64,000 nt of DNA from the NCBI GenBank assembly GCA_964646415.1, contig CAZYEL010000003.1:11639-75638 (forward strand), in the 5' to 3' direction. This document shows positions 1 to 64,000 of this stretch, one piece after another. The notes under the pieces were generated by a model, which did not search any database, was not told the DNA's origin, and saw only the letters and a program-made list of their open reading frames with translations. A program made the translations under genes and the position numbers. Origin of the DNA: an uncultured Candidatus Saccharibacteria bacterium. Its GTDB lineage: Bacteria; Patescibacteriota; Minisyncoccia; UBA6257; 2-01-FULL-56-20. How positions within the stretch are numbered: position 1 is the stretch's first letter; the number at the start of each line of letters is the position of its first letter.

Positions 1-645
1 GATGCCGAATACTGCTTCTGGGTAACCTCTTCTTCCCACATGTTCGGCTGCGCGAATATCCGCAAAAAAGAATACTGTATTTTGAACAGGCAGTATTCAA
101 AGGAGGAGTATGGAAAGTTGAGAATAAAAATAATAGAGGGCATGAACAAGAATCCATATGTAGATGCGGCGGGCATTGCATATAAATACGGCGAGTTCTT
201 CCCCATGGAATTGAACCTGCACGCCTACAACGAAACGCAGGCGATGGACTTTTTCCCCATCACCGAGGCGGAAGCGAAGAAAAAGGGCTATCTCTGGAGA
301 GAATTACCGTCTCCCAACGCGCAGCCCACGCTCTCCGCCGCCCAAGTCCCGGACAGCATCCACGACGTAAAAGACGACATACTCAAAGAAATTATCGAGT
401 GCGGGTCCTGCAAAAAACCGTTCCGCATAGTAAGGCCGGAGCTCGACCTCCTGCGGCGCTTCGCCTTGCCGGTCCCCGCGCAATGCTTCAGTTGCAGGCA
501 CATGGCGCGTCTCGCAAGAATAACCCCGCCCCGCCTTTGGGACCGCGCATGCGCGAAGTGCAATGCGCCGATTAAAACCTCATACTCCCCCGAGCGTCCG
601 GAGATGGTGTATTGTGAAAATTGCTACCGCCAGGAAACTGCATGA
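1..645 (+). CDS. Cys-rich multi-zinc-ribbon paralog, C-terminal part (5' end lies outside the window)
   Basis: The frame is open from nt 1 (DAEYCFWVTSSSHMFGCANIRKKEYCILNRQYSKEEY...). It carries the FGC..YCILN.QYSKEEY module and the C-terminal ...VYCENCYRQETA, homologous to ORFs 721-2529, 3166-4914, 4961-6772 and 35045-36853. Confidence 0.7.
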   Translation, partial: DAEYCFWVTSSSHMFGCANIRKKEYCILNRQYSKEEYGKLRIKIIEGMNKNPYVDAAGIAYKYGEFFPMELNLHAYNETQAMDFFPITEAEAKKKGYLWRELPSPNAQPTLSAAQVPDSIHDVKDDILKEIIECGSCKKPFRIVRPELDLLRRFALPVPAQCFSCRHMARLARITPPRLWDRACAKCNAPIKTSYSPERPEMVYCENCYRQETA

Positions 646-720
646 GAGCAATTTTCACCCTGAGCTTGTCGAAGGGCGATAAATGTTATTTTGCACAAGT
701 CAACTAATAACTTATAACCA

Positions 721-2529
721 ATGACGGAGACCCGGAATTGCAAAAACTGTTCCACACAATTCACCATCGAGCCCGACGATTTTTCGTTTTACGAGAAAAT
801 AAAAGTCCCGCCGCCCACATGGTGCCCGGAGTGCAGATTCCGGCGGAGAATCATCTGGCGAAATGAGCGGAAGCTTTTCCGGGGGAAAAGCGCCTTAACC
901 GGCCAAAACCTGTTCACCCTTTTCCCTCCCGAAGCGGGCTACATTCTTTACAAGAATGATGAATGGAGAGGCGGATACGACCCGCTTGCATATGGGCAGG
1001 AAGTGGATTTCTCGCGTCCTTTTCTCACGCAACTTTTCGAACTCGACAAGAAAGTCCCGAAACCCGCGGGCAGCGCCGCGAGAATGGTAAACAGCGAATA
1101 CTCGGATAACGCAAGCGACCTCAAAAACTGCTATCTCCTCTTCAATTCGAATTTCACCGAAGACAGCGCATACGGGAACGGCGTTGACCGGTGCAGGCAA
1201 TGCTTCGACAACTCGCATATTCAGGAATGCGAGCGGTGCTACCACTCGTTCTGGCTCACCAAGTGCTATGAAACCCACTTTTCTTCCCGCTGCGAGGACT
1301 GCACGAATATGTGGCTCTCGAAGGACTGCCGGGGCTGCAGCAATTGCTTCGGGTGCGTCAATTTGCGCGCGCAGAAGTACTGCATCTTCAATGAGCAATA
1401 TTCGAAAGAAGAATACCAGGCGAAACTCAAGGAATTGAATCTCTCGTCATGGAAAAATCTTTCCGAAGCGGGCGGGAAGGCAAAAGAGTTCTGGCTCCGG
1501 TTCCCGAATAAATTCATGCAGGGAGTGCAAAACATAAACGTGAGCGGCGAGTTCATCACACACTCCAAAAATGTTTTGGACAGCTACCTTATCCGCTCAA
1601 GCGAAAATCTCCGCTACACGCAGTACTCCCAGGTGCCGTCTTCGAAAGATTGCTACGATTCCTCGCTTATTGGCTGCAACGCGGAGTTGCTATACGAATC
1701 CTCCATATGCGGCTGGGGCGCATCAAACATCAAATTCTCCTGGGAATGCTGGGATAGCGCGGCGAACATGGAATACTGCATTTACTGCAACACCTCTTCC
1801 GACCTCTTCGGCTGCGCGGGCGTGCAGAAAAAGCAGTACTGCATTCTGAACAAACAGTATTCGAAAGAGGACTACTTCTCCATTCGTGAGAAAATAATCC
1901 GGCACATGAACGAAATGCCGTACTTGTCGCATGTCGCTAATCGCAAATCGCCAATTGAGTACAAATACGGGGAATTCTTTCCTCCTGAATTTTCTCCCTT
2001 CGCGTACACCCACACGATTTCACCCGACCACTTCCCTCTTTCGAAAGATGAGGCGCAGGCACTTGGATTCCGCTGGGCGGACGCGAACCCCACCGAGTAC
2101 CACACCACAAAGGACGCAAAAGACATTCCCGAAAAAATTGAGGACGTGCTCCCGGAAATAATCAAAGAAATCCTGAAATGCGAGAAGTGTGGCCGGGCGT
2201 ACCGCCTTATCGAACCGGAACTCCAATTCTTGAAACAGCTGGGAATCCCCGCTCCGCGGTGGTGCGTAGACTGCCGCCATAACGACCGTGTGAGCCAAAG
2301 GAACCGCGCGGTGTTCTACGACAGGAAGTGCCAGTGCTTGCCCACCGAAGCTTCAGCGAAGGAGGGAGTAGGCGTGAAGAGTAAGAATGAAAATAAGTAT
2401 GAGTATAAAAATACTACAACGCATTTCCACGGCGACGCGCCTTGCCCGAATGAGTTTAAAACCAGCTACTCCCCGGAACGGCAGGACATCGTGTACTGCG
2501 AGCAATGCTATCAGGCAGAAGTTGCATAG
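721..2529 (+). CDS. Cys-rich multi-zinc-ribbon protein, paralog family member (602 aa)
   Basis: N-terminal CKNC..FTIEPDDFSFYEKIKVPPPTWCPECRFRRR..RNER module. Dense CxxC pairs in the middle. Duplicated FGC.xLRxxxYCIxNxQYSKEEY module. The C-terminal half repeats the N-terminal ribbon (CEKCGRAYRLIEPELQF...PAPRWCVDCRH) and ends ...VYCEQCYQAEVA. Confidence 0.8.
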   Translation: MTETRNCKNCSTQFTIEPDDFSFYEKIKVPPPTWCPECRFRRRIIWRNERKLFRGKSALTGQNLFTLFPPEAGYILYKNDEWRGGYDPLAYGQEVDFSRPFLTQLFELDKKVPKPAGSAARMVNSEYSDNASDLKNCYLLFNSNFTEDSAYGNGVDRCRQCFDNSHIQECERCYHSFWLTKCYETHFSSRCEDCTNMWLSKDCRGCSNCFGCVNLRAQKYCIFNEQYSKEEYQAKLKELNLSSWKNLSEAGGKAKEFWLRFPNKFMQGVQNINVSGEFITHSKNVLDSYLIRSSENLRYTQYSQVPSSKDCYDSSLIGCNAELLYESSICGWGASNIKFSWECWDSAANMEYCIYCNTSSDLFGCAGVQKKQYCILNKQYSKEDYFSIREKIIRHMNEMPYLSHVANRKSPIEYKYGEFFPPEFSPFAYTHTISPDHFPLSKDEAQALGFRWADANPTEYHTTKDAKDIPEKIEDVLPEIIKEILKCEKCGRAYRLIEPELQFLKQLGIPAPRWCVDCRHNDRVSQRNRAVFYDRKCQCLPTEASAKEGVGVKSKNENKYEYKNTTTHFHGDAPCPNEFKTSYSPERQDIVYCEQCYQAEVA

Positions 2530-2532
2530 CGC

Positions 2533-2754
2533 ATGTGCCCTTGCTACCATTCAACCATGGCAACAGGCACAGCGTTAAAAAACCATAAGCTTTCTCCCGC
2601 CCTCCGCGCGTTTGTGCTTGAGGTGTTGCAAGGCGTCCTCCGCGACCCTGATTTCGGACGGGAGTTCACCGCAACCGCGCGGCGAAGACTTCGTGCCGCA
2701 TCCCAAACGAAAAAAACCGTTTCTTTCGCAGAAATCAAGCGGCGCTACGGGTAA
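2533..2754 (+). CDS. putative type II antitoxin (partner of the downstream RelE/ParE toxin)
   Basis: Small ORF with a 3-nt gap to the toxin gene. The likely true start is MATGTALK at 2557. Confidence 0.45.
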   Translation: MCPCYHSTMATGTALKNHKLSPALRAFVLEVLQGVLRDPDFGREFTATARRRLRAASQTKKTVSFAEIKRRYG

Positions 2755-2757
2755 GCC

Positions 2758-3024
2758 ATGGGAAAGTGGGCAATAGAGTTTTCCGTCGCTGCCACGCGGG
2801 ACATCTTGCGCCTTGACCGCCCGCTCCGCCACCACGTGATTGCAAAACTTGACTGGCTCGCGGCTCACTTTGATGAAATATCTCCGGTTCCTCTCACGGG
2901 AGAATTCAGCGGATTCTATAAATTGCGCATCGGCGATCTCCGCATCGCATATAAGATTGAGTGGAACATGCACCGGCTCATCGTACATTATATTGACTGG
3001 CGCGAACATATTTATAAAAAATAG
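2758..3024 (+). CDS. RelE/ParE-family type II toxin
   Basis: 88 aa. ...FYKLRIGDLRIAYKIEWNMHRLIVHYIDWREHIYKK is the typical ParE/RelE C-terminal signature. Confidence 0.7.
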   Translation: MGKWAIEFSVAATRDILRLDRPLRHHVIAKLDWLAAHFDEISPVPLTGEFSGFYKLRIGDLRIAYKIEWNMHRLIVHYIDWREHIYKK

Positions 3025-3041
3025 CGCGTACTATGAACTCC

Positions 3042-3095
3042 GAAACAAGAATCTGTCCCGTAAAATCACGAGCGTATGCGAGTAAATTTTACGTG
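3042..3095 (+). pseudogene. N-terminal remnant of a Cys-rich paralog (MNSETR...)
   Basis: atgaactccgaaacaagaa matches the start of the 4961 paralog (atgaactccgaaaccagaa, MNSETR) but runs into a stop after 17 codons. Confidence 0.3.
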
Positions 3096-3165
3096 GATCC
3101 CGTGATTCTTCGCTTGTGCGAAGAATTCTACGGGACAAAAACGCTCGTGATCACGGGATAAACCA

Positions 3166-4914
3166 ATGAACAAAGAACAGCGTCAATGTAAAAATTGTAA
3201 TTCTCCGTTTATAATCGAGCCCGACGATTTTTCGTTCTATGAAAAGATAGGCGTACCCGCCCCGATGTTCTGCCCAGATTGCCGGTTTCAGCGGCGGCTT
3301 TTGTGGCGGAATGAGCGGACGTTCTACCGGCGCGCGTGCGACCTCTGCAAGCGAAACATGATAGCGGTGTACCCCGCCGAAACACCCTTTCCTGTTTACT
3401 GCCAAAAGTGCTGGTGGTCGGATAAATGGAATCCGCTCTCTTATGGGCAAGACGTAGATTTTTCGAGGCCATTTTTCGATCAAGTAAAAGAGTTGTGGAG
3501 CAAAGTCCCCGCGCTCTCCATGCAAAACGACGACGGCATCGCAAGCACAAATTCCGAGTACGCCTACGATTGGGCCTTCAGCAAAAATACTTATATGAGC
3601 GTGTGCGGCTGGTTCACAGAAAACTGCCTCTATTCCTACTACGCCTGCTATGACAAAGATATTATGGACTGCTACTACGTAAGCAATTCCGAACTTGTAT
3701 ATAAAGTGACTTCTGCCGATAAGTGCTATGCCTCCAAATACTGCACACAAGTTTACGACTCCACTGACTGCACGCTTTCGCACGATCTCCGCGGATGCTC
3801 GCACTGTACGATGTGCGTAGGTCTCCGGAATAAGCAATGCTGCATTTTAAACCAGCAATATTCGAAAGAAAAATACGCGGCGAAACTCAAAGAGCTCAAT
3901 CTCGGAGATCGCGAATCGCTCGCCGCACACACGAAAGAATTCCAAGAATTTTCGCTCCGCACACCTAGAAAATTCGCCGACATGTTGAAATCAGTCCTCT
4001 GCACAGGAGACAACCTACTCGCATCCAAAAATTCCAAAAACTGTTTCTATGCAATGAAACTAGAGAACTGCCGTTACATAGCAAACGTGGACGAGGCAAA
4101 AGATTCATACGACTGCAATAACACCGGACGCCCCGAACTTTGCTATGAATCCGTAACCCCGGATATGTCCAAGGGAAACAAATTCGGGGTTTTCTGCTGG
4201 AAATGCACGGAGGCGGAATATTCGAACAACTGCCACTCATGCGTAAGCGTAATGGGATCTTCGGGGCTAAAACACACCTCCTACGCAATTTTGAATAAAC
4301 AGTATGACAAAGAATCCTTCGGCAAGCTCCGGACGCGCATCATCGAACAAATGAAGCGCGCCGGCGAGTGGGGAGAATTTTTTCCGCATACGCTCTCGCC
4401 GCACGCATATAACGAAACCGCCGCGCTTGAATGGTTCCCGCTCGAAAAAGAAGCCGCGCTGAAGCAAGGATACAGATGGAAAGATGAAGAGAAAAAGGAA
4501 TATTCGCCTACGAAAACTGCGGCAGACCTACCTAAAACCATCGCGGAAACCGATGATTCGATATTAAACGACATCATTGAATGCGCGCATAAAGGAACAT
4601 GCAACCACAAATGCACTACTGCGTTTCGGGTTGTGGCGGCCGAACTCCAGCTCTACCGCAAGCTCGATATTCCGATTCCCATGCTCTGCCCGAACTGCAG
4701 GCACTACGCACGGCTCGCGATTCGAAATCCTGCGAAACTATGGAAGCGCGCATGCCAGTGCGCCGGAGCAAGCTCCGAAAACGGAATCTACAAAAACACT
4801 GTCAATCATAGTCATGGCAATGGTCATTGTGAAGTTTCTTTTGAGACCTCGTTCGCACCCGAAAGACCAGAAATCGTATATTGTGAAAGTTGTTATAACA
4901 GCGAGATTGCCTAA
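3166..4914 (+). CDS. Cys-rich multi-zinc-ribbon protein, paralog family member (582 aa)
   Basis: CKNCNSPFIIEPDDFSFYEKIGVPAPMFCPDCRFQRRLLWRNER N-terminus, YAILNKQYDKE module, and C-terminus ...IVYCESCYNSEIA. Confidence 0.8.
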   Translation: MNKEQRQCKNCNSPFIIEPDDFSFYEKIGVPAPMFCPDCRFQRRLLWRNERTFYRRACDLCKRNMIAVYPAETPFPVYCQKCWWSDKWNPLSYGQDVDFSRPFFDQVKELWSKVPALSMQNDDGIASTNSEYAYDWAFSKNTYMSVCGWFTENCLYSYYACYDKDIMDCYYVSNSELVYKVTSADKCYASKYCTQVYDSTDCTLSHDLRGCSHCTMCVGLRNKQCCILNQQYSKEKYAAKLKELNLGDRESLAAHTKEFQEFSLRTPRKFADMLKSVLCTGDNLLASKNSKNCFYAMKLENCRYIANVDEAKDSYDCNNTGRPELCYESVTPDMSKGNKFGVFCWKCTEAEYSNNCHSCVSVMGSSGLKHTSYAILNKQYDKESFGKLRTRIIEQMKRAGEWGEFFPHTLSPHAYNETAALEWFPLEKEAALKQGYRWKDEEKKEYSPTKTAADLPKTIAETDDSILNDIIECAHKGTCNHKCTTAFRVVAAELQLYRKLDIPIPMLCPNCRHYARLAIRNPAKLWKRACQCAGASSENGIYKNTVNHSHGNGHCEVSFETSFAPERPEIVYCESCYNSEIA

Positions 4915-4960
4915 TTCCACTATTCGCTCATTCGCGCGAATGAGCGAATAAGAAACCACA

Positions 4961-6772
4961 ATGAACTCCGAAACCAGAACCACTTCGACAAGCTCAGTGC
5001 AAGCTTGCCAAAACTGTAAACAACCCTTCACAATTGAACCGGAAGATTTTACGTTCTATGAAAAGATAAAAGTTCCGCCACCCACGTGGTGCTGGCGGTG
5101 CCGCGCCATACGGCGAATGTCGTTCCGGAACATGACACACCTCTATCCGCGCATATGTGCCGCGACGGGGAAAAAGATCTACACGCTCATGCCGCCAGAG
5201 GCACCTATGCCGGTGTATAACTTGGAATACTGGATGAGTGACGCATGGGACCCTCTATCCTACGGACACGACTATGATTTCTCAAGACCGTTTTTCGAGC
5301 AGTTCCAAGAACTATATCATCAAGTACCCTACGGAATGATTACTTCAGTAGGGTCAGTAAATAGCGACTACAGTTCTACTATCTGGTCTAAAAATTGCTA
5401 TTTGTGCTTTGATGGGGGTTTCGGCGAAGACAGCGCTCATAATGTTACTCTCCAGCGGAGCAAACAATGTTTCGATACCATCAACTGCAAAGTCTGCGAG
5501 CTATGCTACTTCTCCATCAATATAAGCAATTCGTACAAAGTGTTCTTTTCCCGGAACTGCAGCTCATGCAGCGAAGTATGGTTTAGTCAGGACTGCATAG
5601 GTTGCACAAATTGTTTTGGCTGTACGGGATTACGCAACAAAAGTTATTTCATATTCAACGAACCTCACACCAAAGAGACCTACAAAAGAAAACTGGAGGA
5701 ACTAGGAATAAATTCATGGTCAGGAATTGAGATTTTAAAGCGGCGAGTTATGGAAGTTTGGCGAAAGTATCCGGTGAAATATATGCACAGCGTACAAGCG
5801 AAAGGGTGTACCGGTGACTACCTCTTTCATGCCAGCGAACTGCGCAACTGTTTCTTTGCTGACGGCGCACAAAACTGCGCACACTCTCAAAGCATCATTT
5901 ATAGTCCGATAAAAGATTGCATGGACATCACTTCTTCGGGTGTCACTATAGAATTGTGCTATGAAACGTGCTGCTCGGGGGCAGACCTTTCAAAGGTTTT
6001 CTTTTGTATGGAAGTTAATTCCGTCACCAACTCGCAGTATTCAATGGCGTGCAGCAACAGCAATAATTTGTTCGGATGTGTCGGGGTTCGAAAGAAAAAC
6101 TACTGCGTCTTGAACAAGCAATATTCGAAAGAAGAATACAACGCACTTGTTTCCAAAATCATCGAGCATATGGACAAAATGCCATACGTGGATGCGAAGG
6201 GGCGCGTGTATAAATATGGCGAATTTTTCCCGCCAGAGATGAGCCCCTTTGGATACAACATCACACAGGGACAGGAATATTTCCCAATGACGCAACAAGA
6301 AGCGGAAGCGCAGGGACTTAAATGGCGAGAACCGGAGAAAAAATCATATACCACAACAAAGACATCAAAAGATTTGCCGGACACCATCGGCGAAGTGGGA
6401 GATGAAATAACAAGCGAAGTAATTCAATGTGCGCACGATGAGAAAGGGAATCACCCGTTTGATTGCGCACCAAGCTGTTCCACCGCGTTCCGTATCATTC
6501 CTCAGGAAATCCAATTTTACCGACAAATGAAATTGCCGATCCCCCGACTTTGCTTCCACTGCCGCCACTTTGAGCGGGTCGCATGGCGAAATAAACCAGC
6601 ACTGTATTCCCGGAAGTGCGCATGCGCGGGAACAAAATCAGGAGAATACCAAAACGGAGTTCTGCACTTCCACGGCGACAAACCCTGCCCGAATGAGTTC
6701 GAAACCTCGTTCGCATCGGATAGAGCAGAAATAGTATATTGCGAACAATGTTACAACTCAGAAATCGCGTAG
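4961..6772 (+). CDS. Cys-rich multi-zinc-ribbon protein, paralog family member (603 aa)
   Basis: CQNCKQPFTIEPEDFTFYEKIKVPPPTWCWRCR N-terminus, FGCVGVRKKNYCVLNKQYSKEEY module, and C-terminus ...IVYCEQCYNSEIA. Confidence 0.8.
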   Translation: MNSETRTTSTSSVQACQNCKQPFTIEPEDFTFYEKIKVPPPTWCWRCRAIRRMSFRNMTHLYPRICAATGKKIYTLMPPEAPMPVYNLEYWMSDAWDPLSYGHDYDFSRPFFEQFQELYHQVPYGMITSVGSVNSDYSSTIWSKNCYLCFDGGFGEDSAHNVTLQRSKQCFDTINCKVCELCYFSINISNSYKVFFSRNCSSCSEVWFSQDCIGCTNCFGCTGLRNKSYFIFNEPHTKETYKRKLEELGINSWSGIEILKRRVMEVWRKYPVKYMHSVQAKGCTGDYLFHASELRNCFFADGAQNCAHSQSIIYSPIKDCMDITSSGVTIELCYETCCSGADLSKVFFCMEVNSVTNSQYSMACSNSNNLFGCVGVRKKNYCVLNKQYSKEEYNALVSKIIEHMDKMPYVDAKGRVYKYGEFFPPEMSPFGYNITQGQEYFPMTQQEAEAQGLKWREPEKKSYTTTKTSKDLPDTIGEVGDEITSEVIQCAHDEKGNHPFDCAPSCSTAFRIIPQEIQFYRQMKLPIPRLCFHCRHFERVAWRNKPALYSRKCACAGTKSGEYQNGVLHFHGDKPCPNEFETSFASDRAEIVYCEQCYNSEIA

Positions 6773-6840
6773 GAGATTGCCTGCCCCGCGTAGAGCGGCG
6801 TGGCCGCCACGCGGCTTTACGCCGTGATGAGCGACCGTGT

Positions 6841-6915
6841 CCCGTGCGAAGTTTTACGGGAAGCGAATTTTACGGGGTGTACTGCGAGGCTTGTTATAAC
6901 GCGGAGATAGCGTAA
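6841..6915 (+). pseudogene. C-terminal remnant of a further Cys-rich paralog
   Basis: Translates to PVRSFTGSEFYGVYCEACYNAEIA*, matching the conserved family C-terminus (..FETSFAPER.EIVYCEQCYNSEIA) without an upstream ORF. Confidence 0.45.
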
Positions 6916-7229
6916 CAATTTCTCTCCTCTCCACTATTTCATCTGTTTTATTTCTAGCTCGCGTTTCGCAGTTTCAAACTTTGCCACAAAATGATCAAAG
7001 AATCATTCATAAAAGAAATGTAACTTCTCCCCTGCGCGTTCCCCAACAACACGCCGTCATATCTCTTGCGGGGCTTCTCGCAGCGCGGCGGCGCGAGAGT
7101 GAGCGCTGCGGCAGCCCGCCGCAGACAGTGTCCCCGCAAGAGATATGCACAAGTGAATCTTGACACCCCTCCCCTCCGGCGTACGATGACAATACAAGTT
7201 GCGTAGTTGCGAAAGTATGCAACTCATTA

Positions 7230-7480
7230 AAAATTAGCAGTGAGTCCAGAGAAACCCGCCGTCGCATAAAGCTATGGCGTGGTAACAGGGGAAGCGGGTG
7301 TAAATCCCGCACAGTGCCGCTACGGTGAAGCCCGCCTACGTTCATAAAGAACTTCGGCGAGGCGCAGTCCGAATACCAACCTCTGGAAAGTTCGTGTTTG
7401 CTTCTCGGTGCAAGAGGCAACTGATACTCGTCCCATCAGGTTTTCTCTTGCCGCGTGCAAGAGTTTTTTGTTTTTCGTGT
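7230..7480 (+). promoter_or_regulatory. cobalamin (B12) riboswitch with terminator expression platform
   Basis: GGTAACAGGGGAAGCGGGTGTAAATCCCGCACAGTGCCGCTACGGTGAAG matches the RF00174 core (GGGAAG..GGTG.AAA.CC...CCGC.AC.GTGA). A B12-box-like GCAGTCCGAATACC follows. A hairpin ctcttgccgcgtgcaagag plus a T-run lies at 7446-7476, upstream of the CDS at 7534. Confidence 0.65.
7446..7476 (+). terminator. intrinsic terminator (riboswitch OFF-state hairpin)
   Basis: ctcttgc cgcg tgcaagag followed by ttttttgttttt. Confidence 0.5.
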
Positions 7481-7533
7481 GCGAAAAACACCCTGAGCAA
7501 GCGAAGCGTGTCGAAGGGTATACCTCTACTTTT

Positions 7534-9393
7534 ATGTCTAAAAAATATATCGAAGTGCTCGTGGGTTTCGCGGTCGTAAGCGGTTTGTTTTTTAATGCGG
7601 GAGTCTCGCGGGGCGATACGAACGCCTCAATCGCCTACTTGAAGTCGAAACCGCTCACGGCGTGGACGATTATGGCGCTCGTCGCGGCGGGAGAGTCGCC
7701 CTCGCTTGAGACGCTCAAAACCGTCACGAGCGATAAGGCAATCGACTTTGAGGCGCCCATCTTGGCACTCACCGCCGCAGGCAAAGACCCCCGGAACTTC
7801 GGGAGCGTTGACCTCGTCGCAAAACTCAAAAGTTTCTCCGACGGTGCGCAGCTCGGCGACGCGACCATTTTGAATGACGACGTCTTCGGCATCCTGGCGC
7901 TTCTCTCCGCGGGCGAATCGCGCGAGAGCACGGCTGTTTCGAGTACGCTCCGCTTCGTAAAAGCCCGCCAGAACGGCGACGGCGGATGGGGCTACGCCGT
8001 GGGCGGCACGAGCGACACAAACACGACCGCCGCGGCAGTGATGGCACTCCGCGCGGCGGAAGTGCCCGCGAACGACGCCTCCCTCACGAAGGCAATCGAC
8101 TACCTCAAAGCCGCGCAAAATGGCGACGGCGGATTCCCCTACGACCCCAAGAGCGCGTGGGGCACAGACTCCGACGCCTCCTCGGACGCGTGGAGCATCA
8201 TGGCAATCAAAAGCGCGGGGCAGGACCCCGCAGCGTGGCAAAAAGACGGGAAGTCGCCTGCGAATCACCTCCAAACCCTCCGAGCCGAAAGCGGCGCATT
8301 CACGTACCAGCCGGGCGCGGGCGAAGACGCGTTTACCCCCACGACGACCTCCTACGCGGTGATTGCGCTCGCCAACAAGTTTTTCCCGCTCCGCGTCATC
8401 TCCCCCGCCGCACCGGTACCCGTCCATTATTCCTACCGCATTGAGGGCGCGACTCAAGAACTCTGCGCGGGAGAAGCAGACGGAGTGAATGCAATCGAAT
8501 CGGTTAAGTCAGCCGCGGCCGCATGCGGAATCACCTATCACATACAAGAATCTTCTCTCGGCTCTTACGTGGATGAAATAGCAACAGAAAAAGCCGCCGG
8601 GTCCAAGGGATGGCTTTATTTTATAAATAACGAGCTCGCAAGCGTTGGAGCGGACGCATACCGATTAAAATCCGCGGATGAAATACTTTGGTATTTTGGA
8701 GAATATGGCGCTCTGCCCACGCGCATTACACTCGCGACAACCACAATAGCCGGAGGATCAAACGCCGAAGGGACCGTTGAGTCATACAAAAACGGCGCGT
8801 GGAGCGCGCTTCAGGAAGCTGTGGTTAAATCAGGGCATTCAAGCACAACGACCGGAAGCGACGGAAAATTCTCTCTCTCCTTAAATCCCGGGATTCGCAA
8901 AATTTATGCCGAAAAAACCGGATTTGTAAGAGGCGCGGAGATTAAAGTAACTGTCGGGTCGCTCTCAAGCACAACGCTCGATCTTGAAGTGGACATTCCC
9001 GCATCCACCTCCACGAACTCCGGATCCGGCGGGGGCGGAAATGGAGGCGGGGGCGGAAATCCGGCATCGGGAGAAGTTTCATTCGTAGTCGAAACCGGCA
9101 CATCGGCAAAATCATTGGACTTCGGGAAATTGGATAAGGGAAAACAGCAAAAGAAAAAAATCACGTTGCAAAACAAAGGGCAAGGCACGCTTTCAATAGA
9201 AAGCGCGGTAACCGGAGACGATCTGTTCAAAAGTTATCTTCTCTTAGACGGGAAAACATGGCGGCTTTTCCAAAACTCTGTTACTGCCGGAGCATCTATC
9301 ACGCCCGAAGTGAGAATAGACATTCCTCAAAATTATTCCGGATCCGGCGTTAAAAAGGGCGCGCTTACGTTTTGGGCAACTCAAATTCAATAA
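7534..9393 (+). CDS. surface-exposed putative cobalamin-binding protein: prenyltransferase/terpenoid-cyclase-like alpha/alpha-toroid repeats plus DUF4430 (transcobalamin-like) domain plus Ig-like C-terminal domains
   Basis: N-terminal signal/anchor MSKKYIEVLVGFAVVSGLFF. Repeated QNGDGGWGY / QNGDGGFPY motifs typical of the prenyltransferase-squalene cyclase repeat. DUF4430-like region ...GITYHIQESSLGSYVDEIA...GWLYFINNELASVGADAYRLKSADEILWYFG. Gly-rich linker and beta-rich C-terminus. Sits directly downstream of the B12 riboswitch. Confidence 0.7.
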   Translation: MSKKYIEVLVGFAVVSGLFFNAGVSRGDTNASIAYLKSKPLTAWTIMALVAAGESPSLETLKTVTSDKAIDFEAPILALTAAGKDPRNFGSVDLVAKLKSFSDGAQLGDATILNDDVFGILALLSAGESRESTAVSSTLRFVKARQNGDGGWGYAVGGTSDTNTTAAAVMALRAAEVPANDASLTKAIDYLKAAQNGDGGFPYDPKSAWGTDSDASSDAWSIMAIKSAGQDPAAWQKDGKSPANHLQTLRAESGAFTYQPGAGEDAFTPTTTSYAVIALANKFFPLRVISPAAPVPVHYSYRIEGATQELCAGEADGVNAIESVKSAAAACGITYHIQESSLGSYVDEIATEKAAGSKGWLYFINNELASVGADAYRLKSADEILWYFGEYGALPTRITLATTTIAGGSNAEGTVESYKNGAWSALQEAVVKSGHSSTTTGSDGKFSLSLNPGIRKIYAEKTGFVRGAEIKVTVGSLSSTTLDLEVDIPASTSTNSGSGGGGNGGGGGNPASGEVSFVVETGTSAKSLDFGKLDKGKQQKKKITLQNKGQGTLSIESAVTGDDLFKSYLLLDGKTWRLFQNSVTAGASITPEVRIDIPQNYSGSGVKKGALTFWATQIQ

Positions 9394-9394
9394 A

Positions 9395-9985
9395 ATGGCT
9401 TTTCTCAAGCGGAGAAATCCCCGAGGCTTAGCCTCCGTGGAGGCTAAGCCTCGGTGGCGAGTCCTGATTTTTATCGCGTTTTCATTCACGCTTTCCGTTC
9501 CAGCATTCACTCACGCGTACTCAATCGGCATAGCAGTGGAACCGTCCGAACTCGCAATTAGTGTTAGAGAAAACAGTGAAACAACAGCGGAATTTCGCGT
9601 AAAGAATCCCTCGCGCGAAGTCGCGATCTTTGAAGTCTATCCGGAAAACTTCGAAAATTCGGTCGTTCCAATACCCGGACGCTTCACCCTCGAAAGCTCC
9701 GAAGAAAGGAAAGTAACGATCAAAATATTGAAGGGTCAAACAGGCGCGTTTGTGACAAACATAGCAATAGTCGCGAGACCCATAAGCGACCCCATAATCG
9801 GAGTCGGATCGGGCATTAAAATACCGCTCCGCGTATCAATAAAAGAAACACCAAAAAACGGCCTGCTTGCCATGGCAAGCGAAACGGCGTTGCCGGCCAT
9901 AGGAATAGCAATCGCCGCCGCTTTATTAGGCAGTGCGGTTACAATATTTTTGAACCGCAGAAAAACTTCCGCCAAACTGCCGTAA
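9395..9985 (+). CDS. secreted/membrane-anchored beta-rich protein (hypothetical)
   Basis: Signal-like LIFIAFSFTLSVPAFTHA, then an Ig-like body and a C-terminal TM anchor AIGIAIAAALLGSAVTIFL. The start is uncertain. The annotated ATG overlaps the upstream hairpin, and a GTG in the loop is an alternative. Confidence 0.45.
   Translation: MAFLKRRNPRGLASVEAKPRWRVLIFIAFSFTLSVPAFTHAYSIGIAVEPSELAISVRENSETTAEFRVKNPSREVAIFEVYPENFENSVVPIPGRFTLESSEERKVTIKILKGQTGAFVTNIAIVARPISDPIIGVGSGIKIPLRVSIKETPKNGLLAMASETALPAIGIAIAAALLGSAVTIFLNRRKTSAKLP
9421..9454 (+). terminator. perfect 13-15 bp inverted repeat, probable terminator of the B12-binding protein gene
   Basis: ccgaggcttagcctcc gtgg aggctaagcctcgg, 28 nt after the stop. 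A T-rich tract follows about 12 nt further on. Confidence 0.4.
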
Positions 9986-9990
9986 AATTT

Positions 9991-12981
9991 TTAACACGGC
10001 CCCAGTCCCCGTTCGCACTTAATCGCGTTGATTTTGTCGCGCAAAGACCGGATTTGCTCTTCTAATTTTTTAATCGTAGCGATAAGAAAATCAATCGTCT
10101 TTTTAGAATCCACTTTAACAACCGCGCTCTTCACATTAGATCCTCCGGGCCCCGTGCACGTGAGTGAAAAAGAAGTGTTTGCTGTTATGTTCGTTATAAC
10201 TTCTTTGCCGGTCGAAGAAACATTCCGGCCAGACCACCCTCCAGATTTCGCGCAATCTGACGCATCTTTCGCAACCCATGAAATAGTGCTGGAACCGCTG
10301 GAAAATGTAGATGCGGGATGCGCGGATATTGATATATTTGGCGGAGGAAGTTGCAACGAAAAATGGCTTGACGTCGCAGAAACATTTTTATCGCCCGCAA
10401 GCGAGACTCGAATGTAATATGAACTGCCCGGGAGTATATCAGAGGCAGAAGGAATTCTAACAAATTCCTCTCCGTCGTTTGTGCTTGTGGCAAGCGGAAT
10501 AGCGTTCTGCGTGCCTAATAAATCAATCTGCATCAGCGATGATGTGCTCGAGATCCCCTGCGTCTGCCAGCGAACCGGAATTGCTCCATCAGATCTAAAA
10601 GTCTCGCCGCCGGACGGAGAAGACACGGAAATCAGAGGATTAACAACATCAGCAATCGTAAATGGATCGCTTATATCATAAAAATCTTTATAAGAAACCT
10701 TCAAATAATATTTCCCTGGAACAAACGAAACAGACACCGGCTCATCCCCGTCATTTAATGTTTGAAAAGAATCGAGTGAAAATAATGAATCACCGGATCC
10801 AACCAATACATCTATCGAAACCAATTCATCTCTCGGAATATTAAGTGTCTGCCATATTAATTTGATTAAACTATTTTTCTGAATAATATCACCTTCCTTA
10901 GGAGATAAAATTTTGATCGGGAATTGAACAGTCGAAAACTTTTCCGAATATAATTCGCTATCTTTATTTGAAACTCTAAATACATACCTATAATATCCTA
11001 AAGGATGTTCGGGGATATTTATTACGCCTCTGAAAAATCCTGATTCTTCTTTATCCAACTCCAAAGCATTAGGACTAACACTGTAACTCCACTTATCCGG
11101 CAAAACCATACTTGGGAAAAACTCAGTTTTGCCACACGCAGGAGAATTATTGCCTTGAACTCCAGCAGTAAATTTGCGAGGATTGAAACGATCGATTTCA
11201 AAGCTAATTACTGGTGACCGCTTAAAACAAACCGGCTCGCCAATATCGACCTCAAAAGATAGAATATTTTCCTCAATTGATAATATGGGACCAATCCTAA
11301 TATTCTCAACTTCATCAACAAAAACAGCATTTTTCGATCTAGATAGCATCGCCGAGTTCTTGGCATCTTCATACCATTCGAGGGTAGAGGGGCTAGCATC
11401 AATAAGCTGTGAAATATAGGTGTTTGATTTTATAATATTGATAAGTAATCCGTTTTGGTTCAATCGGGATTCTTCATTGTCAAGCTGCCTATCAAAACCA
11501 ACAGCTTTCCTCCATTCGATATAATATTGCACATCTCTGCCGCGAGGTTTTATTTTCATATACGCGACACCAGAATCCGCCTCTAAAGTATTTATCGCAT
11601 ATGTGCCAGAATTTTCTATTGTCAACATCCGCTTCGGATCTAACCAATCAAGACGCTCCTTATAAATTGCGTTAAAATGGAGCGAAAACGATCCGTAACC
11701 CATCACGTCAAAAGGATTTCCATACTCCTTATTGATGCAAGAACCATATCTAGACTCATCACCGCAATCCAATCCATTTGCATGGTAAAGCCCTAAACTA
11801 TGACCAAGCTCATGAGACAACGCATCATCGAAATATGTCCAAATACCTCGATTTATATCTATCCTAGAGAATACAGACGAGACAGAAATACGCTGCGTCA
11901 TTCCATTGTATTTATAATCTATTTCTCCAACCGTTGAACATCCCCCACCACGGTCTTGCCTGGCTGGATTTACTACAACAAGAAATCTTCTAATATTCGA
12001 AAAAACAAATTCATTTTCTTCCGCAATTTTCAAAGCTTCATCACCTATCATGCCGCATCTTACGTTTTCATCTTTTTTTTGTAAGGTAAACCAGCCATAC
12101 ACGTCGCCCGCAAACCAAGTTTTTCCATATGATTGCTCCTTGTAAAAAGCGTTCATAGGGCCGTTGAAGATCAACTCTTTCGCCTGCTCTTTCGTAAATG
12201 GAGGAGTGCCTGAATCCTGGAAATTCACAAGAAGCACTAGTGTTTTTTGTTCTCCTAAAGCATCCAGTTTAGGCGCATCATATATTTTAAAATTCGCGGC
12301 CTTCGTGTTTGCCGCAAAAATATCTTTAATCTTGAATCCGACTGCGTTAATCTTTGCGCCGGAGATGGTCGAAATTTGCCCTGTCGGATAAAAAGAAAGG
12401 CGGGTATTGCCTTGCCTTATGTAGTATTCGTATTTCGAATCCTCGGGTTTCTCAAAATCATCTACATGAAAGACCTCTATTATTCCGGCGCGTATCGTAG
12501 CCTGCTGTTCAGCATACTTAATCAAAGCTTGCGGAAGTTTGGCTCGAAATTTCGTGACCGCCGCGATTTTAAGAAACAAGTCGGGATTTTCTTTTGCCAA
12601 CTTCATCATTACATCCAAGCGGAGTTTCAAAGCAGATTCGAGATCCCTTGTAATAGCTTGTACATTAACGGATGCGCCTGGCGATTTAGGCGAAATAGAA
12701 CCCAAACGGTTCAAAAAAATTGAAATTGATTTATCCAGTTTCGCCGCCTCGGACGCATCAAAACTTCCATCCAAAGGAATAGGAGCTGGAGAAAGCAAAG
12801 ATGGACTATTAGAATATATGCCAGATATCGCTGCGGATTGCGAGCCCAATCCACCCTTTAGAGACAAAATAGAATTTCGGAGCCAACTAAAAACACCTTC
12901 CGATCCGGACTGGCCTGGCGTACCAGCCGCAACAATGGAAAGAAAAAGCAGAAAAACCAGCAAACGCCCCGTTTTACTCAT
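9991..12981 (-). CDS. large secreted zinc metalloprotease (metzincin-type HExxHxxGxxH)
   Basis: 996 aa. Signal peptide MSKTGRLLVFLLFLSIVAAG. Active-site motif HELGHSLGLYH. Several beta-rich domains. C-terminal coiled coil IDFLIATIKKLEEQIRSLRDKINAIKCE. Confidence 0.7.
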   Translation of the reverse strand: MSKTGRLLVFLLFLSIVAAGTPGQSGSEGVFSWLRNSILSLKGGLGSQSAAISGIYSNSPSLLSPAPIPLDGSFDASEAAKLDKSISIFLNRLGSISPKSPGASVNVQAITRDLESALKLRLDVMMKLAKENPDLFLKIAAVTKFRAKLPQALIKYAEQQATIRAGIIEVFHVDDFEKPEDSKYEYYIRQGNTRLSFYPTGQISTISGAKINAVGFKIKDIFAANTKAANFKIYDAPKLDALGEQKTLVLLVNFQDSGTPPFTKEQAKELIFNGPMNAFYKEQSYGKTWFAGDVYGWFTLQKKDENVRCGMIGDEALKIAEENEFVFSNIRRFLVVVNPARQDRGGGCSTVGEIDYKYNGMTQRISVSSVFSRIDINRGIWTYFDDALSHELGHSLGLYHANGLDCGDESRYGSCINKEYGNPFDVMGYGSFSLHFNAIYKERLDWLDPKRMLTIENSGTYAINTLEADSGVAYMKIKPRGRDVQYYIEWRKAVGFDRQLDNEESRLNQNGLLINIIKSNTYISQLIDASPSTLEWYEDAKNSAMLSRSKNAVFVDEVENIRIGPILSIEENILSFEVDIGEPVCFKRSPVISFEIDRFNPRKFTAGVQGNNSPACGKTEFFPSMVLPDKWSYSVSPNALELDKEESGFFRGVINIPEHPLGYYRYVFRVSNKDSELYSEKFSTVQFPIKILSPKEGDIIQKNSLIKLIWQTLNIPRDELVSIDVLVGSGDSLFSLDSFQTLNDGDEPVSVSFVPGKYYLKVSYKDFYDISDPFTIADVVNPLISVSSPSGGETFRSDGAIPVRWQTQGISSTSSLMQIDLLGTQNAIPLATSTNDGEEFVRIPSASDILPGSSYYIRVSLAGDKNVSATSSHFSLQLPPPNISISAHPASTFSSGSSTISWVAKDASDCAKSGGWSGRNVSSTGKEVITNITANTSFSLTCTGPGGSNVKSAVVKVDSKKTIDFLIATIKKLEEQIRSLRDKINAIKCERGLGPC

Positions 12982-13041
12982 TTACTATGCATAAATTATA
13001 TCACAACTCGATTTTCCGATGATATGCATGAGAAAAACACA

Positions 13042-13515
13042 CTACCCTATCCAGTTCCTGATTTTTGGAAACTTGGAGCAAATCGGAAGACCGGCACACC
13101 ATTTTTCCAAGCCGAATACTCGTCCTGCTTCAAGCGCGCCTAAAAGAAGCAATGCCAAGGCGTATATGATATGCTCATCAACAATCAGCGAATGGCTGTT
13201 TGGATAGGGGAACCCAAGCGGAAGATAATACAAAATCATAATTATTGCGCCGAATATCCCCGCGAGCCGAGTGAATATTCCCAATATAAGAGCCGCGCCG
13301 ATAAGCGTAAGCCCCCATTCATTCACGAAGTTTACGAGCGGAAGCAACGCAGGGTTTGCGAGCCAATGGTAGAAATCGGGAAATGTTTTTGCTCCCTGGA
13401 GATACCCCGCTGCGGACCAGCTCGGGTCGAGAATCTTCGTGGCACCCGCGTAGAAAAAAAGCCACCCCATGCTCACACGGAGGAAAAACAAAGCAATTTT
13501 CGCGCTGTGGTTCAT
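13042..13515 (-). CDS. DoxX-family membrane protein
   Basis: LRVSMGWLFFYAGATKI and four TM helices, as in DoxX. Confidence 0.55.
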   Translation of the reverse strand: MNHSAKIALFFLRVSMGWLFFYAGATKILDPSWSAAGYLQGAKTFPDFYHWLANPALLPLVNFVNEWGLTLIGAALILGIFTRLAGIFGAIIMILYYLPLGFPYPNSHSLIVDEHIIYALALLLLGALEAGRVFGLEKWCAGLPICSKFPKIRNWIG

Positions 13516-13549
13516 GGAACGTTAATTATCCCTTCGGCGGTCGGACCGC

Positions 13550-13951
13550 CTAAGATTGATTTCCTCCCCGAACAGAAAACCACTCGCGGAGGGAACGAGG
13601 CCACCCCATAAGAAGAAGCAACGCAAGCGGCGCGCCCCAGTTTGCCCACCGCTCCACAAAGTCCCAGACCGGCATCCCGACAAGCGGTCGAATAAGCGCC
13701 GTCCAGAATCCCCAGAGCGCCATCCAGAGAAGTGCGGCTCGAACCGGCCGCACAAGAATAAGCAGGGCAAGTAGTACATCGAGCAGCCCGATGAAGAACA
13801 ACAACTGCGTTGCCACCCCCGCGTCGGCGACGCCGAATTGAGCAAACCATCCTATCCAATCCTTCTTGCCTTGAAGCGCGAACGCTCCATGCCCGATAAA
13901 CTCACCCGCCACCGCAATCCGCAGCACCCAGCCTATATATTTTATATTCAT
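13550..13951 (-). CDS. small integral membrane protein (DoxX-like)
   Basis: 133 aa with four predicted TM segments. Confidence 0.4.
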   Translation of the reverse strand: MNIKYIGWVLRIAVAGEFIGHGAFALQGKKDWIGWFAQFGVADAGVATQLLFFIGLLDVLLALLILVRPVRAALLWMALWGFWTALIRPLVGMPVWDFVERWANWGAPLALLLLMGWPRSLREWFSVRGGNQS

Positions 13952-13957
13952 TAAAAT

Positions 13958-14515
13958 TCACCCTCCCAACTTTTCAATGGCGCCTCTTTGAGGAAAAGTT
14001 CGGAGGGCGAGCGTGCGACGCTCTTCCGATGTAATCCATTGGTAGACCAGAGGACTCACCGTCACCGCAAACACCGTGTTCCCCAGAAGGTGGAGCATGG
14101 TAAAAGGAATCTGCCCCGCGACTGCCGCCACAAACGGTTGTCCAAAAAAGAGCGGCCCCACGGTGAGTCCCGTCAAAGCGTCATAGACAAGCGTCCCGAT
14201 TATCGCGTACGCGAAGTAGGACGTTCGTGAACTCTCACGACCCTGCAAAAACCACCAGGCACCCGCACCCACAAGCCCGTAGGAAAATGCGGTGACGAGC
14301 GTCCACATGCCCATTGTGCCAGTGACAATATCAAAAAGAAGGATGCTCGCGGCGCCAAAAAGAAATCCGGCAAAAGCGCCGCCCCGCTTCGCAAACGGCA
14401 TCGCCGTCGCGAGCACGGGCTCCACGTTCGGCGCGCGCCACGGCAGGAGCCGCACCGCAAGGCACCCGAGCAGCGCCGCACCATATTTCCAATCTATTTT
14501 TATGTTTATTTTCAT
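13958..14515 (-). CDS. polytopic membrane protein, ECF-transporter S-component-like
   Basis: 185 aa with about six TM helices. The size and hydropathy resemble ECF S components. Adjacent to cobO and nrdJ. Confidence 0.35.
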   Translation of the reverse strand: MKINIKIDWKYGAALLGCLAVRLLPWRAPNVEPVLATAMPFAKRGGAFAGFLFGAASILLFDIVTGTMGMWTLVTAFSYGLVGAGAWWFLQGRESSRTSYFAYAIIGTLVYDALTGLTVGPLFFGQPFVAAVAGQIPFTMLHLLGNTVFAVTVSPLVYQWITSEERRTLALRTFPQRGAIEKLGG

Positions 14516-14534
14516 ACTTACACCTTATCGCTTT

Positions 14535-14562
14535 CCGCCAAAGGCGGATCCGCCTCCGGCGG
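14535..14562. repeat. GC-rich palindromic element copy 1 (ccgccaaaggcggatccgcctccggcgg)
   Basis: Near-identical copies at 39476-39503 (inside prfB) and 45442-45468. Intergenic here, between the ECF-S-like gene and cobO. Confidence 0.6.
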
Positions 14563-14572
14563 AAAAGCTATC

Positions 14573-15124
14573 CTAATACTCCACTCCCTTCACCCCCGTC
14601 ACGCCTTCCGTATAGGGATGTTTCACCTCGCGCATCTCGGTGACCAAATCCGCCTCCTCGATGAGTTCCGGTGCGGCATTCCGCCCCGTGAGAATCACGT
14701 GCTCCAGCTTTTTATGCGCCCGATGGAGCACTTTCTCCAGCTCCTTTTCCGCGATAAGCCCCAATGCCACCGCGTTATTCACCTCATCGAGGATAACCAC
14801 TTCCCACTTCCCCGACTGAATTTCCTTGTCCGCGAACGCAAGCGCCTCGCGCGCGGCTTTCTCATGCTCCTCCCACGGCAGCTTATCCCCGAAGATTCCC
14901 ACGAACCCTTTCCCCATCTTCACAATTTTAAAATTCGGTGCGAGGAACTTTTGCGAGTCATCCTCCCCGCTCCGCCACGGTCCCTTGATAAACTGCACCA
15001 TAAGCACCTTCTTTCCGTCGCCCACGAGCCGCAACGCCTGCCCCAAGGCGGCGGTCGTTTTCCCTTTTCCGTTACCGGTAAAAACTAGGAGCATGAACCG
15101 CTTGCCGTGCCGCACTGAATGCAC
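14573..15124 (-). CDS. cobO: cob(I)alamin/corrinoid adenosyltransferase (CobO/BtuR type)
   Basis: LLVFTGNGKGKTTAALG P-loop and ..EVVILDEVN.. pattern typical of CobA/CobO. An alternative start MLLVF at 15094 avoids overlap with nrdJ. Confidence 0.7.
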   Translation of the reverse strand: MHSVRHGKRFMLLVFTGNGKGKTTAALGQALRLVGDGKKVLMVQFIKGPWRSGEDDSQKFLAPNFKIVKMGKGFVGIFGDKLPWEEHEKAAREALAFADKEIQSGKWEVVILDEVNNAVALGLIAEKELEKVLHRAHKKLEHVILTGRNAAPELIEEADLVTEMREVKHPYTEGVTGVKGVEY

Positions 15125-17826
15125 GTTTTACACGACCCTGTTTGAATAAGCATCCCTCCGCACGCGCGGCACACACTATCCGCAAAAACCGTCGTCCGCT
15201 CCGCCCGCACTGGCTCTTCGACAACCGCAACGGTTTTCGCCGCGGGCATCGCGGGAGCTTTTTCATCCTGGTCGAGCTCCTTATGCGGCACCTTGATGCC
15301 CATCCCCTCAAGCTCATCCGCAGAGAGAAAACGGATGGCGAGATAGCGGAAAATGTAGTCCGTAATGGAAGTCGCCACCTGCACCTCCGGATTCTTGGTA
15401 AATCCGGCGGGCTCGTACCTGCCATACGAAAACTTCTGGGCGAGCGTCGCGACCGGCACGCCGTACTGGAGCGCGGTCGAAACCACGATGGCGAAAGCAT
15501 CCAACAGCCCCGCCAAGGTCGAACCCTGCTTTGACATCCTTATGAAAATCTCCGCGAGCCCGCCGTCCTCGAACATGCTGTACGTAAGATACCCCTCGTG
15601 CCCCGCAATCGAGAATTTGTGCGTTTCCGAAGGCCTTGTTGCGGGGAGATGGCGCCGCGCCGGCTTCTGTTCTTTCTTCTTGGTATCTCTCCCCTGGCCC
15701 GCACCGGTGAAGAGCGGCTGCGCGGCTTTCGAACCGTCGCGGTAGACGGCGAAGGCCTTGAGTCCCATTTTCCACCCCATCATGAGCGCCTGCTCCACTT
15801 CCTCCACGGTGGTCTCGTGCGTCATGTTAAATGTCTTCGATATCGCGCCCGAAAGGAAAGGCTGCACCGCCGCCACCATTTTCACATGCCCCTTCCACGA
15901 AATGGAGCGGGTGCCCTTCGCGGGTTTCACCGCGCAGTCAAATATGGGAAGATGTTCCTCCCGCAGGCCCGGCGCGCCCTCCGCGGTCCCCTGCGCCTCG
16001 ATGTACTGCACGATTGCCGCGCGCTCCGCCTCGCCGTATCCCACCGCCTGAAGCGCGTCGGTGACTACATTATTCACGAACTTCATCACCCCTCCCCCCA
16101 CAAGCCGCTTCATCTTCACAAGCGCGAACTCGGGCTCCACTCCGGTCGTGACGCAATCCATCATAAGCGCAATCGTACCCGTGGGCGCCAAAAGAGAAAC
16201 CTGCGCATTCCGCACGCCCCACCGGCGGGCGTCCGTTACCGCCCCATCCCATGCTTCACGCGCGCCCCGGAGAATATCGCTGTCGAACGCAAGCACACCA
16301 TCCACTCCTTGGAGCGCATCCCGGTGCATCTGGAGCACTTTGAGGAACGGCTCACGGTTTTCCTGGAACCGGGCGAAAGGATGCATGTCACGCGCAAGCG
16401 ACGCGGAGAAGCGGTACGCCTCCCCCGTCATGAGCGCGGTGATTGCGGCGGCGGTGTGCCTCGCTTCGTCCGAGTCGTACGGAATCCCCAAGGACATGAG
16501 CAAGGCGCCCAAATTCGCGTAGCCCAGCCCCAGCTGCCGGAAGTCGTGCGCGTTCTTCGCGATACGCGGCGTGGGGTACGACGAACCGTCCACCAAAATC
16601 TCCTGCGCGAGAAGCATGATGTCCACCGTGCGGCGGAACCCCTCGACGTCGAACCGCTTCTCGGGCGTGAGATAGTGCAGCAGGTTGATGGATGAAAGGT
16701 TGCACGCGGAATTGTCCACATGCATATACTCGCTGCAAGGATTTGATGCGTTGATGCGCCCCGAAGCGGGGCACGTGTGCCACCGGTTGATGGTGGTGTC
16801 GAACTGCACCCCGGGGTCGCCGCAGTTCCATGCATTCTCCGCAATCGCGCGGAAAACATCCCGCGCTTTGTGGGTATCGGCGACGGCGCCGTCCGTAATC
16901 CGCCGCGTCCGCCATACCTCGTCCTGCTCCACCGCCTGCATAAAGGCGTCCGTCACCCGCACGCTGTTGTTCGCATTCTGGTACTGGATGGAATTCCACG
17001 CGGGGTCGTTCAAGTCGTACATGTTGTACCCCGCCTCAATAAGCGCCTTCACTTTCTTTTCTTCCTCGCTTTTCACTCCGATAAACCGCACCACGTCGGG
17101 GTGGTCCACATTCAAAATCACCATTTTCGCCGCCCGCCGCGTAGAACCGCCCGAGGCGATCATGCCAGCAACCGCATCCGCGCCGCGCATGAAGGACACA
17201 GGTCCTGACGAATGCCCGCCGCGCGAAAGCGTTTCGCTCGTCGAGCGGAGCGAGGAGAGATTTACTCCCGCCCCCGAACCGCGTTTGAAAATAAGCCCTT
17301 CCGTCGAAATCCACTCAAGAATGGATTCCATCGAGTCTTCCACTGAGAGAATGAAACATGCCGAGCACTGGGGCCTCGCATCAAGCCCCACATTGAACCA
17401 CACCGGCGAGTTGAACGCCGCGCGCTGGCGCACAAGCACAAAGGCGAGTTCCTGCGCAAACATATCCGCCTCGCGCACGTCCGCGAAGTACTGCGCGCGA
17501 AGCCCCCATTCACGGATGGTCTTCACAACCCGTCCCACCATTTGCTTCACCGAGTGCTCCCGCTCCGTGGAACCCACGCGCCCGCGGAAATATTTCGAGC
17601 CGGCGATTTCCGCCGCGTTGTCCGACCAAAATTCCGGGAACTCCAGTTCGCGCTCTTCTTTGGCGCCGTTCGTCCCGCGCACCGTCACCTTCCGGGTCGT
17701 CCATGCAACTTTATCGAAAGGATGCGCACCTTCGTGCGTAAAGTATCTTTCGATAAAGGGCGCTTTCGCGCTCTTGTTCTGCTTATGCGCACCGACGGGT
17801 ACCGACACGTGTTCCATGAAAATCAA
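15085..17826 (-). CDS. nrdJ: class II (adenosylcobalamin-dependent) ribonucleotide reductase
   Basis: 913 aa. RNR class II catalytic-core similarity over the full length (..NPCSEYMHVDNSACNL.., ..GGGTG..). C-terminal zinc ribbon CRACGG...CKTCIQCG. Confidence 0.85.
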   Translation of the reverse strand: MIFMEHVSVPVGAHKQNKSAKAPFIERYFTHEGAHPFDKVAWTTRKVTVRGTNGAKEERELEFPEFWSDNAAEIAGSKYFRGRVGSTEREHSVKQMVGRVVKTIREWGLRAQYFADVREADMFAQELAFVLVRQRAAFNSPVWFNVGLDARPQCSACFILSVEDSMESILEWISTEGLIFKRGSGAGVNLSSLRSTSETLSRGGHSSGPVSFMRGADAVAGMIASGGSTRRAAKMVILNVDHPDVVRFIGVKSEEEKKVKALIEAGYNMYDLNDPAWNSIQYQNANNSVRVTDAFMQAVEQDEVWRTRRITDGAVADTHKARDVFRAIAENAWNCGDPGVQFDTTINRWHTCPASGRINASNPCSEYMHVDNSACNLSSINLLHYLTPEKRFDVEGFRRTVDIMLLAQEILVDGSSYPTPRIAKNAHDFRQLGLGYANLGALLMSLGIPYDSDEARHTAAAITALMTGEAYRFSASLARDMHPFARFQENREPFLKVLQMHRDALQGVDGVLAFDSDILRGAREAWDGAVTDARRWGVRNAQVSLLAPTGTIALMMDCVTTGVEPEFALVKMKRLVGGGVMKFVNNVVTDALQAVGYGEAERAAIVQYIEAQGTAEGAPGLREEHLPIFDCAVKPAKGTRSISWKGHVKMVAAVQPFLSGAISKTFNMTHETTVEEVEQALMMGWKMGLKAFAVYRDGSKAAQPLFTGAGQGRDTKKKEQKPARRHLPATRPSETHKFSIAGHEGYLTYSMFEDGGLAEIFIRMSKQGSTLAGLLDAFAIVVSTALQYGVPVATLAQKFSYGRYEPAGFTKNPEVQVATSITDYIFRYLAIRFLSADELEGMGIKVPHKELDQDEKAPAMPAAKTVAVVEEPVRAERTTVFADSVCRACGGMLIQTGSCKTCIQCGTASGSCS

Positions 17827-17832
17827 ATTGTA

Positions 17833-18171
17833 CTAGAGCGGGCTCGCCACGGGGGCGGGTCCACTCCACAAATCTTTAAGAATCCGGCACGGCTCCACAA
17901 TCCGGGGATCCGCAATCGTGTAATAGACATTCAGCCCACTCTTTCGCACCCGCACCACGCGCGCGTAGCGGAGAAGCGCCAAATGCTGCGACATGTTCGC
18001 CTTGGAAACACCGAGAAGTTTCGACAGTTCGTCAACGGAAACTTCGTGAGTCTTCAAAATATTCAGAATCTCAAGCCGCTTGGGATTCGCAAGCATTTTA
18101 TAAAGATGCGCATTCCGCTGATACACAGCCTTCGGGAACGGGGACTTCGCTCGTGATTTTTTTGTCTTCAT
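17833..18171 (-). CDS. ArsR/SmtB-family transcriptional regulator
   Basis: LANPKRLEILNILKTHEVSVDELSKLLGVSKANMSQHLALLRYARVV winged-HTH signature. Confidence 0.7.
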   Translation of the reverse strand: MKTKKSRAKSPFPKAVYQRNAHLYKMLANPKRLEILNILKTHEVSVDELSKLLGVSKANMSQHLALLRYARVVRVRKSGLNVYYTIADPRIVEPCRILKDLWSGPAPVASPL

Positions 18172-18414
18172 AGTTTCGAAATTTCTTAACTACTTCTCCA
18201 CTATACTCCCCGCCCGCTACCCGTGCAAACACCCACACCTGTGAATAAAGGGGTAAAGCCAAAAATTATCCACCGCCCCACAAATAAAAGCGCGGCGCTT
18301 GCCGTCTTCGGCGGCGTGTTGTGAAATAGCCGAGTTCTTACGGTCAAAGTCGGATTTTGGAACAAATAAGCTACTCATCGAGCCGTTTGTAAACAAGCGC
18401 TCTATGTTTTACCC

Positions 18415-18825
18415 CTAGCCCTCACGTAGTGATAAGGTTTTGTAGCTTTGCAGTAATTCCTTCCAAAAGAAAAAGCCTATCGCGGGAAACGCCAAGGCAG
18501 TGATCAATCCCGAATAGTAACCTCCCACCTCAATGGCTTTATACAAGTGGTGTAATTCATAGATAAAAATCAGTCCTGGAACAAACATAAGGCGCAGCTG
18601 CCATTTGGGTCCAAGGAGAAGCAGATAACTGATAACGAGCACGAGCCAGAGCATAATTTGAAACAGCACAAACAAAGCTTGCATATTGGGCAACTTTGCC
18701 AAACCGCCGAACAGAAACGCCGCATGCGAATCAATATTGTAGAAGCCGGTCAGAATTTCTTCTACGCCGTGGACAATAAACAACGGGATAGACAACAGAA
18801 ATAATTTTTGCAGTTTTCGGGTCAT
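18415..18825 (-). CDS. HXXEE-domain membrane protein
   Basis: IVHGVEEILTGF motif plus four TM helices. Confidence 0.4.
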   Translation of the reverse strand: MTRKLQKLFLLSIPLFIVHGVEEILTGFYNIDSHAAFLFGGLAKLPNMQALFVLFQIMLWLVLVISYLLLLGPKWQLRLMFVPGLIFIYELHHLYKAIEVGGYYSGLITALAFPAIGFFFWKELLQSYKTLSLREG

Positions 18826-19439
18826 AGCTTTTTGAATATATGCACTTCTTTAATTACGGGAAAACTTCGCATGCCTTCCATGACAAATCCATTATGCGTG
18901 AACGCATTGATGTTGGTACTGCGTGAATGCAGCTGAAATCTGTAGAGTTGTGCCACTGTTCTTCCAAGCCAACTATCCTTAACTGGCGAGTTAAGAAAAT
19001 ACCCGCCCTTTTTGAGATAGAAAGAAAGGTTTTTGACCGTTACTGCGGGATCAACGTACTCCAAAACCCCACCAGTCATAATAAGGTCAAATTGCTCGCT
19101 TTGATAGGGAAGCGGCTTGGTTATGTCTCCCGTCAACACTTTCACTCGGCTCTCCAGATTTTTTTCGCGCACTGTGTTTTTCATGACCGCAGCCATATCG
19201 GCGCTTACATCAAAAGCTTGGACAAACGCATTCGGGAATCGCTTGAGGAAAGCAAAGGCATAAAGGCCCGTGCCACAACCGGCGTCAAGCACTTTTATTT
19301 CTGCTTTTCGGTCAAACGGAATAAGCCCAATAAAGTAGCTGACCGCTAATTTATAGCCGGAAAGCCATAAACTGATATCGTACATTTTCGCAATTCCCGA
19401 ATACAAACGATTAGAGTCAGTGCTTATTTTCATGAACAT
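18822..19439 (-). CDS. class I SAM-dependent methyltransferase
   Basis: VLDAGCGTGLYAFAF motif I. Confidence 0.65.
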   Translation of the reverse strand: MFMKISTDSNRLYSGIAKMYDISLWLSGYKLAVSYFIGLIPFDRKAEIKVLDAGCGTGLYAFAFLKRFPNAFVQAFDVSADMAAVMKNTVREKNLESRVKVLTGDITKPLPYQSEQFDLIMTGGVLEYVDPAVTVKNLSFYLKKGGYFLNSPVKDSWLGRTVAQLYRFQLHSRSTNINAFTHNGFVMEGMRSFPVIKEVHIFKKL

Positions 19440-19512
19440 TTATAGTTCCGTCTGTGTAAAAACACTGCGCTCACCATGACAAAAAACGTGCTTGCCGACA
19501 AAAGCCATTTTT

Positions 19513-20289
19513 CTATTCACTGTGCTTATTTCGATTATCCCCCGCTGTTCTCGGTCTCGTTTCAAAGGCAAGCCCCCATGTGGAGAATTTCGCGCGTAAA
19601 GAGGGGGGTTCGTATCCTACTTCATCGAATGCGCGGAGGACTTCTTCTTCCGTAAACAAATTTCCACCCCACATCCACTTCCCGAGAATCCTCGCCATGA
19701 TGCTTTTGCTACAAATGACAAGTACAAATTTCCCATCCGGTTTGAGCAATAGCTTTAAATTTGAGAGTACCTCGGTGAGACGCTCGTGCGGAGCGTAATC
19801 CAACCCCTGGCACACGATAAGGTCAAAGTTTTTCCAGTCTGGCGGCAACTGTTCCTTGAGGCGAAGAAAATCCGCAACGGCAAGGCTCACCTTTCCCACA
19901 GACGGATGCCGTGCAAGCCACATCTGGAAACGCTCAAGCATCTTGGGAGTCAGGTCAAATCCGTACCAGCCGATACCTACAATCCCTTTCTCTCGCGCGA
20001 GGTCAAAAAGTGCCCGAAGAAACGCTCCGGTTCCGCAACCGACATCGAGCACTTTCATACCCGGAGAGAGAAGATTCCTCGACCGGAAAAAATCTCGGAG
20101 CGTCTCCGAATGTCGGAGAATTGTAATCCCGATGTCATAAAGCCATGCCCGCTCCGTAAAAAGTTTTCTTATCTTTGCAACATCCATATTTGTGTTCGTT
20201 TTCTTTAGCAACTTAGCATATTCCTCATATTTATTGCCTTCAGAGTGCGCCGCATGCACCGACTTCCGCGAGTGCCAAAGTCGGTGCAT
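19513..20289 (-). CDS. class I SAM-dependent methyltransferase
   Basis: VLDVGCGTGAFLRAL motif I. The start may be internal. Confidence 0.6.
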   Translation of the reverse strand: MHRLWHSRKSVHAAHSEGNKYEEYAKLLKKTNTNMDVAKIRKLFTERAWLYDIGITILRHSETLRDFFRSRNLLSPGMKVLDVGCGTGAFLRALFDLAREKGIVGIGWYGFDLTPKMLERFQMWLARHPSVGKVSLAVADFLRLKEQLPPDWKNFDLIVCQGLDYAPHERLTEVLSNLKLLLKPDGKFVLVICSKSIMARILGKWMWGGNLFTEEEVLRAFDEVGYEPPSLRAKFSTWGLAFETRPRTAGDNRNKHSE

Positions 20290-20325
20290 TATTTATGAAT
20301 ACCTTCTCGCCACCCCCACTCGCTC

Positions 20326-20499
20326 TTAGTGGCAACAGCCGTGGGAGGCATCGGACTGCTCCTGCGGCAATTTCTTGCGGTATTCTTCCTTGCAGTTTTC
20401 CGAGCAGAACTTTTTGCCGTACCCCTCCGGGTACGTTTTCCCTTTCTGGAGCTCCATCTTACAGACGGGGCATTTCTCCTTGAAAATGTTGAACATGGC
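20326..20499 (-). CDS. small Cys-rich metal-binding protein (YHS/TRASH-like)
   Basis: MFNIFKEKCPVCKMEL...FCSENCKEEY...HGCCH. Confidence 0.45.
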   Translation of the reverse strand, partial: AMFNIFKEKCPVCKMELQKGKTYPEGYGKKFCSENCKEEYRKKLPQEQSDASHGCCH

Positions 20500-20501
20500 T
20501 A

Positions 20502-20723
20502 TTAATCTTTGTTCTCGATACCGAACAACCGGTGAAGCCAACACCAGCCAAGAAAGCTCTCGGCAAGCGCGATCCAGCCGACCACGGCGATGAGGACCGT
20601 GGCCCATTCCGCATCATACTGGGGCGCAACCGGACCGAGCCACCAGAATGCCAGCGCAAAACGCAAAATCCTGTCTACCCTTCCCAAATTTTGGTTCATG
20701 TCGTTGTATGTTGATGCATTCAC
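20502..20723 (-). CDS. small membrane protein (DUF2892/YgaP-like)
   Basis: 73 aa with two TM helices and the conserved W/G pattern. Confidence 0.35.
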   Translation of the reverse strand: MNASTYNDMNQNLGRVDRILRFALAFWWLGPVAPQYDAEWATVLIAVVGWIALAESFLGWCWLHRLFGIENKD

Positions 20724-20741
20724 TCCGTTCGACCTTTTGCT

Positions 20742-23336
20742 TCACGCGCGGCGTTCCGCGTATCCGCGTCCCGCCTTGAGCCGCAATGAATTCAGCACCA
20801 CCGAAAGCGACGAAAACGCCATGGCGGCGGCGGCGAGGACCGGATTCAGCAGCACCCCGAACAACGGATAAAGCGCGCCGGCGGCAACCGGAATGAACGC
20901 CGTGTTGTAGAAAAACGCCCAGAAAAGATTCTGCTTGACGATGCGCAGCGTCCTCCGCGAAAGCGCGAAGAGCTCCGGTATGAGCCGTAGGTCCCCCCGC
21001 ATGAGCGTAATGCCCGCCGATTCCATCGCCACATCGGTGCCTTCGCCCATCGCGATGCCCAAATCCGCCTGCGCCAGCGCCGGCGCGTCGTTGATGCCGT
21101 CGCCGACCATCGCCACCTTTTTGCCCGACTTCTGGAGCTCCGCCACTTTTTGGGCTTTGTGCTCGGGCAGTACGTGCGCCATCACGTGGTCAATGCCGAC
21201 CTGCGCGGCGACCGCCCGGGCGGTCCGCTCGTTGTCTCCCGTAATCATCCAAATCTCCAAACCCGCAGCTTTGAGAAGCGCCACCGTTTCTTTGGCTTCC
21301 GGCTTCACCACGTCGGCGATGGCAATAAGCCCCGCAATCTGCCCCTCTTCGATAAGGACAACGACTGTCTTGCCTTCGGACTCAAGCGCCTGCATGGCTG
21401 CTTCAACGGGTTCGGGGCTCACGTTGAACAATTTTAAAAGTTCCCGGTTGCCCAACGCAGCCAACACGTTCCTGCCGTCTTGTACGATATGCCCCTTAAT
21501 CCCTTTGCCGGGTATCGCCTCGAAGTCGGACACTGCGAACAATCCGACATTCTCTTCGGATGCCTCCTCTTTGATTGCCCGGTCCAACGGGTGAGACGAT
21601 TTCTGCCCCACGCTCGCGGCGGCCTGAATGACCGCTCTCCCCAGAGGGTGCTCCGACTTTTGCTCCAAGCTTGCCGCCATCCGTAGCATGCGGGATTCCG
21701 GATTCTGCATCTTCGCAAAAGGCACGATGTCGGTGACCGCCGGCTTCCCCTGCGTGAGCGTTCCCGTCTTGTCCACAATAATCGCGCCGACGGCGCGGGC
21801 AATTTCCAACGCCGCCGCTTCCCGGATTAAAATGCCTTTCCCCGCGCCCTGGCCGATGCCCACCATCATCGCCATGGGCGTCGCAAGCCCCAATGCGCAC
21901 GGGCAGGCAATGATGAGCACGGCCACAAAATTCACGAGCGCAAAGGTGAATGCCGGCTCCGGCCCCCACGCGAGCCAGACCGCGAACGTCGCGATTGCCA
22001 CCACGAACACCACCGGCACAAAATAAGAAGCGATCAAGTCGGCTAACCTCTGAATCGGCGCCTTGGACCCCTGGGCCTGCTCCACCATCTTGATAATCTG
22101 CGAGAGCACAGTGTCTTTCCCAACTCTTGTCGCGGCGAGCGTAAATGAACCGGTCTGATTGATGGTTGCGCCGATGACCTTCGCGCCGACGTTCTTGCCG
22201 ACCGGCATGCTCTCGCCGGTTACCATCGATTCGTCCACCGACGACCTTCCCTCCACCACTTCGCCGTCCACCGGAATCTTTTCGCCGGGACGCACCACGA
22301 CGCGGTCGCCGACCTGCACCTCCTCAATCGGAATTTCCTGCTCCTTGTTGTCGCGGATAACGCGCGCGGTTTTCGCCGAAAGCTTCATAAGCTTCTTGAT
22401 GGCGTCCGAAGCTTTGCCTTTGGCGAGCACTTCAAGGTAGCGCCCGAGGAGAATCAACGTAATGATGACAGCTGACGTATCGAAATAAACGGCGGGTTTC
22501 ACGCCGCCCTGGCTGAAGAATGCCGGGAAGAAAGCGACGGCGGCGCTGTAGCAATAAGCGGAGAGCGTCCCCACGGCAATCAAGGTATTCATATCGGCCG
22601 TCCGGTATTTAAAGAGGATTTTCAAGCCGCTGTAGAAACGGGCGCCCACCCAAAACTGCACCGGCGTGGTGAGCGCGAGGAGCACCCAGTAATCATTCGC
22701 GATTGCCGGCATGAACGGAAACCACTCCGGGAAACTGCCCAAAAATATCGCGGCGGAAAGAACCGCCCCGACGATTATTTTTCTCTTCAGCGCGGACAGC
22801 TCCCGCTCTCGTTCCTGCTTTTCCCTCTCGAGCAAATCCTGCGCTTCCGATGTTTCCCGCACCGCTTCGTAGCCGGCGTCGTCAATCACTTTTTCTATCT
22901 GCTCCGGCGTAACGGCACGCGCGTTGAACGCCACCTTGGCGCGCGCGTTACTGTAGTCAACCTCGATTTTTTCAATGCCCGGAAGGGTTGTTACCGCTTT
23001 CTCCACCACCATGGCGCAATGAGGCGAATCCATGCCGATAACCCTCAATGCCAAAAATTCCCTTCCTCCCGCGCCCGCTGCCTCGTGCGTCCCGGGCACG
23101 GGGTTCCGTTCCGCGCCCGTCCCTCCCTCACCCGCAAGCTCGTAACCGGCATCGCGCACCACCTTGGCAAAGTCATCGGCGCGTATCCGCGTTTCATCGA
23201 ATTCAACCAAAAGGGTCTCGGCGGCGAAATTGACCTGCGCGCGCGCGGTCCCCGGCAATTGTAAAACCGCCTTTTCTATAGTCGCCGCGCAACTCGCGCA
23301 ATCCATGCCGCGAATTTTGAAAATTCCTTTTTTCAT
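20742..23336 (-). CDS. copA: copper-translocating P1B-type ATPase with two N-terminal HMA domains
   Basis: [12 protein letters not shown] and [12 protein letters not shown] heavy-metal-associated motifs. CPC ([11 protein letters not shown]), DKTGTLT and GDGINDAP motifs. An alternative start at 23378 overlaps the upstream gene. Confidence 0.9.
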
Positions 23337-23337
23337 A

Positions 23338-23805
23338 TTACCGTACATCCCACCTGAACGAACGTTCGGGGACTCCACCGACGTTTTTGATTTTTAACTC
23401 GACATATTGCGGCGTTGGCTGAATCGGATTAAACATAAGTGTCCCTTCGCGATGGTGCCCGCCGGGGCCGGGACCCTCCCACGCCGTCGGCTGATATGTA
23501 TTTCCCTTATCATCCACGAGAACTGCAACTTGCACCACAGCATCATCCAAACTTCCGGAGTGAGTGTCAAAAACAACATCAAACCGCCATATGTTCGCGC
23601 TTGTACCGAATTCTATCGGGGTAACTTTGATTGTTACCGGCGACTGACTGTCGGTTTTCGTTTCCCAACTACGCGGCGCCGTGCTCGCGGGTTGCGAGGC
23701 CTGCAATTCACCGCTCGTCTGAAGCGGTTCACGGTTTTTCGAAACTCCGCTCAAAACGAGCACCACAGCAACCAGTCCGGCGATTATGTACGGTGCATAT
23801 TTCAT
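23338..23805 (-). CDS. secreted/anchored hypothetical protein
   Basis: N-terminal TM helix [18 protein letters not shown], followed by a beta-rich domain. Confidence 0.4.
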
Positions 23806-24233
23806 GTACTTCTGAACTGGAAAGTCCTCTTCGCAATATAGGCGATGCCGCCGAAATTAAATATGATGCCAACCCAGAAAAACTCGATCTGATACTGCGC
23901 GGCGAAGGTGACGATACCGACCGCGCCGAGAATCGGGAGGATGTTCACGAGGTAATGCGCGCAACACGACACCATCGCCGCAGTGGAAGTGGCGCCGGTT
24001 ACTCCCAGCACTTTGCCGCTCCCGCCCGCAACGAGCGTTTTGAGATATACATACAACCCCACTTGGACGCCGAATCCGGCCGCCAAACTCACTATAAAGT
24101 ACCAGAAGGAAAAGAACTGGCTTTGCGCGAAGCCCCACCCCGAAACGAGCGTGAGAATCCCGAAGTACACGCCGAGGAGCACCGCGCTCGCGAGCGTGCC
24201 GTAGAGAACCGGCTTTGCGGAAACATGCGCCAT
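23802..24233 (-). CDS. integral membrane protein (hypothetical)
   Basis: Four TM helices. The probable start MAHVSAKP lies 2 nt after the upstream YHS gene. Confidence 0.4.
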   Translation of the reverse strand: MAHVSAKPVLYGTLASAVLLGVYFGILTLVSGWGFAQSQFFSFWYFIVSLAAGFGVQVGLYVYLKTLVAGGSGKVLGVTGATSTAAMVSCCAHYLVNILPILGAVGIVTFAAQYQIEFFWVGIIFNFGGIAYIAKRTFQFRST

Positions 24234-24235
24234 AA

Positions 24236-24466
24236 TCACTCTTTGACGTACCGCTCGGGATTTTTTTGAAACTCCTGGCGGCAATGATCGGAACAGAAAG
24301 CGTACAGGTGTCCTTTGTACGAAAATGTAACCCCGTCGGTTGCCTGCATGCCGCACACCGGATCTTTCAGAGTTCCCTTCTGCGGTACATTTTTTAATTT
24401 TTTAAACAATGAACCAAACATAGCCTGTAATGCGTTGTGCCATACCGCAACGTTTTTATTGCGCAA
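24236..24466 (-). CDS. YHS (TRASH) domain metal-binding protein
   Basis: DPVCGMQATDGVTFSYKGHLYAFCSDHCRQEFQKNPERY. Confidence 0.6.
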   Translation of the reverse strand: MRNKNVAVWHNALQAMFGSLFKKLKNVPQKGTLKDPVCGMQATDGVTFSYKGHLYAFCSDHCRQEFQKNPERYVKE

Positions 24467-24731
24467 TACTCTCGACCTTTTTCTTCAATGCCGCGAATTC
24501 GCTCCGCGTCGGGACATCAAGCTCCCGCAACACCTTCTTGAGCAACACCTTCAACTCCCGCACCGACGCGCGCCTGCTCGCCTCACCCTCCGCAACAAGC
24601 GCGGCGAACGCCTCTTTTGCCTCTCTCCTCGGAATTTTCGCCGAAATTGCCCGCACAAGCCGCTTCGCTCCCTTCGCCGACGCGCCCACCAGCCCTACGC
24701 TTGCAAGCAATAACTTTTCGTATGATTTCAT
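24456..24731 (-). CDS. phasin-like coiled-coil protein
   Basis: 91 aa helical protein, Lys/Ala/Glu rich, resembling phasin family proteins. Confidence 0.35.
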   Translation of the reverse strand: MKSYEKLLLASVGLVGASAKGAKRLVRAISAKIPRREAKEAFAALVAEGEASRRASVRELKVLLKKVLRELDVPTRSEFAALKKKVESIAQ

Positions 24732-24749
24732 GGATATAGTTATTATTCT

Positions 24750-25472
24750 TTATGCGACCTTTGCAGATACTTTGCGCCATGTTACGTGCTCATACACGCT
24801 TGACCAATAAAACCCGAAAGAAATCGCGAAGAGCAGCTCTTCAAACGGTATGCCCGCGATGAGAATCCCCGAAATAGCATCAAGCCGCCAGACTTGCACA
24901 ACATACCCGGGATACATTGCGATGAGCGTGAAAAAATACACAAAATAAAGCCCGAGAAAAAGAAACGCGCTTGTAATCATTTTCTTTTTCAAGTCCGGTC
25001 GGCAATACCATGTGGCGATGCCACCGAGAACTAAGGAGAACACAGATATGTAGATTGGGTTAAGAGAAGTGGTAAGCGAGAGGACGATAAAAACGATTGG
25101 CGCGGCAAGCAACGCCCAAAGATGATAGCGGTGATGTAACGTATGGCGCGCCTGCACAGGCAGGTGCTTATGCGCCGCGGGGAAAATCCGCTCGTAGAGC
25201 ACGGCCACGATGCCGCCGAGCGCAAATGCGAAAACCAGACTCTCAATATCAAAGCCGGTCCGGTGAGCCAAGTCGAACAAGGACGGCGGGTTCCAATACT
25301 CGGGCACGAACAAGGGTTCGGTGAATCCTAAAAGAGAAGTCCATAAACTGACCGTGAGCATCTCTTTTTTACTCTCCCTGCTTTTCAAGAGCACATAGAT
25401 GACTCCCCAAATAATTATGAGAAGTGCGCTCCATAACGCCCATGCAAATTGCGGTTCATGCACTGCATTCAT
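24750..25472 (-). CDS. polytopic membrane protein, possibly lycopene-cyclase-domain family
   Basis: Seven TM helices. Two PxEE-type motifs (FTEPLFVPEYW, IAGIPFEELLFAISFGF). Confidence 0.35.
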   Translation of the reverse strand: MNAVHEPQFAWALWSALLIIIWGVIYVLLKSRESKKEMLTVSLWTSLLGFTEPLFVPEYWNPPSLFDLAHRTGFDIESLVFAFALGGIVAVLYERIFPAAHKHLPVQARHTLHHRYHLWALLAAPIVFIVLSLTTSLNPIYISVFSLVLGGIATWYCRPDLKKKMITSAFLFLGLYFVYFFTLIAMYPGYVVQVWRLDAISGILIAGIPFEELLFAISFGFYWSSVYEHVTWRKVSAKVA

Positions 25473-25699
25473 GGGTTATTTTTTTCTACAGAATTGCCTT
25501 CGGGGATATACTGCAGGGGACTCTTTTGAAACTCTTCCTTGCATGTTTTGCAGCAGAGATGATATACGTTGCCGCCGTACTTCAAAATGGCGTACTCCTC
25601 TTTTTTCCGCAACCTCTTTTTACAGACCGGGTCGATGTAGAACATAACGATACCGTTTTTTATTTTAGTGGGGATGTTGCGACCTTCGACGTATCCCAT
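25469..25699 (-). CDS. YHS (TRASH) domain metal-binding protein
   Basis: DPVCKKRL...KYGGNVYHLCCKTCKEEFQKSPLQY. Confidence 0.6.
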   Translation of the reverse strand: MGYVEGRNIPTKIKNGIVMFYIDPVCKKRLRKKEEYAILKYGGNVYHLCCKTCKEEFQKSPLQYIPEGNSVEKNNP

Positions 25700-26319
25700 T
25701 TAGGAATGAACGCCGGTGTTTCTTTCGCGTACACGCTCCACGCGTCACCGAACTCTTTCTCCGCATCGGCTTCTTCGCTTTTCGCCAATTTTATATACAT
25801 CCAGACCAGTACGGGGAACATGATGAGCGTAAGAAGCGTCGGCCACTGCAGAAGGAACCCAAACATGATGAGCACAAACCCCGCATACTGCGGATGGCGG
25901 ATGCGCGCATAGGGACCGGCGGTTGCGAGCGTATGACTTTTTTGGGCCGTATAGAGCACCTCCCACGCGCGGACGATAAGCATAAAGCCATAACCGATAA
26001 ACACGTAGCTCACAATATGGAACGGTCCGAAGTGCGGGTCGCCGCCCCACCCAAACAGGTCTTCAAGGAGATGCCCGGAATTGTGCGAGAAAATATCCAT
26101 GCCGGGAAATGTCGCGGTGAGCCACCCGGAAAGAAAGTAGATGGTGAGCGGAAATCCGTACATCTCCATGAACAACGCAACCATGAACGCCGAGAACACC
26201 CCCAATGAACGCCAGTCGCGAACTTTTTTCGGCCTCGTAAAACTAAATGCGAAAATGACCGAGACCAGCGAACTCACGATAACAAGCGGCCAGAGACCAT
26301 ACGCGGGAGAGGACGGCAT
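25660..26319 (-). CDS. isoprenylcysteine carboxyl methyltransferase (ICMT)/PEMT-family membrane methyltransferase
   Basis: RIRHPQYAGFVLIMFGFLLQ motif and TM helices. The start MPSSPAYG is chosen to abut the upstream gene. Confidence 0.55.
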   Translation of the reverse strand: MPSSPAYGLWPLVIVSSLVSVIFAFSFTRPKKVRDWRSLGVFSAFMVALFMEMYGFPLTIYFLSGWLTATFPGMDIFSHNSGHLLEDLFGWGGDPHFGPFHIVSYVFIGYGFMLIVRAWEVLYTAQKSHTLATAGPYARIRHPQYAGFVLIMFGFLLQWPTLLTLIMFPVLVWMYIKLAKSEEADAEKEFGDAWSVYAKETPAFIPKWDTSKVATSPLK

Positions 26320-26324
26320 AGCGG

Positions 26325-26573
26325 TTAGTGAGTATGAGGCTCGTCTTCCCGGCGCTCCCGGCCGGAGTCGCCGCCGTGCCCGCCGTGGCCCTTGAACATC
26401 ATCCAGACATGTGCGACGACAAAAATACCGATAAGAATTGGCCAGAGGTACCCGTTTGAAGACAACGTATCCCCGCCAAGAAGTACAAAACCCAACAGGA
26501 GGAGACAAGGAATCATCATCCACAGGATGCCCTTATGCCCGCCGTTTTTACTGTTGTTTTCGTGCTCGTGCAT
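26325..26573 (-). CDS. DUF2933-family His-rich small membrane protein
   Basis: MHEHENNSKNGGHKGILWMMIPCLLLLG...HGGHGG. This family is commonly adjacent to P1B-ATPase genes. Confidence 0.5.
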   Translation of the reverse strand: MHEHENNSKNGGHKGILWMMIPCLLLLGFVLLGGDTLSSNGYLWPILIGIFVVAHVWMMFKGHGGHGGDSGRERREDEPHTH

Positions 26574-26578
26574 AGCGG

Positions 26579-26845
26579 TTATTTTCTTACCAAGCTGGAA
26601 TTGTGCATCCACACGTAGTACCACCCGAAGAGCCAGGCGAAGACAAACATATAGACCGCGCCAAGGAGCACACTCCCGGGACTAATCCATGTAAATCCCG
26701 GCAACGTCTCAAAAAGCGAGTGGTGCAGCTCTACTCCTCTCGCGCTTCGGAGCGGAAGAAACCCGCCAACAAGACAAATGACATATGCGACTTCCGCACC
26801 CAGTACGCACTTCCAACCGTATAACTTAAGCGACAGTTGTCCCAT
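26579..26845 (-). CDS. small membrane protein (hypothetical)
   Basis: 88 aa with two TM helices. Confidence 0.3.
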   Translation of the reverse strand: MGQLSLKLYGWKCVLGAEVAYVICLVGGFLPLRSARGVELHHSLFETLPGFTWISPGSVLLGAVYMFVFAWLFGWYYVWMHNSSLVRK

Positions 26846-26861
26846 GTGTTATTTTGATTAA

Positions 26862-27065
26862 TTAACCGACATATTTTTCGGGGTCATTGACGAAGTGCTC
26901 CCTGCACGTTTTAGAACAGAAATAAAAGACCTCCCCGTGATGCTCGGCATGAAATTGTGTATTCGCCGAATCAACCTCCATGCCGCAGATCACATCAAGC
27001 GCCTTTTCTTCCGGCTCAATGTGCATGCCGACCTTTTTTAACTCTTTGCTGATATTACTTGGCAT
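26862..27065 (-). CDS. YHS (TRASH) domain metal-binding protein
   Basis: DVICGMEVDSANTQFHAEHHGEVFYFCSKTCREHFVNDPEKY. Confidence 0.6.
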   Translation of the reverse strand: MPSNISKELKKVGMHIEPEEKALDVICGMEVDSANTQFHAEHHGEVFYFCSKTCREHFVNDPEKYVG

Positions 27066-27070
27066 AGATA

Positions 27071-27463
27071 TTATTGCGCAGCAGTATCGACGATAGTCCT
27101 CACAAGCGCATCAATCTCTTCCGGCAAGCTGCCCAACTCCGCCTTCGGGAAAAAGTGCCGCAACACCACGGGCCGCATGCCGGAGATAACCGTGGTACCA
27201 TCCTTCACATACACGTTGACCTTGCACGGCATGCACAGCCCGAGCCGCATGTCGGCCTCCAAAAACGCGCTCGCGTAGCGCGCATTGCAGAACTCAATGA
27301 TTTTGAAGGGGGCTCGCGCAAATCCCTTTTCTCCGAGCGCTCTTTGCACATCGTGGATGTGGAGCACCCGCATACCGGCTTTTACGACTGCCTCCTCCGC
27401 GCTCTTGGCCGCCGCATCAAACTCCTTGGCGGTCGTAACCGTATAATCAAAACCTGATTCCAT
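27071..27463 (-). CDS. DUF302-domain protein
   Basis: 130 aa with a DUF302-like pattern, found in metal-responsive operons. Confidence 0.5.
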   Translation of the reverse strand: MESGFDYTVTTAKEFDAAAKSAEEAVVKAGMRVLHIHDVQRALGEKGFARAPFKIIEFCNARYASAFLEADMRLGLCMPCKVNVYVKDGTTVISGMRPVVLRHFFPKAELGSLPEEIDALVRTIVDTAAQ

Positions 27464-27467
27464 GGGA

Positions 27468-27740
27468 TTATTTATTCGACAGCGTGTAGACCTTTATGAG
27501 TTCTTTGACGGCGTTCTCCTCTTCCCCCGCGTGCGACAACTGATGCTTCACATGCGTGCGAAGATGGTTTTCGAGAAGCAGCGCATCGAGACTCTTGAGC
27601 GATTTCTGGATAGAGAGCGACTGCAGAAGTAGGTTTACACAATACTTCTCTTCCTCAATCGCTTGCGCAAGCCCCCGCATCTGCCCCTCAAGAATCTTCG
27701 CGCGGTGCACCGCGCGCTTCTTGAGTTTTTGGTTGACCAT
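27468..27740 (-). CDS. csoR: CsoR/RcnR/FrmR-family metal-sensing transcriptional repressor
   Basis: RAKILEGQMRGLAQAIEEEKYCVNLLLQSLSIQKSLKSLDALLLENHLRTHV carries the Cys-His metal-ligand positions of the DUF156 family. Confidence 0.7.
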   Translation of the reverse strand: MVNQKLKKRAVHRAKILEGQMRGLAQAIEEEKYCVNLLLQSLSIQKSLKSLDALLLENHLRTHVKHQLSHAGEEENAVKELIKVYTLSNK

Positions 27741-27796
27741 GCGTATAGGGTATGCCCCTATATCCTATATGTCAACTATCTGCCTGTGTATAACTT

Positions 27797-28234
27797 TTAG
27801 TCAAAACGCAACTCAATTTTATCCTTGTCGCGCATGAGGTAGCTCTCGTACTCGGTGTTCTCTTCCCCATTCACCGTCATCTTCATATTCGCGCCGAAAG
27901 ACCGCATATCCTTACCCCACACTTTGAAGAATGAGCCCAGTTTCACATCGTCTTTAAGAACTCGCCCCAGGAATTCCAAGTGTATCTGGCCGGTAGCGTC
28001 ATGCGTGTGGACGCTCTGCTCGACAATGCCGAGACCTAAACCCGACGGGATTTCTTGCTTGGCGCCTTTCACGTAGATGGCGAGTTCAGGATGCCAATGC
28101 AAGCCCCTTCGCGCAAGAACTTCTCCTTCGGGAACCGGAGGACGGGTTGCAACGTACCACCCAATGAGTCCAATGGCTGCCACTGTCCCCAGAATCCACC
28201 TTCCGCGTTTTGCGAGTCTGAAAAAATTTTTCAT
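27797..28234 (-). CDS. membrane-anchored hypothetical protein
   Basis: N-terminal TM helix plus a soluble domain. Confidence 0.4.
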   Translation of the reverse strand: MKNFFRLAKRGRWILGTVAAIGLIGWYVATRPPVPEGEVLARRGLHWHPELAIYVKGAKQEIPSGLGLGIVEQSVHTHDATGQIHLEFLGRVLKDDVKLGSFFKVWGKDMRSFGANMKMTVNGEENTEYESYLMRDKDKIELRFD

Positions 28235-28263
28235 TATAGTTCAGTGTTCAGTAATGTTGGGCA

Positions 28264-29190
28264 TCACACCCCGCACCCGCCGGTTGGCTGACTTTCCTCG
28301 CGCGGGATGCGGCTCGCAATACTCCGGAAGCCGGAAATGCTTGAGTAATCCACGCCCAGAATCTCCTTCGGGTTTGCATTTGCGGGAGCTCCACCCCGCG
28401 ACGTGAGGTACTTCGCAATCGTCGCGTACTCGTTCGGAAACCAAAATGCGTTCACCGCGAGCGCCGCGCGGTACATTTCCTCCTCTGTAGCGCCTCCCGA
28501 CGCGAGGAATTCCAAAAGTCCCAGCATCGCCATGCCGTGGTTGCAGTCGGGAAAGTATGTGGAGTTGTCACAGCACGGACGATAGACATTTTTTGCCACC
28601 CCCTCCACGCGCGCTTGCTGTTCTTCGGTGAGCGTGAAAAATGCATGTTTGCTGTAATGTTGCATTGCATCTCCCTTTGCAAGCGTCCATCCGCCAGTCG
28701 AGGCGAACCGTCCCGCGCCGCCATACCGCGGGTCCATCATCGGTCCTTCCTCCAAAATCCGGTTTTTGTTGCCTAGCCCCAGCGCCCAGAAAATGTTCAA
28801 AAGAACGCCTGCACTGTTTCGGTCAATCGTCAGGTTCCCGTTATCCAGCCCGGTGAGCAACTTCCGCTCCCGCTCCGGCATGCCTCCCCGCGCGGCGTAA
28901 ATTGCATCGAACGCTTCCCGGTCAATCACGCCCGCGCCCACAAGTTTTGCGCCGAGGTCGCCCCACGCAATAGGCAATTTCACCTCTTGCGGAGCAAGGG
29001 CACCGCCCTCATGACCCGCGGCCGAATTAAGAACGGCGGCACTGCTCTTCGCGCCCGGGGATGCCGGCGTCGCCTTCATGCCCGTCGTGTATATCCACGC
29101 CCCGCCGAGGATAACCGCTGCCGCGACGATGCTCGCCGGAAGAAACGAGCTGCCCGCTCCTTTTTTATTATCCACTGTGTCTTGTTCCAT
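28264..29190 (-). CDS. membrane-anchored hypothetical protein with Cys/His cluster
   Basis: N-terminal TM helix. ..VYRPCCDNSTYFPDCNHGMAML.. cluster. Confidence 0.4.
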   Translation of the reverse strand: MEQDTVDNKKGAGSSFLPASIVAAAVILGGAWIYTTGMKATPASPGAKSSAAVLNSAAGHEGGALAPQEVKLPIAWGDLGAKLVGAGVIDREAFDAIYAARGGMPERERKLLTGLDNGNLTIDRNSAGVLLNIFWALGLGNKNRILEEGPMMDPRYGGAGRFASTGGWTLAKGDAMQHYSKHAFFTLTEEQQARVEGVAKNVYRPCCDNSTYFPDCNHGMAMLGLLEFLASGGATEEEMYRAALAVNAFWFPNEYATIAKYLTSRGGAPANANPKEILGVDYSSISGFRSIASRIPREESQPTGGCGV

Positions 29191-29210
29191 TGTTTTCGAA
29201 AAGTATGTTG

Positions 29211-29441
29211 CTACGACTCTAAATCCCTCTTCTTCTCCTCGAACTCTTTCCGCTCAATTTCCCCTTTCGCGTAGCGCTCTTTGAGGATTTCAAGCGCGGA
29301 CGCATTCCGCTCCCCGCGCGTGCCGCGCGCCTCGCGCACGAGCCACACGACGAAGAGGATAATCGCCGCCCAAACGACCACCATCATGAGCGGCCCGAAC
29401 ATGCCCCATCCCCACATATGATCCCCATAGTAATTCCACAT
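29211..29441 (-). CDS. SHOCT-domain small membrane protein
   Basis: TM helix, then LEILKERYAKGEIERKEFEEKKRDL (SHOCT-like). Confidence 0.45.
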   Translation of the reverse strand: MWNYYGDHMWGWGMFGPLMMVVVWAAIILFVVWLVREARGTRGERNASALEILKERYAKGEIERKEFEEKKRDLES

Positions 29442-29453
29442 AGTAATGATTGA

Positions 29454-29825
29454 TTATTGTACCGGACTCGCGAGTTTGCACCCGCTTGCCTCGGAGAGCT
29501 TCCGCAATCCCTGCTCGCCCACAAGCCGTTCCCCGCTTCCCGTAATCCATGTGGGATATCCTTCTATTTTTTCCGCCGCGCACCGCACACGCTCCACCGG
29601 ACACTCCACGTACGGGACAAGCCGGAACGAATCCCCGAAAGTGCGCTTCTCATTTTGGCAATGCGAGCACCAGTTTGCACCATACATCGTAAATTTTTTC
29701 TCCGCAAGGCACTGCGCGAATGCGTCGTACGTCCCGCTCGCCGGAGCGGGATTCCAAAGCAACCATCCTATTCCCGCCGCCACCACCACCACGAACCCAA
29801 GCCCCATAAGCGTTTGCTTTTGCAT
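29454..29825 (-). CDS. membrane-anchored thioredoxin-like protein (CxxC)
   Basis: YGANWCSHCQNEK active-site motif, preceded by an N-terminal TM anchor. Confidence 0.55.
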   Translation of the reverse strand: MQKQTLMGLGFVVVVAAGIGWLLWNPAPASGTYDAFAQCLAEKKFTMYGANWCSHCQNEKRTFGDSFRLVPYVECPVERVRCAAEKIEGYPTWITGSGERLVGEQGLRKLSEASGCKLASPVQ

Positions 29826-29831
29826 ATAGAG

Positions 29832-30329
29832 TTACTCGTCGCAGCAATCGACCAATTTATTCACGATATCGCCGAAGGTCCAAGGTTTCTCGGCCTTTGC
29901 CGCCTCTTTGAAACCCGACGGGTCGATAAGTTTCAGCCGCAGCGCCCAAAACATCGAGTATGTTTTGTATGCGCGGTCGAACATCTCTTTGGCCTCCGCC
30001 TTTTTGCCGTCGCCATTCAGCTTCGTACCCACCTCCATAAGACGCATCGTCGTGGCAAGGAGGTGCTTCGTAATGCACCACGTCTCCCCCTCGTGGCGCG
30101 AAACCATTTTCCCCAAAAGCTCCTTCCGCATCTCGCGCACTTCTCCGAGCAGCGCAAGGTACTCGGGTTTCTGGGTCTTCGCGTTCGTGAAAAACATATG
30201 CTCCTCCAAACTGATAAGATTCATCACCGCAACGCTCAAATCCTCTTCGGTCGAGAGGTCCACCGTGCCGGAGCGCTTAAGCCCTTCCACCTTTTTTACC
30301 ACTTCCGCAAACCGTTCTTCTTGTGTCAT
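29832..30329 (-). CDS. hypothetical cytoplasmic protein
   Basis: 165 aa ORF with good coding periodicity, ending ..VDCCDE. Confidence 0.4.
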   Translation of the reverse strand: MTQEERFAEVVKKVEGLKRSGTVDLSTEEDLSVAVMNLISLEEHMFFTNAKTQKPEYLALLGEVREMRKELLGKMVSRHEGETWCITKHLLATTMRLMEVGTKLNGDGKKAEAKEMFDRAYKTYSMFWALRLKLIDPSGFKEAAKAEKPWTFGDIVNKLVDCCDE

Positions 30330-30333
30330 GTCA

Positions 30334-31116
30334 CTAAAGAAGGAAAATTGACAACCCGAGGAGAACCGCCCCGATTCCTCCCCACAACCTCATATTACCC
30401 GTTTCGCGTTTTTTCCACTCCTGGAGGCGCCCCAGCACGCCCGCATCGCTCCCCAGCACAAGAATCAGGATAAGGGGAAGGATGAAGATGAAGTTGTAGA
30501 GCGCAAGGTATCCCATGCCGCTCGCATACGTCCGCGCATCGTGCAGAAGTCCCAGGATAAGGAGATACGGACCCCCCGTGCACGGGAATTCGCATACTCC
30601 CACAAGCCCCCCCAGGAGAAACGCCGCGGGAAGCGAGGAACGCTCCATAAGCGCGGCAATCGGCTTATGCGAGATGCCGGGAATTTTGAGTTTTATCGGG
30701 AACGACGGGAAGAAGTGATTCACCAAGCTCAAGAGTCCCGCCGCAACCATGAGGGAAGCCGCCGCTTTCGCCATAAAGTGCGGCGTGTTGAAAAGGTGAA
30801 GCGCCTGCAAGAGCCCCACGCCGATCAAGAAGTACGCCGCAAAAACCCCGAGGATATAGAACCCGCCGATCCAGAGAATCCGCGCGCGTTCTTTTTGCAG
30901 GCTCACCAAGAATGCGATCGTGAGAATCAAAACCGAGAATGCACACGGGTTGATGCTGTCTAAGACCGCCGCGACGAGGACGAGCGGCAAGAGCCATTTC
31001 CCTCCCTGTGACACGCTCCAGAGCGCATCCGCCCCGAAGTTCCCCGCCTTGAGCACAAAGGCGCCGCCGATGAGCACTACCGCAATTCCCAGCACAATCC
31101 AAAAACGTTTCGTCAT
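30334..31116 (-). CDS. ccdA: cytochrome c biogenesis CcdA/DsbD-family thiol:disulfide transporter
   Basis: Six TM helices with Cys in TM1 (INPCAFSVL) and TM4 (CEFPCTGGP). Confidence 0.65.
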   Translation of the reverse strand: MTKRFWIVLGIAVVLIGGAFVLKAGNFGADALWSVSQGGKWLLPLVLVAAVLDSINPCAFSVLILTIAFLVSLQKERARILWIGGFYILGVFAAYFLIGVGLLQALHLFNTPHFMAKAAASLMVAAGLLSLVNHFFPSFPIKLKIPGISHKPIAALMERSSLPAAFLLGGLVGVCEFPCTGGPYLLILGLLHDARTYASGMGYLALYNFIFILPLILILVLGSDAGVLGRLQEWKKRETGNMRLWGGIGAVLLGLSIFLL

Positions 31117-31123
31117 GAGATTC

Positions 31124-31630
31124 TTACGGCGTTACGTCCGCAGAAAACGCGAATTCGACCGGAGTACCATCGTCGGTTTCGAGATATACGACCCGCTCGA
31201 TCTTCCCGATGCCTGCGGGCCCGTGCGCCGCAGGGTCAAACACCGCCTCCACCGTCGCCTCTTCACCCGGAGCTACCGCCGCATCAATCCCCGGAATAAA
31301 CCCGTGCCCAGGCATGCCGTACGGACCCACTTTTTTCTCTGCGGTCGTAAGCCGCGCCACGGTACACATACACGACGTGTAAAGCTTCGTCACCTTTACC
31401 GGAGCGGTGCCCGTGTTGCGCACCTTAAACTCGTGCGACACCTTCCCCGCGCGCATCGAAACGCTCCCGAACGAGAACTGCGCCTCATCCGCGCGGAGCG
31501 CGGAGGCGCCCGTCTTCACAATGCTCGCCGTCTGGTTTTCCTTCGGTTGCGCCCCTCCCCACACGAACAATGCCCCCACCACTACTACCACAAACGCAAT
31601 GCCAACCAGTATATTTTTTGAGTTTTCCAT
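31124..31630 (-). CDS. DUF1573-domain secreted protein
   Basis: TM/signal MENSKNILVGIAFVVVVV, then FKVRNTGTAPVKVTKLYTSCMCT, typical of DUF1573. Confidence 0.45.
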   Translation of the reverse strand: MENSKNILVGIAFVVVVVGALFVWGGAQPKENQTASIVKTGASALRADEAQFSFGSVSMRAGKVSHEFKVRNTGTAPVKVTKLYTSCMCTVARLTTAEKKVGPYGMPGHGFIPGIDAAVAPGEEATVEAVFDPAAHGPAGIGKIERVVYLETDDGTPVEFAFSADVTP

Positions 31631-31716
31631 TTTGTAAGCGCACACCAAAAATCGCTTCCCCAACAAGCTCCGTACGCGCCAAATCGCGACCACGATTCGG
31701 CTGTGTACAAAAACCC

Positions 31717-32118
31717 TTAGGAAAGCGAAAAAACGCGCCGCTCACGAAGCGTGAGCCAGCGATAGAAACGCGGTGCGCGTTGCCGGAGCGGATGCATCCC
31801 ATGGAGCGCCGCCGCGAACCGCGCCACGGGAGGCGGCGCGACGAGCTCCGGAAGCACCGCGCCGAATGCCATAACAATAAGAAGCAAAAGCCCTGCCCAC
31901 GTTATGATATTTGCCGCAGAAAAGCTTTTGAGCAAATTTAGATGGAATGCCGCGACTACCGCCGTTCCCGCAATCCCGGGACACGCGTTCCCGCCTGCGG
32001 CAGTCCGTGCAAGACAATTGATTTCTCCCATGCTGTGAGACATCGCGAACGCCCCAAACACCGCCATACCGGCGAATGCGCACACGATGAGAATACCGAG
32101 GAACGTTTTCGTATTCAT
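31717..32118 (-). CDS. integral membrane protein (hypothetical)
   Basis: Three to four TM helices. CLARTAAGGNACPG. Confidence 0.35.
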   Translation of the reverse strand: MNTKTFLGILIVCAFAGMAVFGAFAMSHSMGEINCLARTAAGGNACPGIAGTAVVAAFHLNLLKSFSAANIITWAGLLLLIVMAFGAVLPELVAPPPVARFAAALHGMHPLRQRAPRFYRWLTLRERRVFSLS

Positions 32119-32190
32119 ATATATTCCAGTATACTCCCCAACCCTGTTTCTTACAACTTGCCTGCCGATAAAACCCGTCGCGGTAAATTG

Positions 32191-32244
32191 TGCACAATCT
32201 GTGGACTCCCGCCCCTCAAACCCTTATGCCGCAAGGGTTTTTCT
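32191..32244. repeat. ~50-bp direct repeat copy A with an internal hairpin (aaaccctt atgccgc aagggttt)
   Basis: gtgcacaatctgtggactcccgcccctcaaacccttatgccgcaagggttt is about 94% identical to 33447-33499. Confidence 0.6.
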
Positions 32245-32574
32245 TGACGCGTAAGAGCAAAGGACATACGCTGACTTCCTATTATGGAACGCAACGCTTC
32301 CTGAATGCCGCGCAAGAAGTGCGCTTCCCGCCATACCCGTAACTCCTTCTCATCAAGAAGCGTTTCATTAACGATGACTGACGCAAAATTTATCGCGCTT
32401 AATAACGCACACCTCAAGCTCATAAAGCGTTTTATCCTCAAAAATTACGGCCGCCGGTGCGGCCACATCGGCAAGGATAAAATTTCCTTGGACTGCGCGG
32501 TCTGCAAATCCTGGCTCTTTTATGAATTCTTCGTGTGGTTTGTTGAAAATCAGGAAGATAACCTGAAACGATAA

Positions 32575-32886
32575 ATGACGAGGGTAAAAAGGCCGCAACT
32601 CAAGAGCGGGTGGTGCTTCGCGATAGTCAATAACCGACTCGCTGAAATTTCGTTTGAGAAACGATACGGAATTTGGGGGCACTGCTACGTGAAACGAGAG
32701 GAATATAAAACGAGGCAAGAACAAAAATGGATAAGAGAGGATACGGAAAAGTGCCGGTTCACGTATAGGAAGGGGTACTACTTTGATAGAATTCGCGGCA
32801 CGAAACAGAAAGTGCCGCCGAGACGTAAAATATCCCCCCCGCTCGATAAAAAGAAAACGATACTTCTCAAAGACATGATTCAGTAG
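32575..32886 (+). CDS. hypothetical protein (cargo of the repeat-bracketed cassette)
   Basis: 103 aa ORF. No recognisable motif. Confidence 0.25.
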   Translation: MTRVKRPQLKSGWCFAIVNNRLAEISFEKRYGIWGHCYVKREEYKTRQEQKWIREDTEKCRFTYRKGYYFDRIRGTKQKVPPRRKISPPLDKKKTILLKDMIQ

Positions 32887-33149
32887 GTATGCGAACCGCG
32901 CCGTTTAACCTGCGCCACGAGGACTTTTCGGCTCTGCTGATACACTCGATAAAATATCCTGTATGCACCAATTCTCCGGCGCCAACGGTTTTCTTCCCCT
33001 TTCAACTTCTCTATATCGCCTGCGTAGGGATTGTCCGCAAGCGAGCGAACCGCCTCAAAGACCCTTCGCTTATCATCCGGTGACCAGCGCTTGGTTGTCC
33101 GATACACGTCCGGCTCAATTTCTAACTCCCAGCTTTCGCCTGAATGCAT
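32880..33149 (-). CDS. RelE/ParE-family type II toxin
   Basis: ...NRWRRRIGAYRIFYRVYQQSRKVLVAQVKRRGSHTY. The start MHSGESWELEI is chosen to limit overlap with the antitoxin. Confidence 0.6.
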   Translation of the reverse strand: MHSGESWELEIEPDVYRTTKRWSPDDKRRVFEAVRSLADNPYAGDIEKLKGEENRWRRRIGAYRIFYRVYQQSRKVLVAQVKRRGSHTY

Positions 33150-33348
33150 CAAGGGAAAGAGTTTTTCCTGCCGCGAAGTTTTTTTCCGCTTTTTCAAACG
33201 TGCGCCGCTGCGCCGCGGTCATGGAAACCGTTTTGTATTTGCGCGGCGGCGCAAAACGGGCGCGTTCTTGCAACGCCTCGTATTCCTCCTTAGGCACAAG
33301 GAGAAGGTCTTTCCCCGCAAGATGCTTTGGAATTGTGATAGTTGCCAT
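33115..33348 (-). CDS. antitoxin (AbrB/MazE-like or Phd-like) partner of the RelE/ParE toxin
   Basis: MATITIPKHLAGKDLLLVPKEEYEAL. Overlaps the toxin start. Confidence 0.5.
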   Translation of the reverse strand: MATITIPKHLAGKDLLLVPKEEYEALQERARFAPPRKYKTVSMTAAQRRTFEKAEKNFAAGKTLSLDAFRRKLGVRN

Positions 33349-33446
33349 ACGCGCATCCTACCACGAGAGCACCCGAGGTATCAATCGCCCCCTAAGTTCT
33401 AATGGCTAAATTCTAATGGCTCTAGCGTGCCTCTGCCTCTAACGGG

Positions 33447-33499
33447 ATGTGCGCAATCTGGGGACTCCCGCCCCTCAAACCCTTATGCCGCAAGGGTTT
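33447..33499. repeat. ~50-bp direct repeat copy B
   Basis: gtgcgcaatctggggactcccgcccctcaaacccttatgccgcaagggttt. Confidence 0.6.
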
Positions 33500-33549
33500 C
33501 CGCTGGCCCTATTGCGGTATTTCCGTATATGTCGCATAATATCGCGGGC

Positions 33550-34497
33550 TGAAAACGGGGCACCCAGACCCCTCAATCCGGACACCCCTCATTGGGGCGT
33601 TGTTGTTTTCGGGCACGATGCCGCGCGAGCATCTCGGAGGGGGTGCGATAGCGCAGGACGTTCATCGGCCTGCGGTTGAGCTTCGCTTCAAGCGCACGGA
33701 AAGCAGAGGGTGGGTAGCGAGAAAGGTCGCTTCCCTTGGGGATATCCCGCCGTATGACTTTGTTCACGTTTTCAATACTCCCTTTCTCCCACGCATGATA
33801 GGGGTGACAGAAGAAGATGCGAACATGGAGGAGGGCGGCAAGCCGCGCATGGTGCCGGAAGAGAATATCGTTGTCCGTGGTGAGCGTGCGGAGTTCGGGG
33901 AATCTTCCCTTGATGCGCAGGAATGCTGTTTCCATGCGGGGAATGGTGGCGGGAAGGATGCGTTCCAGAAAGGACGCTCGCGTCTTCCGGTCCACCACCA
34001 CAAGAAGCATGCCCTTGCCGTTTTTCCCTGATGCGATGAAATCGGCTTCCGCATCGCCCACCTGTCTGCGGGTATTGATATACAAAGGTCTCTTGTCGAT
34101 GAAGGTGCGGGAGGAGACGCGGGGAAGATGGGGAAGGTGGCGAAGCCGTCCTGCCACCGCTTCAGGAGAGAGGTCATCCATGAGCATCTGCTCCACATAC
34201 TCGCGGAGAGGAGGGTGGTGCACGATGCGCATCCCCTGATATTTTGCATATTTTCTCCCGACATATGCCTTGTGGTGGGCTTTGCGGGGGTCATAGACAC
34301 CGTGCGTCCGGTTCCGCACACACTCATCCGCAATAGATGATTTTCCCCGCCTCATGGCGTGGGCGATGGCACGTCCCGAGTATCCCTTCTCCCGCAGATA
34401 CCCAATTTCCACCCGCTCCGCAGCCGAGAGATGGCCCCGATTCTTTTTTTCTCATGCTCTCACGATAGCAGAGTGTCCGGATTCAAATGGCAAGGTG
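33550..34497 (-). mobile_element. IS30-family insertion sequence (~0.95 kb)
   Basis: Carries an IS30-type DDE transposase. Imperfect terminal inverted repeats share the core gtgtccggatt (33575-33585 reverse complement; 34473-34483). Confidence 0.6.
33573..34455 (-). CDS. IS30-family transposase, interrupted by a frameshift in an A7 homopolymer
   Basis: FCHPYHAWEKGSIENVNKVIRRDIPKGSDLS matches the IS30 DDE signature, and the N-terminal HTH is LSAAERVEIGYLREKGYSGRAIAHAMRRGKSSIADECVRN. The ATG at 34453-34455 is followed by aaaaaaa (34444-34450), which shifts the frame relative to the main ORF 33573-34412. Confidence 0.65.
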
Positions 34498-34930
34498 CAG
34501 GTGACGGTGTAGTGCCAGTCGGTGTTGATTCCCGGGGAAGGATAAGGCCCATCCTTGTGGGCGGTCGTGGGCGGGCTTCCCGGTATCTCTTTCAGCAATG
34601 TCCAGTCATTATCGGTTGCCTGCGCACGGTACACTTTATACGAAGTCGCTCCCTCTACCGCCTTCCATGTGAGCTGGTTATAACGATGGAAGGGTATTGC
34701 GGAAATACTGCGGTTTGTCTCGCAGACGGGAGCAATTTTTATATTCGCGGGCTGGTCGGGGGCGGAAAGGCATTTCCCCGCCGCATCGCGCGTCTCACAC
34801 CCTCCCGTACCGCGTGCGCTCTGAATCCCCGTGCCTTGCGCGACGCCGCGCGGGGTGTGGGCGAGAAAAACATCGTTGCAACGCCGATTGCGAGAACGCC
34901 CAGCCCCACCCAATAGAGAGAACGTTGCAT
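34452..34930 (-). pseudogene. secreted fibronectin-III-like protein, apparently frameshifted
   Basis: The signal peptide MQRSLYWVGLGVLAIGVATMF is in one frame (34930 down). An FN3-like LTWKAVEGATSYKVYRA domain is in another (34913-34452). Confidence 0.25.
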
Positions 34931-35044
34931 TGGTAAAAGTATATCACACCCCGCATAACGAGGAGTTCGGTCCCGCCACGATTACCCATCCCACACCTAT
35001 CTTTATTCTTCGACATGGAAATAAGTGTACCAAAATTCAATCAC

Positions 35045-36853
35045 TCATGCGACTTCCGCTTGATAGCAAGCTTCGCAATACACGATCTCCGTTCTTTCAG
35101 GTGCGAAGCTTGTTTCGAACTCATTCGGGCAAGCCGTGTTTTTATGGAAATGCTCCGAGGTGTCGCTATACGTTATTTTCCCTTGGCTCTTTGCCCCGCT
35201 GCACATGCAACGGCGGTGCCAAAGCTTCAGCGGATTCCTCTTCGCAAGACGGGAATAATGACGGCAATTCGGACAAAGGCGCGGAAGGGGCAGCTTCATG
35301 CGGCGATAGAATTGGAACTCGGCGGGAATGATACGGAATGCAGTGGTGCATCCCGACGCCTCCGGGTCGGGACCCTGACCCTCGGCGCGCGCGCCCGAGG
35401 CGTCGGGGCTGGCTGTTGCACACTCAAGAATCTGCTCGAGAATAGAATCCCGCACGTCCTCAATGCGTGCGGGAACATCGGCGGATTGCATGGTAACTGC
35501 ATAATTCCGGCGTTCCGGCTCTTTCCACACGAAACCCGCCGCCACAACTTCCTTGTACGTGAGCGGGAAAAAATCCTGCGCAACAGACTCGTTGTACGCA
35601 AGGAGCGAAAGCTCGGCGGGAAAATATTCGCCGTATTTGTACACTCTCCCGTTTTTCCCCGCGAAAGGCATCGCGTCCATATGCGATTTTATTTTCGGAA
35701 TAAGGGCTTCGTATTCCTCTTTAGAATATTGCCGGTTCAACACGCAATAATGCCTGTTCCGCAATCCCACGCACCCGAAAAGGTCGGAACTGCTTGAACA
35801 AAGGTCGGCATATTCGACATCGGCACTTTCCCCGCACATGTTCGAGAATTTGCTCCGCGCCATTTTCCAAAACCCGAGATACTCGTAACAAAGCTCAAGA
35901 TACTCGCAATAATTGACATCATGCGCGTCTTTCGCGTCAATCATCCGCACGCAATATGCGCACTCTTCCGCGCGCTTCACATCAAAACACTCCCGGGCAT
36001 TCTTCGATTGCACGATATGGTCACCACTCACGTTCGCACACTGCAGAATAGTGCTGAACCGGCGGGGTATCCGCTGCTGCAACTCCTCAAAACGCCCCCG
36101 TACTTCTTCGAGTGCCGAGCGTCCGCCGGACATAATTCGCTCTTTTTCTTTAAGATATGCCTCCTTCGTAAACTGCCGATTGAAAATGCGGTAATTCTTG
36201 TTCCGCAATCCCACGCATCCGATACAATCCTGGCAATTTTTGCAGTCGAAACAATACAGCAAATTGAGGGACGCCGTGCAATCCTCGCAGAAAGAACAAT
36301 TCGAAAGTTTCTCGCAATCAATGCACTCGTAGCAATACTCGGACTCGCGCGCGAGGTACGTGTCTACGCAATACTTTGATTCATAGGGCGACCCATACAA
36401 ACAATTTTCCACTTCAATGGAACCAAAGATAAGATAGCAGTCTTTCGCATCGCCCACATAGTTCACGTATTCGCTGTTCTTGCAGTTTACCGTACCAAGA
36501 TTGGGGCGGGGAACTTTGCTCTGAAGCTCGCGGAGCTGCAAAAAGAAAGGCTTGTTCCAGTCGTAGGCGGTGCCGTACTGTACCGGGTCCCACCCGTCGC
36601 CCCACCAGCATTCCTGGCAATGGACCGGAAACGGCTTTTCGGAAGAAAACATCGAAACCATCGCTTTCTTGCAGAGCCCGCATTCCCGGTGATAAAGATT
36701 ACGCTCGTTGCGCACCATCAAGCGCCGCTGGTAACGGCATGGGGAGCAAAACGTGGGCGGCGGAACTTTTATTTTTTCGTAAAACTGAAAATCTTCGGGC
36801 GCAACAGTGAACTGCGCTCTACAATTTTGGCAGTTCCTTATCCCCTGTTCCAT
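35045..36853 (-). CDS. Cys-rich multi-zinc-ribbon protein, paralog family member (602 aa)
   Basis: CQNCRAQFTVAPEDFQFYEKIKVPPPTFCSPCRYQRRLMVRNER N-terminus, FGCVGLRNRHYCVLNRQYSKEEY module, and C-terminus ...IVYCEACYQAEVA. Confidence 0.8.
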   Translation of the reverse strand: MEQGIRNCQNCRAQFTVAPEDFQFYEKIKVPPPTFCSPCRYQRRLMVRNERNLYHRECGLCKKAMVSMFSSEKPFPVHCQECWWGDGWDPVQYGTAYDWNKPFFLQLRELQSKVPRPNLGTVNCKNSEYVNYVGDAKDCYLIFGSIEVENCLYGSPYESKYCVDTYLARESEYCYECIDCEKLSNCSFCEDCTASLNLLYCFDCKNCQDCIGCVGLRNKNYRIFNRQFTKEAYLKEKERIMSGGRSALEEVRGRFEELQQRIPRRFSTILQCANVSGDHIVQSKNARECFDVKRAEECAYCVRMIDAKDAHDVNYCEYLELCYEYLGFWKMARSKFSNMCGESADVEYADLCSSSSDLFGCVGLRNRHYCVLNRQYSKEEYEALIPKIKSHMDAMPFAGKNGRVYKYGEYFPAELSLLAYNESVAQDFFPLTYKEVVAAGFVWKEPERRNYAVTMQSADVPARIEDVRDSILEQILECATASPDASGARAEGQGPDPEASGCTTAFRIIPAEFQFYRRMKLPLPRLCPNCRHYSRLAKRNPLKLWHRRCMCSGAKSQGKITYSDTSEHFHKNTACPNEFETSFAPERTEIVYCEACYQAEVA

Positions 36854-36871
36854 GCCGCGTGCCGCAAGCGA

Positions 36872-37780
36872 CTAATTCTTAAGATACCTCCGTATCGCAA
36901 TAAAACTTGAGAGCGCCCCGATGCCCACTCCGAAAACCATCTGGTATCCAAGGAGCGATGCGATGTTCCCCATAAAATACCGCGATAACTCGAGCCCGGG
37001 GATAAACACGCTCAAATACGGCGACGCGAAGTATACCGTCGGGACCATAATCGCCAGACTCGCCACCGCCGCAATGGCGCCCGAGATAGTGCCCTCCACC
37101 ATGTAGGGACCCCGCACAAGCGCGTTTGAAGCGCCCACCAGGCGCATAATGCCTATCTCATCGCGGTTCGAATAAATGGCGAGGCGGATGGTGTTGAACA
37201 CGACAAGTCCCGCGATAAGCGAGAGGAAAAGCGTGAGCGTGAACCCGATGCGGTTTACGTTGTCGATAATCCGCGCAAGCCGGTCAATCACCACCTGATT
37301 TTTCGCGTAGCTCACATTGTCGATGTAGGTGGAGAGATTCGGCGCGGTGAGATAGCGGGCAATCGTCGCATACTGCTCGGGGCGCTGCGCTTTGATATTC
37401 AAGGACGCCTGAAAAGGGTTCGCGTTCAGCTCATTGATTGCCTGGCTGATAACCTGATCGCTTTTGTGCGTGTTCTTGAAAAGCTCAAGCGCTTTGTCGC
37501 TCGAAACATAATTCACGCCTTTCACCTCCGAAAGGTCCTCAAGCGACTGCTTGATGCTCAAAATCTTGTCCTCCGCAGTGTTGTTCTTGAAATACACGCT
37601 GATGTCGATTTTGTCCTGAATCGATGCCACTGCCTGGCGCGTGATCACCCCGAACAGGATAAGCCCCACGAAAACCATAAGCGCAAGCGTCATGATTGCC
37701 ACAGTGGCGGTGGAAAGCCAGCCGTTCCGGCGGAATCCTTTCCCGCCGAACTTTAAGATACGAAAGAGAATGGTGAACAT
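36872..37780 (-). CDS. ftsX: cell-division ABC transporter permease FtsX
   Basis: 302 aa with four TM helices and a large periplasmic loop. Downstream of ftsE. Confidence 0.8.
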   Translation of the reverse strand: MFTILFRILKFGGKGFRRNGWLSTATVAIMTLALMVFVGLILFGVITRQAVASIQDKIDISVYFKNNTAEDKILSIKQSLEDLSEVKGVNYVSSDKALELFKNTHKSDQVISQAINELNANPFQASLNIKAQRPEQYATIARYLTAPNLSTYIDNVSYAKNQVVIDRLARIIDNVNRIGFTLTLFLSLIAGLVVFNTIRLAIYSNRDEIGIMRLVGASNALVRGPYMVEGTISGAIAAVASLAIMVPTVYFASPYLSVFIPGLELSRYFMGNIASLLGYQMVFGVGIGALSSFIAIRRYLKN

Positions 37781-37863
37781 GATTGCAAATAGCTTCTAGC
37801 TTTGAGCTTTAAGGTTTAAGTGGGACTGCATGGCATTATGTATATTGTACTAAAAGCTTAAAG

Positions 37864-38547
37864 CTATACCAAAATGTATTTCCCCTTCTTTTCGTCGCGG
37901 ATAATCCGGCCGCGGTCGAGCGTAATCACGCGGCGCTCCAAATCGTTGATGATGTCCTTGTCGTGCGTCGCAAGAAGCACCGTCGTACCCAATTCGTTGA
38001 TTTTCTCGAGAAGCTTCACGATTTCCGCCGTGTGGAAGGGGTCAAGGTTTCCGGTGGGCTCGTCCGCAATAATCACCTCCGGCCGGTGAATCATAGCGCG
38101 TGCGATCGCCACGCGCTGCTTCTCCCCGCCGGAAAGCTCGTGAGGGAAGTTATTGCCCTTGTCCGCAAGCCCCACCATATCCAGCACCTGGGGCACAAGT
38201 TCATTAATTTCCCGCTGCGTGCGCCCCGCCACCTCAAGCGCAAAAGCGACATTCTCGTATGCGGTTTTCGTAAGAAGCAGGCGGAAATCCTGGAACACCA
38301 CCCCGATGTGGCGCCGGAAATGGGGCAGTTCGCTTGAACGCAATTTATTCACTTCATATTGCCCGAAGAACACGCGCCCGCGGCTTGGCTGCTCCTCCCC
38401 AATCAGCAGCTTAATGATGGTCGATTTTCCCGCGCCCGAGCGCCCCGCAAGCGAGAGAAACTCCCCCGGCTTCACTTCAAACGTCACATCCTCAAGCGCC
38501 GCGCTCGTATGGTTGTATACTTTGGAAACGCCTTGGAAAACAATCAT
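37864..38547 (-). CDS. ftsE: cell-division ABC transporter ATPase FtsE
   Basis: Walker A GRSGAGKST, ABC signature LSGGEKQRVAIARA, Walker B IIADEPTGNLD. Confidence 0.9.
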   Translation of the reverse strand: MIVFQGVSKVYNHTSAALEDVTFEVKPGEFLSLAGRSGAGKSTIIKLLIGEEQPSRGRVFFGQYEVNKLRSSELPHFRRHIGVVFQDFRLLLTKTAYENVAFALEVAGRTQREINELVPQVLDMVGLADKGNNFPHELSGGEKQRVAIARAMIHRPEVIIADEPTGNLDPFHTAEIVKLLEKINELGTTVLLATHDKDIINDLERRVITLDRGRIIRDEKKGKYILV

Positions 38548-38670
38548 TGGTGGATAGGTTTTAGGTTAAAGGTTCTGGGCCATAGACCTCGGAACTTGCA
38601 GACCTAATAATATCCCAAACACATCAAATCGACAAGGCGTTATACCTTGTCAGAACCCGCAGCCTAAAAC

Positions 38671-39733
38671 CTAAAAGTTCTTTTCCGCCTCCGCTTCCAC
38701 AAACATATCCAGGTCTCCCGCAAGAACTTTATCCACCTGCGAGGTTTCGACTTCCGTGCGGTGGTCTTTCACCAACTGGTAGGGATTCAGCACATAGGAA
38801 CGGATTTGATTCCCCCATTCGGGCTTCGCTTTTACCCGGAGCCCGGAAAGCTCCTCCACATGGTGCCGTTCCATAAGCTGGATAATTTTCGCCTTGAGGA
38901 GGCGGAGCGCATACTCGCGGTTCTGCTGCTGGCTGCGCTCCACGCGCGCGCCCACCGTAATCCCCGTAGGGAGGTGCGTGACGCGCACCGCGGTTTCCAC
39001 TTTGTTCACGTTCTGCCCGCCGGGACCTCCTGCGCGCGAAAACTCCCACTTCAAATCATCCTCGGGGATCTGGACTTTCGATCCCTCAACCGGCGGCAGG
39101 TCCGGCACAACTTCGACGAGCGCGAACGCCGTGTGGCGGAGCTTCTTGGGTGAGAAGGGGGAAATGCGGACAAGGCGATGCACGCCGGATTCTTTCTTCA
39201 GATATCCGTACGCATACTGCCCTTTTATTTCGACTATGCGCCCGCGGGGATTCTCGTCCACAATTCTCGCCTTCCAGTTCATCCGCTCCGCGTACCGCAG
39301 GTACATCTCCCCGAGCATCCGCGCCCAATCCTCCGCGTCTTCCCCTCCCGCGCCCGGGTACACCGAAACAATCGCGGCTTGCCCGTCGTATTTTCCCTTG
39401 AAAAGTTCCTCCAATTCAAACGCCCGGAACTTCCGCCGCGTTGCATAATACAAATTCTCATCAAATGATTTCTCTCCGCCGGAGGCGGATCCGCCTCCGG
39501 CGGAAAGCGCGGCGATGCCCGTTTCAATTTCCTGGTAACGGGTAACGAGGTCGCGGAGGATGCCAAGCCGCTTGATTTTCTCGTCCGCCGAGATGCGGTT
39601 CTGCCAAAAACCCGGCGCACTCATCGCCGCTTCGAGCTCCGTTATCTCTTTTTCCTTCGCTGCGAGGTCAAAGACGCCCGCTTAACCGGCGGGCTTCGGT
39701 TGCAAGTTCCTCAAGTTGCGATTTGAAATCCAT
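38671..39733 (-). CDS. prfB: peptide chain release factor 2 with programmed +1 frameshift
   Basis: SPF and GGQ motifs. ORF0 MDFKSQLEELATEARRLSGRL ends at the in-frame TGA in CTT TGA C (minus strand, 39667-39673). A +1 shift joins it to the main ORF (MSAPGFW...). Confidence 0.85.
39476..39503. repeat. GC-rich palindromic element copy 2, in-frame inside prfB
   Basis: ccgccggaggcggatccgcctccggcgg is a perfect 28-nt palindrome. It encodes the Gly/Ser-rich insert AGGGSASGGE. Confidence 0.6.
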
Positions 39734-39768
39734 ATTGAAGAATAGTAACACACTTTGAAACACTAATG

Positions 39769-39840
39769 AGCCGGTGGTCGGATTTGAACCGACGACCCAC
39801 GCTTTACGAAAGCGTTGCTCTGCCACTGAGCTACACCGGC
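39769..39840 (-). tRNA. tRNA-Thr (anticodon CGU)
   Basis: Folds as GCCGGUG UA GCUC AGUGGCA GAGC A ACGCU UUCGUAA AGCGU GGGUC GUCGG UUCAAAU CCGAC CACCGGC U. All four stems are Watson-Crick. CCA is not encoded. Confidence 0.8.
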
Positions 39841-39946
39841 ATTCATGTCCCGCCGCAGGCGCGGGCAGAACAGCATTATTGTACGTACTTTTTTGCCCAA
39901 CGCAACTTCACTCGGCATGGAAAATCCCCTAGAATGGGAGCAAGCC

Positions 39947-42900
39947 ATGAGCAAATTCGTCCACCTCCACACCCATTCCCACTACTCGCTCCTCGACGGA
40001 CTGGCGAAAATCGAGGACCTCGTGGAGCGCACGAAGGAACTCGGGATGGATACGCTTGCCTTGACCGACCACGGGGTCCTTTACGGCGCAGTGGAGTTTT
40101 ATAAAAAAGCGAAAGCGGCGGGCATCAAGCCTATTTTAGGCGTCGAAGCGTATATTGCACCGAAGGAGCGGCAGAACAAAGACGCGGGTGAGAAATATTA
40201 TCATCTCATTCTTCTCGCGGAGAATCTCACGGGCTGGAAAAATCTGATAAAGCTCGTGACCAAAGCCCACCTTGAAGGGTTTTACTACAAACCCCGCATG
40301 GACAAGGCGCTCCTCCGCACGCATCATGAGGGGTTGATTGCGCTCTCCGGATGCTTTTCGGGAGAACTCGCCCGTTCCATTCTTGGAGGCGCCTCCGGCG
40401 AAGAAGTGCTCGCGGAGTACCAAAATATTTTCGGCAAAGAAAACTTTTTTATCGAAATCGGTTACCACCCGAACGTGAACCGCGCGGAGCACGACAAACT
40501 CTGGAACGGGTTGATTGCGCTCGCGAGAAAAACCGGCGCCCCGCTCGTCGCGACCCAGGACCTCCATTATGCGCGGCCCGAGGACCGCGATTATCACGAC
40601 ATTCTCCTTGCGGTCCAAACCGGGAGCAATCTAAGCGACGGCGACCGGCTCACGCTCAAAGCGGACGATTTCTCCATGACCTCCCCCGAGGATATGGCAA
40701 AAAAATTCAAAGATGCCCCCGGAGCGGTGGAGAACACCCTTCGCATCGCCGAACGGTGCAACGTCGAGTTGGAGCTGGGCGTTACCCAGCTTCCGGAATT
40801 CCCCAAGCCGGAAGGAGTGAGTGCGAACGAGTACGTGCGGAAGCTGGCTCTTGAGAGGCTTCCCCGCCGCTTCCCGGGCGATGCATGCACGAAAGAGGTG
40901 GCCGACCGGCTGGAATACGAGCTGGACGTCATCGAGAAAACGGGATTTGCGGATTACTTCCTCATCGTCCAGGACCTCACCGGCTGGGCGCGTGCGCACG
41001 GAATCGCCGTGGGACCCGGAAGAGGTTCCGCCGCGGGAAGCCTGGTTTCCTACATCCTCGGCATCACCGACATCAACCCTTTGAAATATGGACTGCTCTT
41101 CGAGCGGTTTTTGAATCCGGAACGCATTCAGATGCCCGACATCGACATTGATTTCGCCGATGCGCGCCGCGACGAGGTCTTGGCGTATGCACGGCAAAAA
41201 TATGGCGAGGACCATGTGGCGCAAATCATCACGTTCGGGACAATGGCTGCCCGCGCGGCAGTGCGCGACGCGGGACGCGCGATGGGAATCCCCTACGGCT
41301 TCTGCGACCAGGTGGCGAAGCTTATTCCCTTCAACGCCACGATAGAGGAATCCATTGACCAGGTTCCCGAGCTCGCGGAACTCGCCAAACAAAACGAAGA
41401 AGCGAGGCGCGTCCTCGACGCCGCAAAACACCTTGAGGGTGTGGCGCGCCATGCGTCGGTCCACGCCTGCGGCACGGTGATTACGAAAAAGCCCCTCACC
41501 GAGTACCTCCCGCTCCAATACGCGCCGCAAGACAGGGCAATCATCATCACGCAGTTCGAAATGCATTCCGTCGAAGACCTGGGGCTCCTTAAGATGGACT
41601 TGCTGGGCCTGCGGAACCTCACCATCATTGAAGAAACAGTGAAACTTGTCCGCGACCTCCGCGGAGAAGACATCAGAATCTCGGAACTCCCGCTTGACGA
41701 CGCCCCCACCTTCGCGCTCCTCCAGGCAGGAAACACCACGGGCGTGTTCCAGTTCGAGTCCTCCGGCATGCGCCGCTATATGAAAGATATCCACCCCACC
41801 GAACTTGAAGACCTGATTGCCCTGGTCGCCCTGTTCCGCCCGGGCCCCATGGAGCTGATTCCCTCCTTCATCAAGCGTAAACGCGGCGAGGAAAAAATCG
41901 TTTATCTCCACCCCCGGCTCGAACCTATTTTGAAAAACACGAACGGCATCGGCGTGTACCAGGAGCAGATGATGCAAATCGCCCGCGACCTCGCGGGATA
42001 CACCCTCCCCGAAGCGGACACGCTTCGCAAAGCAATCGGAAAGAAAATCAAATCGCTCCTCGACGAACAAAAAGCGAAGCTTACGAACGGCATGATAAAA
42101 AACGGCGTCCCCGCGAAAACCGCGGAGGCGATATGGGAGCTTTTCCCGCCGTTCGCCCGCTACGGATTCAACAAGTCGCACGCCGCCTGCTACGCCCTCA
42201 TCGGATACGAAACCGCGTACCTCAAAACGCACTACCCCATTGAATTCATGGCGGCGCTTTTGAACGCCGAAATCAGCGATATTGACCGCATCGCGTTCCT
42301 CGTGAGCGAAGCCCGCCAGAACCAAATTCCCATTCTCCCGCCCGACGTGAACAGCAGTTTTGTAAAATTCGCCCCCGACGGAGAAAAAGTGCGGTTTGGC
42401 CTTTTGGGCATCAAGAACGTGGGCGAGCAAATCGCACAGGCGATTATCGAGGAACGCATGCGCGGCGGCCCTTTCGCGAGCTTCACCGATTTCCTTGCGC
42501 GCATACAGCACAAAGACCTCAACAAGAAATCGCTGGAGGCTCTTGCGAAATGCGGCGCACTCGAATCCCTGGGCGTCGAGCGCAACCAGGCGGTGCAAAA
42601 CATAGACGACATTGTCCGCTTCGCGGGCGCGGCGCGCAAAACCGCCCTCCAGCCGAACTCCCTCTTCGGAAGTTCCACCGCATCGCTCTCCATCAAGCTC
42701 AAACCCGCCCCGCCCGCGACCCGCGAGGAAAAACTCGGATGGGAAAAGGAACTTTTGGGTTTTTACCTCTCCGACCACCCCCTGAACTCCTACAAAGAAA
42801 AACTGGCCGCATACCGCACTCGTACGCTTGATGAACTCCGCACCATCAAAAACGAAAATCTCATCATCCGCGCCGCAGGACTCGTTTCCACCGTCAAAAA

Positions 42901-43111
42901 AATCTTGACGAAGAAAGGCGACGCCATGATATTTGTGACCGTCGAGGACTTCTCGCCTCAGCCGCTCGAAGTAGTGGTGTTCCCAAAAGTACTCGGAAAA
43001 ACGGAATCCGTCTGGCAGCCGAATAACGTCATAATTCTCCAGGGGAAAATGTCCTGGCGCGGCGGGGAACCGAAGATTATCTGCGATGACGCGAAGAAGT
43101 TGGAAGCATAA
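39947..43111 (+). CDS. dnaE: DNA polymerase III alpha subunit
   Basis: PHP domain FVHLHTHSHYSLLDG, then polymerase core and OB-fold. The start ATG at 39947 follows gggag. Confidence 0.9.
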   Translation: MSKFVHLHTHSHYSLLDGLAKIEDLVERTKELGMDTLALTDHGVLYGAVEFYKKAKAAGIKPILGVEAYIAPKERQNKDAGEKYYHLILLAENLTGWKNLIKLVTKAHLEGFYYKPRMDKALLRTHHEGLIALSGCFSGELARSILGGASGEEVLAEYQNIFGKENFFIEIGYHPNVNRAEHDKLWNGLIALARKTGAPLVATQDLHYARPEDRDYHDILLAVQTGSNLSDGDRLTLKADDFSMTSPEDMAKKFKDAPGAVENTLRIAERCNVELELGVTQLPEFPKPEGVSANEYVRKLALERLPRRFPGDACTKEVADRLEYELDVIEKTGFADYFLIVQDLTGWARAHGIAVGPGRGSAAGSLVSYILGITDINPLKYGLLFERFLNPERIQMPDIDIDFADARRDEVLAYARQKYGEDHVAQIITFGTMAARAAVRDAGRAMGIPYGFCDQVAKLIPFNATIEESIDQVPELAELAKQNEEARRVLDAAKHLEGVARHASVHACGTVITKKPLTEYLPLQYAPQDRAIIITQFEMHSVEDLGLLKMDLLGLRNLTIIEETVKLVRDLRGEDIRISELPLDDAPTFALLQAGNTTGVFQFESSGMRRYMKDIHPTELEDLIALVALFRPGPMELIPSFIKRKRGEEKIVYLHPRLEPILKNTNGIGVYQEQMMQIARDLAGYTLPEADTLRKAIGKKIKSLLDEQKAKLTNGMIKNGVPAKTAEAIWELFPPFARYGFNKSHAACYALIGYETAYLKTHYPIEFMAALLNAEISDIDRIAFLVSEARQNQIPILPPDVNSSFVKFAPDGEKVRFGLLGIKNVGEQIAQAIIEERMRGGPFASFTDFLARIQHKDLNKKSLEALAKCGALESLGVERNQAVQNIDDIVRFAGAARKTALQPNSLFGSSTASLSIKLKPAPPATREEKLGWEKELLGFYLSDHPLNSYKEKLAAYRTRTLDELRTIKNENLIIRAAGLVSTVKKILTKKGDAMIFVTVEDFSPQPLEVVVFPKVLGKTESVWQPNNVIILQGKMSWRGGEPKIICDDAKKLEA

Positions 43112-43460
43112 ACTTCCAACTTTTTCGCTGACAAACGCGGACGAACTTCAGCTTGTTTTCTCAATCATTTCTTCGACCTTGCACTTCGCTTCTTCGAGAA
43201 GTTCTTTTGCCTTTTTGCGCGCGGCGTGGGATTGGCGCACAAGCTCGGCGATTTTTTTCTGTGTGGTTTTCGGTAAAACCGGGACCACAATATTTTCAAC
43301 ATCCTCATCAGTAATCGTCGCGGTTCAATAAAACTCAATTTCTATTCTTTCGCGAACTTCAAAAACCTATCGCTCCGCGCAATTCACACCGCCCCAGAAT
43401 ACGGAAGTGATTTAATATAGCTATCTTTGCCGACTACCCCAGGGAAAGGGCGCCTACAAT

Positions 43461-43874
43461 TTACAATAACGAGGAGTGATATTTCTCCGGCTGGTGCGGC
43501 TCCATCACCTTGATTTCAAATTCCCACCCGAATTCCCCTTTTCGTTTTTCCAAATCAACCTTCAGTACCTCCTGGTCATACCCCAGCGCCACCACCGCCG
43601 GGCGCTGCACCTTCAAAACTTCGTAACTTCCCAACTTTCTGTCCCCCATCACCACCTCGTCCGCATACTCGGATGCGCGCACGTACTCCATCCGCACGCC
43701 GATGGGAAGACACGGATAAACTCCTTTAAGTTCCTCCGCCGCGCCATCCCGCGCCACCACAACCACAAGGTAATCACCGCAGGACTTCGCCTGCTTCAAA
43801 AACTGTTTATGGCCTTCATGGATGCCGTCGAAGACGCCGAAGACGAGTACCTTTTTCATAGCTTTAAGCTTCAA
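43461..43874 (-). CDS. cytidylyltransferase-like nucleotidyltransferase
   Basis: VLVFGVFDGIHEGHKQFLKQAK (HxGH nucleotidyltransferase motif). Confidence 0.55.
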   Translation of the reverse strand: MKLKAMKKVLVFGVFDGIHEGHKQFLKQAKSCGDYLVVVVARDGAAEELKGVYPCLPIGVRMEYVRASEYADEVVMGDRKLGSYEVLKVQRPAVVALGYDQEVLKVDLEKRKGEFGWEFEIKVMEPHQPEKYHSSLL

Positions 43875-43919
43875 GCTTTTAGCTTCGAGCGCATTTACTT
43901 AAATCTTAAAGCTTACCGC

Positions 43920-45374
43920 TCAAAGCTCCTTCCGGGGTCTCATCAGCGGATAAATCACCGTCTCGCGAATCGGTTTGTCCATAAGGAATGCGAAGAGCCG
44001 CTCGGAAAGCCCGAAGCCCGCAATCGGCGGAAATCCATACTCCATCGCGCGCAAGAATTCCTCGTCGAGCTGCTGGGCTTCTTTGTCACCCGCCTCCCGA
44101 AGCTTCATTTGTTCCTCGAACCGCGCGCGCTGGTCCTCCGGGTCGTTCAGCTCCGACCAGCCGTTCCCCAGCTCCGTGCCGCAGGCAACAACTTGCGTCC
44201 GCTCCACGATACGGGGGTCATCCGCAACCCGCTTTGCGAGCGGCGAAACATCCACCGGCGTATGTATGAGAAACGCGGGCTGGATGAGGTGGGGACGCAC
44301 GGTTTTCTTATAAATAAGGTCTATTAAGCGACCCTTCCCCGCAAAGCGCTCCGGGGCAAGCTTCAGCTTTTCCGCGCGCGCGCGCAGGTCAGCCTCGCTC
44401 GCATCAAGAGGATCAATCTTATTCGCCTCCTTGAACGCCGCGACGTACTCGACGGTTTCCCACTTTTTCCCCCATTCGATATTCATCCCTTGATACTCCA
44501 TTACAAGAGACCCGGTCGTCTTTTGGATAACTTTTTTATACATGTCCTCCACCAGCTTCATCAAATCGCGGTAATCGGCGTACGCCCAGTAGAACTCGAG
44601 CTGGGTATAGTCCTGGAGGTGTTCACGGTCGATTCCTTCATTGCGGAAAATGCGCCCGATTTCGAACACTTTTTCGTATCCGCTCGCCATGAGCTTCTTC
44701 AGCGGAAGCTCGAGCGCGATGCGAAGATAAAAATCCATGTCGAGCGCATTGTGATGCGTCACAAACGGTTCCGCATCGCCCCCACCGGGAATCGCTTCAA
44801 GCGTTGAACCCTCCATCTCCAAGAATCCCTTTTTGTTCATGTAGTCCCTGACGGAACCCCAAAAAACCGCTTTCTTCCGGAACATTTCCTCGACATCCTT
44901 ATTTAAAAAAATGTCGAGGTATCGCTCGCGGAGGCGGGTTTCCGTGTCCTCGACGCCGTACCGCTCCGAAGGAATCGGGCGGAGCGACTTTGAAGCGAGC
45001 GTCAGCGTCTTCACGTCAATGCTTTGCTCGCCGCGCTTTGTGGTGAAGAGCATGCCGGTGACGGAGACAAAGTCTCCGCGGTCGAGATTCGCTTTCCAGA
45101 GCGGAAAATCTTTAAGACTTCCCTCTTTGAGCACCGCCTGAAAGGAACCACTTCCGTCGCGGATGTCTATGAAAATGATGCTCCCCTGGTCGCGGATACT
45201 CATCACCCGGCCCGCGAGCGAAACCTTTTTCTTCGCCTTCTCGAGCGCCGCAAATTTCTCCCGCGCCTCCCCGAGGGCGTGCGTGCGCGGCACACTCGCC
45301 GGATAGGGGTCAACGCCCGCAGCTTTAAGCGCCTCCAACTTTTTCCGCCGCTCGGCGATAAGGTCATCCAACAT
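43920..45374 (-). CDS. lysS: lysine--tRNA ligase (class II)
   Basis: 484 aa. OB anticodon-binding domain plus class II motifs (..FLEMEGSTLEAIPGGG.., ..GFGLSERL..). Confidence 0.9.
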   Translation of the reverse strand: MLDDLIAERRKKLEALKAAGVDPYPASVPRTHALGEAREKFAALEKAKKKVSLAGRVMSIRDQGSIIFIDIRDGSGSFQAVLKEGSLKDFPLWKANLDRGDFVSVTGMLFTTKRGEQSIDVKTLTLASKSLRPIPSERYGVEDTETRLRERYLDIFLNKDVEEMFRKKAVFWGSVRDYMNKKGFLEMEGSTLEAIPGGGDAEPFVTHHNALDMDFYLRIALELPLKKLMASGYEKVFEIGRIFRNEGIDREHLQDYTQLEFYWAYADYRDLMKLVEDMYKKVIQKTTGSLVMEYQGMNIEWGKKWETVEYVAAFKEANKIDPLDASEADLRARAEKLKLAPERFAGKGRLIDLIYKKTVRPHLIQPAFLIHTPVDVSPLAKRVADDPRIVERTQVVACGTELGNGWSELNDPEDQRARFEEQMKLREAGDKEAQQLDEEFLRAMEYGFPPIAGFGLSERLFAFLMDKPIRETVIYPLMRPRKEL

Positions 45375-45441
45375 TATTATCCATAATATCAGCTTTTCGC
45401 ATGTTTACAAAAAGCCCAGCGCACGCGGGGCCCCTTAAAGC

Positions 45442-45468
45442 TTAACGCTTTCCGCCGAAGGCGGATTC
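45442..45468. repeat. GC-rich palindromic element copy 3 (ccgccgaaggcggattcgcctccggcg)
   Basis: Intergenic between greA and lysS. Shares the flanks tttccgcc...aaaagc with copy 1. Confidence 0.55.
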
Positions 45469-45488
45469 GCCTCCGGCGAAAAAGCTAT

Positions 45489-45950
45489 TCACTCTATCTT
45501 CGTAATCTTGTAAGCCGTCTTCCCCGAGGGCGTCGTTACATCCACCGCATCGCCTATCTTGTGATTCAAAAATGCCCTCCCCAGCGGAGACTCGTCGGAA
45601 ATTTTCCCTTCATCGGGTTTTGCGTCGTAGGGACCCACGATGGTGTACCGCATCGCCTTTCCGTTTTTCTCAACCGTCACCGTAGCGCCCACCCGCACCG
45701 CGCCGCCCGGACCCTCTTTTTCAATCATGGTCGCGCGCTTCAAAAGCGCCTCGAGCTCAAAGATGCGGCCTTCAATAAGGTTTTGTTCCTCGCGCGCCTC
45801 CGCGTATTCGGCGTTTTCCGAAAGGTCTCCGTACTCCTTCGCGCGCTTCAGGTGCTCCGCAACGCGGGCACGCCCCTCGCCTTTCAGTTTATCCAACTCC
45901 TCTTTTAACTCATTGAACCGCTCCGGCGTAAGATATTGCGTTTCTGGCAT
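45489..45950 (-). CDS. greA: transcription elongation factor GreA
   Basis: 153 aa. N-terminal coiled coil plus C-terminal FKBP-like domain (..GKISDESPLGRAFLNHKIGD..). Confidence 0.85.
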   Translation of the reverse strand: MPETQYLTPERFNELKEELDKLKGEGRARVAEHLKRAKEYGDLSENAEYAEAREEQNLIEGRIFELEALLKRATMIEKEGPGGAVRVGATVTVEKNGKAMRYTIVGPYDAKPDEGKISDESPLGRAFLNHKIGDAVDVTTPSGKTAYKITKIE

Positions 45951-45992
45951 GGTGATAATTGACCAACGGCTAGTGGCAAAAACAGCAAAGCG

Positions 45993-46760
45993 TTAATTGG
46001 AAGTTCGTTCTTTGCTCCCTGCACGGATGCCGTATACATCCATCCAGAGCATGAAGCGGATTGTAATATTTTCGGCGAGGAAATGCAAACCTGCGGAGAA
46101 CGGGACGCGGGAAAATGCATTATTCTTCCATACCACCGGAACTTCCTTAATCCTGAACCCCAGCGCTTTCGCGAGTCCCAATGCCTCAACGTCAAACGCC
46201 CATCCGTTCACGCAAGTCTTCGAAAAAATCTCGCGCGCCGCACGCTCGGTGAACGCCTTGAACCCGCACTGCGTATCCCAAATGCCCGGCAGGAGCACTA
46301 CTTGCGTGAAAAGGTTCAACGCTTTCCCCGCAACTCTGCGGAAAAGGGGCTGCGGCGGGTCGAGTTTCGCGCCGCGGGCCGCGCGGGAGCCGATGACCAC
46401 ATCGCACCGCGCCTTCTCCTCTCCCGTAAAGTAGGGAAGCATGGCCTGAAATTGGTCGACTGAAGTTGAATTATCCGCGTCGGTAAAAAGACGGACAACT
46501 CCATGCGCCGCGAGAAATCCCTGGCGCACCACGCCCCCTTTTCCTTTGTTCGCCGCATTGTCGATAAGCGAAAGATGCGGAATGGTTTCCGCCATCCCAA
46601 GCACCACCTTCGATGTGCCGTCGGTCGAACCATCATTCACCACGATGATTTCGTATGTGAAACCCGCACTGCGCAGATAACGGTCAATCGCAACAAGCGT
46701 CGCGGGGATACGGGTCTCTTCGTTGTATGCAGGAATGATGACGGAGAGGAAGGGGGGCAT
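45993..46760 (-). CDS. family 2 glycosyltransferase (dolichyl-phosphate mannose synthase-like)
   Basis: SVIIPAYNEE...VNDGSTDGT...DADNS motifs. Confidence 0.8.
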   Translation of the reverse strand: MPPFLSVIIPAYNEETRIPATLVAIDRYLRSAGFTYEIIVVNDGSTDGTSKVVLGMAETIPHLSLIDNAANKGKGGVVRQGFLAAHGVVRLFTDADNSTSVDQFQAMLPYFTGEEKARCDVVIGSRAARGAKLDPPQPLFRRVAGKALNLFTQVVLLPGIWDTQCGFKAFTERAAREIFSKTCVNGWAFDVEALGLAKALGFRIKEVPVVWKNNAFSRVPFSAGLHFLAENITIRFMLWMDVYGIRAGSKERTSN

Positions 46761-46873
46761 GAAAATTTCTAATTATTCTAATTGACCTAATTTCTAAAAA
46801 AATCCCAATGACCAGCAGTTACAATTTTAGACATTGAGGCGTGGAACTTATTTAGGTTAATTAGAAATTGTGC

Positions 46874-47629
46874 TCACCTAGTGAGCACATGTCCTCCTTC
46901 TCTCGTAATCACTATAGTGTGCTCGAAATGCGCGGTGAGCGAACCATCTTTCGTGGCGAAACTCCCGTCCGGATGCTCCTTCACTTGCCCCGATCCCGCT
47001 GCAACCATCGGCTCTATCGCAAGCACCATACCGGGAAATAGCTCCTGACCCTGCCCGGGCACCCCGAAATTCGGCACCGCAGGCTCCTCATGAAGCTCCC
47101 GCCCAATGCCATGCCCGGTGAGCTGTTCGGCAACGGAGAAACCGGAGTGTTTCACCCGCGTGGCTATCGCCGCACCGATATCGCCTACCGTGCTTCTTGG
47201 CCGCGCCGCCGCGATTCCTGCCGCAAGAGCTTCCTTGGTTACCACACTCAAACGCCGCGCATCAGTCGAGACATTTCCGACAAGCACCGTCCGTGCCGTA
47301 TCAACATACCACCCGTCAAGTTTCAGACCGATATCAAGCTTCACCACATCTCCATCCCGTATTGCATACTCCGAAGGAATCCCGTGCACCACCGTATCGT
47401 TCACCGACACGCACAGTGCCGCGGGATATCTTTCACCGCTCCCGGGTACGCGATACCCCAAAAATGCAGGGACCGCTCCCGCCTGCTTAATCAGGTTCCT
47501 CGCTTGCATATCAAGCTCACGAGTTTCCACTCCTACCCGCACCATATCGCAGAGTGCATCAAGTACGTGCGCAATACGCTTCCCCGCATCGGCGAGCACC
47601 TTAATCTCCGCGGAAGTTTTTATAAGCAT
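46874..47629 (-). CDS. map: type I methionine aminopeptidase
   Basis: 251 aa with metal-ligand pattern (..VVHGIP.., ..DIG.., ..GHGIG..HE.., ..EPM..). Confidence 0.9.
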   Translation of the reverse strand: MLIKTSAEIKVLADAGKRIAHVLDALCDMVRVGVETRELDMQARNLIKQAGAVPAFLGYRVPGSGERYPAALCVSVNDTVVHGIPSEYAIRDGDVVKLDIGLKLDGWYVDTARTVLVGNVSTDARRLSVVTKEALAAGIAAARPRSTVGDIGAAIATRVKHSGFSVAEQLTGHGIGRELHEEPAVPNFGVPGQGQELFPGMVLAIEPMVAAGSGQVKEHPDGSFATKDGSLTAHFEHTIVITREGGHVLTR

Positions 47630-48228
47630 GAATTCCGGGCAAGTTCCTTCTCTATGTGCGAAACCAAACGCACATACACCTTTTCGCGCGTCCCTATTCC
47701 GGAAACTTTCTTGAACCGATAGTGGCTTTTCAAAAACACCACGACTGCGGGAATATTTTTTGCATAATATTTCATCCGGTTCTTGAGGTGTTCCATCTCG
47801 TCATCCGATCGCTTCTCAATGCGTGCCCGGATACCCACCCGCTTCAACATTTCTTTCCTCGGAATGGAAAGATAGATCGCAAGAGGGTCGGTACGCCCCG
47901 CCTCACGAAACCATCTATATACGAGCTTCGCTTCACCAAGCATCTTCGGATTGCCGTTAAAAAACACTCCTCTCTTTTTCGGAGTATTGAAAATCACTTC
48001 CTTGAATTTTGCGCGGGCGAGGTGCGTGGGCGTGAGCATGCCTTTTCCCGAAGTTTCCCCGAATTTGAAAGCGCTTCGCGCGCGGGCGCTTTTGAGCGAC
48101 CGAAGCCAGCCGCCGAAATCGAATTCTTGCAACAAGGGATATTCTTTTAACAGGCGCCGCGCCTGCGTCGCCTTACCCGCAGACGGGTCACCGAGAAGAA
48201 TCAGATTGAAAATTTTACTTTGTTTCAT
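47620..48228 (-). CDS. divergent adenylate-kinase-like NMP kinase
   Basis: P-loop LLGDPSAGKATQA plus NMP-kinase fold. A second adk-like gene directly downstream of adk. Confidence 0.5.
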   Translation of the reverse strand: MKQSKIFNLILLGDPSAGKATQARRLLKEYPLLQEFDFGGWLRSLKSARARSAFKFGETSGKGMLTPTHLARAKFKEVIFNTPKKRGVFFNGNPKMLGEAKLVYRWFREAGRTDPLAIYLSIPRKEMLKRVGIRARIEKRSDDEMEHLKNRMKYYAKNIPAVVVFLKSHYRFKKVSGIGTREKVYVRLVSHIEKELARNSCL

Positions 48229-48806
48229 GCTGCGATTCCAAACGCGCGCCACACGTTCTTCTCGACGTCGCCGACGGAAGGTTTCCCGTCAATGGTGAAA
48301 AAATCGGTCCGCTCGCGAAGCATGCCCAACATCGGTACCGTGTTTGTTTCATAATCCGCAAGCCGCCGCTCGATTGCCGCGCGCGTGTCGTCGCTCCTCC
48401 CCTCCTTCTCCGCACGAAGCAGGAGCCGCTTTAAAGATTCTTCCTTCGGTATGTCCAAAAACACCGTCGCGAAACGCGCCTTGCCACGGGATTTCAAAAG
48501 ACCAAGCAAAAATTCCGCCTGACCCACTCGCCGGGGAATGCCATCGAATACGATACCCTTCTCGCGCGGGAGGGATTCGAGTTCCCGCGCCACCACGCTG
48601 AGAAGTTCTTCGTCCGTAAAAAGCCTTCCCGTTTTCAAAATGTCCCGTGCGCGCTCACCGCTTGAAGTAACCACTTCGGCGTTTTTCCGGAGAATCGCTC
48701 CCGTGTCCCAAAAGAAAAAAGCGAGCTTGTCCGCAAGCACCTTTGCCTGCGTACCTTTGCCCGAACCTTGGGGGCCTAATACGAAAATTGCGTCAAAACT
48801 CTTCAT
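48225..48806 (-). CDS. adk: adenylate kinase (short, lid-less form)
   Basis: VLGPQGSGKGTQAKVLA P-loop. 193 aa. Confidence 0.8.
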   Translation of the reverse strand: MKSFDAIFVLGPQGSGKGTQAKVLADKLAFFFWDTGAILRKNAEVVTSSGERARDILKTGRLFTDEELLSVVARELESLPREKGIVFDGIPRRVGQAEFLLGLLKSRGKARFATVFLDIPKEESLKRLLLRAEKEGRSDDTRAAIERRLADYETNTVPMLGMLRERTDFFTIDGKPSVGDVEKNVWRAFGIAA

Positions 48807-48851
48807 GGAGTATTCGCGAATAATGCTAATTTGGATTCAATAATGCGAATC
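48807..48851. repeat. 45-nt conserved leader element with 12-bp palindrome TATTCGCGAATA (copy upstream of adk)
   Basis: ggagtattcgcgaataatgctaatttggattcaataatgcgaatc differs by 1 nt from 63532-63576. Confidence 0.6.
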
Positions 48852-48895
48852 CTATTTGCGTTATTTGCCTCAATTCGCGTTATTAGCGATTACTC

Positions 48896-50167
48896 CTATT
48901 GTATGCCTTCGTACTCCCGCACGGTAAGCTGGGAATCAATCTGCCGCATGGTCTCAAGAGCAACCGCCACCACGATGAGAAGCGCCGTACCGCTCACGGT
49001 CAAAACCGCCACGCCCGTAAGCGACTGCACAATGATAGGCAGCACCGCAATGAGCCCGAGGAAAATGGCCCCGAAGAACGTGACGCGGTTCACTGTCTTT
49101 GAGAAATACTGCTCCGTCATCTCGCCGGGACGGATTCCGGGAATAAAGCCGCCGCCACGCTGGAGATTTTTCGCAACCTCCGAAGGGTTGAACGTAATAG
49201 AGGTGTAAAAATAGGTGAATGCGAACACGAGGAAGAAGTAAATGATGCCGTAGAACAACTGATTATTCAATACGCGGACCACAAACTCGTTCACCTGCAC
49301 GCCCACGGCAGGAATAAACGCCGTGAGAATCTGCGCAATGAACTGGGGGAAAAGCAATACGGAAATCGCGAAAATCAAGGGAATCATGCCCGCTTGGTTC
49401 ACTTTAAGCGGCAGATAGCTCGAAACGCCGCCATACATCTTCATTCCGCGCACGCGGCGCGCGTAGGCGACGGGAACTTTGCGTTCACCCTCGTTCAGAT
49501 ACACCACACCGAGGATTACGAGGAGAAGCACCGCCACGAATCCGATATACGTGGGAAGGCGGGCGGGGGTATAGGAGAGGAACGCGAGGCGTATGTCACC
49601 CGGAAGCTGGCTCACAATCCCCGCCAGGATGATGAGCGAAACGCCGTTCCCTACCTTGTGCTCCGTAATGAGTTCCCCGAGCCACAACGCAATCATAGAC
49701 CCGGCGGTAATCGCCGCCACGTTGGTGAGCATGTTCCACACACTCGGCTGGTCAATCACTCCTTGCGAAACAAGAAGCGTAAGGAATCCGTACGCATTAA
49801 ACACCGCGAGCGGCACGGTAAGAAGCCGGGAGTATTGGTTAAACTTCGCCCGCCCGCGCGCGCCGTCCTCGTAATACATCTCCTTAAACTTCGGGAAGAT
49901 GAGCGTCAAGAGCTGCATGATGATGGTTGCCGTAATGTAGGGTCCCACTCCCAGCATCATCACGGAAAGATTCTCCAGCCCGCCCCCCGAGAAAAAGTTC
50001 AAGAAGCCAAGAAGCTGGTTGGAATTGAAATAGTTTTCAAGCCGCAAGGCGTCGACGCCCGGAATGGGAATCGCCGCAAGGAAACGGTATGCGACAAGAA
50101 ACCCCAACACCATAAGCACTTTCCTGCGGATATCGGGCACACGAAAAATTTGGAGGAATCGGTTCAT
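48896..50167 (-). CDS. secY: preprotein translocase subunit SecY
   Basis: 423 aa with 10 TM helices and conserved SecY motifs. Confidence 0.9.
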   Translation of the reverse strand: MNRFLQIFRVPDIRRKVLMVLGFLVAYRFLAAIPIPGVDALRLENYFNSNQLLGFLNFFSGGGLENLSVMMLGVGPYITATIIMQLLTLIFPKFKEMYYEDGARGRAKFNQYSRLLTVPLAVFNAYGFLTLLVSQGVIDQPSVWNMLTNVAAITAGSMIALWLGELITEHKVGNGVSLIILAGIVSQLPGDIRLAFLSYTPARLPTYIGFVAVLLLVILGVVYLNEGERKVPVAYARRVRGMKMYGGVSSYLPLKVNQAGMIPLIFAISVLLFPQFIAQILTAFIPAVGVQVNEFVVRVLNNQLFYGIIYFFLVFAFTYFYTSITFNPSEVAKNLQRGGGFIPGIRPGEMTEQYFSKTVNRVTFFGAIFLGLIAVLPIIVQSLTGVAVLTVSGTALLIVVAVALETMRQIDSQLTVREYEGIQ

Positions 50168-50201
50168 AGAGCAGTCGCGAATAATGCGAGCGTTATTTGC
50201 G

Positions 50202-50678
50202 TTATTTGCCTTGATTCGCGTTATTCGCGACTACTCCCCCAGCCTTCTCAATTTTCATTCTAGCAGATGCGGAAGTCGGAATGCCCCGCACTTCAATCGC
50301 GATATCAATCTCGCCGCCGCCCAGAATCTTCACCGCTCCGCGGAACTCCGTCGGTACGATTCCTGTTTGCACAAGCACCTCGGGGGTAACCGTCACTAAT
50401 GTTCCCTTGTTTCCCTGAAGAGGCCGGAGGGCGGACGCGAGCGCTTCGAGACTCAACGGTAGAGCGCGATCGCTTTTCGGTTTATTGCGGAAACCCCGGC
50501 GCTTCGGAATCCGGATAATCAAATCCCGCACCGCAGGCCGCATACGCCGACCCGCGCGGGACTTTTGCCCTTTCACACCGCGACCCGAATAACTCCCGCG
50601 TTTCCCGCCGCGTCCGATGCGTATCGCGCGCTTCCGCGCCGGAATTCTTTTTACATCATGAAGTTGCATGGATGTCAT
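50202..50678 (-). CDS. rplO: 50S ribosomal protein L15
   Basis: ...RIGRGGKRGSYSGRGVKGQKSRAGRRMRP. No L30 gene lies between rpsE and rplO. Confidence 0.85.
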   Translation of the reverse strand: MTSMQLHDVKRIPARKRAIRIGRGGKRGSYSGRGVKGQKSRAGRRMRPAVRDLIIRIPKRRGFRNKPKSDRALPLSLEALASALRPLQGNKGTLVTVTPEVLVQTGIVPTEFRGAVKILGGGEIDIAIEVRGIPTSASARMKIEKAGGVVANNANQGK

Positions 50679-51193
50679 TGATTTCCTGTACCCGCTGTTT
50701 TTACCCGTGCCGGACGCAATTTTCGAAGCGCGGCGATTGTCGCCAAGCCGTTGGTAAGCTTATTGGGCGTCCTTCCCAAACACTTCGCCGTTGCATCTTT
50801 CACCCCTGCAAGCGCAAGCACCGCGCGCACCGCGCCACCCGCACGGATACCGTGCCCGGAAGGAGCCGGCTTCAAGAGAACGCGCGCCGCGCTGTACTTC
50901 GCATATACCTGGTGGGGAATCGTCCGGTTGTCGAGAAGCGAAACCGAAAACAGCGCTTTTTTTGCAGCCGCCTTCGCTTTCGCAACCGACTGCGCCACAT
51001 CAATACCCTTCGCGATGCCGATGCCCACCTGTCCCTTCTCGTCGCCGAGCACGAGAGTCACCCGGAAACGGAAACGCTTCCCTCCCGCAACCACGCGCGT
51101 CACGCGGCGAAGGTCGAGCATCTTCTCCTTAAATCCCTCTTTTCTTGCCGTAGAAATCTCACGCATATAATTATAATTTGAGTCCCGCCGCAC
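50675..51193 (-). CDS. rpsE: 30S ribosomal protein S5
   Basis: ...DLRRVTRVVAGGKRFRFRVTLVLGDEKGQVGIGIAKG. Confidence 0.85.
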   Translation of the reverse strand: MRRDSNYNYMREISTARKEGFKEKMLDLRRVTRVVAGGKRFRFRVTLVLGDEKGQVGIGIAKGIDVAQSVAKAKAAAKKALFSVSLLDNRTIPHQVYAKYSAARVLLKPAPSGHGIRAGGAVRAVLALAGVKDATAKCLGRTPNKLTNGLATIAALRKLRPARVKTAGTGNQ

Positions 51194-51545
51194 GCGCTCC
51201 TTCAGCCACCGCCTTCACGCGTCCATGATAGCGATAGGCCCCCCGGTCGAATGCCGCCTTCGCGACGCCCGCCTTGACCGCCCGCTCGGCAACAAGTGCC
51301 CCCACCCGCTCGGCAATGGAAGTTTTCCCTTTCTTATCTTTAACTTCGCGGCTTGACGCATACGCGAGCGTAATACCGCGGGCGTCATCAATAAGCTGGA
51401 CGTACATCCCGCGATTGCTGCGGAATACCGAAAGGCGAGGGCATGCCGCATTTCCCACAAGACGCGCGCGAGCACGGTTCGCCCGCCGCTTTCTTACTAC
51501 GTTCATATGTGCCCTTGAGTTTGCCATTTTTTTATGCCGCCGCAC
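51171..51545 (-). CDS. rplR: 50S ribosomal protein L18
   Basis: ...PRLSVFRSNRGMYVQLIDDARGITLAYASS. Confidence 0.85.
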   Translation of the reverse strand: MRRHKKMANSRAHMNVVRKRRANRARARLVGNAACPRLSVFRSNRGMYVQLIDDARGITLAYASSREVKDKKGKTSIAERVGALVAERAVKAGVAKAAFDRGAYRYHGRVKAVAEGARAAGLKL

Positions 51546-52080
51546 CCGCAGTCGCCGCCGCTTTTTTGCCCGCTTTTCTGCGAATAACCTCTCCTTTATA
51601 GCGAATTCCTTTCCCCTTGTAAGGTTCCGGCGGCTTCAACGCGCGGATACGCGCCGTCACTTCTCCCACCAGGGTTTTATCCGAACCGGATACCTTTACG
51701 CTTCCCTTTTCCACGGCAACTGCAATGCCGTCCGGAAGAGGCACGCGAACCGGGTTCACAAACCCAAGGTTCAACACGAGCGTCTTCCCTTCGAGTGCGG
51801 CTTTGAAACCCACGCCTTCAATTTCCAAGACTTTGGTAAATCCCTGTGAAACACCCTCAACCGCATTTCTCGTGTGCGCCCATACCGTGCCGCACGATGC
51901 GGAAAATTCCTCATCGGGACATTCAAAAGAAACTTTCTTCTCCTCGCACATCACGCGCACTCCGTGAAGTACGGGAACCACAAGCGTGCCTTTCGGCCCC
52001 TGCACGGTAATCTGCCCTCCCTCCTCGCGGGCGCTCACGCCGTCGGGAATATGAATCGGTTTTTTGGTAAGACGAGACAT
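51532..52080 (-). CDS. rplF: 50S ribosomal protein L6
   Basis: MSRLTKKPIHIPDGV... and ...TLVLNLGFVNPVRVPLPDG. Confidence 0.8.
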   Translation of the reverse strand: MSRLTKKPIHIPDGVSAREEGGQITVQGPKGTLVVPVLHGVRVMCEEKKVSFECPDEEFSASCGTVWAHTRNAVEGVSQGFTKVLEIEGVGFKAALEGKTLVLNLGFVNPVRVPLPDGIAVAVEKGSVKVSGSDKTLVGEVTARIRALKPPEPYKGKGIRYKGEVIRRKAGKKAAATAGAAA

Positions 52081-52084
52081 GTTT

Positions 52085-52465
52085 TTACCAAACTTCAAAG
52101 AGATACTCGCCTCCCACATTTTGCTTGCGAGCCTCGACATTGCTCATTACCCCCTTTGAAGTCGAAAGAATAGCCACGCCAAACCCTTGCCGCACCGGCT
52201 TCAACTCCGCATACGGCCGGTACACCCGCCGCCCGGGTTTACTCATAATCTTTACTCCTTCAATACGGGGCTTTCCGCTTTCGTACTTTAGCCGCACCTC
52301 AAGCATGCTCCGTCTGCCAACCGTTTTCCGCTGCACGTCTTTTACGAAACGCTTTTCGGCAAGCGCGCGGAGCACCGCGTGGTCCACGCGGGAATAGGGA
52401 ACAAGCACGGATTCTTTCCCCGCCATCTGGGCATTTTTCACTTTTATAATCGTGTCGTAATACAT
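52085..52465 (-). CDS. rpsH: 30S ribosomal protein S8
   Basis: MYYDTIIKVKNAQMAGKESV... Confidence 0.85.
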   Translation of the reverse strand: MYYDTIIKVKNAQMAGKESVLVPYSRVDHAVLRALAEKRFVKDVQRKTVGRRSMLEVRLKYESGKPRIEGVKIMSKPGRRVYRPYAELKPVRQGFGVAILSTSKGVMSNVEARKQNVGGEYLFEVW

Positions 52466-52469
52466 GGTT

Positions 52470-52655
52470 CTACCAGGATGCTTTTTTCACCCCGGGGATT
52501 TCCCCGCGAGTCGCCATCTCGCGGAAACAGATACGGCACAGTTGGAAATCGCGCATATATCCGCGCTTCCTTCCGCAACGAAAACATCGCAGTACGAAAC
52601 GAGTACCGTACTTTGGCGCCTTGCGGCTGCGTGCTATAACGGATGCCTTTGCCAT
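52470..52655 (-). CDS. rpsN: 30S ribosomal protein S14, short zinc-binding type Z
   Basis: 61 aa with [23 protein letters not shown]. Confidence 0.85.
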
Positions 52656-52662
52656 AAAATCT

Positions 52663-53184
52663 TTATTTCCTTCCTTCCTTTATAAACGGCATTCCCAACT
52701 CGCGGTACATCGCCTCGGCGTGCTCGCGAACCCTTCTCCTTGGGACAATATTCATGCCAAGGGAAAAAGAAAGCGGAGACGCCTCCGGATTGATGTCGGG
52801 AAACACAACATGCTCCCGAACACCGATGTTCAAGACCCCTCTTTCGTCAATTGCATGCGGGTTAATGCCGTGAAAATCGCGAACGCGAGGCAGTACAATA
52901 CTAATGAATTTCTTGAAAAAATCAACCATCCGCGCGCGACGCAGCGTTACCCGAAGGCCCACAATTTGCCCTTCGCGCACTTTAAATCCGGCAACGGATT
53001 TGCGCGCGCGCCGTATCTCAGGTTTCTGCCCGGTGATAAGCGCCATATCTTTCATAAGCTGCGGCAGTATCTTCTCCTCGAATTGCGGCTGGGCGCTCAA
53101 ACGGCCAACGCCGGCATCCACAACTATTTTTTCGATGGCCGTTCCCACCTCAACATTTCCTTTTGTTTGATAATGCTGTTTCAT
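52663..53184 (-). CDS. rplE: 50S ribosomal protein L5
   Basis: ...[13 protein letters not shown]...; the start is taken at MKQHYQ. Confidence 0.8.
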
Positions 53185-53195
53185 GTTCGCATGGG

Positions 53196-53504
53196 TTATA
53201 CTATTGCCTTGCACTTCTTGCATATTCTGTTCTTCTTGCCTTTGCCGTCCGCATGGTGCCCCACGCGAGTCGTGTTTTTGCAGGAAGCGCACACCAGCAT
53301 AACGTTCGAAGCATGAATAGGGCGCGGCAACGCCACCATCTCTCCCTTCTGCCCCACAGCCTTGGGTCGAGCCCTCTTTTTATAGAGATTCAAACCTTCC
53401 ACTACAAGGCGATTTTCTTGCAGGAGTACGCGAAGCACCGTCCCCGTCTTGCTGCGGTCCTTGCCCGTCATTATTTTTACCTGGTCGCCTTTCTTGATAT
53501 CCAT
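53196..53504 (-). CDS. rplX: 50S ribosomal protein L24
   Basis: MDIKKGDQVKIMTGKDRSKTGTVLRV (KOW motif). Confidence 0.85.
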   Translation of the reverse strand: MDIKKGDQVKIMTGKDRSKTGTVLRVLLQENRLVVEGLNLYKKRARPKAVGQKGEMVALPRPIHASNVMLVCASCKNTTRVGHHADGKGKKNRICKKCKAIV

Positions 53505-53510
53505 GGTATT

Positions 53511-53879
53511 TTAGACAATTTCTTCCGCCATCGTCATAAGTTTCTCGAACCCGCGGCCCTTGAGCTCACGCGGCATGGGCCCGAACACCCTGGTCGCCAC
53601 CGGTTCCTTCTTTGCATCGACAAGCACCACCGCGTTTTCATCAAACCGAACGTAGGAGCCGTCGGAACGCCGCATCGCCGCGCGCGAGCGCACGACAAGC
53701 ACCCTCACTACATCCTTCTTTTTAATCGTCTTGCGCGGCTCGGCTACTTGCACCGAAGCCACCACGATATCCCCCACTCGCGCATAGTGACGCCGCGTGC
53801 CTCCCAAAACGCGAAAACACCGGACGATTTTGGCGCCACTGTTATCGGCTACTTTCAATATAGAACGTTCTTGAATCAT
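53511..53879 (-). CDS. rplN: 50S ribosomal protein L14
   Basis: MIQERSILKVADNSGAKIVRCFRVLGG... Confidence 0.9.
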   Translation of the reverse strand: MIQERSILKVADNSGAKIVRCFRVLGGTRRHYARVGDIVVASVQVAEPRKTIKKKDVVRVLVVRSRAAMRRSDGSYVRFDENAVVLVDAKKEPVATRVFGPMPRELKGRGFEKLMTMAEEIV

Positions 53880-53900
53880 GGTACTAACTTAGGTTATAAG

Positions 53901-54155
53901 TTATGCGTTTACCTTCCCGACTATCTTCCACCTTTTCTCCTTAGATAGAGGACGCGTTTCTTCGATAATGACGCGCATGCCGACCGCATATTCATTCTTC
54001 TCATCGTGCGCCTTCACCCGCGTGGTGACGGTATAATACTTATGGTACTTGGGATGTTTCTTACCCTGCGAGATCGCGACCACGCGCGTCTTGCTCATGC
54101 GGTCCGAAACCACCACCCCCTCACGGATTCTTTTTTTTGTTTCTTGTTGCATCAC
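53901..54155 (-). CDS. rpsQ: 30S ribosomal protein S17
   Basis: ...GVVVSDRMSKTRVVAISQGKKHPKYHKY. Confidence 0.85.
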   Translation of the reverse strand: MMQQETKKRIREGVVVSDRMSKTRVVAISQGKKHPKYHKYYTVTTRVKAHDEKNEYAVGMRVIIEETRPLSKEKRWKIVGKVNA

Positions 54156-54373
54156 TTTGTAGTTGTAGATAGTACGGCATCAGCCTGCTCCCGCAATAAT
54201 GTAGCCATACGCGCAATTCCTTTCCTCGTACTCCGAAGTTCCGCCACATTCTTCACCTTTCCTGCCGCCAAGTCAAACCGAAGCTTCCGAAGCTTCTCGC
54301 GCGCTTCGGCAACCATCTTCTGAAGTTCCGCTGTCGGTTTCGTCTTTAATTGTGCGAAATCGCGCCGCTTCAT
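54152..54373 (-). CDS. rpmC: 50S ribosomal protein L29
   Basis: 73 aa helical protein ...ELQKMVAEAREKLRKLRFDLAAG. Confidence 0.8.
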   Translation of the reverse strand: MKRRDFAQLKTKPTAELQKMVAEAREKLRKLRFDLAAGKVKNVAELRSTRKGIARMATLLREQADAVLSTTTK

Positions 54374-54374
54374 T

Positions 54375-54788
54375 TTATCCTTTTTCTATTATCCTGCTTT
54401 TGAAAGGAAGTTTGTGTCCCGCAAGCGTAAGAGCTCTTTCCGCTACTTCTGATTCCACGCCGTCCACCTCAAATACCACGCGTCCGGGGAGCACTCTCAC
54501 GACATAGTGGTCCACGCTCCCTTTGCCGCCTCCCATCGTGGTTTCCGGTGGACGCTTGGTAATGGGCTTATCGGGAAATACGCGAATCCAAAGGCGGCCC
54601 CGCCGGTTCATATGCCCCGTAATCGCTTTTCTTGCCGCTTCAATCTGGCGCGAGTTGATCCTCGCGGGTTCGAGCGCTTTCAAGCCATACTGGCCATACG
54701 CCACGGAAAGACCGCGCGTCTCCACCTTCCGTTTTTTGGAGCGGCCCTTATGCCATTTCCGGTGTTTTACTTTTTTGGGGATAAGCAT
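54375..54788 (-). CDS. rplP: 50S ribosomal protein L16
   Basis: MLIPKKVKHRKWHKGRSKKRKVETRG... Confidence 0.9.
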   Translation of the reverse strand: MLIPKKVKHRKWHKGRSKKRKVETRGLSVAYGQYGLKALEPARINSRQIEAARKAITGHMNRRGRLWIRVFPDKPITKRPPETTMGGGKGSVDHYVVRVLPGRVVFEVDGVESEVAERALTLAGHKLPFKSRIIEKG

Positions 54789-54818
54789 GGTAGTTGCCTA
54801 ATACAAATTGCAAATCGC

Positions 54819-55544
54819 TTATCGTTCAGAATCCCGATCAGCGCTTTGCGATTCGCCCTTTGCCTTCTCTTGGAATATCTCCCCTTTATAAATCCAAACT
54901 TTGATGCCCACCGTCCCATAACTCGTGAAAGCGGTAGCCGTGCCATAATCGATATCCGCGCGGAGCGTTTGCAACGGCAATGAACCGCGCGTGAGTCGTT
55001 CCCGCCTCGCTATTTCATTCCCGTCAAGCCTTCCACTCAAAAACACTTTTGCTCCTTTCACTTCCCGGTTCTGCATCATCTGCTCGATATACTTCTTCAT
55101 TGTGCGCCGGAATGGGAGCCGCTTCTCAAGGTCCCACGCAATTTGCTGTGCCACATACACCGCCGCAATCTGGGAACGCTTGAGCTCCTCCACATTCAAA
55201 GAAAGTCCGCTGGGGACGCCTTTCTCCTCCGCCGCGCCGCCGCGTCTCTTCCGCGCCAGCCGAAGTTCTTTCTCAATCGCCTTGGTGAGATCTTCAATGC
55301 CTTTGCCGCCGCGCCCGATGATAAAACCGGGGCGCGCTGCCTGAATCGAAACTTTCAATTTATTCGAAGTTCGCTCGATTTCCAGCGAGGAAACGCCCGC
55401 CTGGGCGATTTTCCCTCTAACCACTCGCCGGATTACTTCATCTTCCTCAAGGAAACGCCCGTAGTTCCCTTTGAGAAGCCACCGTGCGGGCCAATTTTTC
55501 ACCACCCCCATGCGGAGCGATATTGGATTGATTTTCTGTCCCAT
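54819..55544 (-). CDS. rpsC: 30S ribosomal protein S3
   Basis: MGQKINPISLRMGVVKNWPARW... (KH domain). Confidence 0.9.
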   Translation of the reverse strand: MGQKINPISLRMGVVKNWPARWLLKGNYGRFLEEDEVIRRVVRGKIAQAGVSSLEIERTSNKLKVSIQAARPGFIIGRGGKGIEDLTKAIEKELRLARKRRGGAAEEKGVPSGLSLNVEELKRSQIAAVYVAQQIAWDLEKRLPFRRTMKKYIEQMMQNREVKGAKVFLSGRLDGNEIARRERLTRGSLPLQTLRADIDYGTATAFTSYGTVGIKVWIYKGEIFQEKAKGESQSADRDSER

Positions 55545-55644
55545 GTCGACTAGATAACTTTTAACATCGAGGTCTTAGCTTTTAGGTTGAGATTGTAACA
55601 TGCTTTCCCGCTTTTGCCACGTATCGTTTGCAGCTCAGAGCTCT

Positions 55645-56160
55645 TTATACTGATTTCCGCCTGAACATACGCTTCCAGAATCCTTGCTGTTTTCCCGGCG
55701 CGCGGGGTTCCGCACTCTCGGCCCCCGGCGTTCCCCCGGTCTTCTCTTTCTTCGGGCGATGGCGGTGTTCGTGTGATGCCTTTGGTTTGCGCTCCACCAC
55801 GATGGAGAAACGCGAAGGGCGCGGCGTCGAAGATTCGGTGAGTATCAGCGTTATCCTGCTCATTTTCTTCTGAATAGGAGTTGCCATCCCCCGCGCACGG
55901 GGAAGAGAACGCTTGAGCATTGTTCCCTGGTCCACGCGAATCTCGGAAATCACGAGGTTTCCCGTTTCGATTTTCTGCTGCGTTGCGTTCGCAACCGCAG
56001 AGCGAAGAAGCTTCAGAAGCGGCTTCGCCGCCCGCCGGCGCTGGAACATGAGTTCCGCCTCCGCTTCGTTCACCATTCTGCCGCGGAGCAAATCGGCAAT
56101 CGCACGAACCTTTCGGGGGGTCATGTGCAGATGATTCAATTGTGCGGAGATTCGTGCCAT
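55645..56160 (-). CDS. rplV: 50S ribosomal protein L22 with ~55-aa basic C-terminal extension
   Basis: MARISAQLNHLHMTPRKVRAIADLLRG... core, then ...HEHRHRPKKEKTGG...KRMFRRKSV tail. Confidence 0.8.
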   Translation of the reverse strand: MARISAQLNHLHMTPRKVRAIADLLRGRMVNEAEAELMFQRRRAAKPLLKLLRSAVANATQQKIETGNLVISEIRVDQGTMLKRSLPRARGMATPIQKKMSRITLILTESSTPRPSRFSIVVERKPKASHEHRHRPKKEKTGGTPGAESAEPRAPGKQQGFWKRMFRRKSV

Positions 56161-56166
56161 GGTGTT

Positions 56167-56496
56167 CTATTTCTTTGCTCCCGCTGCAGGCGCAGTAGGC
56201 GCGGCTGCCCCTTCCGCCTTCTGCTCAAGGTCACGCTGCATTTTCCCTCCGTGCTTCGTAAACCGGCGCGTCGGTGAAAACTCTCCCAACCGATGCCCGA
56301 CCATTTCTTCACTTATCCTCACTTCAACGAAGTCCTTTCCGTTGTGGACGGCGAACATAAACCCCACCATTTCGGGAGCGATTTCCGACGCACGGGACCA
56401 TGTTTTTATTGCAGGCGCATGCTCCGCCTTCAAACCCGCAATCTTTTTCAAAAGACGCGGGTCTACGTACGGGCCTTTTTTGGATGAACGTGACAT
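56167..56496 (-). CDS. rpsS: 30S ribosomal protein S19
   Basis: [19 protein letters not shown]... with a short Ala/Pro-rich C-terminal tail. Confidence 0.8.
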
Positions 56497-56522
56497 AAGA
56501 GCAAATGAAAAGTTTTTGGTTT

Positions 56523-57356
56523 TTAGTGAGTACCCCTCGGACGGCGCGAAACAATGAAGGGGTTCGACCACTTGCGGCGGTTACGCGTCCTCCGTCCTCC
56601 GGTTACTTTGCCCCACAGCGTTTTAGGCTTCCGCGTACCGCGCGGCTGCCGGCCTTCACCACCTCCATACGGGTGGTCCACCGGATTCATCACCGAGCCG
56701 CGAACTGTCGGGCGCACTCCCCGCCATCGAGACCGTCCCGCTTTTCCTATAACCACCAAATTGTGTTCCGGATTGGACATCTGCCCGAGCGATGCAAACG
56801 CCTCCCACGAAACCCGGCGGACCGCACCCGAAGATAACTTGAGGTCGGTATGCCCATCGGCATTCGCGAGCACTTCCGCATAGGACCCGGCGGAACGCGC
56901 GAGCGCGCCGCCACTCCCGGGGCGGGTTTCCACATTATGCACTTGATATCCCACGGGGATACTTTTGAGCATCATACGATTTCCTATCTTGAGCGGCGCG
57001 GAGCTTGCCGTCACAACTTCATCTCCCTCCTTCAGTCCGTGCGGTGCAAGCACGTAACGAAGCGTCCCGTCGGCAAATTGCACTCTCGCGATAAACGCCG
57101 TGCGGTAGGGGTCGTACTCAATACCAAGCACTTTTGCCGGTTCGTTGATGCGCTCCTGGCGAAAATCCACCATGCGATACCGGCGTTTTACGCCACCTCC
57201 CTGATGCCGCATCGTAATCCGCCCCGCAGAATTCCGTCCCGCGTGCGACTGTAAGGTTACCAGCAGCTTTTTAACCGGCTTCGCCTTGCTCAGGCCTCGG
57301 TAATCCACTCCCGTCATAAAACGCCGCGATGGCGTGTAGGGTGCGTAAGACTTCAT
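56523..57356 (-). CDS. rplB: 50S ribosomal protein L2
   Basis: ...[21 protein letters not shown]... Confidence 0.9.
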
Positions 57357-57361
57357 AATAG

Positions 57362-57640
57362 TTATTTCCCGAAATCAATGGTTTCCCCTTTCCGCAGGGT
57401 AATGAGCGCCTTTTTATGCCCGCCTTGCATGCTGCGCAATGCACCCATGCGTTTCTGCTTCGCGGGGCGGCGAACAATATTTACTTGCATAACATGCACG
57501 CTGTACAAGCGCTCCACCGCTTTCCGAATTTCGGGCTTTGTCGCGTTCGGTTGTACTATAAAAACATACTTCCCCTCCTTTGTGAAGGAAAGTGCTTTCT
57601 CGGTCTGCCACGGTTTTTTGAGCGGAAAATGCGTCTTCAT
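57362..57640 (-). CDS. rplW: 50S ribosomal protein L23
   Basis: 92 aa ...YVFIVQPNATKPEIRKAVERLYSVHV. Confidence 0.85.
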   Translation of the reverse strand: MKTHFPLKKPWQTEKALSFTKEGKYVFIVQPNATKPEIRKAVERLYSVHVMQVNIVRRPAKQKRMGALRSMQGGHKKALITLRKGETIDFGK

Positions 57641-57641
57641 G

Positions 57642-58310
57642 TTATGAGCGGTGATATTGTTTCGCCAGGGAAGAAACCACTTCTTTATCCATAAACACGC
57701 GCTTGTGATTCAGAAGATCGTACACGTTTAATCCGGAAGAATGCACCGCCTTTACCTTGGGAAGATTCGCGGCGGCGCGGAAAATGCCTTTTTCCCGCTC
57801 TCCCGCCACAAGCAGTACATCGAATTTTTTTACTTTCGCAGATGATGCGGTAAGCGTCCGCAAAATTGCCGCGAGCATTTTTGTTTTTGGCTGCTCCGGA
57901 CGAAGACCCTCAATCACTTTTATTGCGCCGCCCCGGAATTTGTCCGCGAGCACGGAGATAATTGCCGTGCGATTCATTTTCTTGTTTACCTTCTGGGTAT
58001 AATCGCGTTCTTTCTGCGGGCCGTGTGATTTGCCGCCGCCCACCCACAAAGGAGAGCGAGTGGAACCATGCCGCGCGCGTCCCGTTCCTTTTTGCCGCCA
58101 CGGCTTCCTGCCGCCGCCGCGCACTTCACTGCGCCCCTTCGCATGCGCCCACGGACGACGCTTGTTCGCCTGCTGCGCAAGAAGCACCTGGGCAACGAGC
58201 GCAGGTCGCGAAGGGGCGCCGAAAATGGCGTCGGGGGCTTCCACCGTTCCGATCACCTCGTTTTTTATGTTGTAAACATCTACTTTCATGGAAAAATGTT
58301 GGGGGGACAA
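57642..58310 (-). CDS. rplD: 50S ribosomal protein L4
   Basis: ...RRPWAHAKGRSEVRGGGRKPWRQKGTGRARHGS. Confidence 0.85.
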   Translation of the reverse strand: MSPQHFSMKVDVYNIKNEVIGTVEAPDAIFGAPSRPALVAQVLLAQQANKRRPWAHAKGRSEVRGGGRKPWRQKGTGRARHGSTRSPLWVGGGKSHGPQKERDYTQKVNKKMNRTAIISVLADKFRGGAIKVIEGLRPEQPKTKMLAAILRTLTASSAKVKKFDVLLVAGEREKGIFRAAANLPKVKAVHSSGLNVYDLLNHKRVFMDKEVVSSLAKQYHRS

Positions 58311-58327
58311 TTTTAAATTCGCATTTG

Positions 58328-58915
58328 CTACTCTACCTTCTGCGCTTTTATTTTCTCTATTTCCAAAAACCCTCCGCGCGCGCCCGGAACCGCCCCTCGC
58401 AAAAGCAGAATATTTTTCTCTTTATCCACGCCCGCCACCACGAGATTCTTCACTGTTACGCGGTCGACTCCCATGTGTCCCGCCATGCGCCGGCCGGGAA
58501 TCACGCGCTGCGGCGTGGTGTTCCCGATAGACCCCGGCATGCGGTGCCGGTTTTTTTGTCCGTGCGTTTTCGGCCCCCCGCTGAAGCCGTGCCGCTTCAC
58601 CACGCCCTGGAAACCCCGCCCCTTCGTGGTGCCGCTCACTCGCACCATATCTCCTTCGCTGAATGCCCCCACGGTAACCACATCCCCTTTCTTGAACGGA
58701 AACTCCGCAGGGACTTTCCCGCCGGAGGCGAACCCGCCTTTGGTGGAGAATTCTCTTTTATATTTCCCCAGAGCGAGCTGCACCGCTTCATAACCGTCTT
58801 TCGCCGCCGTGCGCATGAGCGAAACCGTATTCGGCGCAGCCTTAATCACAGTGACGGGAATCACCTTTTTATCCTTCCAAATCTGGTCCATTTTTAATTT
58901 TTTACCGAGGATGAA
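58328..58915 (-). CDS. rplC: 50S ribosomal protein L3
   Basis: MFILGKKLKMDQIW...KGRGFQGVVKRHGF. Confidence 0.85.
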   Translation of the reverse strand, partial: FILGKKLKMDQIWKDKKVIPVTVIKAAPNTVSLMRTAAKDGYEAVQLALGKYKREFSTKGGFASGGKVPAEFPFKKGDVVTVGAFSEGDMVRVSGTTKGRGFQGVVKRHGFSGGPKTHGQKNRHRMPGSIGNTTPQRVIPGRRMAGHMGVDRVTVKNLVVAGVDKEKNILLLRGAVPGARGGFLEIEKIKAQKVE

Positions 58916-59122
58916 CATAAAGTTACTAAAAATCGCCCAAGGAGACCCGGGCGATCGGTCAATCCTTGTGAAAACACCCACCTATGAATAGGCGATGTCC
59001 ATTAAAGCGACAGGAAGATAATAAGCTGCTTTCGGCGTGCTGTCAACGGGAACAATGCAAAAAGCGCATACGCGCCCTTGGGGCGCGTATGCGGACTCTT
59101 TCGTTCCCTGCGCCGGGGAAAA

Positions 59123-59458
59123 TCAAACCATCTTGATTTCGATGTCTACGCCCGCCGGCAAGTTGAGATTTCCCAACGATTCTATGATCTTCTGAGTCGG
59201 GTTCGCGATATCGATGAGGCGCTTATGCATCCGAAGCTCAAACTGCTCCCGTGAATCCTTGTGCACGAAAGGAGAACGATTCACCGTATACTTCTTAGTC
59301 TCCGTAGGAAGCGGGATAGGGCCCACCACTTTCGCATCGTTCCTCTCCGCCGCGTCAATAATCTGGCGCGCGGAAGCATCAATCAACTTATGGTCGTAGG
59401 AACGAATCCGCAAGCGAAGCTTCTGCGGGAAATCTTTTTCTGGCTGTTTCTTTGCCAT
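59123..59458 (-). CDS. rpsJ: 30S ribosomal protein S10
   Basis: ...[42 protein letters not shown]. Confidence 0.9.
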
Positions 59459-59541
59459 AACGGATAGCTTTAAGGTTGAAGCGATAGGATTTAAGTTTGC
59501 ATTCAGATTTCTACTCGAAGCTTAAAGCTCGAAGCTTAAAG

Positions 59542-60741
59542 CTATTTGGAAATCTTCGTCACCACTCCCGCACCGACGGTCTTTCCTCCTTCACGGATTG
59601 CAAACCGTTGCTTCTCTTCAAGCGCGACCGGCGAAATGAGCTTCACGGTGATTTTCACGGTGTCGCCCGGCATCACCATTTCCATTCCCTGGGGCAAAGT
59701 GATTTCCCCAGTTACGTCCGTCGTGCGGATATAGAATTGCGGTTTATATCCACCAAAGAACGGCGAGTGGCGCCCGCCTTCCTCTTTCGAAAGAACATAT
59801 ACTTCCGCATCAAAATCGGTATGGGGCGTCACACTCCCCGGTTTCGCCACCACCTGACCGCGCTCTACATCTTCTTTCTTCAAGCCGCGGAGAAGAACGC
59901 CCACGTTGTCACCCGCAATCACTTCGTCCAAAAGCTTATTGAACATTTCAATTCCTGTTATGACCGTCTTTTGCGTGGGGCGGAGTCCGATGATCTCCAC
60001 TTCTTCGTTCACCTTTGCCTTACCGCGCTCCGCACGACCCGTCACCACCGTACCGCGCCCTTCAATCGAGAAAATGTCCTCGATTGGCATAAGGAATGGC
60101 TTATCCAAATCGCGTACCGGATTCGGCACAAATTCATCAAGCGCTTTCACTAAATCCATAATCGGCTTCGCATCAGCCTCATCCGCCGATTTGGAATTCA
60201 ACGCTTTCAAGGCGGACCCGCGGATAATCGGCGTAGTGTCGCCGGGGAATTCATACTTCTTCAAGAGCTCACGCACTTCGGACTCCACGAGGTCGATAAG
60301 TTCCGGGTCATCCACCTGGTCAACTTTGTTCAAAAACACCACAATCGCCGGCACGCCTACCTGACGCGCAAGGAGAATGTGCTCACGCGTCTGCGGCATG
60401 GGGCCATCCGCGGCGGAAACCACAAGTACGGCGCCGTCCATCTGCGCGGCACCCGTAATCATGTTCTTAATATAATCTGCGTGCCCCGGCGCATCAATGT
60501 GCGCATAGTGGCGCTTTTCCGATTCATACTCCGAGTGATGGAGTGCAATGGTAATACCGCGCGCCTTTTCTTCCGGCGCGTTGTCGATCTGGTCAACTGC
60601 TTCTTCCTTCTTCGCCCAACCCTTCATAAAAAGGACATGGGTAATGGCGGCCGTAAGGGTCGTCTTCCCATGGTCCACGTGACCAATCGTACCCACATTC
60701 ACGTGCGGCTTCGTCCGGCTAAACTTTTCCTTCTCTGCCAT
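59542..60741 (-). CDS. tuf: elongation factor Tu
   Basis: [22 protein letters not shown] motifs. 399 aa. Confidence 0.95.
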
Positions 60742-60843
60742 TGGATAATAAAACTTGGGTTAATTTGTTATACGACAATAGTTCATTCTATGGAGAAAGG
60801 CCCAATTGTCAAGCACTATGCCTGTGGATTCCTCTGATGCTAT

Positions 60844-62973
60844 TTACTTCTTCTTCCCTTCAACAATCAGCTGTTCGATGTTCTTCGGAACCGGTTCGTA
60901 GTGGTCGAATTCCATCGTGAAGCTCCCGCGGCCCTGCGTCATCGAGCGGAGTTCCGTGGCGTAGCCGAACATTTCGGCAAGCGGTACCTTCGCATCAATC
61001 ACTTTCACGTTCACGCGGTCGCCGAGATTCTCGATCTTCCCGCGCTTGGAATTCACGTTGCCCGTTACCTCGCCGAGGAAATCCGGCGGCACTATTACTT
61101 GAAGTTTCATGATGGGCTCAAGAATCACGGGATTGGCGCGCTTCGCCGCTTCCTGAAACGCCATAGAGCCGGCGATTTTGAACGCCGCCTCGGACGAGTC
61201 GACTTCGTGGAACGAGCCGTCATAGAGCTCCACCTCCACGTCGACTATCGGATAATGCGCGACGATGCCCCGGTCAAGCGCTTCCTTCACTCCCTTTTCC
61301 ACGGCCGGAATGAATTCGCGCGGAATAACCCCTCCCTTGATTGCGTCGGTAAACACGAACCCCGAACTCCGTTCAAGGGACTTCACGCGCAAACGCACAT
61401 GCCCGTACTGCCCGCGGCCTCCGGACTGTTTGATATATTTGCCTTCCGCCTCCGCCTCTCCCAAAATCGTTTCTTTGTAGGCCACTTGAGGTCTGCCCAC
61501 CGACGCCTCGACGCCGAATTCGCGCTTCATACGGTCCACGATGATTTCGAGGTGAAGCTCGCCCATGCCGGAGATAATCGTCTCCCCCGTATCCGGGTCG
61601 CCTGCCACGCGGAACGTGGGGTCCTCCTCCGCAAGACGGTGAAGCGCCGTACCCATCTTTTCCTGGTCGGCCTTCGTCTTCGGCTCAATCCGAATCCCGA
61701 TGACCGGCTCGGGGAAAATGATCTTTTCGAGAACCAGAGGATGCTCCGGGTCGCACAGCGTGTCTCCCGTCGTCGTGTTTTTGAGCCCCACAATCGCCGC
61801 GATTTCTCCCGCGTACACTTCCTCGACTTCTTCCCGTTGGTTCGCGTGCATCCGCACGACGCGTCCAATGCGCTCCTGATTCCCCTTGGTGGCATTCAAA
61901 ATGTAGGAACCGCGCCGCAGTACGCCCGCGTAGTTGCGGAAATAGGTGAGCGAGCCCACATAGGGATCCGCCGCGATTTTGAACGCAAGGGCGGTAAAGG
62001 GTTCCGCGTCATCCGCCCTGCGGGTGATTTCAGTTCCTGTTTTTTCATCCGTTCCTTTTACCGGCGGCAAATCCAAGGGCGAGGGAAGGAAGTCTACCAC
62101 CGCATCCAGCACAAATTGCACTCCCTTGTTTTTTAACGCCGAACCGCACAAGACCGGCACGATTCTGTTCTGAATCACCGATTTCCGCAACGTCCTCCGG
62201 AGGTCCTCAAGCTCAATCGTTTTCCCCTCAAGATAATGCGCCATCACGGCATCGTCCGCCTCGACGATTTTTTCAACCAGCTCATGCCGCCATTTCTCCA
62301 CTTCCGCTTTCATCTCGTCCGGAATGGGAATTTCTTTGATATTCTCGCCATGCTCGCCTTCGAACCCGAATGCTTTCATCCGCATAAGGTCAACCATGCC
62401 CTGGTATGTGCCCTCGGACCCTATGGGGAGCTGAATCGGCAGGGCATTCGGGGTAAGCCGCTCGCGAATCGCGTCGAAACTTCCCCAAAAACTTGCGCCC
62501 ATCCGGTCCATCTTGTTGATGAAACAAATCCGCGGCACATTGTATTCGTCCGCATAATGCCAGTTCGTTTCGGTCTGGGGTTCGACGCCGGAAACGCCGT
62601 CAAACACCACGACTGCTCCATCGAGCACGCGGAGCGAACGTTTCACCTCAACCGTAAAGTCAATGTGCCCCGGCGTGTCGATTAAGTTGATGCGGTGCGT
62701 AAAATTCTTGCGTTGCCCTGAGCTTGTCGAAGGGTCGCTTACGATATACGTCGGCGTCCAGAACGCGGTGGTCGCCGCGGCGGTAATCGTAATCCCGCGC
62801 TCGCGCTCCTGCTCCATCCAATCCATCACCGTGTCGCCCGTGTGCACTTCGCCGATTTTGTGGGATACGCCGGTATAAAAAAGAATCCGTTCGGAAACGG
62901 TGGTTTTGCCTGCATCGATGTGAGCGACGATGCCTATGTTTCTAATCTTTTCTACGGGGTATTCTCTGGGCAT
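60844..62973 (-). CDS. fusA: elongation factor G (with a lineage-specific insert before the [11 protein letters not shown] motif)
   Basis: [22 protein letters not shown] motifs. 709 aa. The insert [16 protein letters not shown] is encoded by a 19-mer also found at 657-675. Confidence 0.95.
62715..62733. repeat. 19-nt repeat ccctgagcttgtcgaaggg (copy inside fusA; identical copy at 657-675; degenerate copies at 7491-7528 and 63584-63600)
   Basis: Exact 19/19 identity between the intergenic site just upstream of paralog P1 and the fusA coding insert. Confidence 0.5.
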
Positions 62974-63059
62974 AATTAAGATGGCTTTTAGCTTTAAGGT
63001 GCAAGCGGTAAGTGAACTCGTATTTTGGCTGCTAGAAGCTTAAAGCTCAAAGCTTACAG

Positions 63060-63530
63060 CTAATATCTAGCAAAATGCGCAAATGCCCGGTTCGCCTCCG
63101 CCATGCGGTGCATGTCCTGTTTTTTCTTGATTGCGATGCCCTCGTTCTTTGCAGCAGCGATAAGTTCCTCCGCGAGCTTCTCGGCCATCGGCTTCCCTTT
63201 CTTTGACCTTGCAGCGCCCACGATCCAACGGATAGCGAGAATAAACCGCCGGTCGGGGCGCACCTCCTGCGGCACCTGATAGTTTGCGCCTCCCACGCGC
63301 CGGGAGCGCACTTCGAGCAAAGGCGATGCCTGCTCTACCGCTTTTTCAAAAACTTTTATCGGATCCTCGCCGGTTGCTTTTTTTACCGCATCAAATGCGT
63401 CATACACCAACCGCTCCGCAGTCGTCTTCTTCCCGTCGCGCATCACATAATTGATAAAACGCCCCAAGTCCACGCGGCTGTGGACAACGTCGGCTTTGTA
63501 ATGCTTTTTGTAAACTCGTTTCTTTCTCAT
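63060..63530 (-). CDS. rpsG: 30S ribosomal protein S7
   Basis: ...YKADVVHSRVDLGRFINYVMRDGKKTTAERLVYDAF. Confidence 0.9.
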   Translation of the reverse strand: MRKKRVYKKHYKADVVHSRVDLGRFINYVMRDGKKTTAERLVYDAFDAVKKATGEDPIKVFEKAVEQASPLLEVRSRRVGGANYQVPQEVRPDRRFILAIRWIVGAARSKKGKPMAEKLAEELIAAAKNEGIAIKKKQDMHRMAEANRAFAHFARY

Positions 63531-63531
63531 T

Positions 63532-63576
63532 GGAGTATTCGCGAATAACGCTAATTTGGATTCAATAATGCGAATC
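63532..63576. repeat. 45-nt conserved leader element with palindrome TATTCGCGAATA (copy upstream of rpsG)
   Basis: ggagtattcgcgaataacgctaatttggattcaataatgcgaatc sits immediately 5' of the rpsG start, as the other copy does for adk. Confidence 0.6.
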
Positions 63577-63656
63577 TATTTATGGTGAGCTTGTCGAACC
63601 ATCTGCGTTACCTGCCTACCGGCAGGCAGGTTTGCCTTAATTCGCGATATTAGCGA

Positions 63657-64000
63657 TTACTTCTTCGCCTGTTTCGCACCATACTTCGACCGCTGTTGCT
63701 TCCTGCCTTCCACTCCCGTCGTGTCGAGCACGCCGCGCACGATATGGTACCGCACGCCGGGCAAGTCTTTCACGCGCCCGCCCCGGATAACGACAATCGA
63801 GTGCTCCTGCAAATTATGTCCCTCGCCCGGAATATAGGCGGTAACTTCCATGCCGTTCGTGAGCCGCACACGTGCGACTTTCCGAAGCGCGGAGTTCGGC
63901 TTCTTGGGAGTTGTGGTAAACACCTTCACGCACACCCCCCGCTTGAAAGGCGAGGAAGAATCCACCGGACGATTCTGAATCGTATTGAAATAGTACGACA
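63657..64000 (-). CDS. rpsL: 30S ribosomal protein S12 (N-terminus beyond window end)
   Basis: ...[73 protein letters not shown]. The frame stays open up to nt 64000 (..NTIQNRP..). Confidence 0.9.

Follow-up and report, generated by a model that had tools for sequence, protein, structure and literature searches.

What is encoded by the row of long, cysteine-rich paralogs at the start of this DNA, and what might such proteins do in a cell with so small a genome? The DNA considered here (the window) is a stretch of 64,000 nucleotides from an uncultured Candidatus Saccharibacteria bacterium. CPR/Patescibacteria genomes measure about 1 Mb, yet at least 10.5 kb (six genes) is devoted here to one uncharacterised family. 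The proteins form an undescribed family, soluble and about 550–620 aa long, whose genes are functional and ancient; our search of the literature on the family, its Pfam fingers and CPR zinc-finger families found no description of it. [quoted passage not shown]

Gene copies, remnants and an inserted toxin gene

Three full genes of the family lie in tandem on the plus strand: paralog A (721–2529, 602 aa), paralog B (3166–4914, 582 aa) and paralog C (4961–6772, 603 aa). They are preceded on the same strand by the last 214 codons and stop of a 568-aa gene (1–645) that is cut by the window start and whose whole version was found at L004:4209–5915. A further copy, paralog D (35045–36853, minus strand, 602 aa), follows immediately downstream of ftsE-ftsX, which shares its strand, with FtsX Pfam matches for 36872–37780. 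These ORF translations bear out the multi-paralog array described in the initial annotation, and all of the sequence modules quoted there were found in a MAFFT alignment, although the copies are slightly less similar than the 40–50% identity it gave (36–43% by BLASTP, 40–45% by MAFFT). A contig from the same genome carries five tandem copies, and the genome therefore holds at least six. Because independent contigs from four sequencing runs show an identical gene order, the array cannot be put down to misassembly. A promoter and terminator scan of 1–7600 gave no more sites than shuffled sequence, and no Shine-Dalgarno motifs were seen upstream of the family genes.

The two gene remnants that had been noted among the full copies differ in credibility. 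The stretch 6829–6915 (plus strand), located by tblastn with matches inside the window from E 0.015 (paralog C) to 0.096 (paralog B), translates as ERPCPVRSFTGSEFYGVYCEACYNAEIA followed by a stop codon, ends in a tail finger (VYCEACYNAEIA) and is identical to paralogs B and D at 10 of its terminal 12 residues; from its sequence it is credibly the 3′ tail fragment of a further family gene. The possible 5′ remnant at 3034–3159 (plus strand), identified by sequence comparison, is plausible but weak: in the frame 3034–3105 (MNSETRICPV...) only the first 8 codons, MNSETRIC at 3034–3057, match family members (compare MSSETRVC in the related locus L090), which is too short a stretch for a tblastn score, and nested inverted repeats and hairpins follow at 3054–3159. 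The toxin of the toxin-antitoxin pair reported within the array is sound, an 88-aa ParE/RelE-type protein (2758–3024, plus strand; Pfam ParE_toxin 26.2 bits, cut-off 23; TIGR02385, E 1.3e-4), while the 73-aa ORF upstream of it (2533–2754, plus strand) matches no family and is a candidate antitoxin. The pair is missing at this position in L090, where the spacer from ortholog to ortholog is only 76 nt; it is an independent insertion and lies outside the family. Ongoing recombination, as originally suggested, thus reduces to modest turnover, consisting of the absence of paralog C and of the toxin-antitoxin pair from L090 and of one or two short remnants.

Distribution and selection

At least 7,988 homologs were found in a sequence search limited to 8,000 candidates, and clustering at 50% identity gave 5,058 clusters at E≤1e-3 and 2,121 at E≤1e-30. 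In species-representative genomes the best 80 of at least 581 loci were all from Patescibacteria, as was every relative with a name or location, and as far as seen the family is restricted to this group (CPR). Neither the phage genome collection nor the IMG/VR viral contigs contained relatives, and a mobile or viral origin of the family was dropped for this reason. What had been taken for a lineage-specific expansion proves to be general, since co-oriented tandem rows of 2–7 old paralogs occur at 50 of 81 loci throughout Patescibacteria. Paralog A is the best-conserved type across the radiation, with orthologs in other candidate phyla at 50–80% identity, and the nearest relatives of paralogs C and D are 60% (L070) and 59% (L041, a Liptonbacteria contig) identical, respectively. 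In some genomes the arrays lie inside the grpE-dnaK-dnaJ and ftsW-murG gene strings, the latter in Jorgensen- and Liptonbacteria (L001, L020, L028, L030), as an ftsEX pair is the neighbour of paralog D in the window.

The duplications are old, as first supposed: among 257 within-locus pairs the median identity was 39% and the maximum 70%, so that none exceeded 80%, and single-linkage clustering of 201 members resolved no clean subfamilies. The idea of a diversifying family did not survive the dN/dS comparison that had been suggested as its check. L090, the closest relative, has 1:1 orthologs of the window genes at 79–84% identity with NG86 dN/dS of about 0.09–0.10, namely those of paralog A (84%, dN/dS about 0.10), paralog B (R602, 83%) and the partial paralog at the window start (R567, 79%); paralog C has no ortholog at the corresponding position. 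The low dN/dS together with the 1:1 orthology therefore shows purifying, not diversifying, selection on the family genes. In related genomes as many as seven old copies persist under purifying selection, often within chaperone and cell-division operons.

Protein architecture and its relation to known folds

The family proteins are modular and internally repetitive, which profile-profile alignment confirmed. In paralog A, to which the coordinates below refer (plus strand), conservation and likeness to Pfam PF13451 delimit an N-terminal treble-clef finger (ribA; aa 1–56, 721–888) with ligands C7, C10, C35 and C38, followed by an invariant basic helix, CRxxRRxxxRN; the ribA cysteines are 98–99% conserved in 201 sequences. 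The second finger (ribB; aa 57–85, 889–975) has lost its four cysteines in paralog A and is degenerate in paralog C also, whereas in paralogs B and D it is intact (CDLCKR...VYCQKCW), as are all four of their finger sites; over the family, the ribB columns 57, 60, 78 and 81 hold Cys in 38–57% of members. Repeat half 1 (aa 118–235, 1072–1425), recognised by its Cys/Ser rhythm, by the structural model and by hhalign, consists of rungs of about 12 residues with a Cys/Ser ladder, then DCxGCxNCFGC and the cap LRxxKYCIFNxQYSKEEY. Repeat half 2 (aa 262–388, 1504–1884), placed by hhalign, conservation and the model, ends in the cap FGCAGVQKKQYCILNKQYSKEDY. The conserved middle region that follows (aa 389–480, 1885–2160; pLDDT above 90) is a helix and then ...YKYGEFFPxExSPFxY...FPL..., for which no family or fold match was obtained. 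Conservation and hhalign define a C-terminal treble-clef finger (ribA′; aa 481–536, 2161–2328) with ligands C487, C490, C515 and C518 and a basic helix CRHxxRxxxRN, and conservation and PF23477 likeness a tail finger (ribB′; aa 537–602, 2329–2529) whose ligands C537, C575, C593 and C596 are about 100% conserved and which in about 60% of members carries an optional CxC...HxH insert. The partial paralog at 1–645 retains the second-half cap (FGCANIRKKEYCILNRQYSKEEY), the middle region and the C-terminal treble-clef finger, and ends in a minimal CxxC...CxxC tail finger. Because profile-profile probabilities reach 99.5% between the N- and C-terminal ribbons and 99.9% between the two halves, these are true internal duplications; for ribB against the tail finger hhalign gave a probability of 87.5%.

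The description of the proteins as multi-zinc-ribbons has to be amended. A long run of CxxC pairs does exist, but across 201 members most of its positions exchange Cys with Ser, Val or Leu, and these central cysteines are therefore not conserved metal ligands. For the most part the run is a Cys/Ser ladder with a period of 3, part of a repeat fold, and Cys/Ser autocorrelation in half 1 is 0.67, 0.53, 0.59 and 0.68 at lags 3, 6, 9 and 12 (weaker in half 2). Conserved four-Cys sets point to three or four firm zinc sites per protein, and both zinc binding and the details of the solenoid fold are predicted features. In the AlphaFold2 model of paralog A (pLDDT 83, pTM 0.84) the repeat core has a strand rhythm at pLDDT 63–77; in that of paralog D (pLDDT 78, pTM 0.81) the core is at 46–66. 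The modelled N-terminal finger of paralog A has treble-clef geometry, with C7 and C10 on strands 3–6 and 13–16 and a helix (36–44) beginning at C35-P-x-C38, and the C-terminal finger looks alike (helix 516–524). That the proteins lack signal peptides and transmembrane segments was upheld for the family, none of 215 members having a hydrophobic 19-mer above 1.6 on the Kyte-Doolittle scale, and the cytoplasmic location first assumed is supported.

In agreement with the initial annotation, profile and fold searches place the whole protein in no characterised family: scans of the whole proteins with Pfam, NCBIfam, PADLOC and PHROGs returned nothing at or above threshold, and no match from Pfam, NCBIfam, PADLOC, the PDB or viral folds accounts for the entire chain. 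A PDB sequence search with paralog A gave only chance nanobody matches, the ribA profile found only spurious C2H2 knuckles in the PDB, and PADLOC 2.0 returned no family at E≤1 for four paralogs. Elsewhere the PADLOC matches were limited to inserted neighbours (DUF4238-Pers) and ATPases (weak mad8/HerA).

The individual fingers do have relatives. ribA shares the pattern CxxC-x3-F-x-I...FY-x-K...P-x-P-x2-CxxCR with PF13451 (zf_Tbcl), which gives matches at E≤10 for 19 of 30 segments (lowest E 1.2e-5), including the N-terminal finger of paralog A at 18.7 bits (E 0.0017; gathering threshold 24 bits); PF13451 went unreported in the whole-protein scan. Similarly, 13 of 15 isolated ribB and tail fingers match PF23477 (zf_Tbcl_2), which on whole proteins scores 16.1 bits (paralog D) and 21.3 bits (partial copy) against a gathering threshold of 27 bits. 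The family proteins stay below the gathering thresholds of both entries, which describe uncharacterised "probable treble clef" fingers of about 40 residues and not a 600-aa architecture, and the repeat core and middle region have no Pfam model. A ribB profile also aligns over 28 residues, CxxC-x17-(I/V)YCxxCY, with the second finger of the LIM domains of CRP1, CRP2 and MLP (E 9e-6 to 5e-4), and the Pfam LIM match is weak (profile positions 29–57 of 58). LIM domains are eukaryotic, and their fingers are protein-docking modules. The family has only the second-finger half of this two-finger domain of about 55 residues and lacks its CCHC first finger, and the match may reflect convergence of short Cys-rich motifs. 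For the core, narrow antifreeze beta-solenoids of insects and plants (TmAFP 1ezg, CfAFP 1m8n, ryegrass IRI 3ult) are among the closest known systems; coils of 12 residues with a small inward residue at each third position are common to the family and the Tenebrio-type helix, but the family does not show that helix's combination of TxT ice-binding ladder, secretion signal and one disulfide in each coil. Pairs of treble-clef and LIM-like fingers around a narrow Cys/Ser-ladder solenoid constitute a new fold combination of structural interest.

Neighbouring ATPases and possible functions

At 34 of 82 loci we found a total of 61 genes for ATPases resembling type IV coupling proteins (T4CP; VirD4/TrwB), lying at most two genes from a family member at 30 of the 82; 59 of the 61 share the orientation of the family genes, and such an ATPase is the first flanking gene of at least 100 aa in 21 of 80 arrays. 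Their density near the arrays is about 54 per Mb as against roughly 2 per genome genome-wide, an enrichment that takes its background from a literature count obtained with different models and from taking a genome to measure about 1 Mb. That count comprises 5,713 T4CP homologs in 2,918 genomes, only 148 of them near virB4, for which "exaptation" was suggested (PMC12102498). The neighbouring ATPases match TrwB_AAD_bind, T4SS-DNA_transf and TraG-D_C, but differ from type IV coupling proteins in that most (40 of 56) lack the N-terminal membrane anchor. Fifteen of the 56 carry a ribB-type finger (PF23477, E 4e-13, 49.2 bits). A family HMM gave insignificant finger-level matches to the ATPases (E≥0.085), and it is Pfam and the alignment that point to a finger common to both. 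Among the recurrent neighbours we recognised neither a relaxase nor VirB4, and the family proteins appear to lack the features of known type IV secretion substrates. The link is one of context and not of membership. The linkage is frequent, not obligatory: 48 of 82 loci have no such ATPase within about 8 kb, the 64-kb window has none, and the two families could simply use shared permissive insertion sites.

We tentatively propose, as the favoured reading though short of a probable one, that the family members are zinc-stabilised cytoplasmic scaffolds or adaptors that work with orphan VirD4/TrwB-like ATPases, and we infer a physical or functional coupling of the two. The rigid core would be a narrow solenoid in two homologous halves, in which a Cys/Ser ladder is buried and each of which is sealed by the cap FGCxGLRxKxYCILNxQYSKEEY together with a helix. 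At either terminus a pair of zinc fingers, a zf_Tbcl-like treble clef with invariant arginines (CRxxRRxxxRN) and a zf_Tbcl_2/LIM-like finger, would dock a partner, be it protein or nucleic acid. The scaffold would act with orphan, mostly soluble ATPases of the FtsK/HerA superfamily, some of which carry the same finger, and the long-diverged paralogs would provide distinct specificities or form a mixed complex.

Among the alternatives, an unlikely but serious one is a stand-alone nucleic-acid binder, for example one that handles DNA or RNA in organisms living by nucleic-acid scavenging, in which the arginine-rich helices of the two treble-clef fingers grip the backbone, the solenoid is a spacer and the ATPase linkage may be incidental or due to a shared DNA substrate. 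Treble-clef fingers often bind nucleic acids, the residues R39, R42, R43, R47, N48, R519, R523 and R527 vary little or not at all, the N-terminal finger is homologous to the C-terminal one, and the ATPases beside the arrays match the TrwB DNA-binding domain family; against this, the proteins taken as a whole are almost neutral (pI 6.4–8.3, net charge −3 to +7), match no known DNA- or RNA-binding family and in ribB resemble a protein-protein module, and the six to seven old paralogs would be hard to account for. The position of arrays between ftsW and murG, the ftsX-ftsE neighbours of paralog D and the homologous modules at both ends of a repeat-fold core would fit a scaffold of cell division or the cytoskeleton, one polymerising head to tail through its terminal fingers at the division and cell-wall machinery, as bactofilins do; the family does not show the characteristics of bactofilins (DUF583) or polymer-forming solenoids, and we regard this as quite improbable.

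The remaining explanations carry still less weight. Tandem multi-copy arrays, adjacent VirD4-like ATPases and the epibiotic life of CPR bacteria would suit a variable set of effectors, recognised by T4CPs and exported into the host cell by type IV secretion, and tandem VirB2 arrays are described from Patescibacteria (PMC12102498). This effector role, raised in the initial annotation, is hard to reconcile with strong purifying selection (dN/dS about 0.09–0.10) and 1:1 orthology, with termini that are the most conserved parts and not swapped as in polymorphic toxins, and with the lack of recent duplicates and of signal sequences; the one toxin in the array is the independent ParE insertion, structural zinc sites would hamper unfolding for export, and the ATPases are mostly unanchored and seldom near virB4. 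We consider it very unlikely. A metal or redox buffer tied to the nearby copper/thiol island, in which the cysteines would be a store for Zn or Cu or a thiol sink, likewise lost its support and now seems scarcely credible: each protein has 32–42 Cys, a CutA1 gene lies beside arrays at 6 loci and the DCxGCxNCFGC cluster (conserved 75–97%) could bind extra metal, but Cys makes up only 5.6–7.1% of these large (568–603 aa), fold-constrained proteins rich in conserved Tyr, Phe and Trp, as opposed to about 20–30% in small metallothioneins with few aromatics, and most central cysteines are freely replaced. Copper/thiol genes are not recurrent neighbours at 82 loci, and the array of L090 also adjoins a B12 island, as in the window, suggesting simple synteny. 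Equally remote is a beta-helix enzyme, for although left-handed beta-helix acyltransferases and gamma-carbonic anhydrases head the fold-search lists, the family does not show the set of features that marks such enzymes, namely a hexapeptide-repeat family match, triangular coils of 18 residues, a significant fold match and a catalytic His or metal site.

Returning to the scaffold and its ATPases, a bolder and more doubtful form of the proposal is that the two families together constitute an unrecognised, CPR-specific cytoplasmic machine, in which hexameric ATPases, acting in translocation or remodelling, would dock through the shared treble-clef/LIM-like fingers onto rigid zinc-finger solenoid adaptors. 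Such a machine, whose components have their genes within core operons (grpE-dnaK-dnaJ, ftsW-murG), would act on DNA or protein in reduced-genome symbionts and would account for the thousands of T4CP homologs found apart from any type IV secretion machinery. In either form the link gives each of the two families a partner that can be tested, the thousands of orphan Patescibacteria T4CP homologs unlinked to virB4 having been noted as unexplained (PMC12102498). Other recurrent neighbours of the arrays are mixed and share no common theme, and include GH130, a cytidylyltransferase-like protein, an APH-type kinase, SIMPL and a ribosome hibernation factor.

A radiation-wide family kept as long-diverged tandem paralogs

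The window encodes four full-length members of the family, A (721-2529, +, 602 aa), B (3166-4914, +, 582 aa), C (4961-6772, +, 603 aa) and D (35045-36853, -, 602 aa), and a fifth gene, truncated by the window start to its last 214 codons (1-645, +), a count from the initial annotation that the ORF listing confirms. Identity among these copies is 40-45% in MAFFT alignments and 36-43% by BLASTP. On contigs from four independent runs that carry an identical copy A, the order is guaA (-), a 575-aa paralog, a DUF4238 gene, a 568-aa paralog (the cut copy), A, a toxin-antitoxin pair, B and C; this order is no product of misassembly, and the genome therefore has a minimum of six copies, five in tandem and D. 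Runs containing the locus include SRR4343430 and SRR12113401/426/428. Copy D lies directly 3′ of ftsE-ftsX on the same strand.

Word-indexed searching, capped at 8,000 candidates, recovered at least 7,988 homologs, none with a Pfam domain and all named 'hypothetical' at source except for one JGI label, 'YbaR (Trm112 family)'. Named sources are Lipton-, Jorgensen-, Giovannoni-, Sung-, Nomura-, Curtiss- and Gracilibacteria and Paceibacterota, and copy A finds its best match (81-84% identity) in a Ca. Liptonbacteria genome, a result that assigns the window to this lineage, taxon labels of some assemblies being unreliable. An exhaustive profile search, with relatives grouped at 50% identity, gave 5,058 clusters at E<=1e-3 and 2,121 at the stricter E<=1e-30. 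Species-representative genomes hold at least 581 loci encoding a relative, the best 80 of which were inspected and were all Patescibacteria (80/80); searches of phage genomes and IMG/VR contigs found no relatives. The family is a real, ancient, radiation-wide multigene family, and the expansion, at first taken to be lineage-specific, extends with its tandem rows across Patescibacteria. One 731-aa protein from the representative search, P0251, bears a 140-residue GNAT-acetyltransferase-like N-terminal extension, and its ribA fingers have lost part of their Cys; as a single case, it could be a gene-call fusion.

Tandem organization was surveyed by calling ORFs in 82 non-redundant loci (from 87), selected via copy-A-type matches, and scoring them with the family HMM. 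All 216 family genes found (216/216) lie on the strand of the query match. Within about 18 kb, full-length copies number one in 31, two in 18, three in 13, four in nine, five in three, six in six and seven in one of the 81 loci with any such copy. Median identity within loci is 39% and the maximum 70% (257 pairs), and with no pair above 80% there is no recent duplication in any sampled genome, which upholds the view that these paralogs are old.

Synteny between the window and its closest relative (L090) extends from the array into the B12 island. The L090 array holds three copies, orthologous one to one with the cut copy (79% identity), A (84%) and B (83%); copy C and the toxin-antitoxin pair are both absent there. 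By the NG86 method, dN/dS against these orthologs is 0.110/1.14 for A and 0.139/1.57 for the cut copy, or about 0.09-0.10, dS being saturated for B. These 1:1 orthologs and low ratios therefore indicate purifying selection, and the description of the family as diversifying does not hold; the paralogs are retained as long-diverged tandem sets. Of the ongoing recombination also proposed, what can be seen is modest turnover: one copy gained or lost, toxin-antitoxin and defence insertions, and short remnants.

Finger pairs around a duplicated repeat core

Profile-profile alignments on a 201-sequence alignment resolve the proteins into a finger pair at each end, a treble-clef-type ribA and a LIM-like ribB, and a duplicated core (positions in copy A numbering). 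The N-terminal ribA (aa 1-56) is homologous to aa 481-536 with a probability of 99.5%, ribB (aa 57-85) to the tail (aa 573-599) with 87.5%, and core half aa 118-235 to aa 262-388 with 99.9%, each half closing with a FGCxGLRxKxYCILNxQYSKEEY cap. Three ligand sets are firm, with Cys conserved at 98-99% (C7/10/35/38), 88-99% (C487/490/515/518) and about 100% (C537/575/593/596). A further finger, at 57/60/78/81, is optional: 38-57% of members have Cys there, B and D keep it complete, and A and C have lost it. A CxC...HxH insert, found in about 60% of members, is likewise optional. Both ribA fingers are backed by helices with invariant arginines in the pattern CRxxRRxxxRN. In ribA, 19 of 30 segments match zf_Tbcl (PF13451; best E 1.2e-5, below the Pfam gathering threshold), and in ribB 13 of 15 fingers match zf_Tbcl_2 (PF23477), the family proteins again falling below the gathering threshold; among PDB entries, ribB matches the second finger of LIM proteins (E 9e-6).

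The central Cys are conserved at 18-75% and are replaced mainly by Ser, Val or Leu, the exceptions being the DCxGCxNCFGC motif (75-97%), C365 and C374. Occupancy by Cys or Ser in the first core half is strictly 3-periodic and peaks at 12. Antifreeze-type beta-helices with 12-residue turns have the same rhythm, which arises from their inward-facing small residues, and because of this likeness the long run of CxxC pairs is best read as mostly a buried Cys/Ser ladder. Of the initial multi-zinc-ribbon reading, what stands are the conserved 4-Cys finger sites, three or four per protein and putatively zinc-binding; for the central run it gives way to the ladder.

The AlphaFold2 model of copy A (64 sequences) reaches a mean pLDDT of 83 and a pTM of 0.84, with pLDDT above 90 in the fingers, the caps and the middle region and 63-77 in the first core half; for copy D the values are 78 and 0.81, with 46-66 in the first core half. 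Given this moderate model confidence, assigning the core to the narrow beta-solenoids is reasonable as a prediction of fold class but not secure. Foldseek gave no significant match in PDB or BFVD. The treble-clef fingers, LIM-like fingers and narrow solenoid are all known fold types, and the overall architecture is without a solved relative.

Orphan ATPases in the neighbourhood and possible roles

When all non-family ORFs of the 82 loci were clustered, the dominant neighbour was a VirD4/TrwB-like (T4CP-like) ATPase with matches to TrwB_AAD_bind, T4SS-DNA_transf, TraG-D_C and DUF87. Its 61 genes are spread over 34 of the 82 loci; in 30 loci one lies at most two genes away from the family, and 59 of the 61 share the orientation of the family genes. 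For 21 of 80 arrays, such an ATPase is the first gene of at least 100 aa on the flank. A 2025 survey counted 5,713 VirD4-type homologs across 2,918 Patescibacteria genomes, only 148 of them near virB4, and its authors raised exaptation (PMC12102498). Compared with about two per genome, 61 genes over 1.12 Mb amount to an enrichment of roughly 25-fold, a rough figure that combines different models with an assumed genome size. None of these ATPases lies within the 64-kb window.

A hydrophobic segment is absent from 40 of 56 ATPases, and 15 of 56, of median length 700 aa, possess a genuine PF23477 finger (E 4e-13), whose CxxC...TVPFKPEPGRPVYCKxC aligns to the family tail C...FETSYAPERPEIVYCExCY. 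In the 700-aa ATPases (L011:2854-4986, L027:5801-7987, L029:5810-7912) this finger is followed by a long low-complexity Lys/Pro/Glu-rich linker and a conserved C-terminal peptide, (I/V)PEDVL(R/L)K(I/V)LE, a possible docking motif; the L011 gene lies upstream of a copy A-type gene at L011:4990-6750. Typical gene orders are dnaK - ATPase(700) - [family x1-3] - ATPase(500) - dnaJ and grpE - [family x2-6] - dnaK, and in Jorgensen- and Liptonbacteria ftsW - [family x2-4] - murG; the family thus often sits inside housekeeping operons and beside orphan T4CP-like ATPases. Small CutA1 and ~140-aa cytidylyltransferase-like genes also recur, in a block ATPase - CutA1 - cytidylyltransferase - family gene (L009, L042, L056, L063, L083, L085; L033, L064, L076), and a similar cytidylyltransferase-like ORF, with no paralog adjacent, lies in the window at 43461-43859 (-).

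We tentatively propose that the proteins act as zinc-stabilised scaffolds or adaptors whose terminal fingers would dock partners and which would cooperate with the adjoining T4CP-like ATPases. The invariant Arg helices would also suit a stand-alone nucleic-acid binder, a reading we consider doubtful, and a division-associated polymer appears improbable. The cytoplasmic location first assigned is borne out, and secreted effectors, including the polymorphic or variable set once suggested, are quite unlikely given the conservation pattern and the solubility of the neighbouring ATPases. There is very little to be said for a metal or redox buffer linked to the nearby copper/thiol island, since Cys exchanges with Ser and makes up just 6-7% of residues, and genes like those of the island do not recur beside the family in the 82 loci. 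Equally remote is a beta-helix enzyme, for which neither a motif, a significant fold match nor a catalytic set was found.

The searchable literature yielded no description of the family or its Pfam fingers; Meheust et al. (2019) report mostly hypothetical Parcubacteria-enriched families and nothing further on point. No known system covers the fold combination, the sets of tandem paralogs or their linkage to the ATPases.

Insertions, remnants and adjoining genes

Genes seated between paralogs include ParE in the window, PemK-like genes in four loci, HicA in L089 and, one gene upstream of the window start, DUF4238-Pers (L004:3308-4204, on a contig of the same genome; PADLOC E 7e-13). Toxin-antitoxin or candidate defence insertions, PemK/MazF-like ones included, occupy such positions in different genomes (L004, window 2533-3024, L012, L032, L034, L061, L089), and the spacers appear to be permissive hotspots. 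The pair between A and B consists of a ParE/RelE-type toxin (2758-3024, +; Pfam 26.2 bits, cut-off 23) and a 73-aa ORF 5′ of it. Public gene calls (Logan contigs) annotate in its place a 144-aa minus-strand ORF (2575-3009, -), probably wrongly, because the plus-strand ORF matches ParE/RelE and the minus-strand ORF has no family match.

After C, a 3′ fragment of a further copy (6829-6915) reads ...GVYCEACYNAEIA up to its stop. A possible family-gene start before B, the eight codons MNSETRIC (3034-3057) followed by nested hairpins, is a weak candidate for a second remnant. About 630 nt from copy D lies an IS30-family transposase (33573-34412, -; NCBIfam, 144.8 bits over two matched stretches); adjoining it is a ParE-type toxin (32880-33197, -; Pfam E 1.4e-8), overlapped at its 5′ end by a small ORF (33115-33348), the cassette spanning 32880-34412. 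AACCA(ATG)-like contexts precede the starts at 721, 3166, 4961 and 38547 (-) (ATAACCAATG, ATAAACCAATG, AAACCACAATG and ATCCACCAATG), with no Shine-Dalgarno sequence visible in the 30 nt 5′ of each, and may represent a lineage-specific translation-initiation context.

Directly after the array come a cobalamin riboswitch (7232-7399, +; Rfam RF00174, 34.7 bits) and a secreted-looking ORF (7534-9393) with a squalene-cyclase-like toroid, DUF4430 and CarboxypepD_reg domains. Further on are a CobA/CobO/BtuR-type adenosyltransferase (14573-15094, -) and a class II ribonucleotide reductase (15085-17817, -), labelled from the syntenic L090 locus; together these elements look like an island for B12 capture and use in a metabolically minimal genome. 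The copper/thiol island, read by eye, consists of a P-type ATPase (20742-23348, -) whose N-terminus bears an MxCxxC heavy-metal motif, and of small membrane and thiol-type ORFs around it, to about 29200. Just 5′ of the riboswitch is a perfect 16-nt inverted repeat (7058-7073 / 7132-7147) with a 58-nt spacer.

Follow-up and report, generated by a model that had tools for sequence, protein, structure and literature searches.

What kind of sequence can sit both between genes and inside an essential one is the question raised by a GC-rich palindrome in the 64,000-nucleotide stretch of DNA analyzed here (the window), where it recurs in intergenic spacers and, in frame, within prfB, the gene for release factor 2 (RF2). 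From the comparisons set out below, we consider it likely that the window sequences are copies of a very small, selfish insertional repeat, 30 bp long and composed of two inverted hairpin units.

A search of all 64 kb with the 28-mer, allowing up to 3 mismatches, returned exactly 3 matches, against 0 in 100 dinucleotide-preserving shuffles, in agreement with the two intergenic copies and one in-frame prfB copy of the original prediction. The matches lie at 14535-14562 (2 mismatches), 39476-39503 (perfect), and 45452-45479 (3 mismatches); the first two positions stand as first given, and the third had been placed 10 nt too low, at 45442-45468. Copy 1 (14534-14563, intergenic and assigned to neither strand; nhmmer E 1e-13) reads TCCGCC-AAA-GGCGGA TCCGCC-TCC-GGCGGA and begins 9 nt past the stop of a minus-strand ORF (14573-15124) that we take, reading its translation by eye, to be cob(I)alamin adenosyltransferase-like (cobO-like), and 18 nt ahead of the start of the next minus-strand ORF. 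Copy 2 (39475-39504, minus strand; nhmmer E 3e-12) lies inside prfB and is a perfect palindrome, as had been claimed, over 30 nt rather than 28: TCCGCCGGAGGCGGATCCGCCTCCGGCGGA. Copy 3 (45451-45480, again assigned to neither strand; nhmmer E 1.7e-10) reads TCCGCC-GAA-GGCGGA TTCGCC-TCC-GGCGAA, the closing pair of its second unit being a compensatory T..A, and occupies the greA-lysS spacer, 8 nt past the stop of greA (45489-45950, minus strand; Pfam GreA_GreB on the identical locus L002) and upstream of lysS (43920-45374, minus strand; Pfam tRNA-synt_2 on the same locus). Every gene that flanks a window copy is encoded on the minus strand. Between the two intergenic copies, the similarity extends beyond the element itself: a common 43-nt unit, cgcttTCCGCCrAAGGCGGATyCGCCTCCGGCGrAaaagctat, spans 14529-14571 and 45446-45488 with 3 differences, which bears out the flanks said to be common to two copies. 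The motif CGCTT abuts one end of all 3 intact window copies.

A profile of the family also matched 58714-58751 (nhmmer E 2e-4), inside rplC (58328-58918, minus strand; ribosomal protein L3, 196 aa per the public-record annotation). The segment at 58718-58747 on the minus strand, which differs from the 30-mer at 4 of its 26 fixed positions and reads (F)STKGGFASGG(K) in the translation FSTKGGFASGGK, is probably a decayed fourth copy; this assignment is tentative because the L3 loop that holds it is hypervariable among relatives and has no clean indel.

Other inverted repeats and structured elements lie elsewhere in the window. A different perfect palindrome with 16-nt arms, CCGAGGCTTAGCCTCC gt GGAGGCTAAGCCTCGG (9421-9454), falls within the N-terminal codons of ORF 9395-9985 (MAFLKRRNPRGLASVEAKPRW...) and may be an in-frame palindromic insert of a different family; a search of 252 loci and of viral contigs turned up no further copy of it. 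An AT-richer perfect 30-nt palindrome (TATTCGCTCATTCGC|GCGAATGAGCGAATA, 4921-4950) sits at the junction of ORFs 3166-4914 and 4961-6772, and a perfect inverted repeat with 13-nt arms (CGCATACGCGCCC ... GGGCGCGTATGCG, 59065-59093) is found a little upstream of rplC within the ribosomal protein cluster. Just two features of the window reached the Rfam threshold, a tRNA and a cobalamin riboswitch; the best sub-threshold match at copy 1 had E > 1. The tRNA gene (39769-39840, minus strand, 71 bits) is directly upstream of prfB and is overlapped by a spurious long ORF, and the riboswitch (7232-7399, plus strand, 34.7 bits, just over the gathering score) is directly upstream of ORF 7408-9393. Further along, the window contains what we take, from an ORF translation, to be a B12-dependent class II ribonucleotide reductase, together with the cobO-like gene.

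The copy within prfB (38671-39733, minus strand) offers the clearest view of an insertion. The RF2 encoded here matches a public record at 100% identity, and the window belongs to a Candidatus Liptonbacteria (CPR) MAG. On the minus strand it is in frame and encodes S-A-G-G-G-S-A-S-G-G, residues 41-50 counted from the ORF start at 39624, and under read-through translation the predicted peptide across the element is ...AALSAGGGSASGGEK.... Precisely these ten residues are missing from the five nearest RF2 homologues, each 307 aa long (74-87% identity), and the nucleotide alignment with the nearest of them, L001, has a clean 30-nt gap with a codon-for-codon match on both sides. In a low-confidence AlphaFold model of RF2 (mean pLDDT 60), residues 41-50 fall where two long helices of domain 1 are joined by an unstructured turn, and alignment to solved RF2 structures is consistent with an insert in this turn. 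Upstream of the insert, the programmed +1 frameshift site CTT TGA C (39667-39673, minus strand) is canonical and is also conserved in both L001 and L002, and the short frame ahead of it, MDFKSQLEELATEARRLSGRL followed by a stop, begins at about 39733. In more distant CPR RF2s (68-70% identity), this domain-1 loop contains different inserts, 7-16 residues long and rich in Gly/Ala (e.g., KSAGDGGTSGGKN), and the DNA of these distant-clade inserts (L127 10001-10951; L128 2393-3355) has no significant similarity to the element. Because that clade carries unrelated inserts there, the RF2 loop is indel-tolerant; the in-frame, loop position originally proposed for the insert holds, with the addition that the loop is one that also accepts unrelated Gly/Ala-rich sequence.

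The same prfB insert was found, identical, in the assembly GCA_016190325.1 and in two Logan assemblies from separate sequencing runs, so it is not an accident of one assembly. The sister Liptonbacteria MAG GCA_016186635.1, whose RF2 is 91% identical in amino acids and 85% in nucleotides (67% at third codon positions), carries the element at the same prfB site with 2 differences, both at free loop bases (GGA/TCC versus AGA/TCT), while the nine other four-fold-degenerate third positions within the element are unchanged. Since the insertion is shared with this sister and absent from the 87% homologue, it is older than the split from the former and younger than the split from the latter, and its stems have been kept at the nucleotide level. 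The insert is therefore lineage-specific, as the original prediction had supposed an alignment of RF2 orthologues would reveal. A second orthologous pair, L112/L122, has ~80% identity in flanking coding DNA and a single change across 57 nt spanning the element, a conservation that either selection on the hairpins or conversion of one arm by the other could explain. A scan of metagenomes for an empty prfB allele gave no match, and the prfB flanks of the uninserted relative are diverged to the 87% level, with no empty site near enough to fix the cut point.

Beyond prfB, the sister genomes differ in which sites are occupied. GCA_016186635.1 has extra copies in its prfB-ftsE spacer, where the window has none, and in a large ORF that lies outside the window; the two prfB-ftsE spacers are too diverged to place the insertion point. 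The next relative (L129/L130) contains no copy of the element in the 21 kb over which it is syntenic, and its greA-lysS spacer is unrelated to that of the window. Comparison of these sequences shows that copies come and go between sister genomes.

We next consider how far the element extends across bacteria. Pattern searches of one genome per GTDB species and of metagenome contigs each matched at least 120 contigs, against a chance expectation for the pattern that we estimate ourselves at ~0.07 matches. The recurrence anticipated in the original prediction is therefore seen at three levels: in this genome, at non-orthologous sites in related Liptonbacteria, and in at least 240 contigs. Part of the apparent constancy of the stems reflects ascertainment, the collection patterns having specified 22-26 positions. 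Among the matches listed, the hosts, by record title, include many CPR lineages, Omnitrophota, Ignavibacteria, the PVC groups Kiritimatiellae and Lentisphaeria, Planctomycetes, Chloroflexota, Desulfotomaculaceae, Bacteroidota, and uncultured Gammaproteobacteria, and the GC content of the loci ranges from 0.33 to 0.70 for genome matches and from 0.30 to 0.72 for metagenome matches. All 120 genome matches listed are MAGs, some on contigs of 0.3-1.6 Mb that we take, from their record names, to be long-read assemblies. A 4.3-kb contig recorded as a Nanoarchaeota archaeon (L106) has a variant copy whose second unit is GCGCC/GGCGC, adjoining ORFs that read by eye as purL- and purQ-like. In a Kiritimatiellae MAG, the element is found within a composite repeat of ~185 nt (L011 4569-4752 and 6390-6572), and another locus (L062, around 7325) has it with the same immediate flanks. 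A phage or plasmid vector was considered and rejected, given 2 matches in 2.9 M viral contigs, 0 in 72,556 plasmids, and a best hit of only E = 0.4 in 50,697 phages.

Among the GTDB genome contigs listed, 66 of 124 elements lie in long ORFs and 56 of these 66 are in the phase TCC GCC ...; the corresponding figures for the metagenome contigs listed are 84 of 122 and 72 of 84. Overall, ~53-69% of the matches listed are within long ORFs and ~85% of those are in the phase that translates, on either strand, as (Ser-Ala-x-Gly-Gly)2. The host genes include those for DnaG, PyrG (CTP synthase), AspRS, UvrB, Mfd, ArsA, a MurA-like enzyme, GH57, and CysRS, and the proposal that the palindrome can colonise essential coding sequence is borne out beyond prfB, with more than half of the family copies listed lying in ORFs, essential genes included. 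Alignment of the AspRS to a Thermus structure leaves an exact 10-residue gap opposite SAKGGSASGG, and the CTP synthase alignment has a gap at the same place as the element. In a Falkowbacteria MAG (L081 2752-2781), our reading of the sequence is that the element adds SAEGGSAFGG to CysRS just before the KMSKS-like motif. Among the genome loci listed, none of the copies that contain an internal stop has in-phase ORFs on its two sides; translation by read-through is accordingly the simplest interpretation, and we rejected translational bypass or excision on the same count. Copies within ORFs more often have the orientation that gives K/E...S than the reverse complement, G/R...F, which suggests filtering at the peptide level. 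What is conserved is the DNA and not the peptide, since the codons are identical in genomes of 30-72% GC. Intergenic copies occur alike in tandem, convergent, and divergent spacers.

We then asked which structure has been conserved. The 30-nt element is made of two inverted 15-nt hairpin units, T-CCGCC-NNA-GGCGG-A followed by T-CCGCC-TNN-GGCGG-A, and can also fold as a whole into one hairpin. Across 140 profile matches, the two-hairpin model was accompanied by 22 double changes, of which 21 restore Watson-Crick pairing, whereas the long-hairpin model counts 1 double change beside 40 single mismatches; these counts are inflated by shared ancestry, as related copies are not independent events. 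The compensatory changes convert C-G to G-C, A-T, and T-A at several stem positions, window copy 3 being among them. Perfect palindromes were not enriched (35 observed versus 33.6 expected), the two loop dinucleotides being complementary no more often than by chance. As the covariation fits the small hairpins and perfect palindromes are not in excess, the conserved fold is two small hairpins in a single strand; a single long hairpin was rejected on the same evidence, so that the palindrome first described stands, with two small hairpins rather than one long one as its conserved structure. On the transcribed (minus) strand, the mismatches of copies 1 and 3 become G-U pairs, with folding energies of -30 and -32.7 kcal/mol, and it is on this strand alone that the two copies are fully paired. 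Among 27 tandem-gene spacers, the transcribed strand folds better in 10, worse in 9, and equally well in 8, and selection at the RNA level was dropped as an explanation because the transcribed strand is not favored across the family.

The sequence immediately outside the element is also constrained. With flanks left free in the scan pattern, the profile has T at -1, -2, and -3 (~0.6, 0.8, and 0.56), mirrored by A on the opposite side, with background composition beyond, so that the usual flanks are TTY on one side and RAA on the other. Since this profile is alike in ORF and intergenic copies, the flanks belong to the DNA rather than to the protein, whether as a preferred target or as part of the element itself. 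A check for direct repeats of 2-8 nt on either side, made at four boundary offsets, found none, and the prfB junctions have none either.

A mobilizing gene or a larger parent was sought in the same loci. With approximate probe sequences, neither the window nor the 240 loci (~1.9 Mb) yielded a RAYT-like ORF, and the only Y1 transposase found there is an IS200-type TnpA (L081 3485-3904), 700 nt downstream of the CysRS element, whose own hairpins are unrelated. A link to IS200/IS605 or RAYT enzymes was accordingly not supported in these loci, the lone TnpA having no counterpart in the others. The fetched loci contain no arrays of three or more units and no longer relative bearing the element's ends, and the composite repeat of Kiritimatiellae, which lacks coding capacity, was rejected as a larger parent element.

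Taken together, these observations show that the element is inserted at new sites as an exact block of 30 bp and leaves no target-site duplication that we could detect. An insertion of ten codons never shifts the reading frame, and one of the three phases, whichever strand is read, gives the flexible linker (Ser-Ala-x-Gly-Gly)2; in this phase, copies survive in protein loops, those of essential proteins such as RF2 included. The stems remain unchanged at synonymous sites and are altered by compensatory pairs. By analogy with REP/RAYT or IS200/IS605 systems, propagation may proceed through the two small hairpins in single-stranded DNA, recognized by a hairpin-specific enzyme acting in trans. 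We hold more tentatively, as somewhat short of an even bet, the fuller proposal of an ultra-small mobile double-hairpin element that is near-invariant across many phyla and possibly DPANN archaea, that is maintained as nucleotide sequence, that routinely supplies a translated (SAxGG)2 linker to essential genes, and that is probably moved by a single-strand, hairpin-specific activity that is horizontally promiscuous or universal.

Several known systems resemble this element in part. Rickettsia palindromic elements (RPEs; Ogata et al. 2000, via PMC10969869) are ~100-150 bp long, fall into several families, and are confined to Rickettsia. Like the present element, they are described there as palindromic, as lying in frame in many unrelated genes, housekeeping genes included, as well as between genes, and as adding a conserved peptide that does not inactivate the host protein (PMC10969869). 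Measured against RPEs as so described, the element here has 30 bp, one sequence, the same peptide on both strands, and hosts in many phyla. REP and REPIN sequences lie outside genes and bear a GTAG or CGTC tag at one terminus; each is specific to a lineage, passes down vertically, and is accompanied by a RAYT gene (PMC3116915, PMC3337134, PMC3733652). The REPIN design, two inverted GC-rich hairpins forming a larger palindrome, is one of which our element is a miniature, and neither shows a target-site duplication (PMC3116915, PMC3337134, PMC3733652). In contrast to REPs, the element is located in ORFs in 66 of 124 and 84 of 122 copies listed, as well as in prfB and probably in rplC in the window; its TTY and RAA flanks have no GTAG/CGTC tag; and its 30-mer is common to CPR, Omnitrophota, Ignavibacteria, PVC, Chloroflexota, Desulfotomaculaceae, and others. 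Such near-identity across phyla is not what lineage-bound REP/RAYT systems show. It differs from MITEs in having no target-site duplication and in its length (30 bp versus ~50-500 bp), and it consists solely of two inverted halves with no matching longer relative in the loci. The original prediction of a REP/MITE-like selfish palindrome is thus kept as to a selfish insertional repeat and set aside as to membership of either class, whose defining features are absent.

Mitochondrial GC clusters and double-hairpin elements occasionally lie within coding regions, and we know of no link between these sequences and bacteria. These clusters, together with the double-hairpin elements and repetitive hairpin-forming elements of the organelles of fungi and sponges, are likewise very short, GC-rich, mobile double hairpins in AT-richer genomes (PMC4478555, PMC2800124). 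Their hosts, however, are organellar, and their sequences are unlike the bacterial element. Palindromic amphipathic repeat coding elements (PARCELs) are ~100 nt or more in length, are arrayed in tandem inside genes for surface proteins, and specify amphipathic helices, whereas the element here is a solitary 30-mer encoding a Gly/Ser/Ala linker. PARCELs are similar to it in being palindromic coding repeats, translatable on both strands, with a distribution that reflects horizontal spread among distant microbes (PMC2996958). Searches of the literature by sequence, peptide, and concept, with most subscription journals outside their coverage, returned no description of the element.

Movement by transposition is not the only way to account for these data. 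Existing copies might instead have seeded new ones through ectopic gene conversion or replication template-switching at microhomologies, with arm-to-arm correction keeping the stems, an explanation that we consider unlikely while giving it real weight. The CGCTT beside all 3 intact window copies is already present in the uninserted prfB allele of L001, target-site duplications are absent, no transposase tied to the element was found in the window or the loci searched, and conversion within a palindrome would itself produce compensatory double changes and leave synonymous sites unchanged. Microhomology, however, gives no reason for one 30-mer to recur in phyla with GC contents of 0.30-0.72, leaves the uniform TTY/RAA flanks unaccounted for, and at prfB is found on one side of the junction only. 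Considerably less probable, in our judgment, is a maintained functional DNA or RNA site, such as the binding site of a conserved protein or a structural hairpin, in place of a purely selfish sequence. Stems that are unchanged at four-fold-degenerate positions in two orthologous pairs, covariation that preserves the small hairpins, and the same sequence in distant phyla would all be expected of such a site; its positions, however, are not conserved between sister genomes, the host genes are unrelated, spacers of all three orientations are occupied alike, RNA pairing favors neither strand (10, 9, and 8 ties), and no Rfam family matches.

That the intergenic copies are terminators or mRNA-stabilizing 3' hairpins, with the prfB copy a chance resemblance among Gly codons, is very improbable. 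Both intergenic copies do lie 8-9 nt past a stop codon and gain G-U pairs when transcribed, but the G-U effect is absent across the family, terminator scans made no call at either copy, and no U-tract follows, T-runs preceding the hairpin and A-runs following it on both strands, as the original prediction had recognized in setting aside classic terminators. The prfB copy is moreover a 30/30 match and a clean insertion, and more than half of the family members listed lie within ORFs. We find it equally hard to credit that the element is an artefact of assembly, library, or contamination, or that convergence at the protein level produced a Gly/Ser linker motif. All genome matches listed are MAGs, the sequence includes a BamHI site and resembles synthetic GGGS linkers, and its core 12-mer appears in the literature only in cloning primers. 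Yet the same insertion is present in independent assemblies, including the Logan assemblies of two separate runs; other matches are on contigs of up to 1.6 Mb, presumably long-read judging by record names; the flanks are collinear with homologues; the codon-phase bias is strong; and orthologous copies bear substitutions. Identical codons across genomes of 30-72% GC, for their part, rule out selection on the peptide only.

Should the interpretation as a selfish 30-bp insertional repeat hold, no shorter element that inserts in frame would be known to us. Through its length, a phase free of stops, and an encoded linker that does no harm, it could reside in essential genes, among them those for RF2, aminoacyl-tRNA synthetases, primase, and UvrB. 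That genomes of 30-72% GC from distant phyla carry nearly the same sequence would point to a shared mobilizing or maintaining activity in groundwater and sediment communities that hold many CPR and Omnitrophota lineages, and the element could serve as a 30-nt marker for recent insertions and gene flow in MAGs. It would also explain a class of Gly/Ser 'loop insertions' in CPR proteins and mark naturally validated, insertion-tolerant sites in essential proteins.

Follow-up and report, generated by a model that had tools for sequence, protein, structure and literature searches.

What does a dense block of copper-transport and thiol-redox genes do in a reduced bacterial genome, and is such a block exceptional there? 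The preliminary description of the window (the whole stretch of 64,000 nucleotides that was analysed) had recognised a one-strand copper/thiol-redox block of about 12 kb, and positions 20326-32118 indeed hold 23 co-directional minus-strand ORFs, which are separated by −40 to +86 bp and are called identically on independent Logan assemblies (Table 1). The block consists of a copper-export pump, a copper-sensing repressor, a thiol-redox module of the envelope, and some ten Cys/His-rich proteins that are uncharacterised, and it appears to form two transcription units, from g01 to g08 (unit 1) and from csoR to C56 (unit 2). On balance, and with modest confidence, we read it as a copper-homeostasis cluster that lies on the chromosome of a member of the Parcubacteria (Paceibacteria, Liptonbacteria-like) and is conserved within the lineage, and in which repressor-controlled Cu(I) efflux would be combined with an extracytoplasmic thiolate relay kept reduced via CcdA and a Trx-like protein.

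Table 1. Genes and candidate control sites of the block, in descending order of position
Feature	Position	Strand	Characteristics
Promoter-like site TTGTAA-17-TATACT	32128..32156	-	upstream of g01; putative, weak
g01	31717..32118	-	133-aa, 2-TM; invariant C35, C46, H59 in outward loop
DUF1573 protein	31124..31630	-	HMM 7.5e-14; membrane-anchored, Ig-like
CcdA-like 6-TM thiol-disulfide transporter	30334..31116	-	profile vs 5vkv
g04	29832..30329	-	165-aa cytoplasmic four-helix-bundle protein
g05	29454..29825	-	membrane-anchored Trx-like protein, active site WCSHCQ
SHOCT-domain small membrane protein	29211..29441	-	HMM 1e-7
g07	28264..29190	-	308-aa "PCCDNSTYFPDCNHG" protein, anchored, extracytoplasmic
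g08	27797..28234	-	145-aa, anchored; invariant H46, H48, H76, H78, H85, E87
TTGACA promoter element and candidate repressor operator	27744..27781	-	ends 3 nt before csoR ATG
CsoR/RcnR-family repressor	27468..27740	-	PF02583, 2.3e-17; ligand fingerprint x-C34-H59-H63
DUF302 protein	27071..27463	-	5.6e-16; cytoplasmic, conserved C59, C80
YHS/TRASH mini-protein 1	26862..27065	-	CGM...FCS..C
88-aa 2-TM protein, DUF5676-like	26579..26845	-	conserved C13, C24, H41, H81
82-aa His-rich 2-TM protein	26325..26573	-	divergent DUF2933 member
ICMT/PEMT-family membrane methyltransferase	25660..26319	-	1.9e-7; RHPQY motif
YHS/TRASH mini-protein 2, variant	25469..25699	-	CKK...LCC..C
Lycopene-cyclase-domain membrane protein	24750..25472	-	PF18916
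g17	24456..24731	-	91-aa, helical; weak phasin-like matches; without Cys or His
YHS/TRASH mini-protein 3	24236..24421	-	CGM...FCS..C
g19	23802..24233	-	143-aa, 4-TM; invariant M-x-S-C-C-x-H-Y in TM segment
g20	23338..23805	-	155-aa, anchored; invariant H82, GGHHR
CopA, P1B-1 Cu(I) ATPase	20742..23348	-	E1-E2 ATPase 4.7e-63
YgaP-like TM (DUF2892) small membrane protein	20502..20699	-	
C56	20326..20496	-	56-aa TRASH-like Cys-rich mini-protein, CPVC...FCSENC; C-terminal HGCCH tail

All eleven family calls made earlier were verified in an HMM check: CsoR, DUF302, SHOCT, DUF1573, and the ICMT-like protein are HMM matches, whereas CcdA, thioredoxin, DUF2933, and the fourth YHS protein hold at the profile or family level and not as single-sequence Pfam matches. 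ORFs absent from the first list encode a lycopene-cyclase-domain membrane protein, a DUF5676-like 2-TM protein, a YgaP-like TM protein, the g19/g20 pair, the cytoplasmic g04, and the 91-aa g17. The pump carries the Cu(I)/Ag(I) P1B-1 motifs (CPC, YN, and MxxSS), a duplicated SEHPL segment (21573-21656), and the two HMA stretches ascribed to it, the first with CASC and the second degenerate (SPHC); a stand-alone HMA gene of the CopZ type was not seen in the 23-gene block. Three YHS proteins exceed the Pfam cutoff (4.5e-11, 2.8e-10, and 4.8e-14), and C56 falls below threshold (YHS E=0.009, zf-FLZ 2.9e-4) while keeping the C-x22-C-x3-C pattern. The 82-aa protein itself scores E=9.8 against DUF2933, which is matched by five of the 11 members of its family (best 2.6e-16), and DUF5676 is matched by orthologs of the 88-aa protein. 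In the HMM search g01, g04, g08, and g19 were without Pfam family; g20 is always paired with g19. The methyltransferase is in the same Pfam family (ICMT) as CzcN (PMC7563307).

The repressor aligns to solved CsoRs, with C34, H59, and H63 at the ligand positions, and this C-H-H set matches the Thermus CsoR structure 3aai. Judging from Thermus CsoR, such a C-H-H sensor site is probably less copper-specific than C-H-C. Mapping of operator palindromes revealed a unique operator-like element between TTGACA and the csoR ATG, composed of the G-tract motif ATAGGATATAGGGGCATA (27751-27768) and a perfect 7-5-7 palindrome (TATAGGG-GCATA-CCCTATA, 27744-27762); eight other genomes keep it upstream of orthologous class-B regulators, and class-A regulators in the same type of cluster have a canonical TACCCC..GGGGTA site. 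Unit 1 lies upstream of this operator behind its own promoter-like site, which is overlapped only by a degenerate copy of the class-B motif with two mismatches (32130-32147), and copper control of the redox/relay half is therefore putative in this genome.

As for the redox half, a single-sequence Pfam search gave no match for the CcdA-like protein; its family profile aligns with Thermus CcdA (5vkv, E=1.1e-11), including both PC cysteines, and C175, H107, H113, and H150 occur in addition to the canonical C58 and C179. The gene for g04 always follows that for CcdA; its product has C85/H89 as invariant residues and ends in a CC-x-E tail. The single-sequence Pfam thioredoxin score of g05 is weak (E=0.028), whereas the profile of its family finds the Trx-like domain in Synechococcus VKOR (E=1.3e-25). 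It is most similar to the Trx domain of VKOR proteins, which is oxidising and DsbA-like. The CxHC motif, as found in g05, is typical of oxidants. Invariant positions of the DUF1573 protein are TSC-M-CT, M106, and AHGP, and its CxC corresponds to the U-G-C position of selenoprotein DUF1573, i.e., a Sec/Cys redox position (PMC9312934).

The anchored g07 belongs to a new family (at least 4,900 proteins), which no Pfam model covers and whose predicted fold is confident yet without a PDB match. It is characterised by the invariant YRPCCxNSTYFPDCNHGMAMLGLLE (encoded at 28534-28584) with its CC-x8-C-x-H pattern and by a C-terminal Cys tail, GGCGV (28267-28281). Conservation is extreme (55-60% identity, and 70% or more for g04), which suggests that these proteins may act as enzymes or in an obligate complex more than as simple chaperones. 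Elsewhere, g07 is joined to membrane domains with a Cys pair: a g19::g07 fusion occurs within a CopZ-CopA-DUF2933-fusion-CcdA-Redoxin-ICMT cluster, and a fusion to a CPxC membrane domain neighbours CuA-motif cupredoxins and a P-type ATPase; both fusions support the copper reading.

Paceibacteria share a recurrent core order, g01-DUF1573-CcdA-(g04)-(Trx)-g07-...-CopA. In the 36 Paceibacteria loci whose flanks are complete, CcdA occurs in 97%, g01 and CopA in 94% each, and DUF1573 in 75%; g04 (42%) and g05 (31%) are both missing from most loci, and CcdA must therefore often act on another acceptor. Two relatives (L010 and L011) also share the chromosomal flanks of the block, RF-FtsE-FtsX on one side and ArsR-class II RNR-CobA on the other. 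With g07 in at least 582 species genomes, the core is conserved synteny and the lineage norm, at odds with a reading of the block as unusual for a reduced genome; the accessory genes are variable. What is exceptional, as had been supposed, is how many YHS proteins there are: within 10 kb, three or more YHS/TRASH ORFs occur in none of 83 related loci. Putative ligand positions vary little or not at all in any of the families aligned, and each of the unknown proteins retains invariant Cys/His/Met across 12-67 homologs. Outside the lineage, a betaproteobacterial contig (L093, 62% GC) with three CusF genes, CopZ, CopA, and CsoR has matches at 45-72% identity to g19, g20, DUF5676, DUF1573, the CcdA-like protein, g04, ICMT, SHOCT, and the lycopene-cyclase-domain protein, and the DUF1573-CcdA-g04 triad recurs within a proteobacterial copper island.

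The preliminary description had proposed a metallochaperone relay, and the many anchored extracytoplasmic Cys/His proteins of the block, with their conserved linkage, gene fusions, and ligand conservation, make a relay-type function the best reading. Unit 2 would be under the C-H-H-type CsoR-family repressor, which probably binds the G-tract operator overlapping its own promoter; a rise in cytoplasmic Cu(I) would then derepress unit 2, upon which CopA would export Cu(I). Small cytoplasmic Cys proteins (the three YHS/TRASH proteins, C56, and DUF302) probably buffer Cu(I) and pass it to CopA. Unit 1 together with g19/g20 would constitute an extracytoplasmic thiolate/imidazole relay at the outer membrane face, where expelled Cu(I) could be bound by the anchored g07, DUF1573, g20, g08, and g01. 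Judging from conserved residues and gene context, metal binding is predicted for g07, g01, g08, g19, g20, g04, and the YHS proteins, with copper as the presumed metal. The CcdA-like transporter would send reducing equivalents, possibly sourced from g04 or thioredoxin, outward to g05 and from there to the Cys sites, which would thereby stay reduced and have copper-catalysed disulfides repaired. Flexible C-terminal Cys tails of g07, g04, and C56 are probably swinging arms for hand-over. Because g05 is nearest to an oxidising domain and its motif is oxidant-typical, electron flow could also run opposite to this proposal. It had further been suggested that the relay feeds or protects a Cys-rich paralog family; feeding outside the cell is unlikely, as these ~600-aa paralogs are without hydrophobic segment and therefore probably cytoplasmic, and the relay may protect them indirectly by lowering cytoplasmic copper.

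A different and rather improbable role would be cuproprotein maturation, not detoxification, with CopA supplying copper that is loaded into an extracytoplasmic cuproprotein, g07, DUF1573, and g20 serving as insertion chaperones (functional analogues of Sco/PCuAC), and CcdA and Trx reducing the target Cys, as TlpA does in CuA assembly. The strong conservation of g07 fits a specific partner. At one locus (L096), a CPxC-membrane-domain::g07 fusion and three DUF1573 genes directly adjoin two COX2-type cupredoxins, the one translated having a CuA-type CxxxCxxxHxxM motif, next to a PCYCGC protein, a P-type ATPase, and a CcmH-like thiol reductase domain. Many Paceibacteria loci moreover have two CopA genes around the core, reminiscent of CopA1/CopA2 specialisation. 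However, neither the island nor its conserved flanks in the window showed a gene for a cupredoxin, an oxidase, or another cuproenzyme, the pump is probably controlled by a copper-responsive repressor family, which is typical of detoxification, and the betaproteobacterial counterpart, with CusF, CopZ, and CsoR, is a resistance island of the classic type.

We likewise give little credence to two independent, merely syntenic neighbours, i.e., a CsoR-CopA efflux operon with metal-island accessories and a module (g01-DUF1573-CcdA-g04-Trx-g07) for general disulfide maintenance in the envelope, with secreted or pilus proteins as its clients. The promoter-like sites are separate with a clear operator before csoR only, g05 is related to oxidative-folding Trx domains, and in L011 genes for DsbB and for a second Trx-like protein stand immediately upstream of g01. 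On the other hand, the linkage to CopA spans divergent families despite differing surroundings, the triad lies within a proteobacterial copper island, g07 is fused to g19, which otherwise adjoins CopA, and at one locus (L077) a perfect class-B operator precedes a g01-CcdA-g19-g20 unit.

It is very doubtful that another thiophilic metal (Ag, Hg, Cd, or Zn) is handled, with g19 and g07 as a MerT/MerP-like uptake pair: the vicinal Cys in the g19 TM helix, the less specific C-H-H site, and the ArsR-family regulator in the conserved flank would fit, but the pump has Cu(I)/Ag(I) motifs, MerA/MerB are absent from the block, where Mer HMMs match nothing, and the outside contexts are all copper-specific (CusF, CopZ, and CuA cupredoxins). 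Equally remote, and for the core already largely refuted, is a recently acquired mobile resistance island, a possibility raised earlier and favoured by accessory modules shared with Proteobacteria and by an IS30-like gene with a ParE toxin-antitoxin pair directly upstream (32880-34412), since GC (55% vs. 53% in the whole window), GC3 (0.67 vs. ~0.70 in housekeeping genes), and tetranucleotide distance to the rest of the window are ordinary, flanks and order are kept in L010, L011, and L013, all without the IS, a search of 72,556 plasmids gave no g04, and the IS/TA pair seems to have been inserted later, between the 602-aa paralog and g01. The core is not a recent import and adjoins the pump in nearly all related Parcubacteria genomes examined.

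Within the favoured reading of efflux combined with a thiolate relay, the arrangement of unit 1 looks like a DsbD or Scs system distributed over separate proteins. In the Scs system, copper tolerance is coupled to a DsbD-type reductase and to Trx-fold, Cu(I)-binding partners (PMC10907172, PMC3322552).

The 23 ORFs of the cluster are closely packed (spacing of −40 to +86 bp), and all plausible genes in the interval lie on the minus strand. Their calls were reproduced on 13 independent Logan contigs that carry an identical copy of the 308-aa protein g07. A 56-bp gap holding a promoter separates unit 1 (g01 to g08) from unit 2 (csoR to C56). Most of the family assignments in the preliminary description were confirmed: CopA with two HMA stretches, CsoR, three YHS proteins, DUF302, SHOCT, DUF1573, and the ICMT-family protein all score above curated Pfam cutoffs, and the CcdA and Trx-like calls are borne out by family profiles, their single-sequence Pfam matches being weak or absent. 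The DUF2933 call would follow from matches of its relatives. NCBIfam gave nothing further except a weak ArsG-like match for the CcdA-like protein. Alignments of 12–67 homologs revealed no loss of the residues on which a metal-binding role depends, as the Cys, His, and Met candidates show little or no variation in g01, DUF1573, CcdA, g04, g05, g07, g08, the 2-TM protein, g19, g20, C56, DUF302, and CsoR. At least nine of the protein families in the cluster have no Pfam model, and seven of these carry invariant Cys/His sites. The literature searched holds no description of the cluster and notes only the presence of copA in Patescibacteria (PMC8672522).

Features of the window and of compared loci (window coordinates unless a locus is named)
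Feature	Coordinates	Strand	Remarks
Copper/thiol cluster	20326-32118	minus	units 1 and 2
Unit 1, from the 5' end		minus	g01, DUF1573, CcdA-like 6-TM protein, g04, g05, SHOCT, g07, g08
g01		minus	2-TM protein; C35, C46, and H59 invariant
g04	29832-30329	minus	cytoplasmic, 165 aa; C-terminal end CCDE
g05		minus	anchored Trx-like protein; WCSHCQ
g07		minus	308 aa; carries YRPCCDNSTYFPDCNHG
g08		minus	anchored; five invariant His
Candidate operator	27744-27768		upstream of csoR
Unit 2, from the 5' end		minus	CsoR, DUF302, YHS1, DUF5676-like 2-TM, His-rich DUF2933-like 2-TM, ICMT-family methyltransferase (putative), YHS2, lycopene-cyclase-domain membrane protein, g17, YHS3, g19, g20, CopA, YgaP-like TM protein, C56
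g19		minus	4-TM protein; SCCxHY invariant
g20		minus	anchored; GGHHR
CopA residues 565-592	21573-21656	minus	tandem duplication of the SEHPL nucleotide-binding-domain motif
C56		minus	TRASH-like, 56 aa; C-terminal HGCCH
Cys-rich paralogs	40-645, 721-2529, 3166-4914, 4961-6772, 35045-36853		about 600 aa; 34-42 Cys, 9-11 CxxC motifs; 38-42% mutual identity; no Pfam family
First part of the B12 neighborhood	7232-9393		riboswitch and 661-aa protein
Cobalamin riboswitch	7232-7399		precedes the 661-aa protein (prenyltransferase/SQHop-cyclase-like and DUF4430 domains)
Secreted-looking protein	9991-12981		996 aa; weak reprolysin-type metallopeptidase matches
Second part of the B12 neighborhood	13958-18171		
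CobA	14573-15124		
B12-dependent class II ribonucleotide reductase	15085-17826		
ArsR-family regulator	17833-18171		
Edge insert	18415-20289		between CopA block and ArsR; HXXEE-motif membrane protein and two SAM methyltransferases; GC 43-50%
ParE/IS30-like block	32880-34412		between the 602-aa Cys-rich paralog and g01
ParE toxin	32880-33197		
Putative antitoxin	33115-33348		
IS30-like gene	33573-34412		HTH_38 match only, no rve domain match
Second Trx-like gene and DsbB gene (PF02600)	L011 4780-5706		directly upstream of g01
g04 homolog	L093 7424-7936		72% identical to g04; betaproteobacterial 62%-GC contig
PCYCGC-motif protein (PF13798)	L096 3873-4184		adjoins the g07 fusion and DUF1573 genes

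The metal pump of unit 2 is a copper-type ATPase. CopA matches PF00122 (4.7e-63) and PF00702 (1.3e-37), with DKTGT at residues 526–530, and its translation contains CPC in TM6, YN in TM7, and MxxSS in TM8, the P1B-1 signature in the P1B classification. The first of its two N-terminal HMA stretches is canonical (CASC) and the second degenerate (SPHC). YHS1–3 score 43.0, 40.4, and 52.5 bits against the Pfam YHS model (cutoff 30.3). C56, previously read as a fourth YHS relative, reaches only 16.4 bits, below the gathering score, but retains the C-x22-C-x3-C arrangement, so that all four proteins align on three cysteines spaced as C-x19-22-C-x3-C, the cysteine pattern of the TRASH description. Three or more YHS genes occur in none of the related loci; this count, together with the full accessory set, is what sets this genome apart. 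Among the accessories, the window copy of the His-rich 2-TM protein matches DUF2933 at E = 9.8, and the same model finds five of the 11 relatives in its alignment (best 2.6e-16), so its membership would follow by transitive homology. The ICMT-family gene (31.8 bits, cutoff 24) has an invariant RHPxY SAM-site motif (R141-H-P-Q-Y145) and encodes a putative methyltransferase; CzcN belongs to the same Pfam family (PMC7563307).

Unit 1 contains the components of a thiol-redox module. The CcdA-like protein, a bare 260 aa with six hydrophobic segments, has no single-sequence Pfam match; a profile of 23 orthologs finds Thermus CcdA (5vkv) at E = 1.1e-11 over positions 43–258, and an ortholog matches DsbD_TM weakly. 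Its C58 and C179, conserved at 96% and 93%, align with the two catalytic cysteines of 5vkv in the P-C motifs of TM1 and TM4. Encoded two genes downstream, g05 is a candidate electron acceptor. It matches Pfam Trx at E = 0.028, its family profile finds the Trx-like domain of a Synechococcus VKOR protein at E = 1.3e-25, and among solved structures it comes closest to VKOR Trx domains and PDI. DUF1573 (52 bits, cutoff 26.1) has a C87-M-C89 motif conserved at 98%. In selenoprotein members of the family, U-G-C stands at the position of this CxC (PMC9312934), which supports a possible redox or metal role. A search of PDB sequences with the DUF1573 subfamily profile gave no match, and its likeness to nDsbD is treated here as an analogy. 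In locus L011, a second Trx-like gene and a DsbB gene adjoin g01, hence the cluster sometimes holds an oxidative-folding pair besides the CcdA route.

Several of the families without a name are large, and g07, g04, and g19 each have thousands of members. For g07, at least 4,934 homologs were found, and the family forms 544 clusters at 50% identity; among the matches listed, identities are 53–75%, all named organisms are Patescibacteria, and no protein has a Pfam domain. Its AlphaFold model is confident (pLDDT 81, core above 90, pTM 0.75) and predicts a mostly helical ectodomain held by an anchor at the N-terminus, with a disordered tail at the C-terminus that carries the invariant Cys. Neither Foldseek against the PDB nor a profile search of PDB sequences found a match to g07. 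No Pfam family was found for the N-terminal extensions of long g07 homologs, of which one class was identified as g19 with custom HMMs. The g04 family (3,492 homologs, no Pfam family) is under unusually strong constraint for an unannotated protein, with about 70–77% identity across 120 listed homologs and 53 of 165 positions invariant. A structure model built with database homologs predicts four helices packed as a bundle and a flexible CC tail; it has only generic bundle matches and no significant PDB match, and a profile search of PDB sequences yielded nothing. A few of the 2,527 homologs of g19, likewise without a Pfam family, are labelled “Cu+-exporting ATPase” by JGI. Profile searches of PDB sequences found no relatives of g08, g19, or g20.

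The regulator (PF02583, 63.6 bits, cutoff 22.8), aligned to 2hh7 and 4adz, places C34, H59, and H63 at the ligand positions, a C-H-H set as in Thermus CsoR 3aai. It departs from the x-C-H-C fingerprint of Cu(I)-sensing CsoR (M. tuberculosis and Streptomyces proteins) and is best described as a CsoR-family C-H-H variant. Comparison of 33 regulator genes from related loci separated two classes, so that Paceibacteria copper clusters have two CsoR classes with different candidate operators. Class A (L011, L012, L014, L017, L023, and others) has the canonical TACCCC..GGGGTA between the −35 and −10 elements. Class B (the window, L010, L013, L030, L050, L074, L077, and L085) shares the N-terminus MV[ND]QKLKKRA[VI]HRAK and the upstream site TTGACA-N-ATAGGG-N2-3-[TG][AG]GGGG[TC]ATA. 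Both classes are represented in locus L050, by one regulator each. The C-H-H fingerprint is shared by the two classes, and C-H-C is confined to class A.

Directly upstream of the window csoR is TTGACA-t-ATAGGATATAGGGGCATACCCTATAcgcATG. The G-tract repeat in this region, a candidate operator, is unique, is kept upstream of eight orthologs, and has its G-tracts first, unlike the TACCC..GGGTA of the class-A paralogs. Two other candidates were discarded. A perfect 7-5-7 palindrome inside ATAGGATATAGGGGCATACCCTATAcgcATG occurs once in the window; only its left part is conserved in orthologs, which is why the G-tract repeat was treated as the conserved element instead. The canonical CsoR palindrome TACCCnnnnnGGGTA, of which no copy was found in the cluster, was dropped in favor of the G-tract motif from the comparison of orthologous upstream regions. 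A copy of the class-B motif with two mismatches overlaps a promoter-like site before g01, but most orthologs do not keep it. In L077, a perfect class-B site stands ahead of a second g01-CcdA-g19-g20 unit.

The gene for g07 is present in at least 582 GTDB species genomes, and 80 were fetched for comparison of the locus, including Liptonbacteria, Jorgensenbacteria, Nomurabacteria, Giovannonibacteria, Wolfebacteria, Kaiserbacteria, and other Paceibacteria. Scanning with iterated HMMs made from the window's proteins revealed a recurrent one-strand order, g01-DUF1573-CcdA-(g04)-(Trx)-g07-(accessories)-CopA. In the 36 complete loci, i.e., those with at least 6 kb on each side of g07, the most frequent partner is CcdA (97%), ahead of g01 and CopA (94% each) and DUF1573 (75%), followed by the 2-TM protein (50%), CsoR (44%), g04 (42%), g19/g20 (33%), and Trx and DUF302 (31% each). 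Loci L010 and L011 also share the window's flanks: RF-FtsE-FtsX lies at one end, and ArsR, class II ribonucleotide reductase, and CobA lie at the opposite end. The core is thus conserved synteny, and the view of the cluster as an unusual island does not hold for it.

Three contexts outside the lineage give evidence, separate from that of the window, linking g07, g19, DUF1573, and CcdA to copper. On a 62%-GC contig from a betaproteobacterial MAG (L093), homologs of g19 (55% identity), g20 (50%), DUF1573 (45%), the CcdA-like protein (60%), g04 (72%), ICMT (64%), SHOCT (52%), and the lycopene-cyclase-domain protein (48%) occur with three CusF genes, CopZ, CopA, CsoR, and DUF5676; g01, g05, and g07 are absent. 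Locus L095 has the order CopZ-CopA-DUF2933-[g19::g07 fusion]-CcdA-Redoxin-ICMT. In L096 (63% GC), a protein of about 500 aa joins a membrane domain with GCPxCG to g07, and downstream lie a CcmH::DUF1573 fusion, two more DUF1573 genes, a PCYCGC protein, two COX2-type cupredoxins (the one of 154 aa contains CxxxCxxxHxxM), and, at a greater distance, a P-type ATPase. In the L095 and L096 fusions, g07 is physically joined to a membrane Cys pair. The FPCYCGCGAMGH segment of the PCYCGC protein is loosely like RPCC...DCNHGMAM of g07; no homology was detected.

Taken together, the cluster unites efflux of the CsoR-CopA type with an envelope thiol system that is based on CcdA and split into separate proteins, and its core holds a Parcubacteria-wide protein of unknown fold and other unnamed families. 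In the mechanism that we propose, Cu(I) would release the CsoR-family repressor, the YHS proteins, C56, and DUF302 would buffer Cu(I) and hand it to CopA, and g07, DUF1573, g20, g08, and g01 would take up the Cu(I) that CopA exports. CcdA and g05 may keep the outward Cys sites reduced or repair copper-induced disulfides. The copper-thiol relay envisaged in the preliminary description is retained, but not the idea of an unusual or acquired island.

A less probable alternative is that the exported copper serves the maturation of a cuproprotein instead of detoxification, as the CuA cupredoxins of L096 and the loci with two CopA genes could indicate; the window's cluster, however, contains no cuproprotein gene. 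That two independent systems happen to be neighbors is made less probable by the 94% linkage of CopA, the fusions, and the gene content of L093. A role for another thiophilic metal is opposed by the CopA motifs and by the copper-only contexts outside the lineage. Recent horizontal acquisition is largely refuted for the core, since the gene order recurs, the flanks are common to L010 and L011, and GC, GC3, and tetranucleotide usage are ordinary for the cluster; a tblastn search of PLSDB with g04 likewise gave no match that would indicate plasmid carriage.

An enzymatic reading goes further than the proposed relay and is improbable in our judgment: g07, its Cys-pair membrane partners (g19 or the CPxC domain), DUF1573, and CcdA would form an envelope enzyme system not recognized before, instead of acting as a passive chaperone. 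It could be a thiol oxidoreductase that depends on copper and forms or rearranges disulfides where quinones are lacking, with CopA supplying the metal and g05 as client. This would explain the enzyme-like conservation of g07, the membrane Cys-pair fusions (cf. VKOR-Trx), and the near-universal CopA linkage in Parcubacteria. As an oxidase, g07 would stand in for quinone-dependent DsbB/VKOR, which fits, circumstantially, the VKOR-type Trx ancestry of g05; one Parcubacteria single-cell genome was noted to be without quinone biosynthesis genes (PMC4508563). Against it, L011 carries DsbB beside the cluster.

Upstream of g01, the ParE/IS30-like block is missing at this position in L010, L011, and L013 and is probably a later, secondary insertion, in which the transposase may be degenerate given the lack of an rve domain match. 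At the other edge, the genes between the CopA block and ArsR form a variable insert, since L010 retains the HXXEE protein only and L011 none of them. The clearest compositional outlier of the window is the gene for the secreted-looking 996-aa protein (GC 41.5%, GC3 0.375 vs about 0.70 in its neighbors), a better candidate for horizontal transfer than the copper cluster. The cobalamin riboswitch region and the CobA-ribonucleotide reductase region constitute a B12 salvage/use neighborhood whose synteny with the copper cluster extends to L010 and L011. A Cys-rich paralog is the immediate upstream neighbor of the cluster in five of the 36 complete loci. The idea that the relay feeds these paralogs was not upheld: they have no hydrophobic segment and are probably cytoplasmic, so that an extracytoplasmic relay would not serve them directly.

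Parcubacteria genomes are about 1 Mb in size and have almost no respiratory or biosynthetic capacity. Hundreds of species nevertheless keep a multi-gene copper/thiol cluster, to which this genome devotes about 12 kb, suggesting that these episymbiotic or groundwater organisms are under major selection from copper stress, or from copper use, at their surface. The cluster offers concrete targets for study in g07, with its confident predicted fold and no solved relative, and in g04, about 70% identical across phyla. As ICMT, DUF2933, DUF5676, SHOCT, and the lycopene-cyclase domain are common to proteobacterial metal islands and equally unexplained there, solving one system would annotate many genomes.

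Among known systems, the Scs system of Salmonella together with the DsbD pathway is the closest functional precedent for the proposed mechanism (PMC10907172, PMC3322552). As in the cluster, a DsbD-superfamily membrane electron transporter is encoded with anchored proteins of the Trx fold and further Cys proteins, in a setting linked to copper, and the proposed job would be alike, with envelope thiols kept reduced and Cu(I) bound. The alpha-beta-gamma domain order of DsbD is mirrored, by analogy, in the gene order DUF1573 (Ig-like)-CcdA-Trx-like. In contrast to Scs and DsbD, the domains are separate proteins and the transporter is a minimal CcdA, not an ScsB-type protein with periplasmic N- and C-terminal domains; g05 is closest to a VKOR-type Trx domain rather than to ScsC or ScsD, g01, g04, and g07 have no counterpart, and the host is a monoderm-like CPR cell without an outer-membrane-bounded periplasm. 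The cluster would thus function in the manner of Scs without being a member of that system. The CsoR-CopZ-CopA operons of B. subtilis, M. tuberculosis, and Thermus thermophilus resemble the cluster in that a CsoR-family repressor heads an operon whose last part encodes a P1B-1 Cu(I) ATPase and in that the operator, a candidate in the window, overlaps the promoter; the ligand set is that of the Thermus protein. They differ in that the window has three YHS/TRASH mini-proteins, C56, and DUF302 instead of CopZ, a G-tract operator candidate (ATAGGG..GGGGYATA) instead of TACCC..GGGTA, and about 12 extra genes between repressor and pump.

More distant parallels concern single parts of the design. In the TlpA-ScoI-PcuC pathway of CuA assembly, anchored Cys/His copper chaperones are likewise combined with a CcdA-fed thiol reductase, and L096 places g07 and DUF1573 beside CuA cupredoxins, but the proteins do not resemble Sco or PCuAC in sequence or fold, and the window's cluster encodes no CuA protein. 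Proteobacterial metal islands, of which L093 is an example, group the same uncharacterized accessories (CzcN-type ICMT, DUF2933, SHOCT, and lycopene-cyclase-domain proteins) around CopA and CsoR; they use CusF and RND-era periplasmic components and lack the g01, g05, and g07 specific to the Parcubacteria core. The mer relay (MerP-MerT and the C-terminal Cys tail of MerA) has no detected homology to the cluster, which contains no reductase, and is similar in design only: vicinal Cys in a TM helix (g19), an outward Cys protein (g07), and flexible C-terminal Cys tails that would serve in hand-over.
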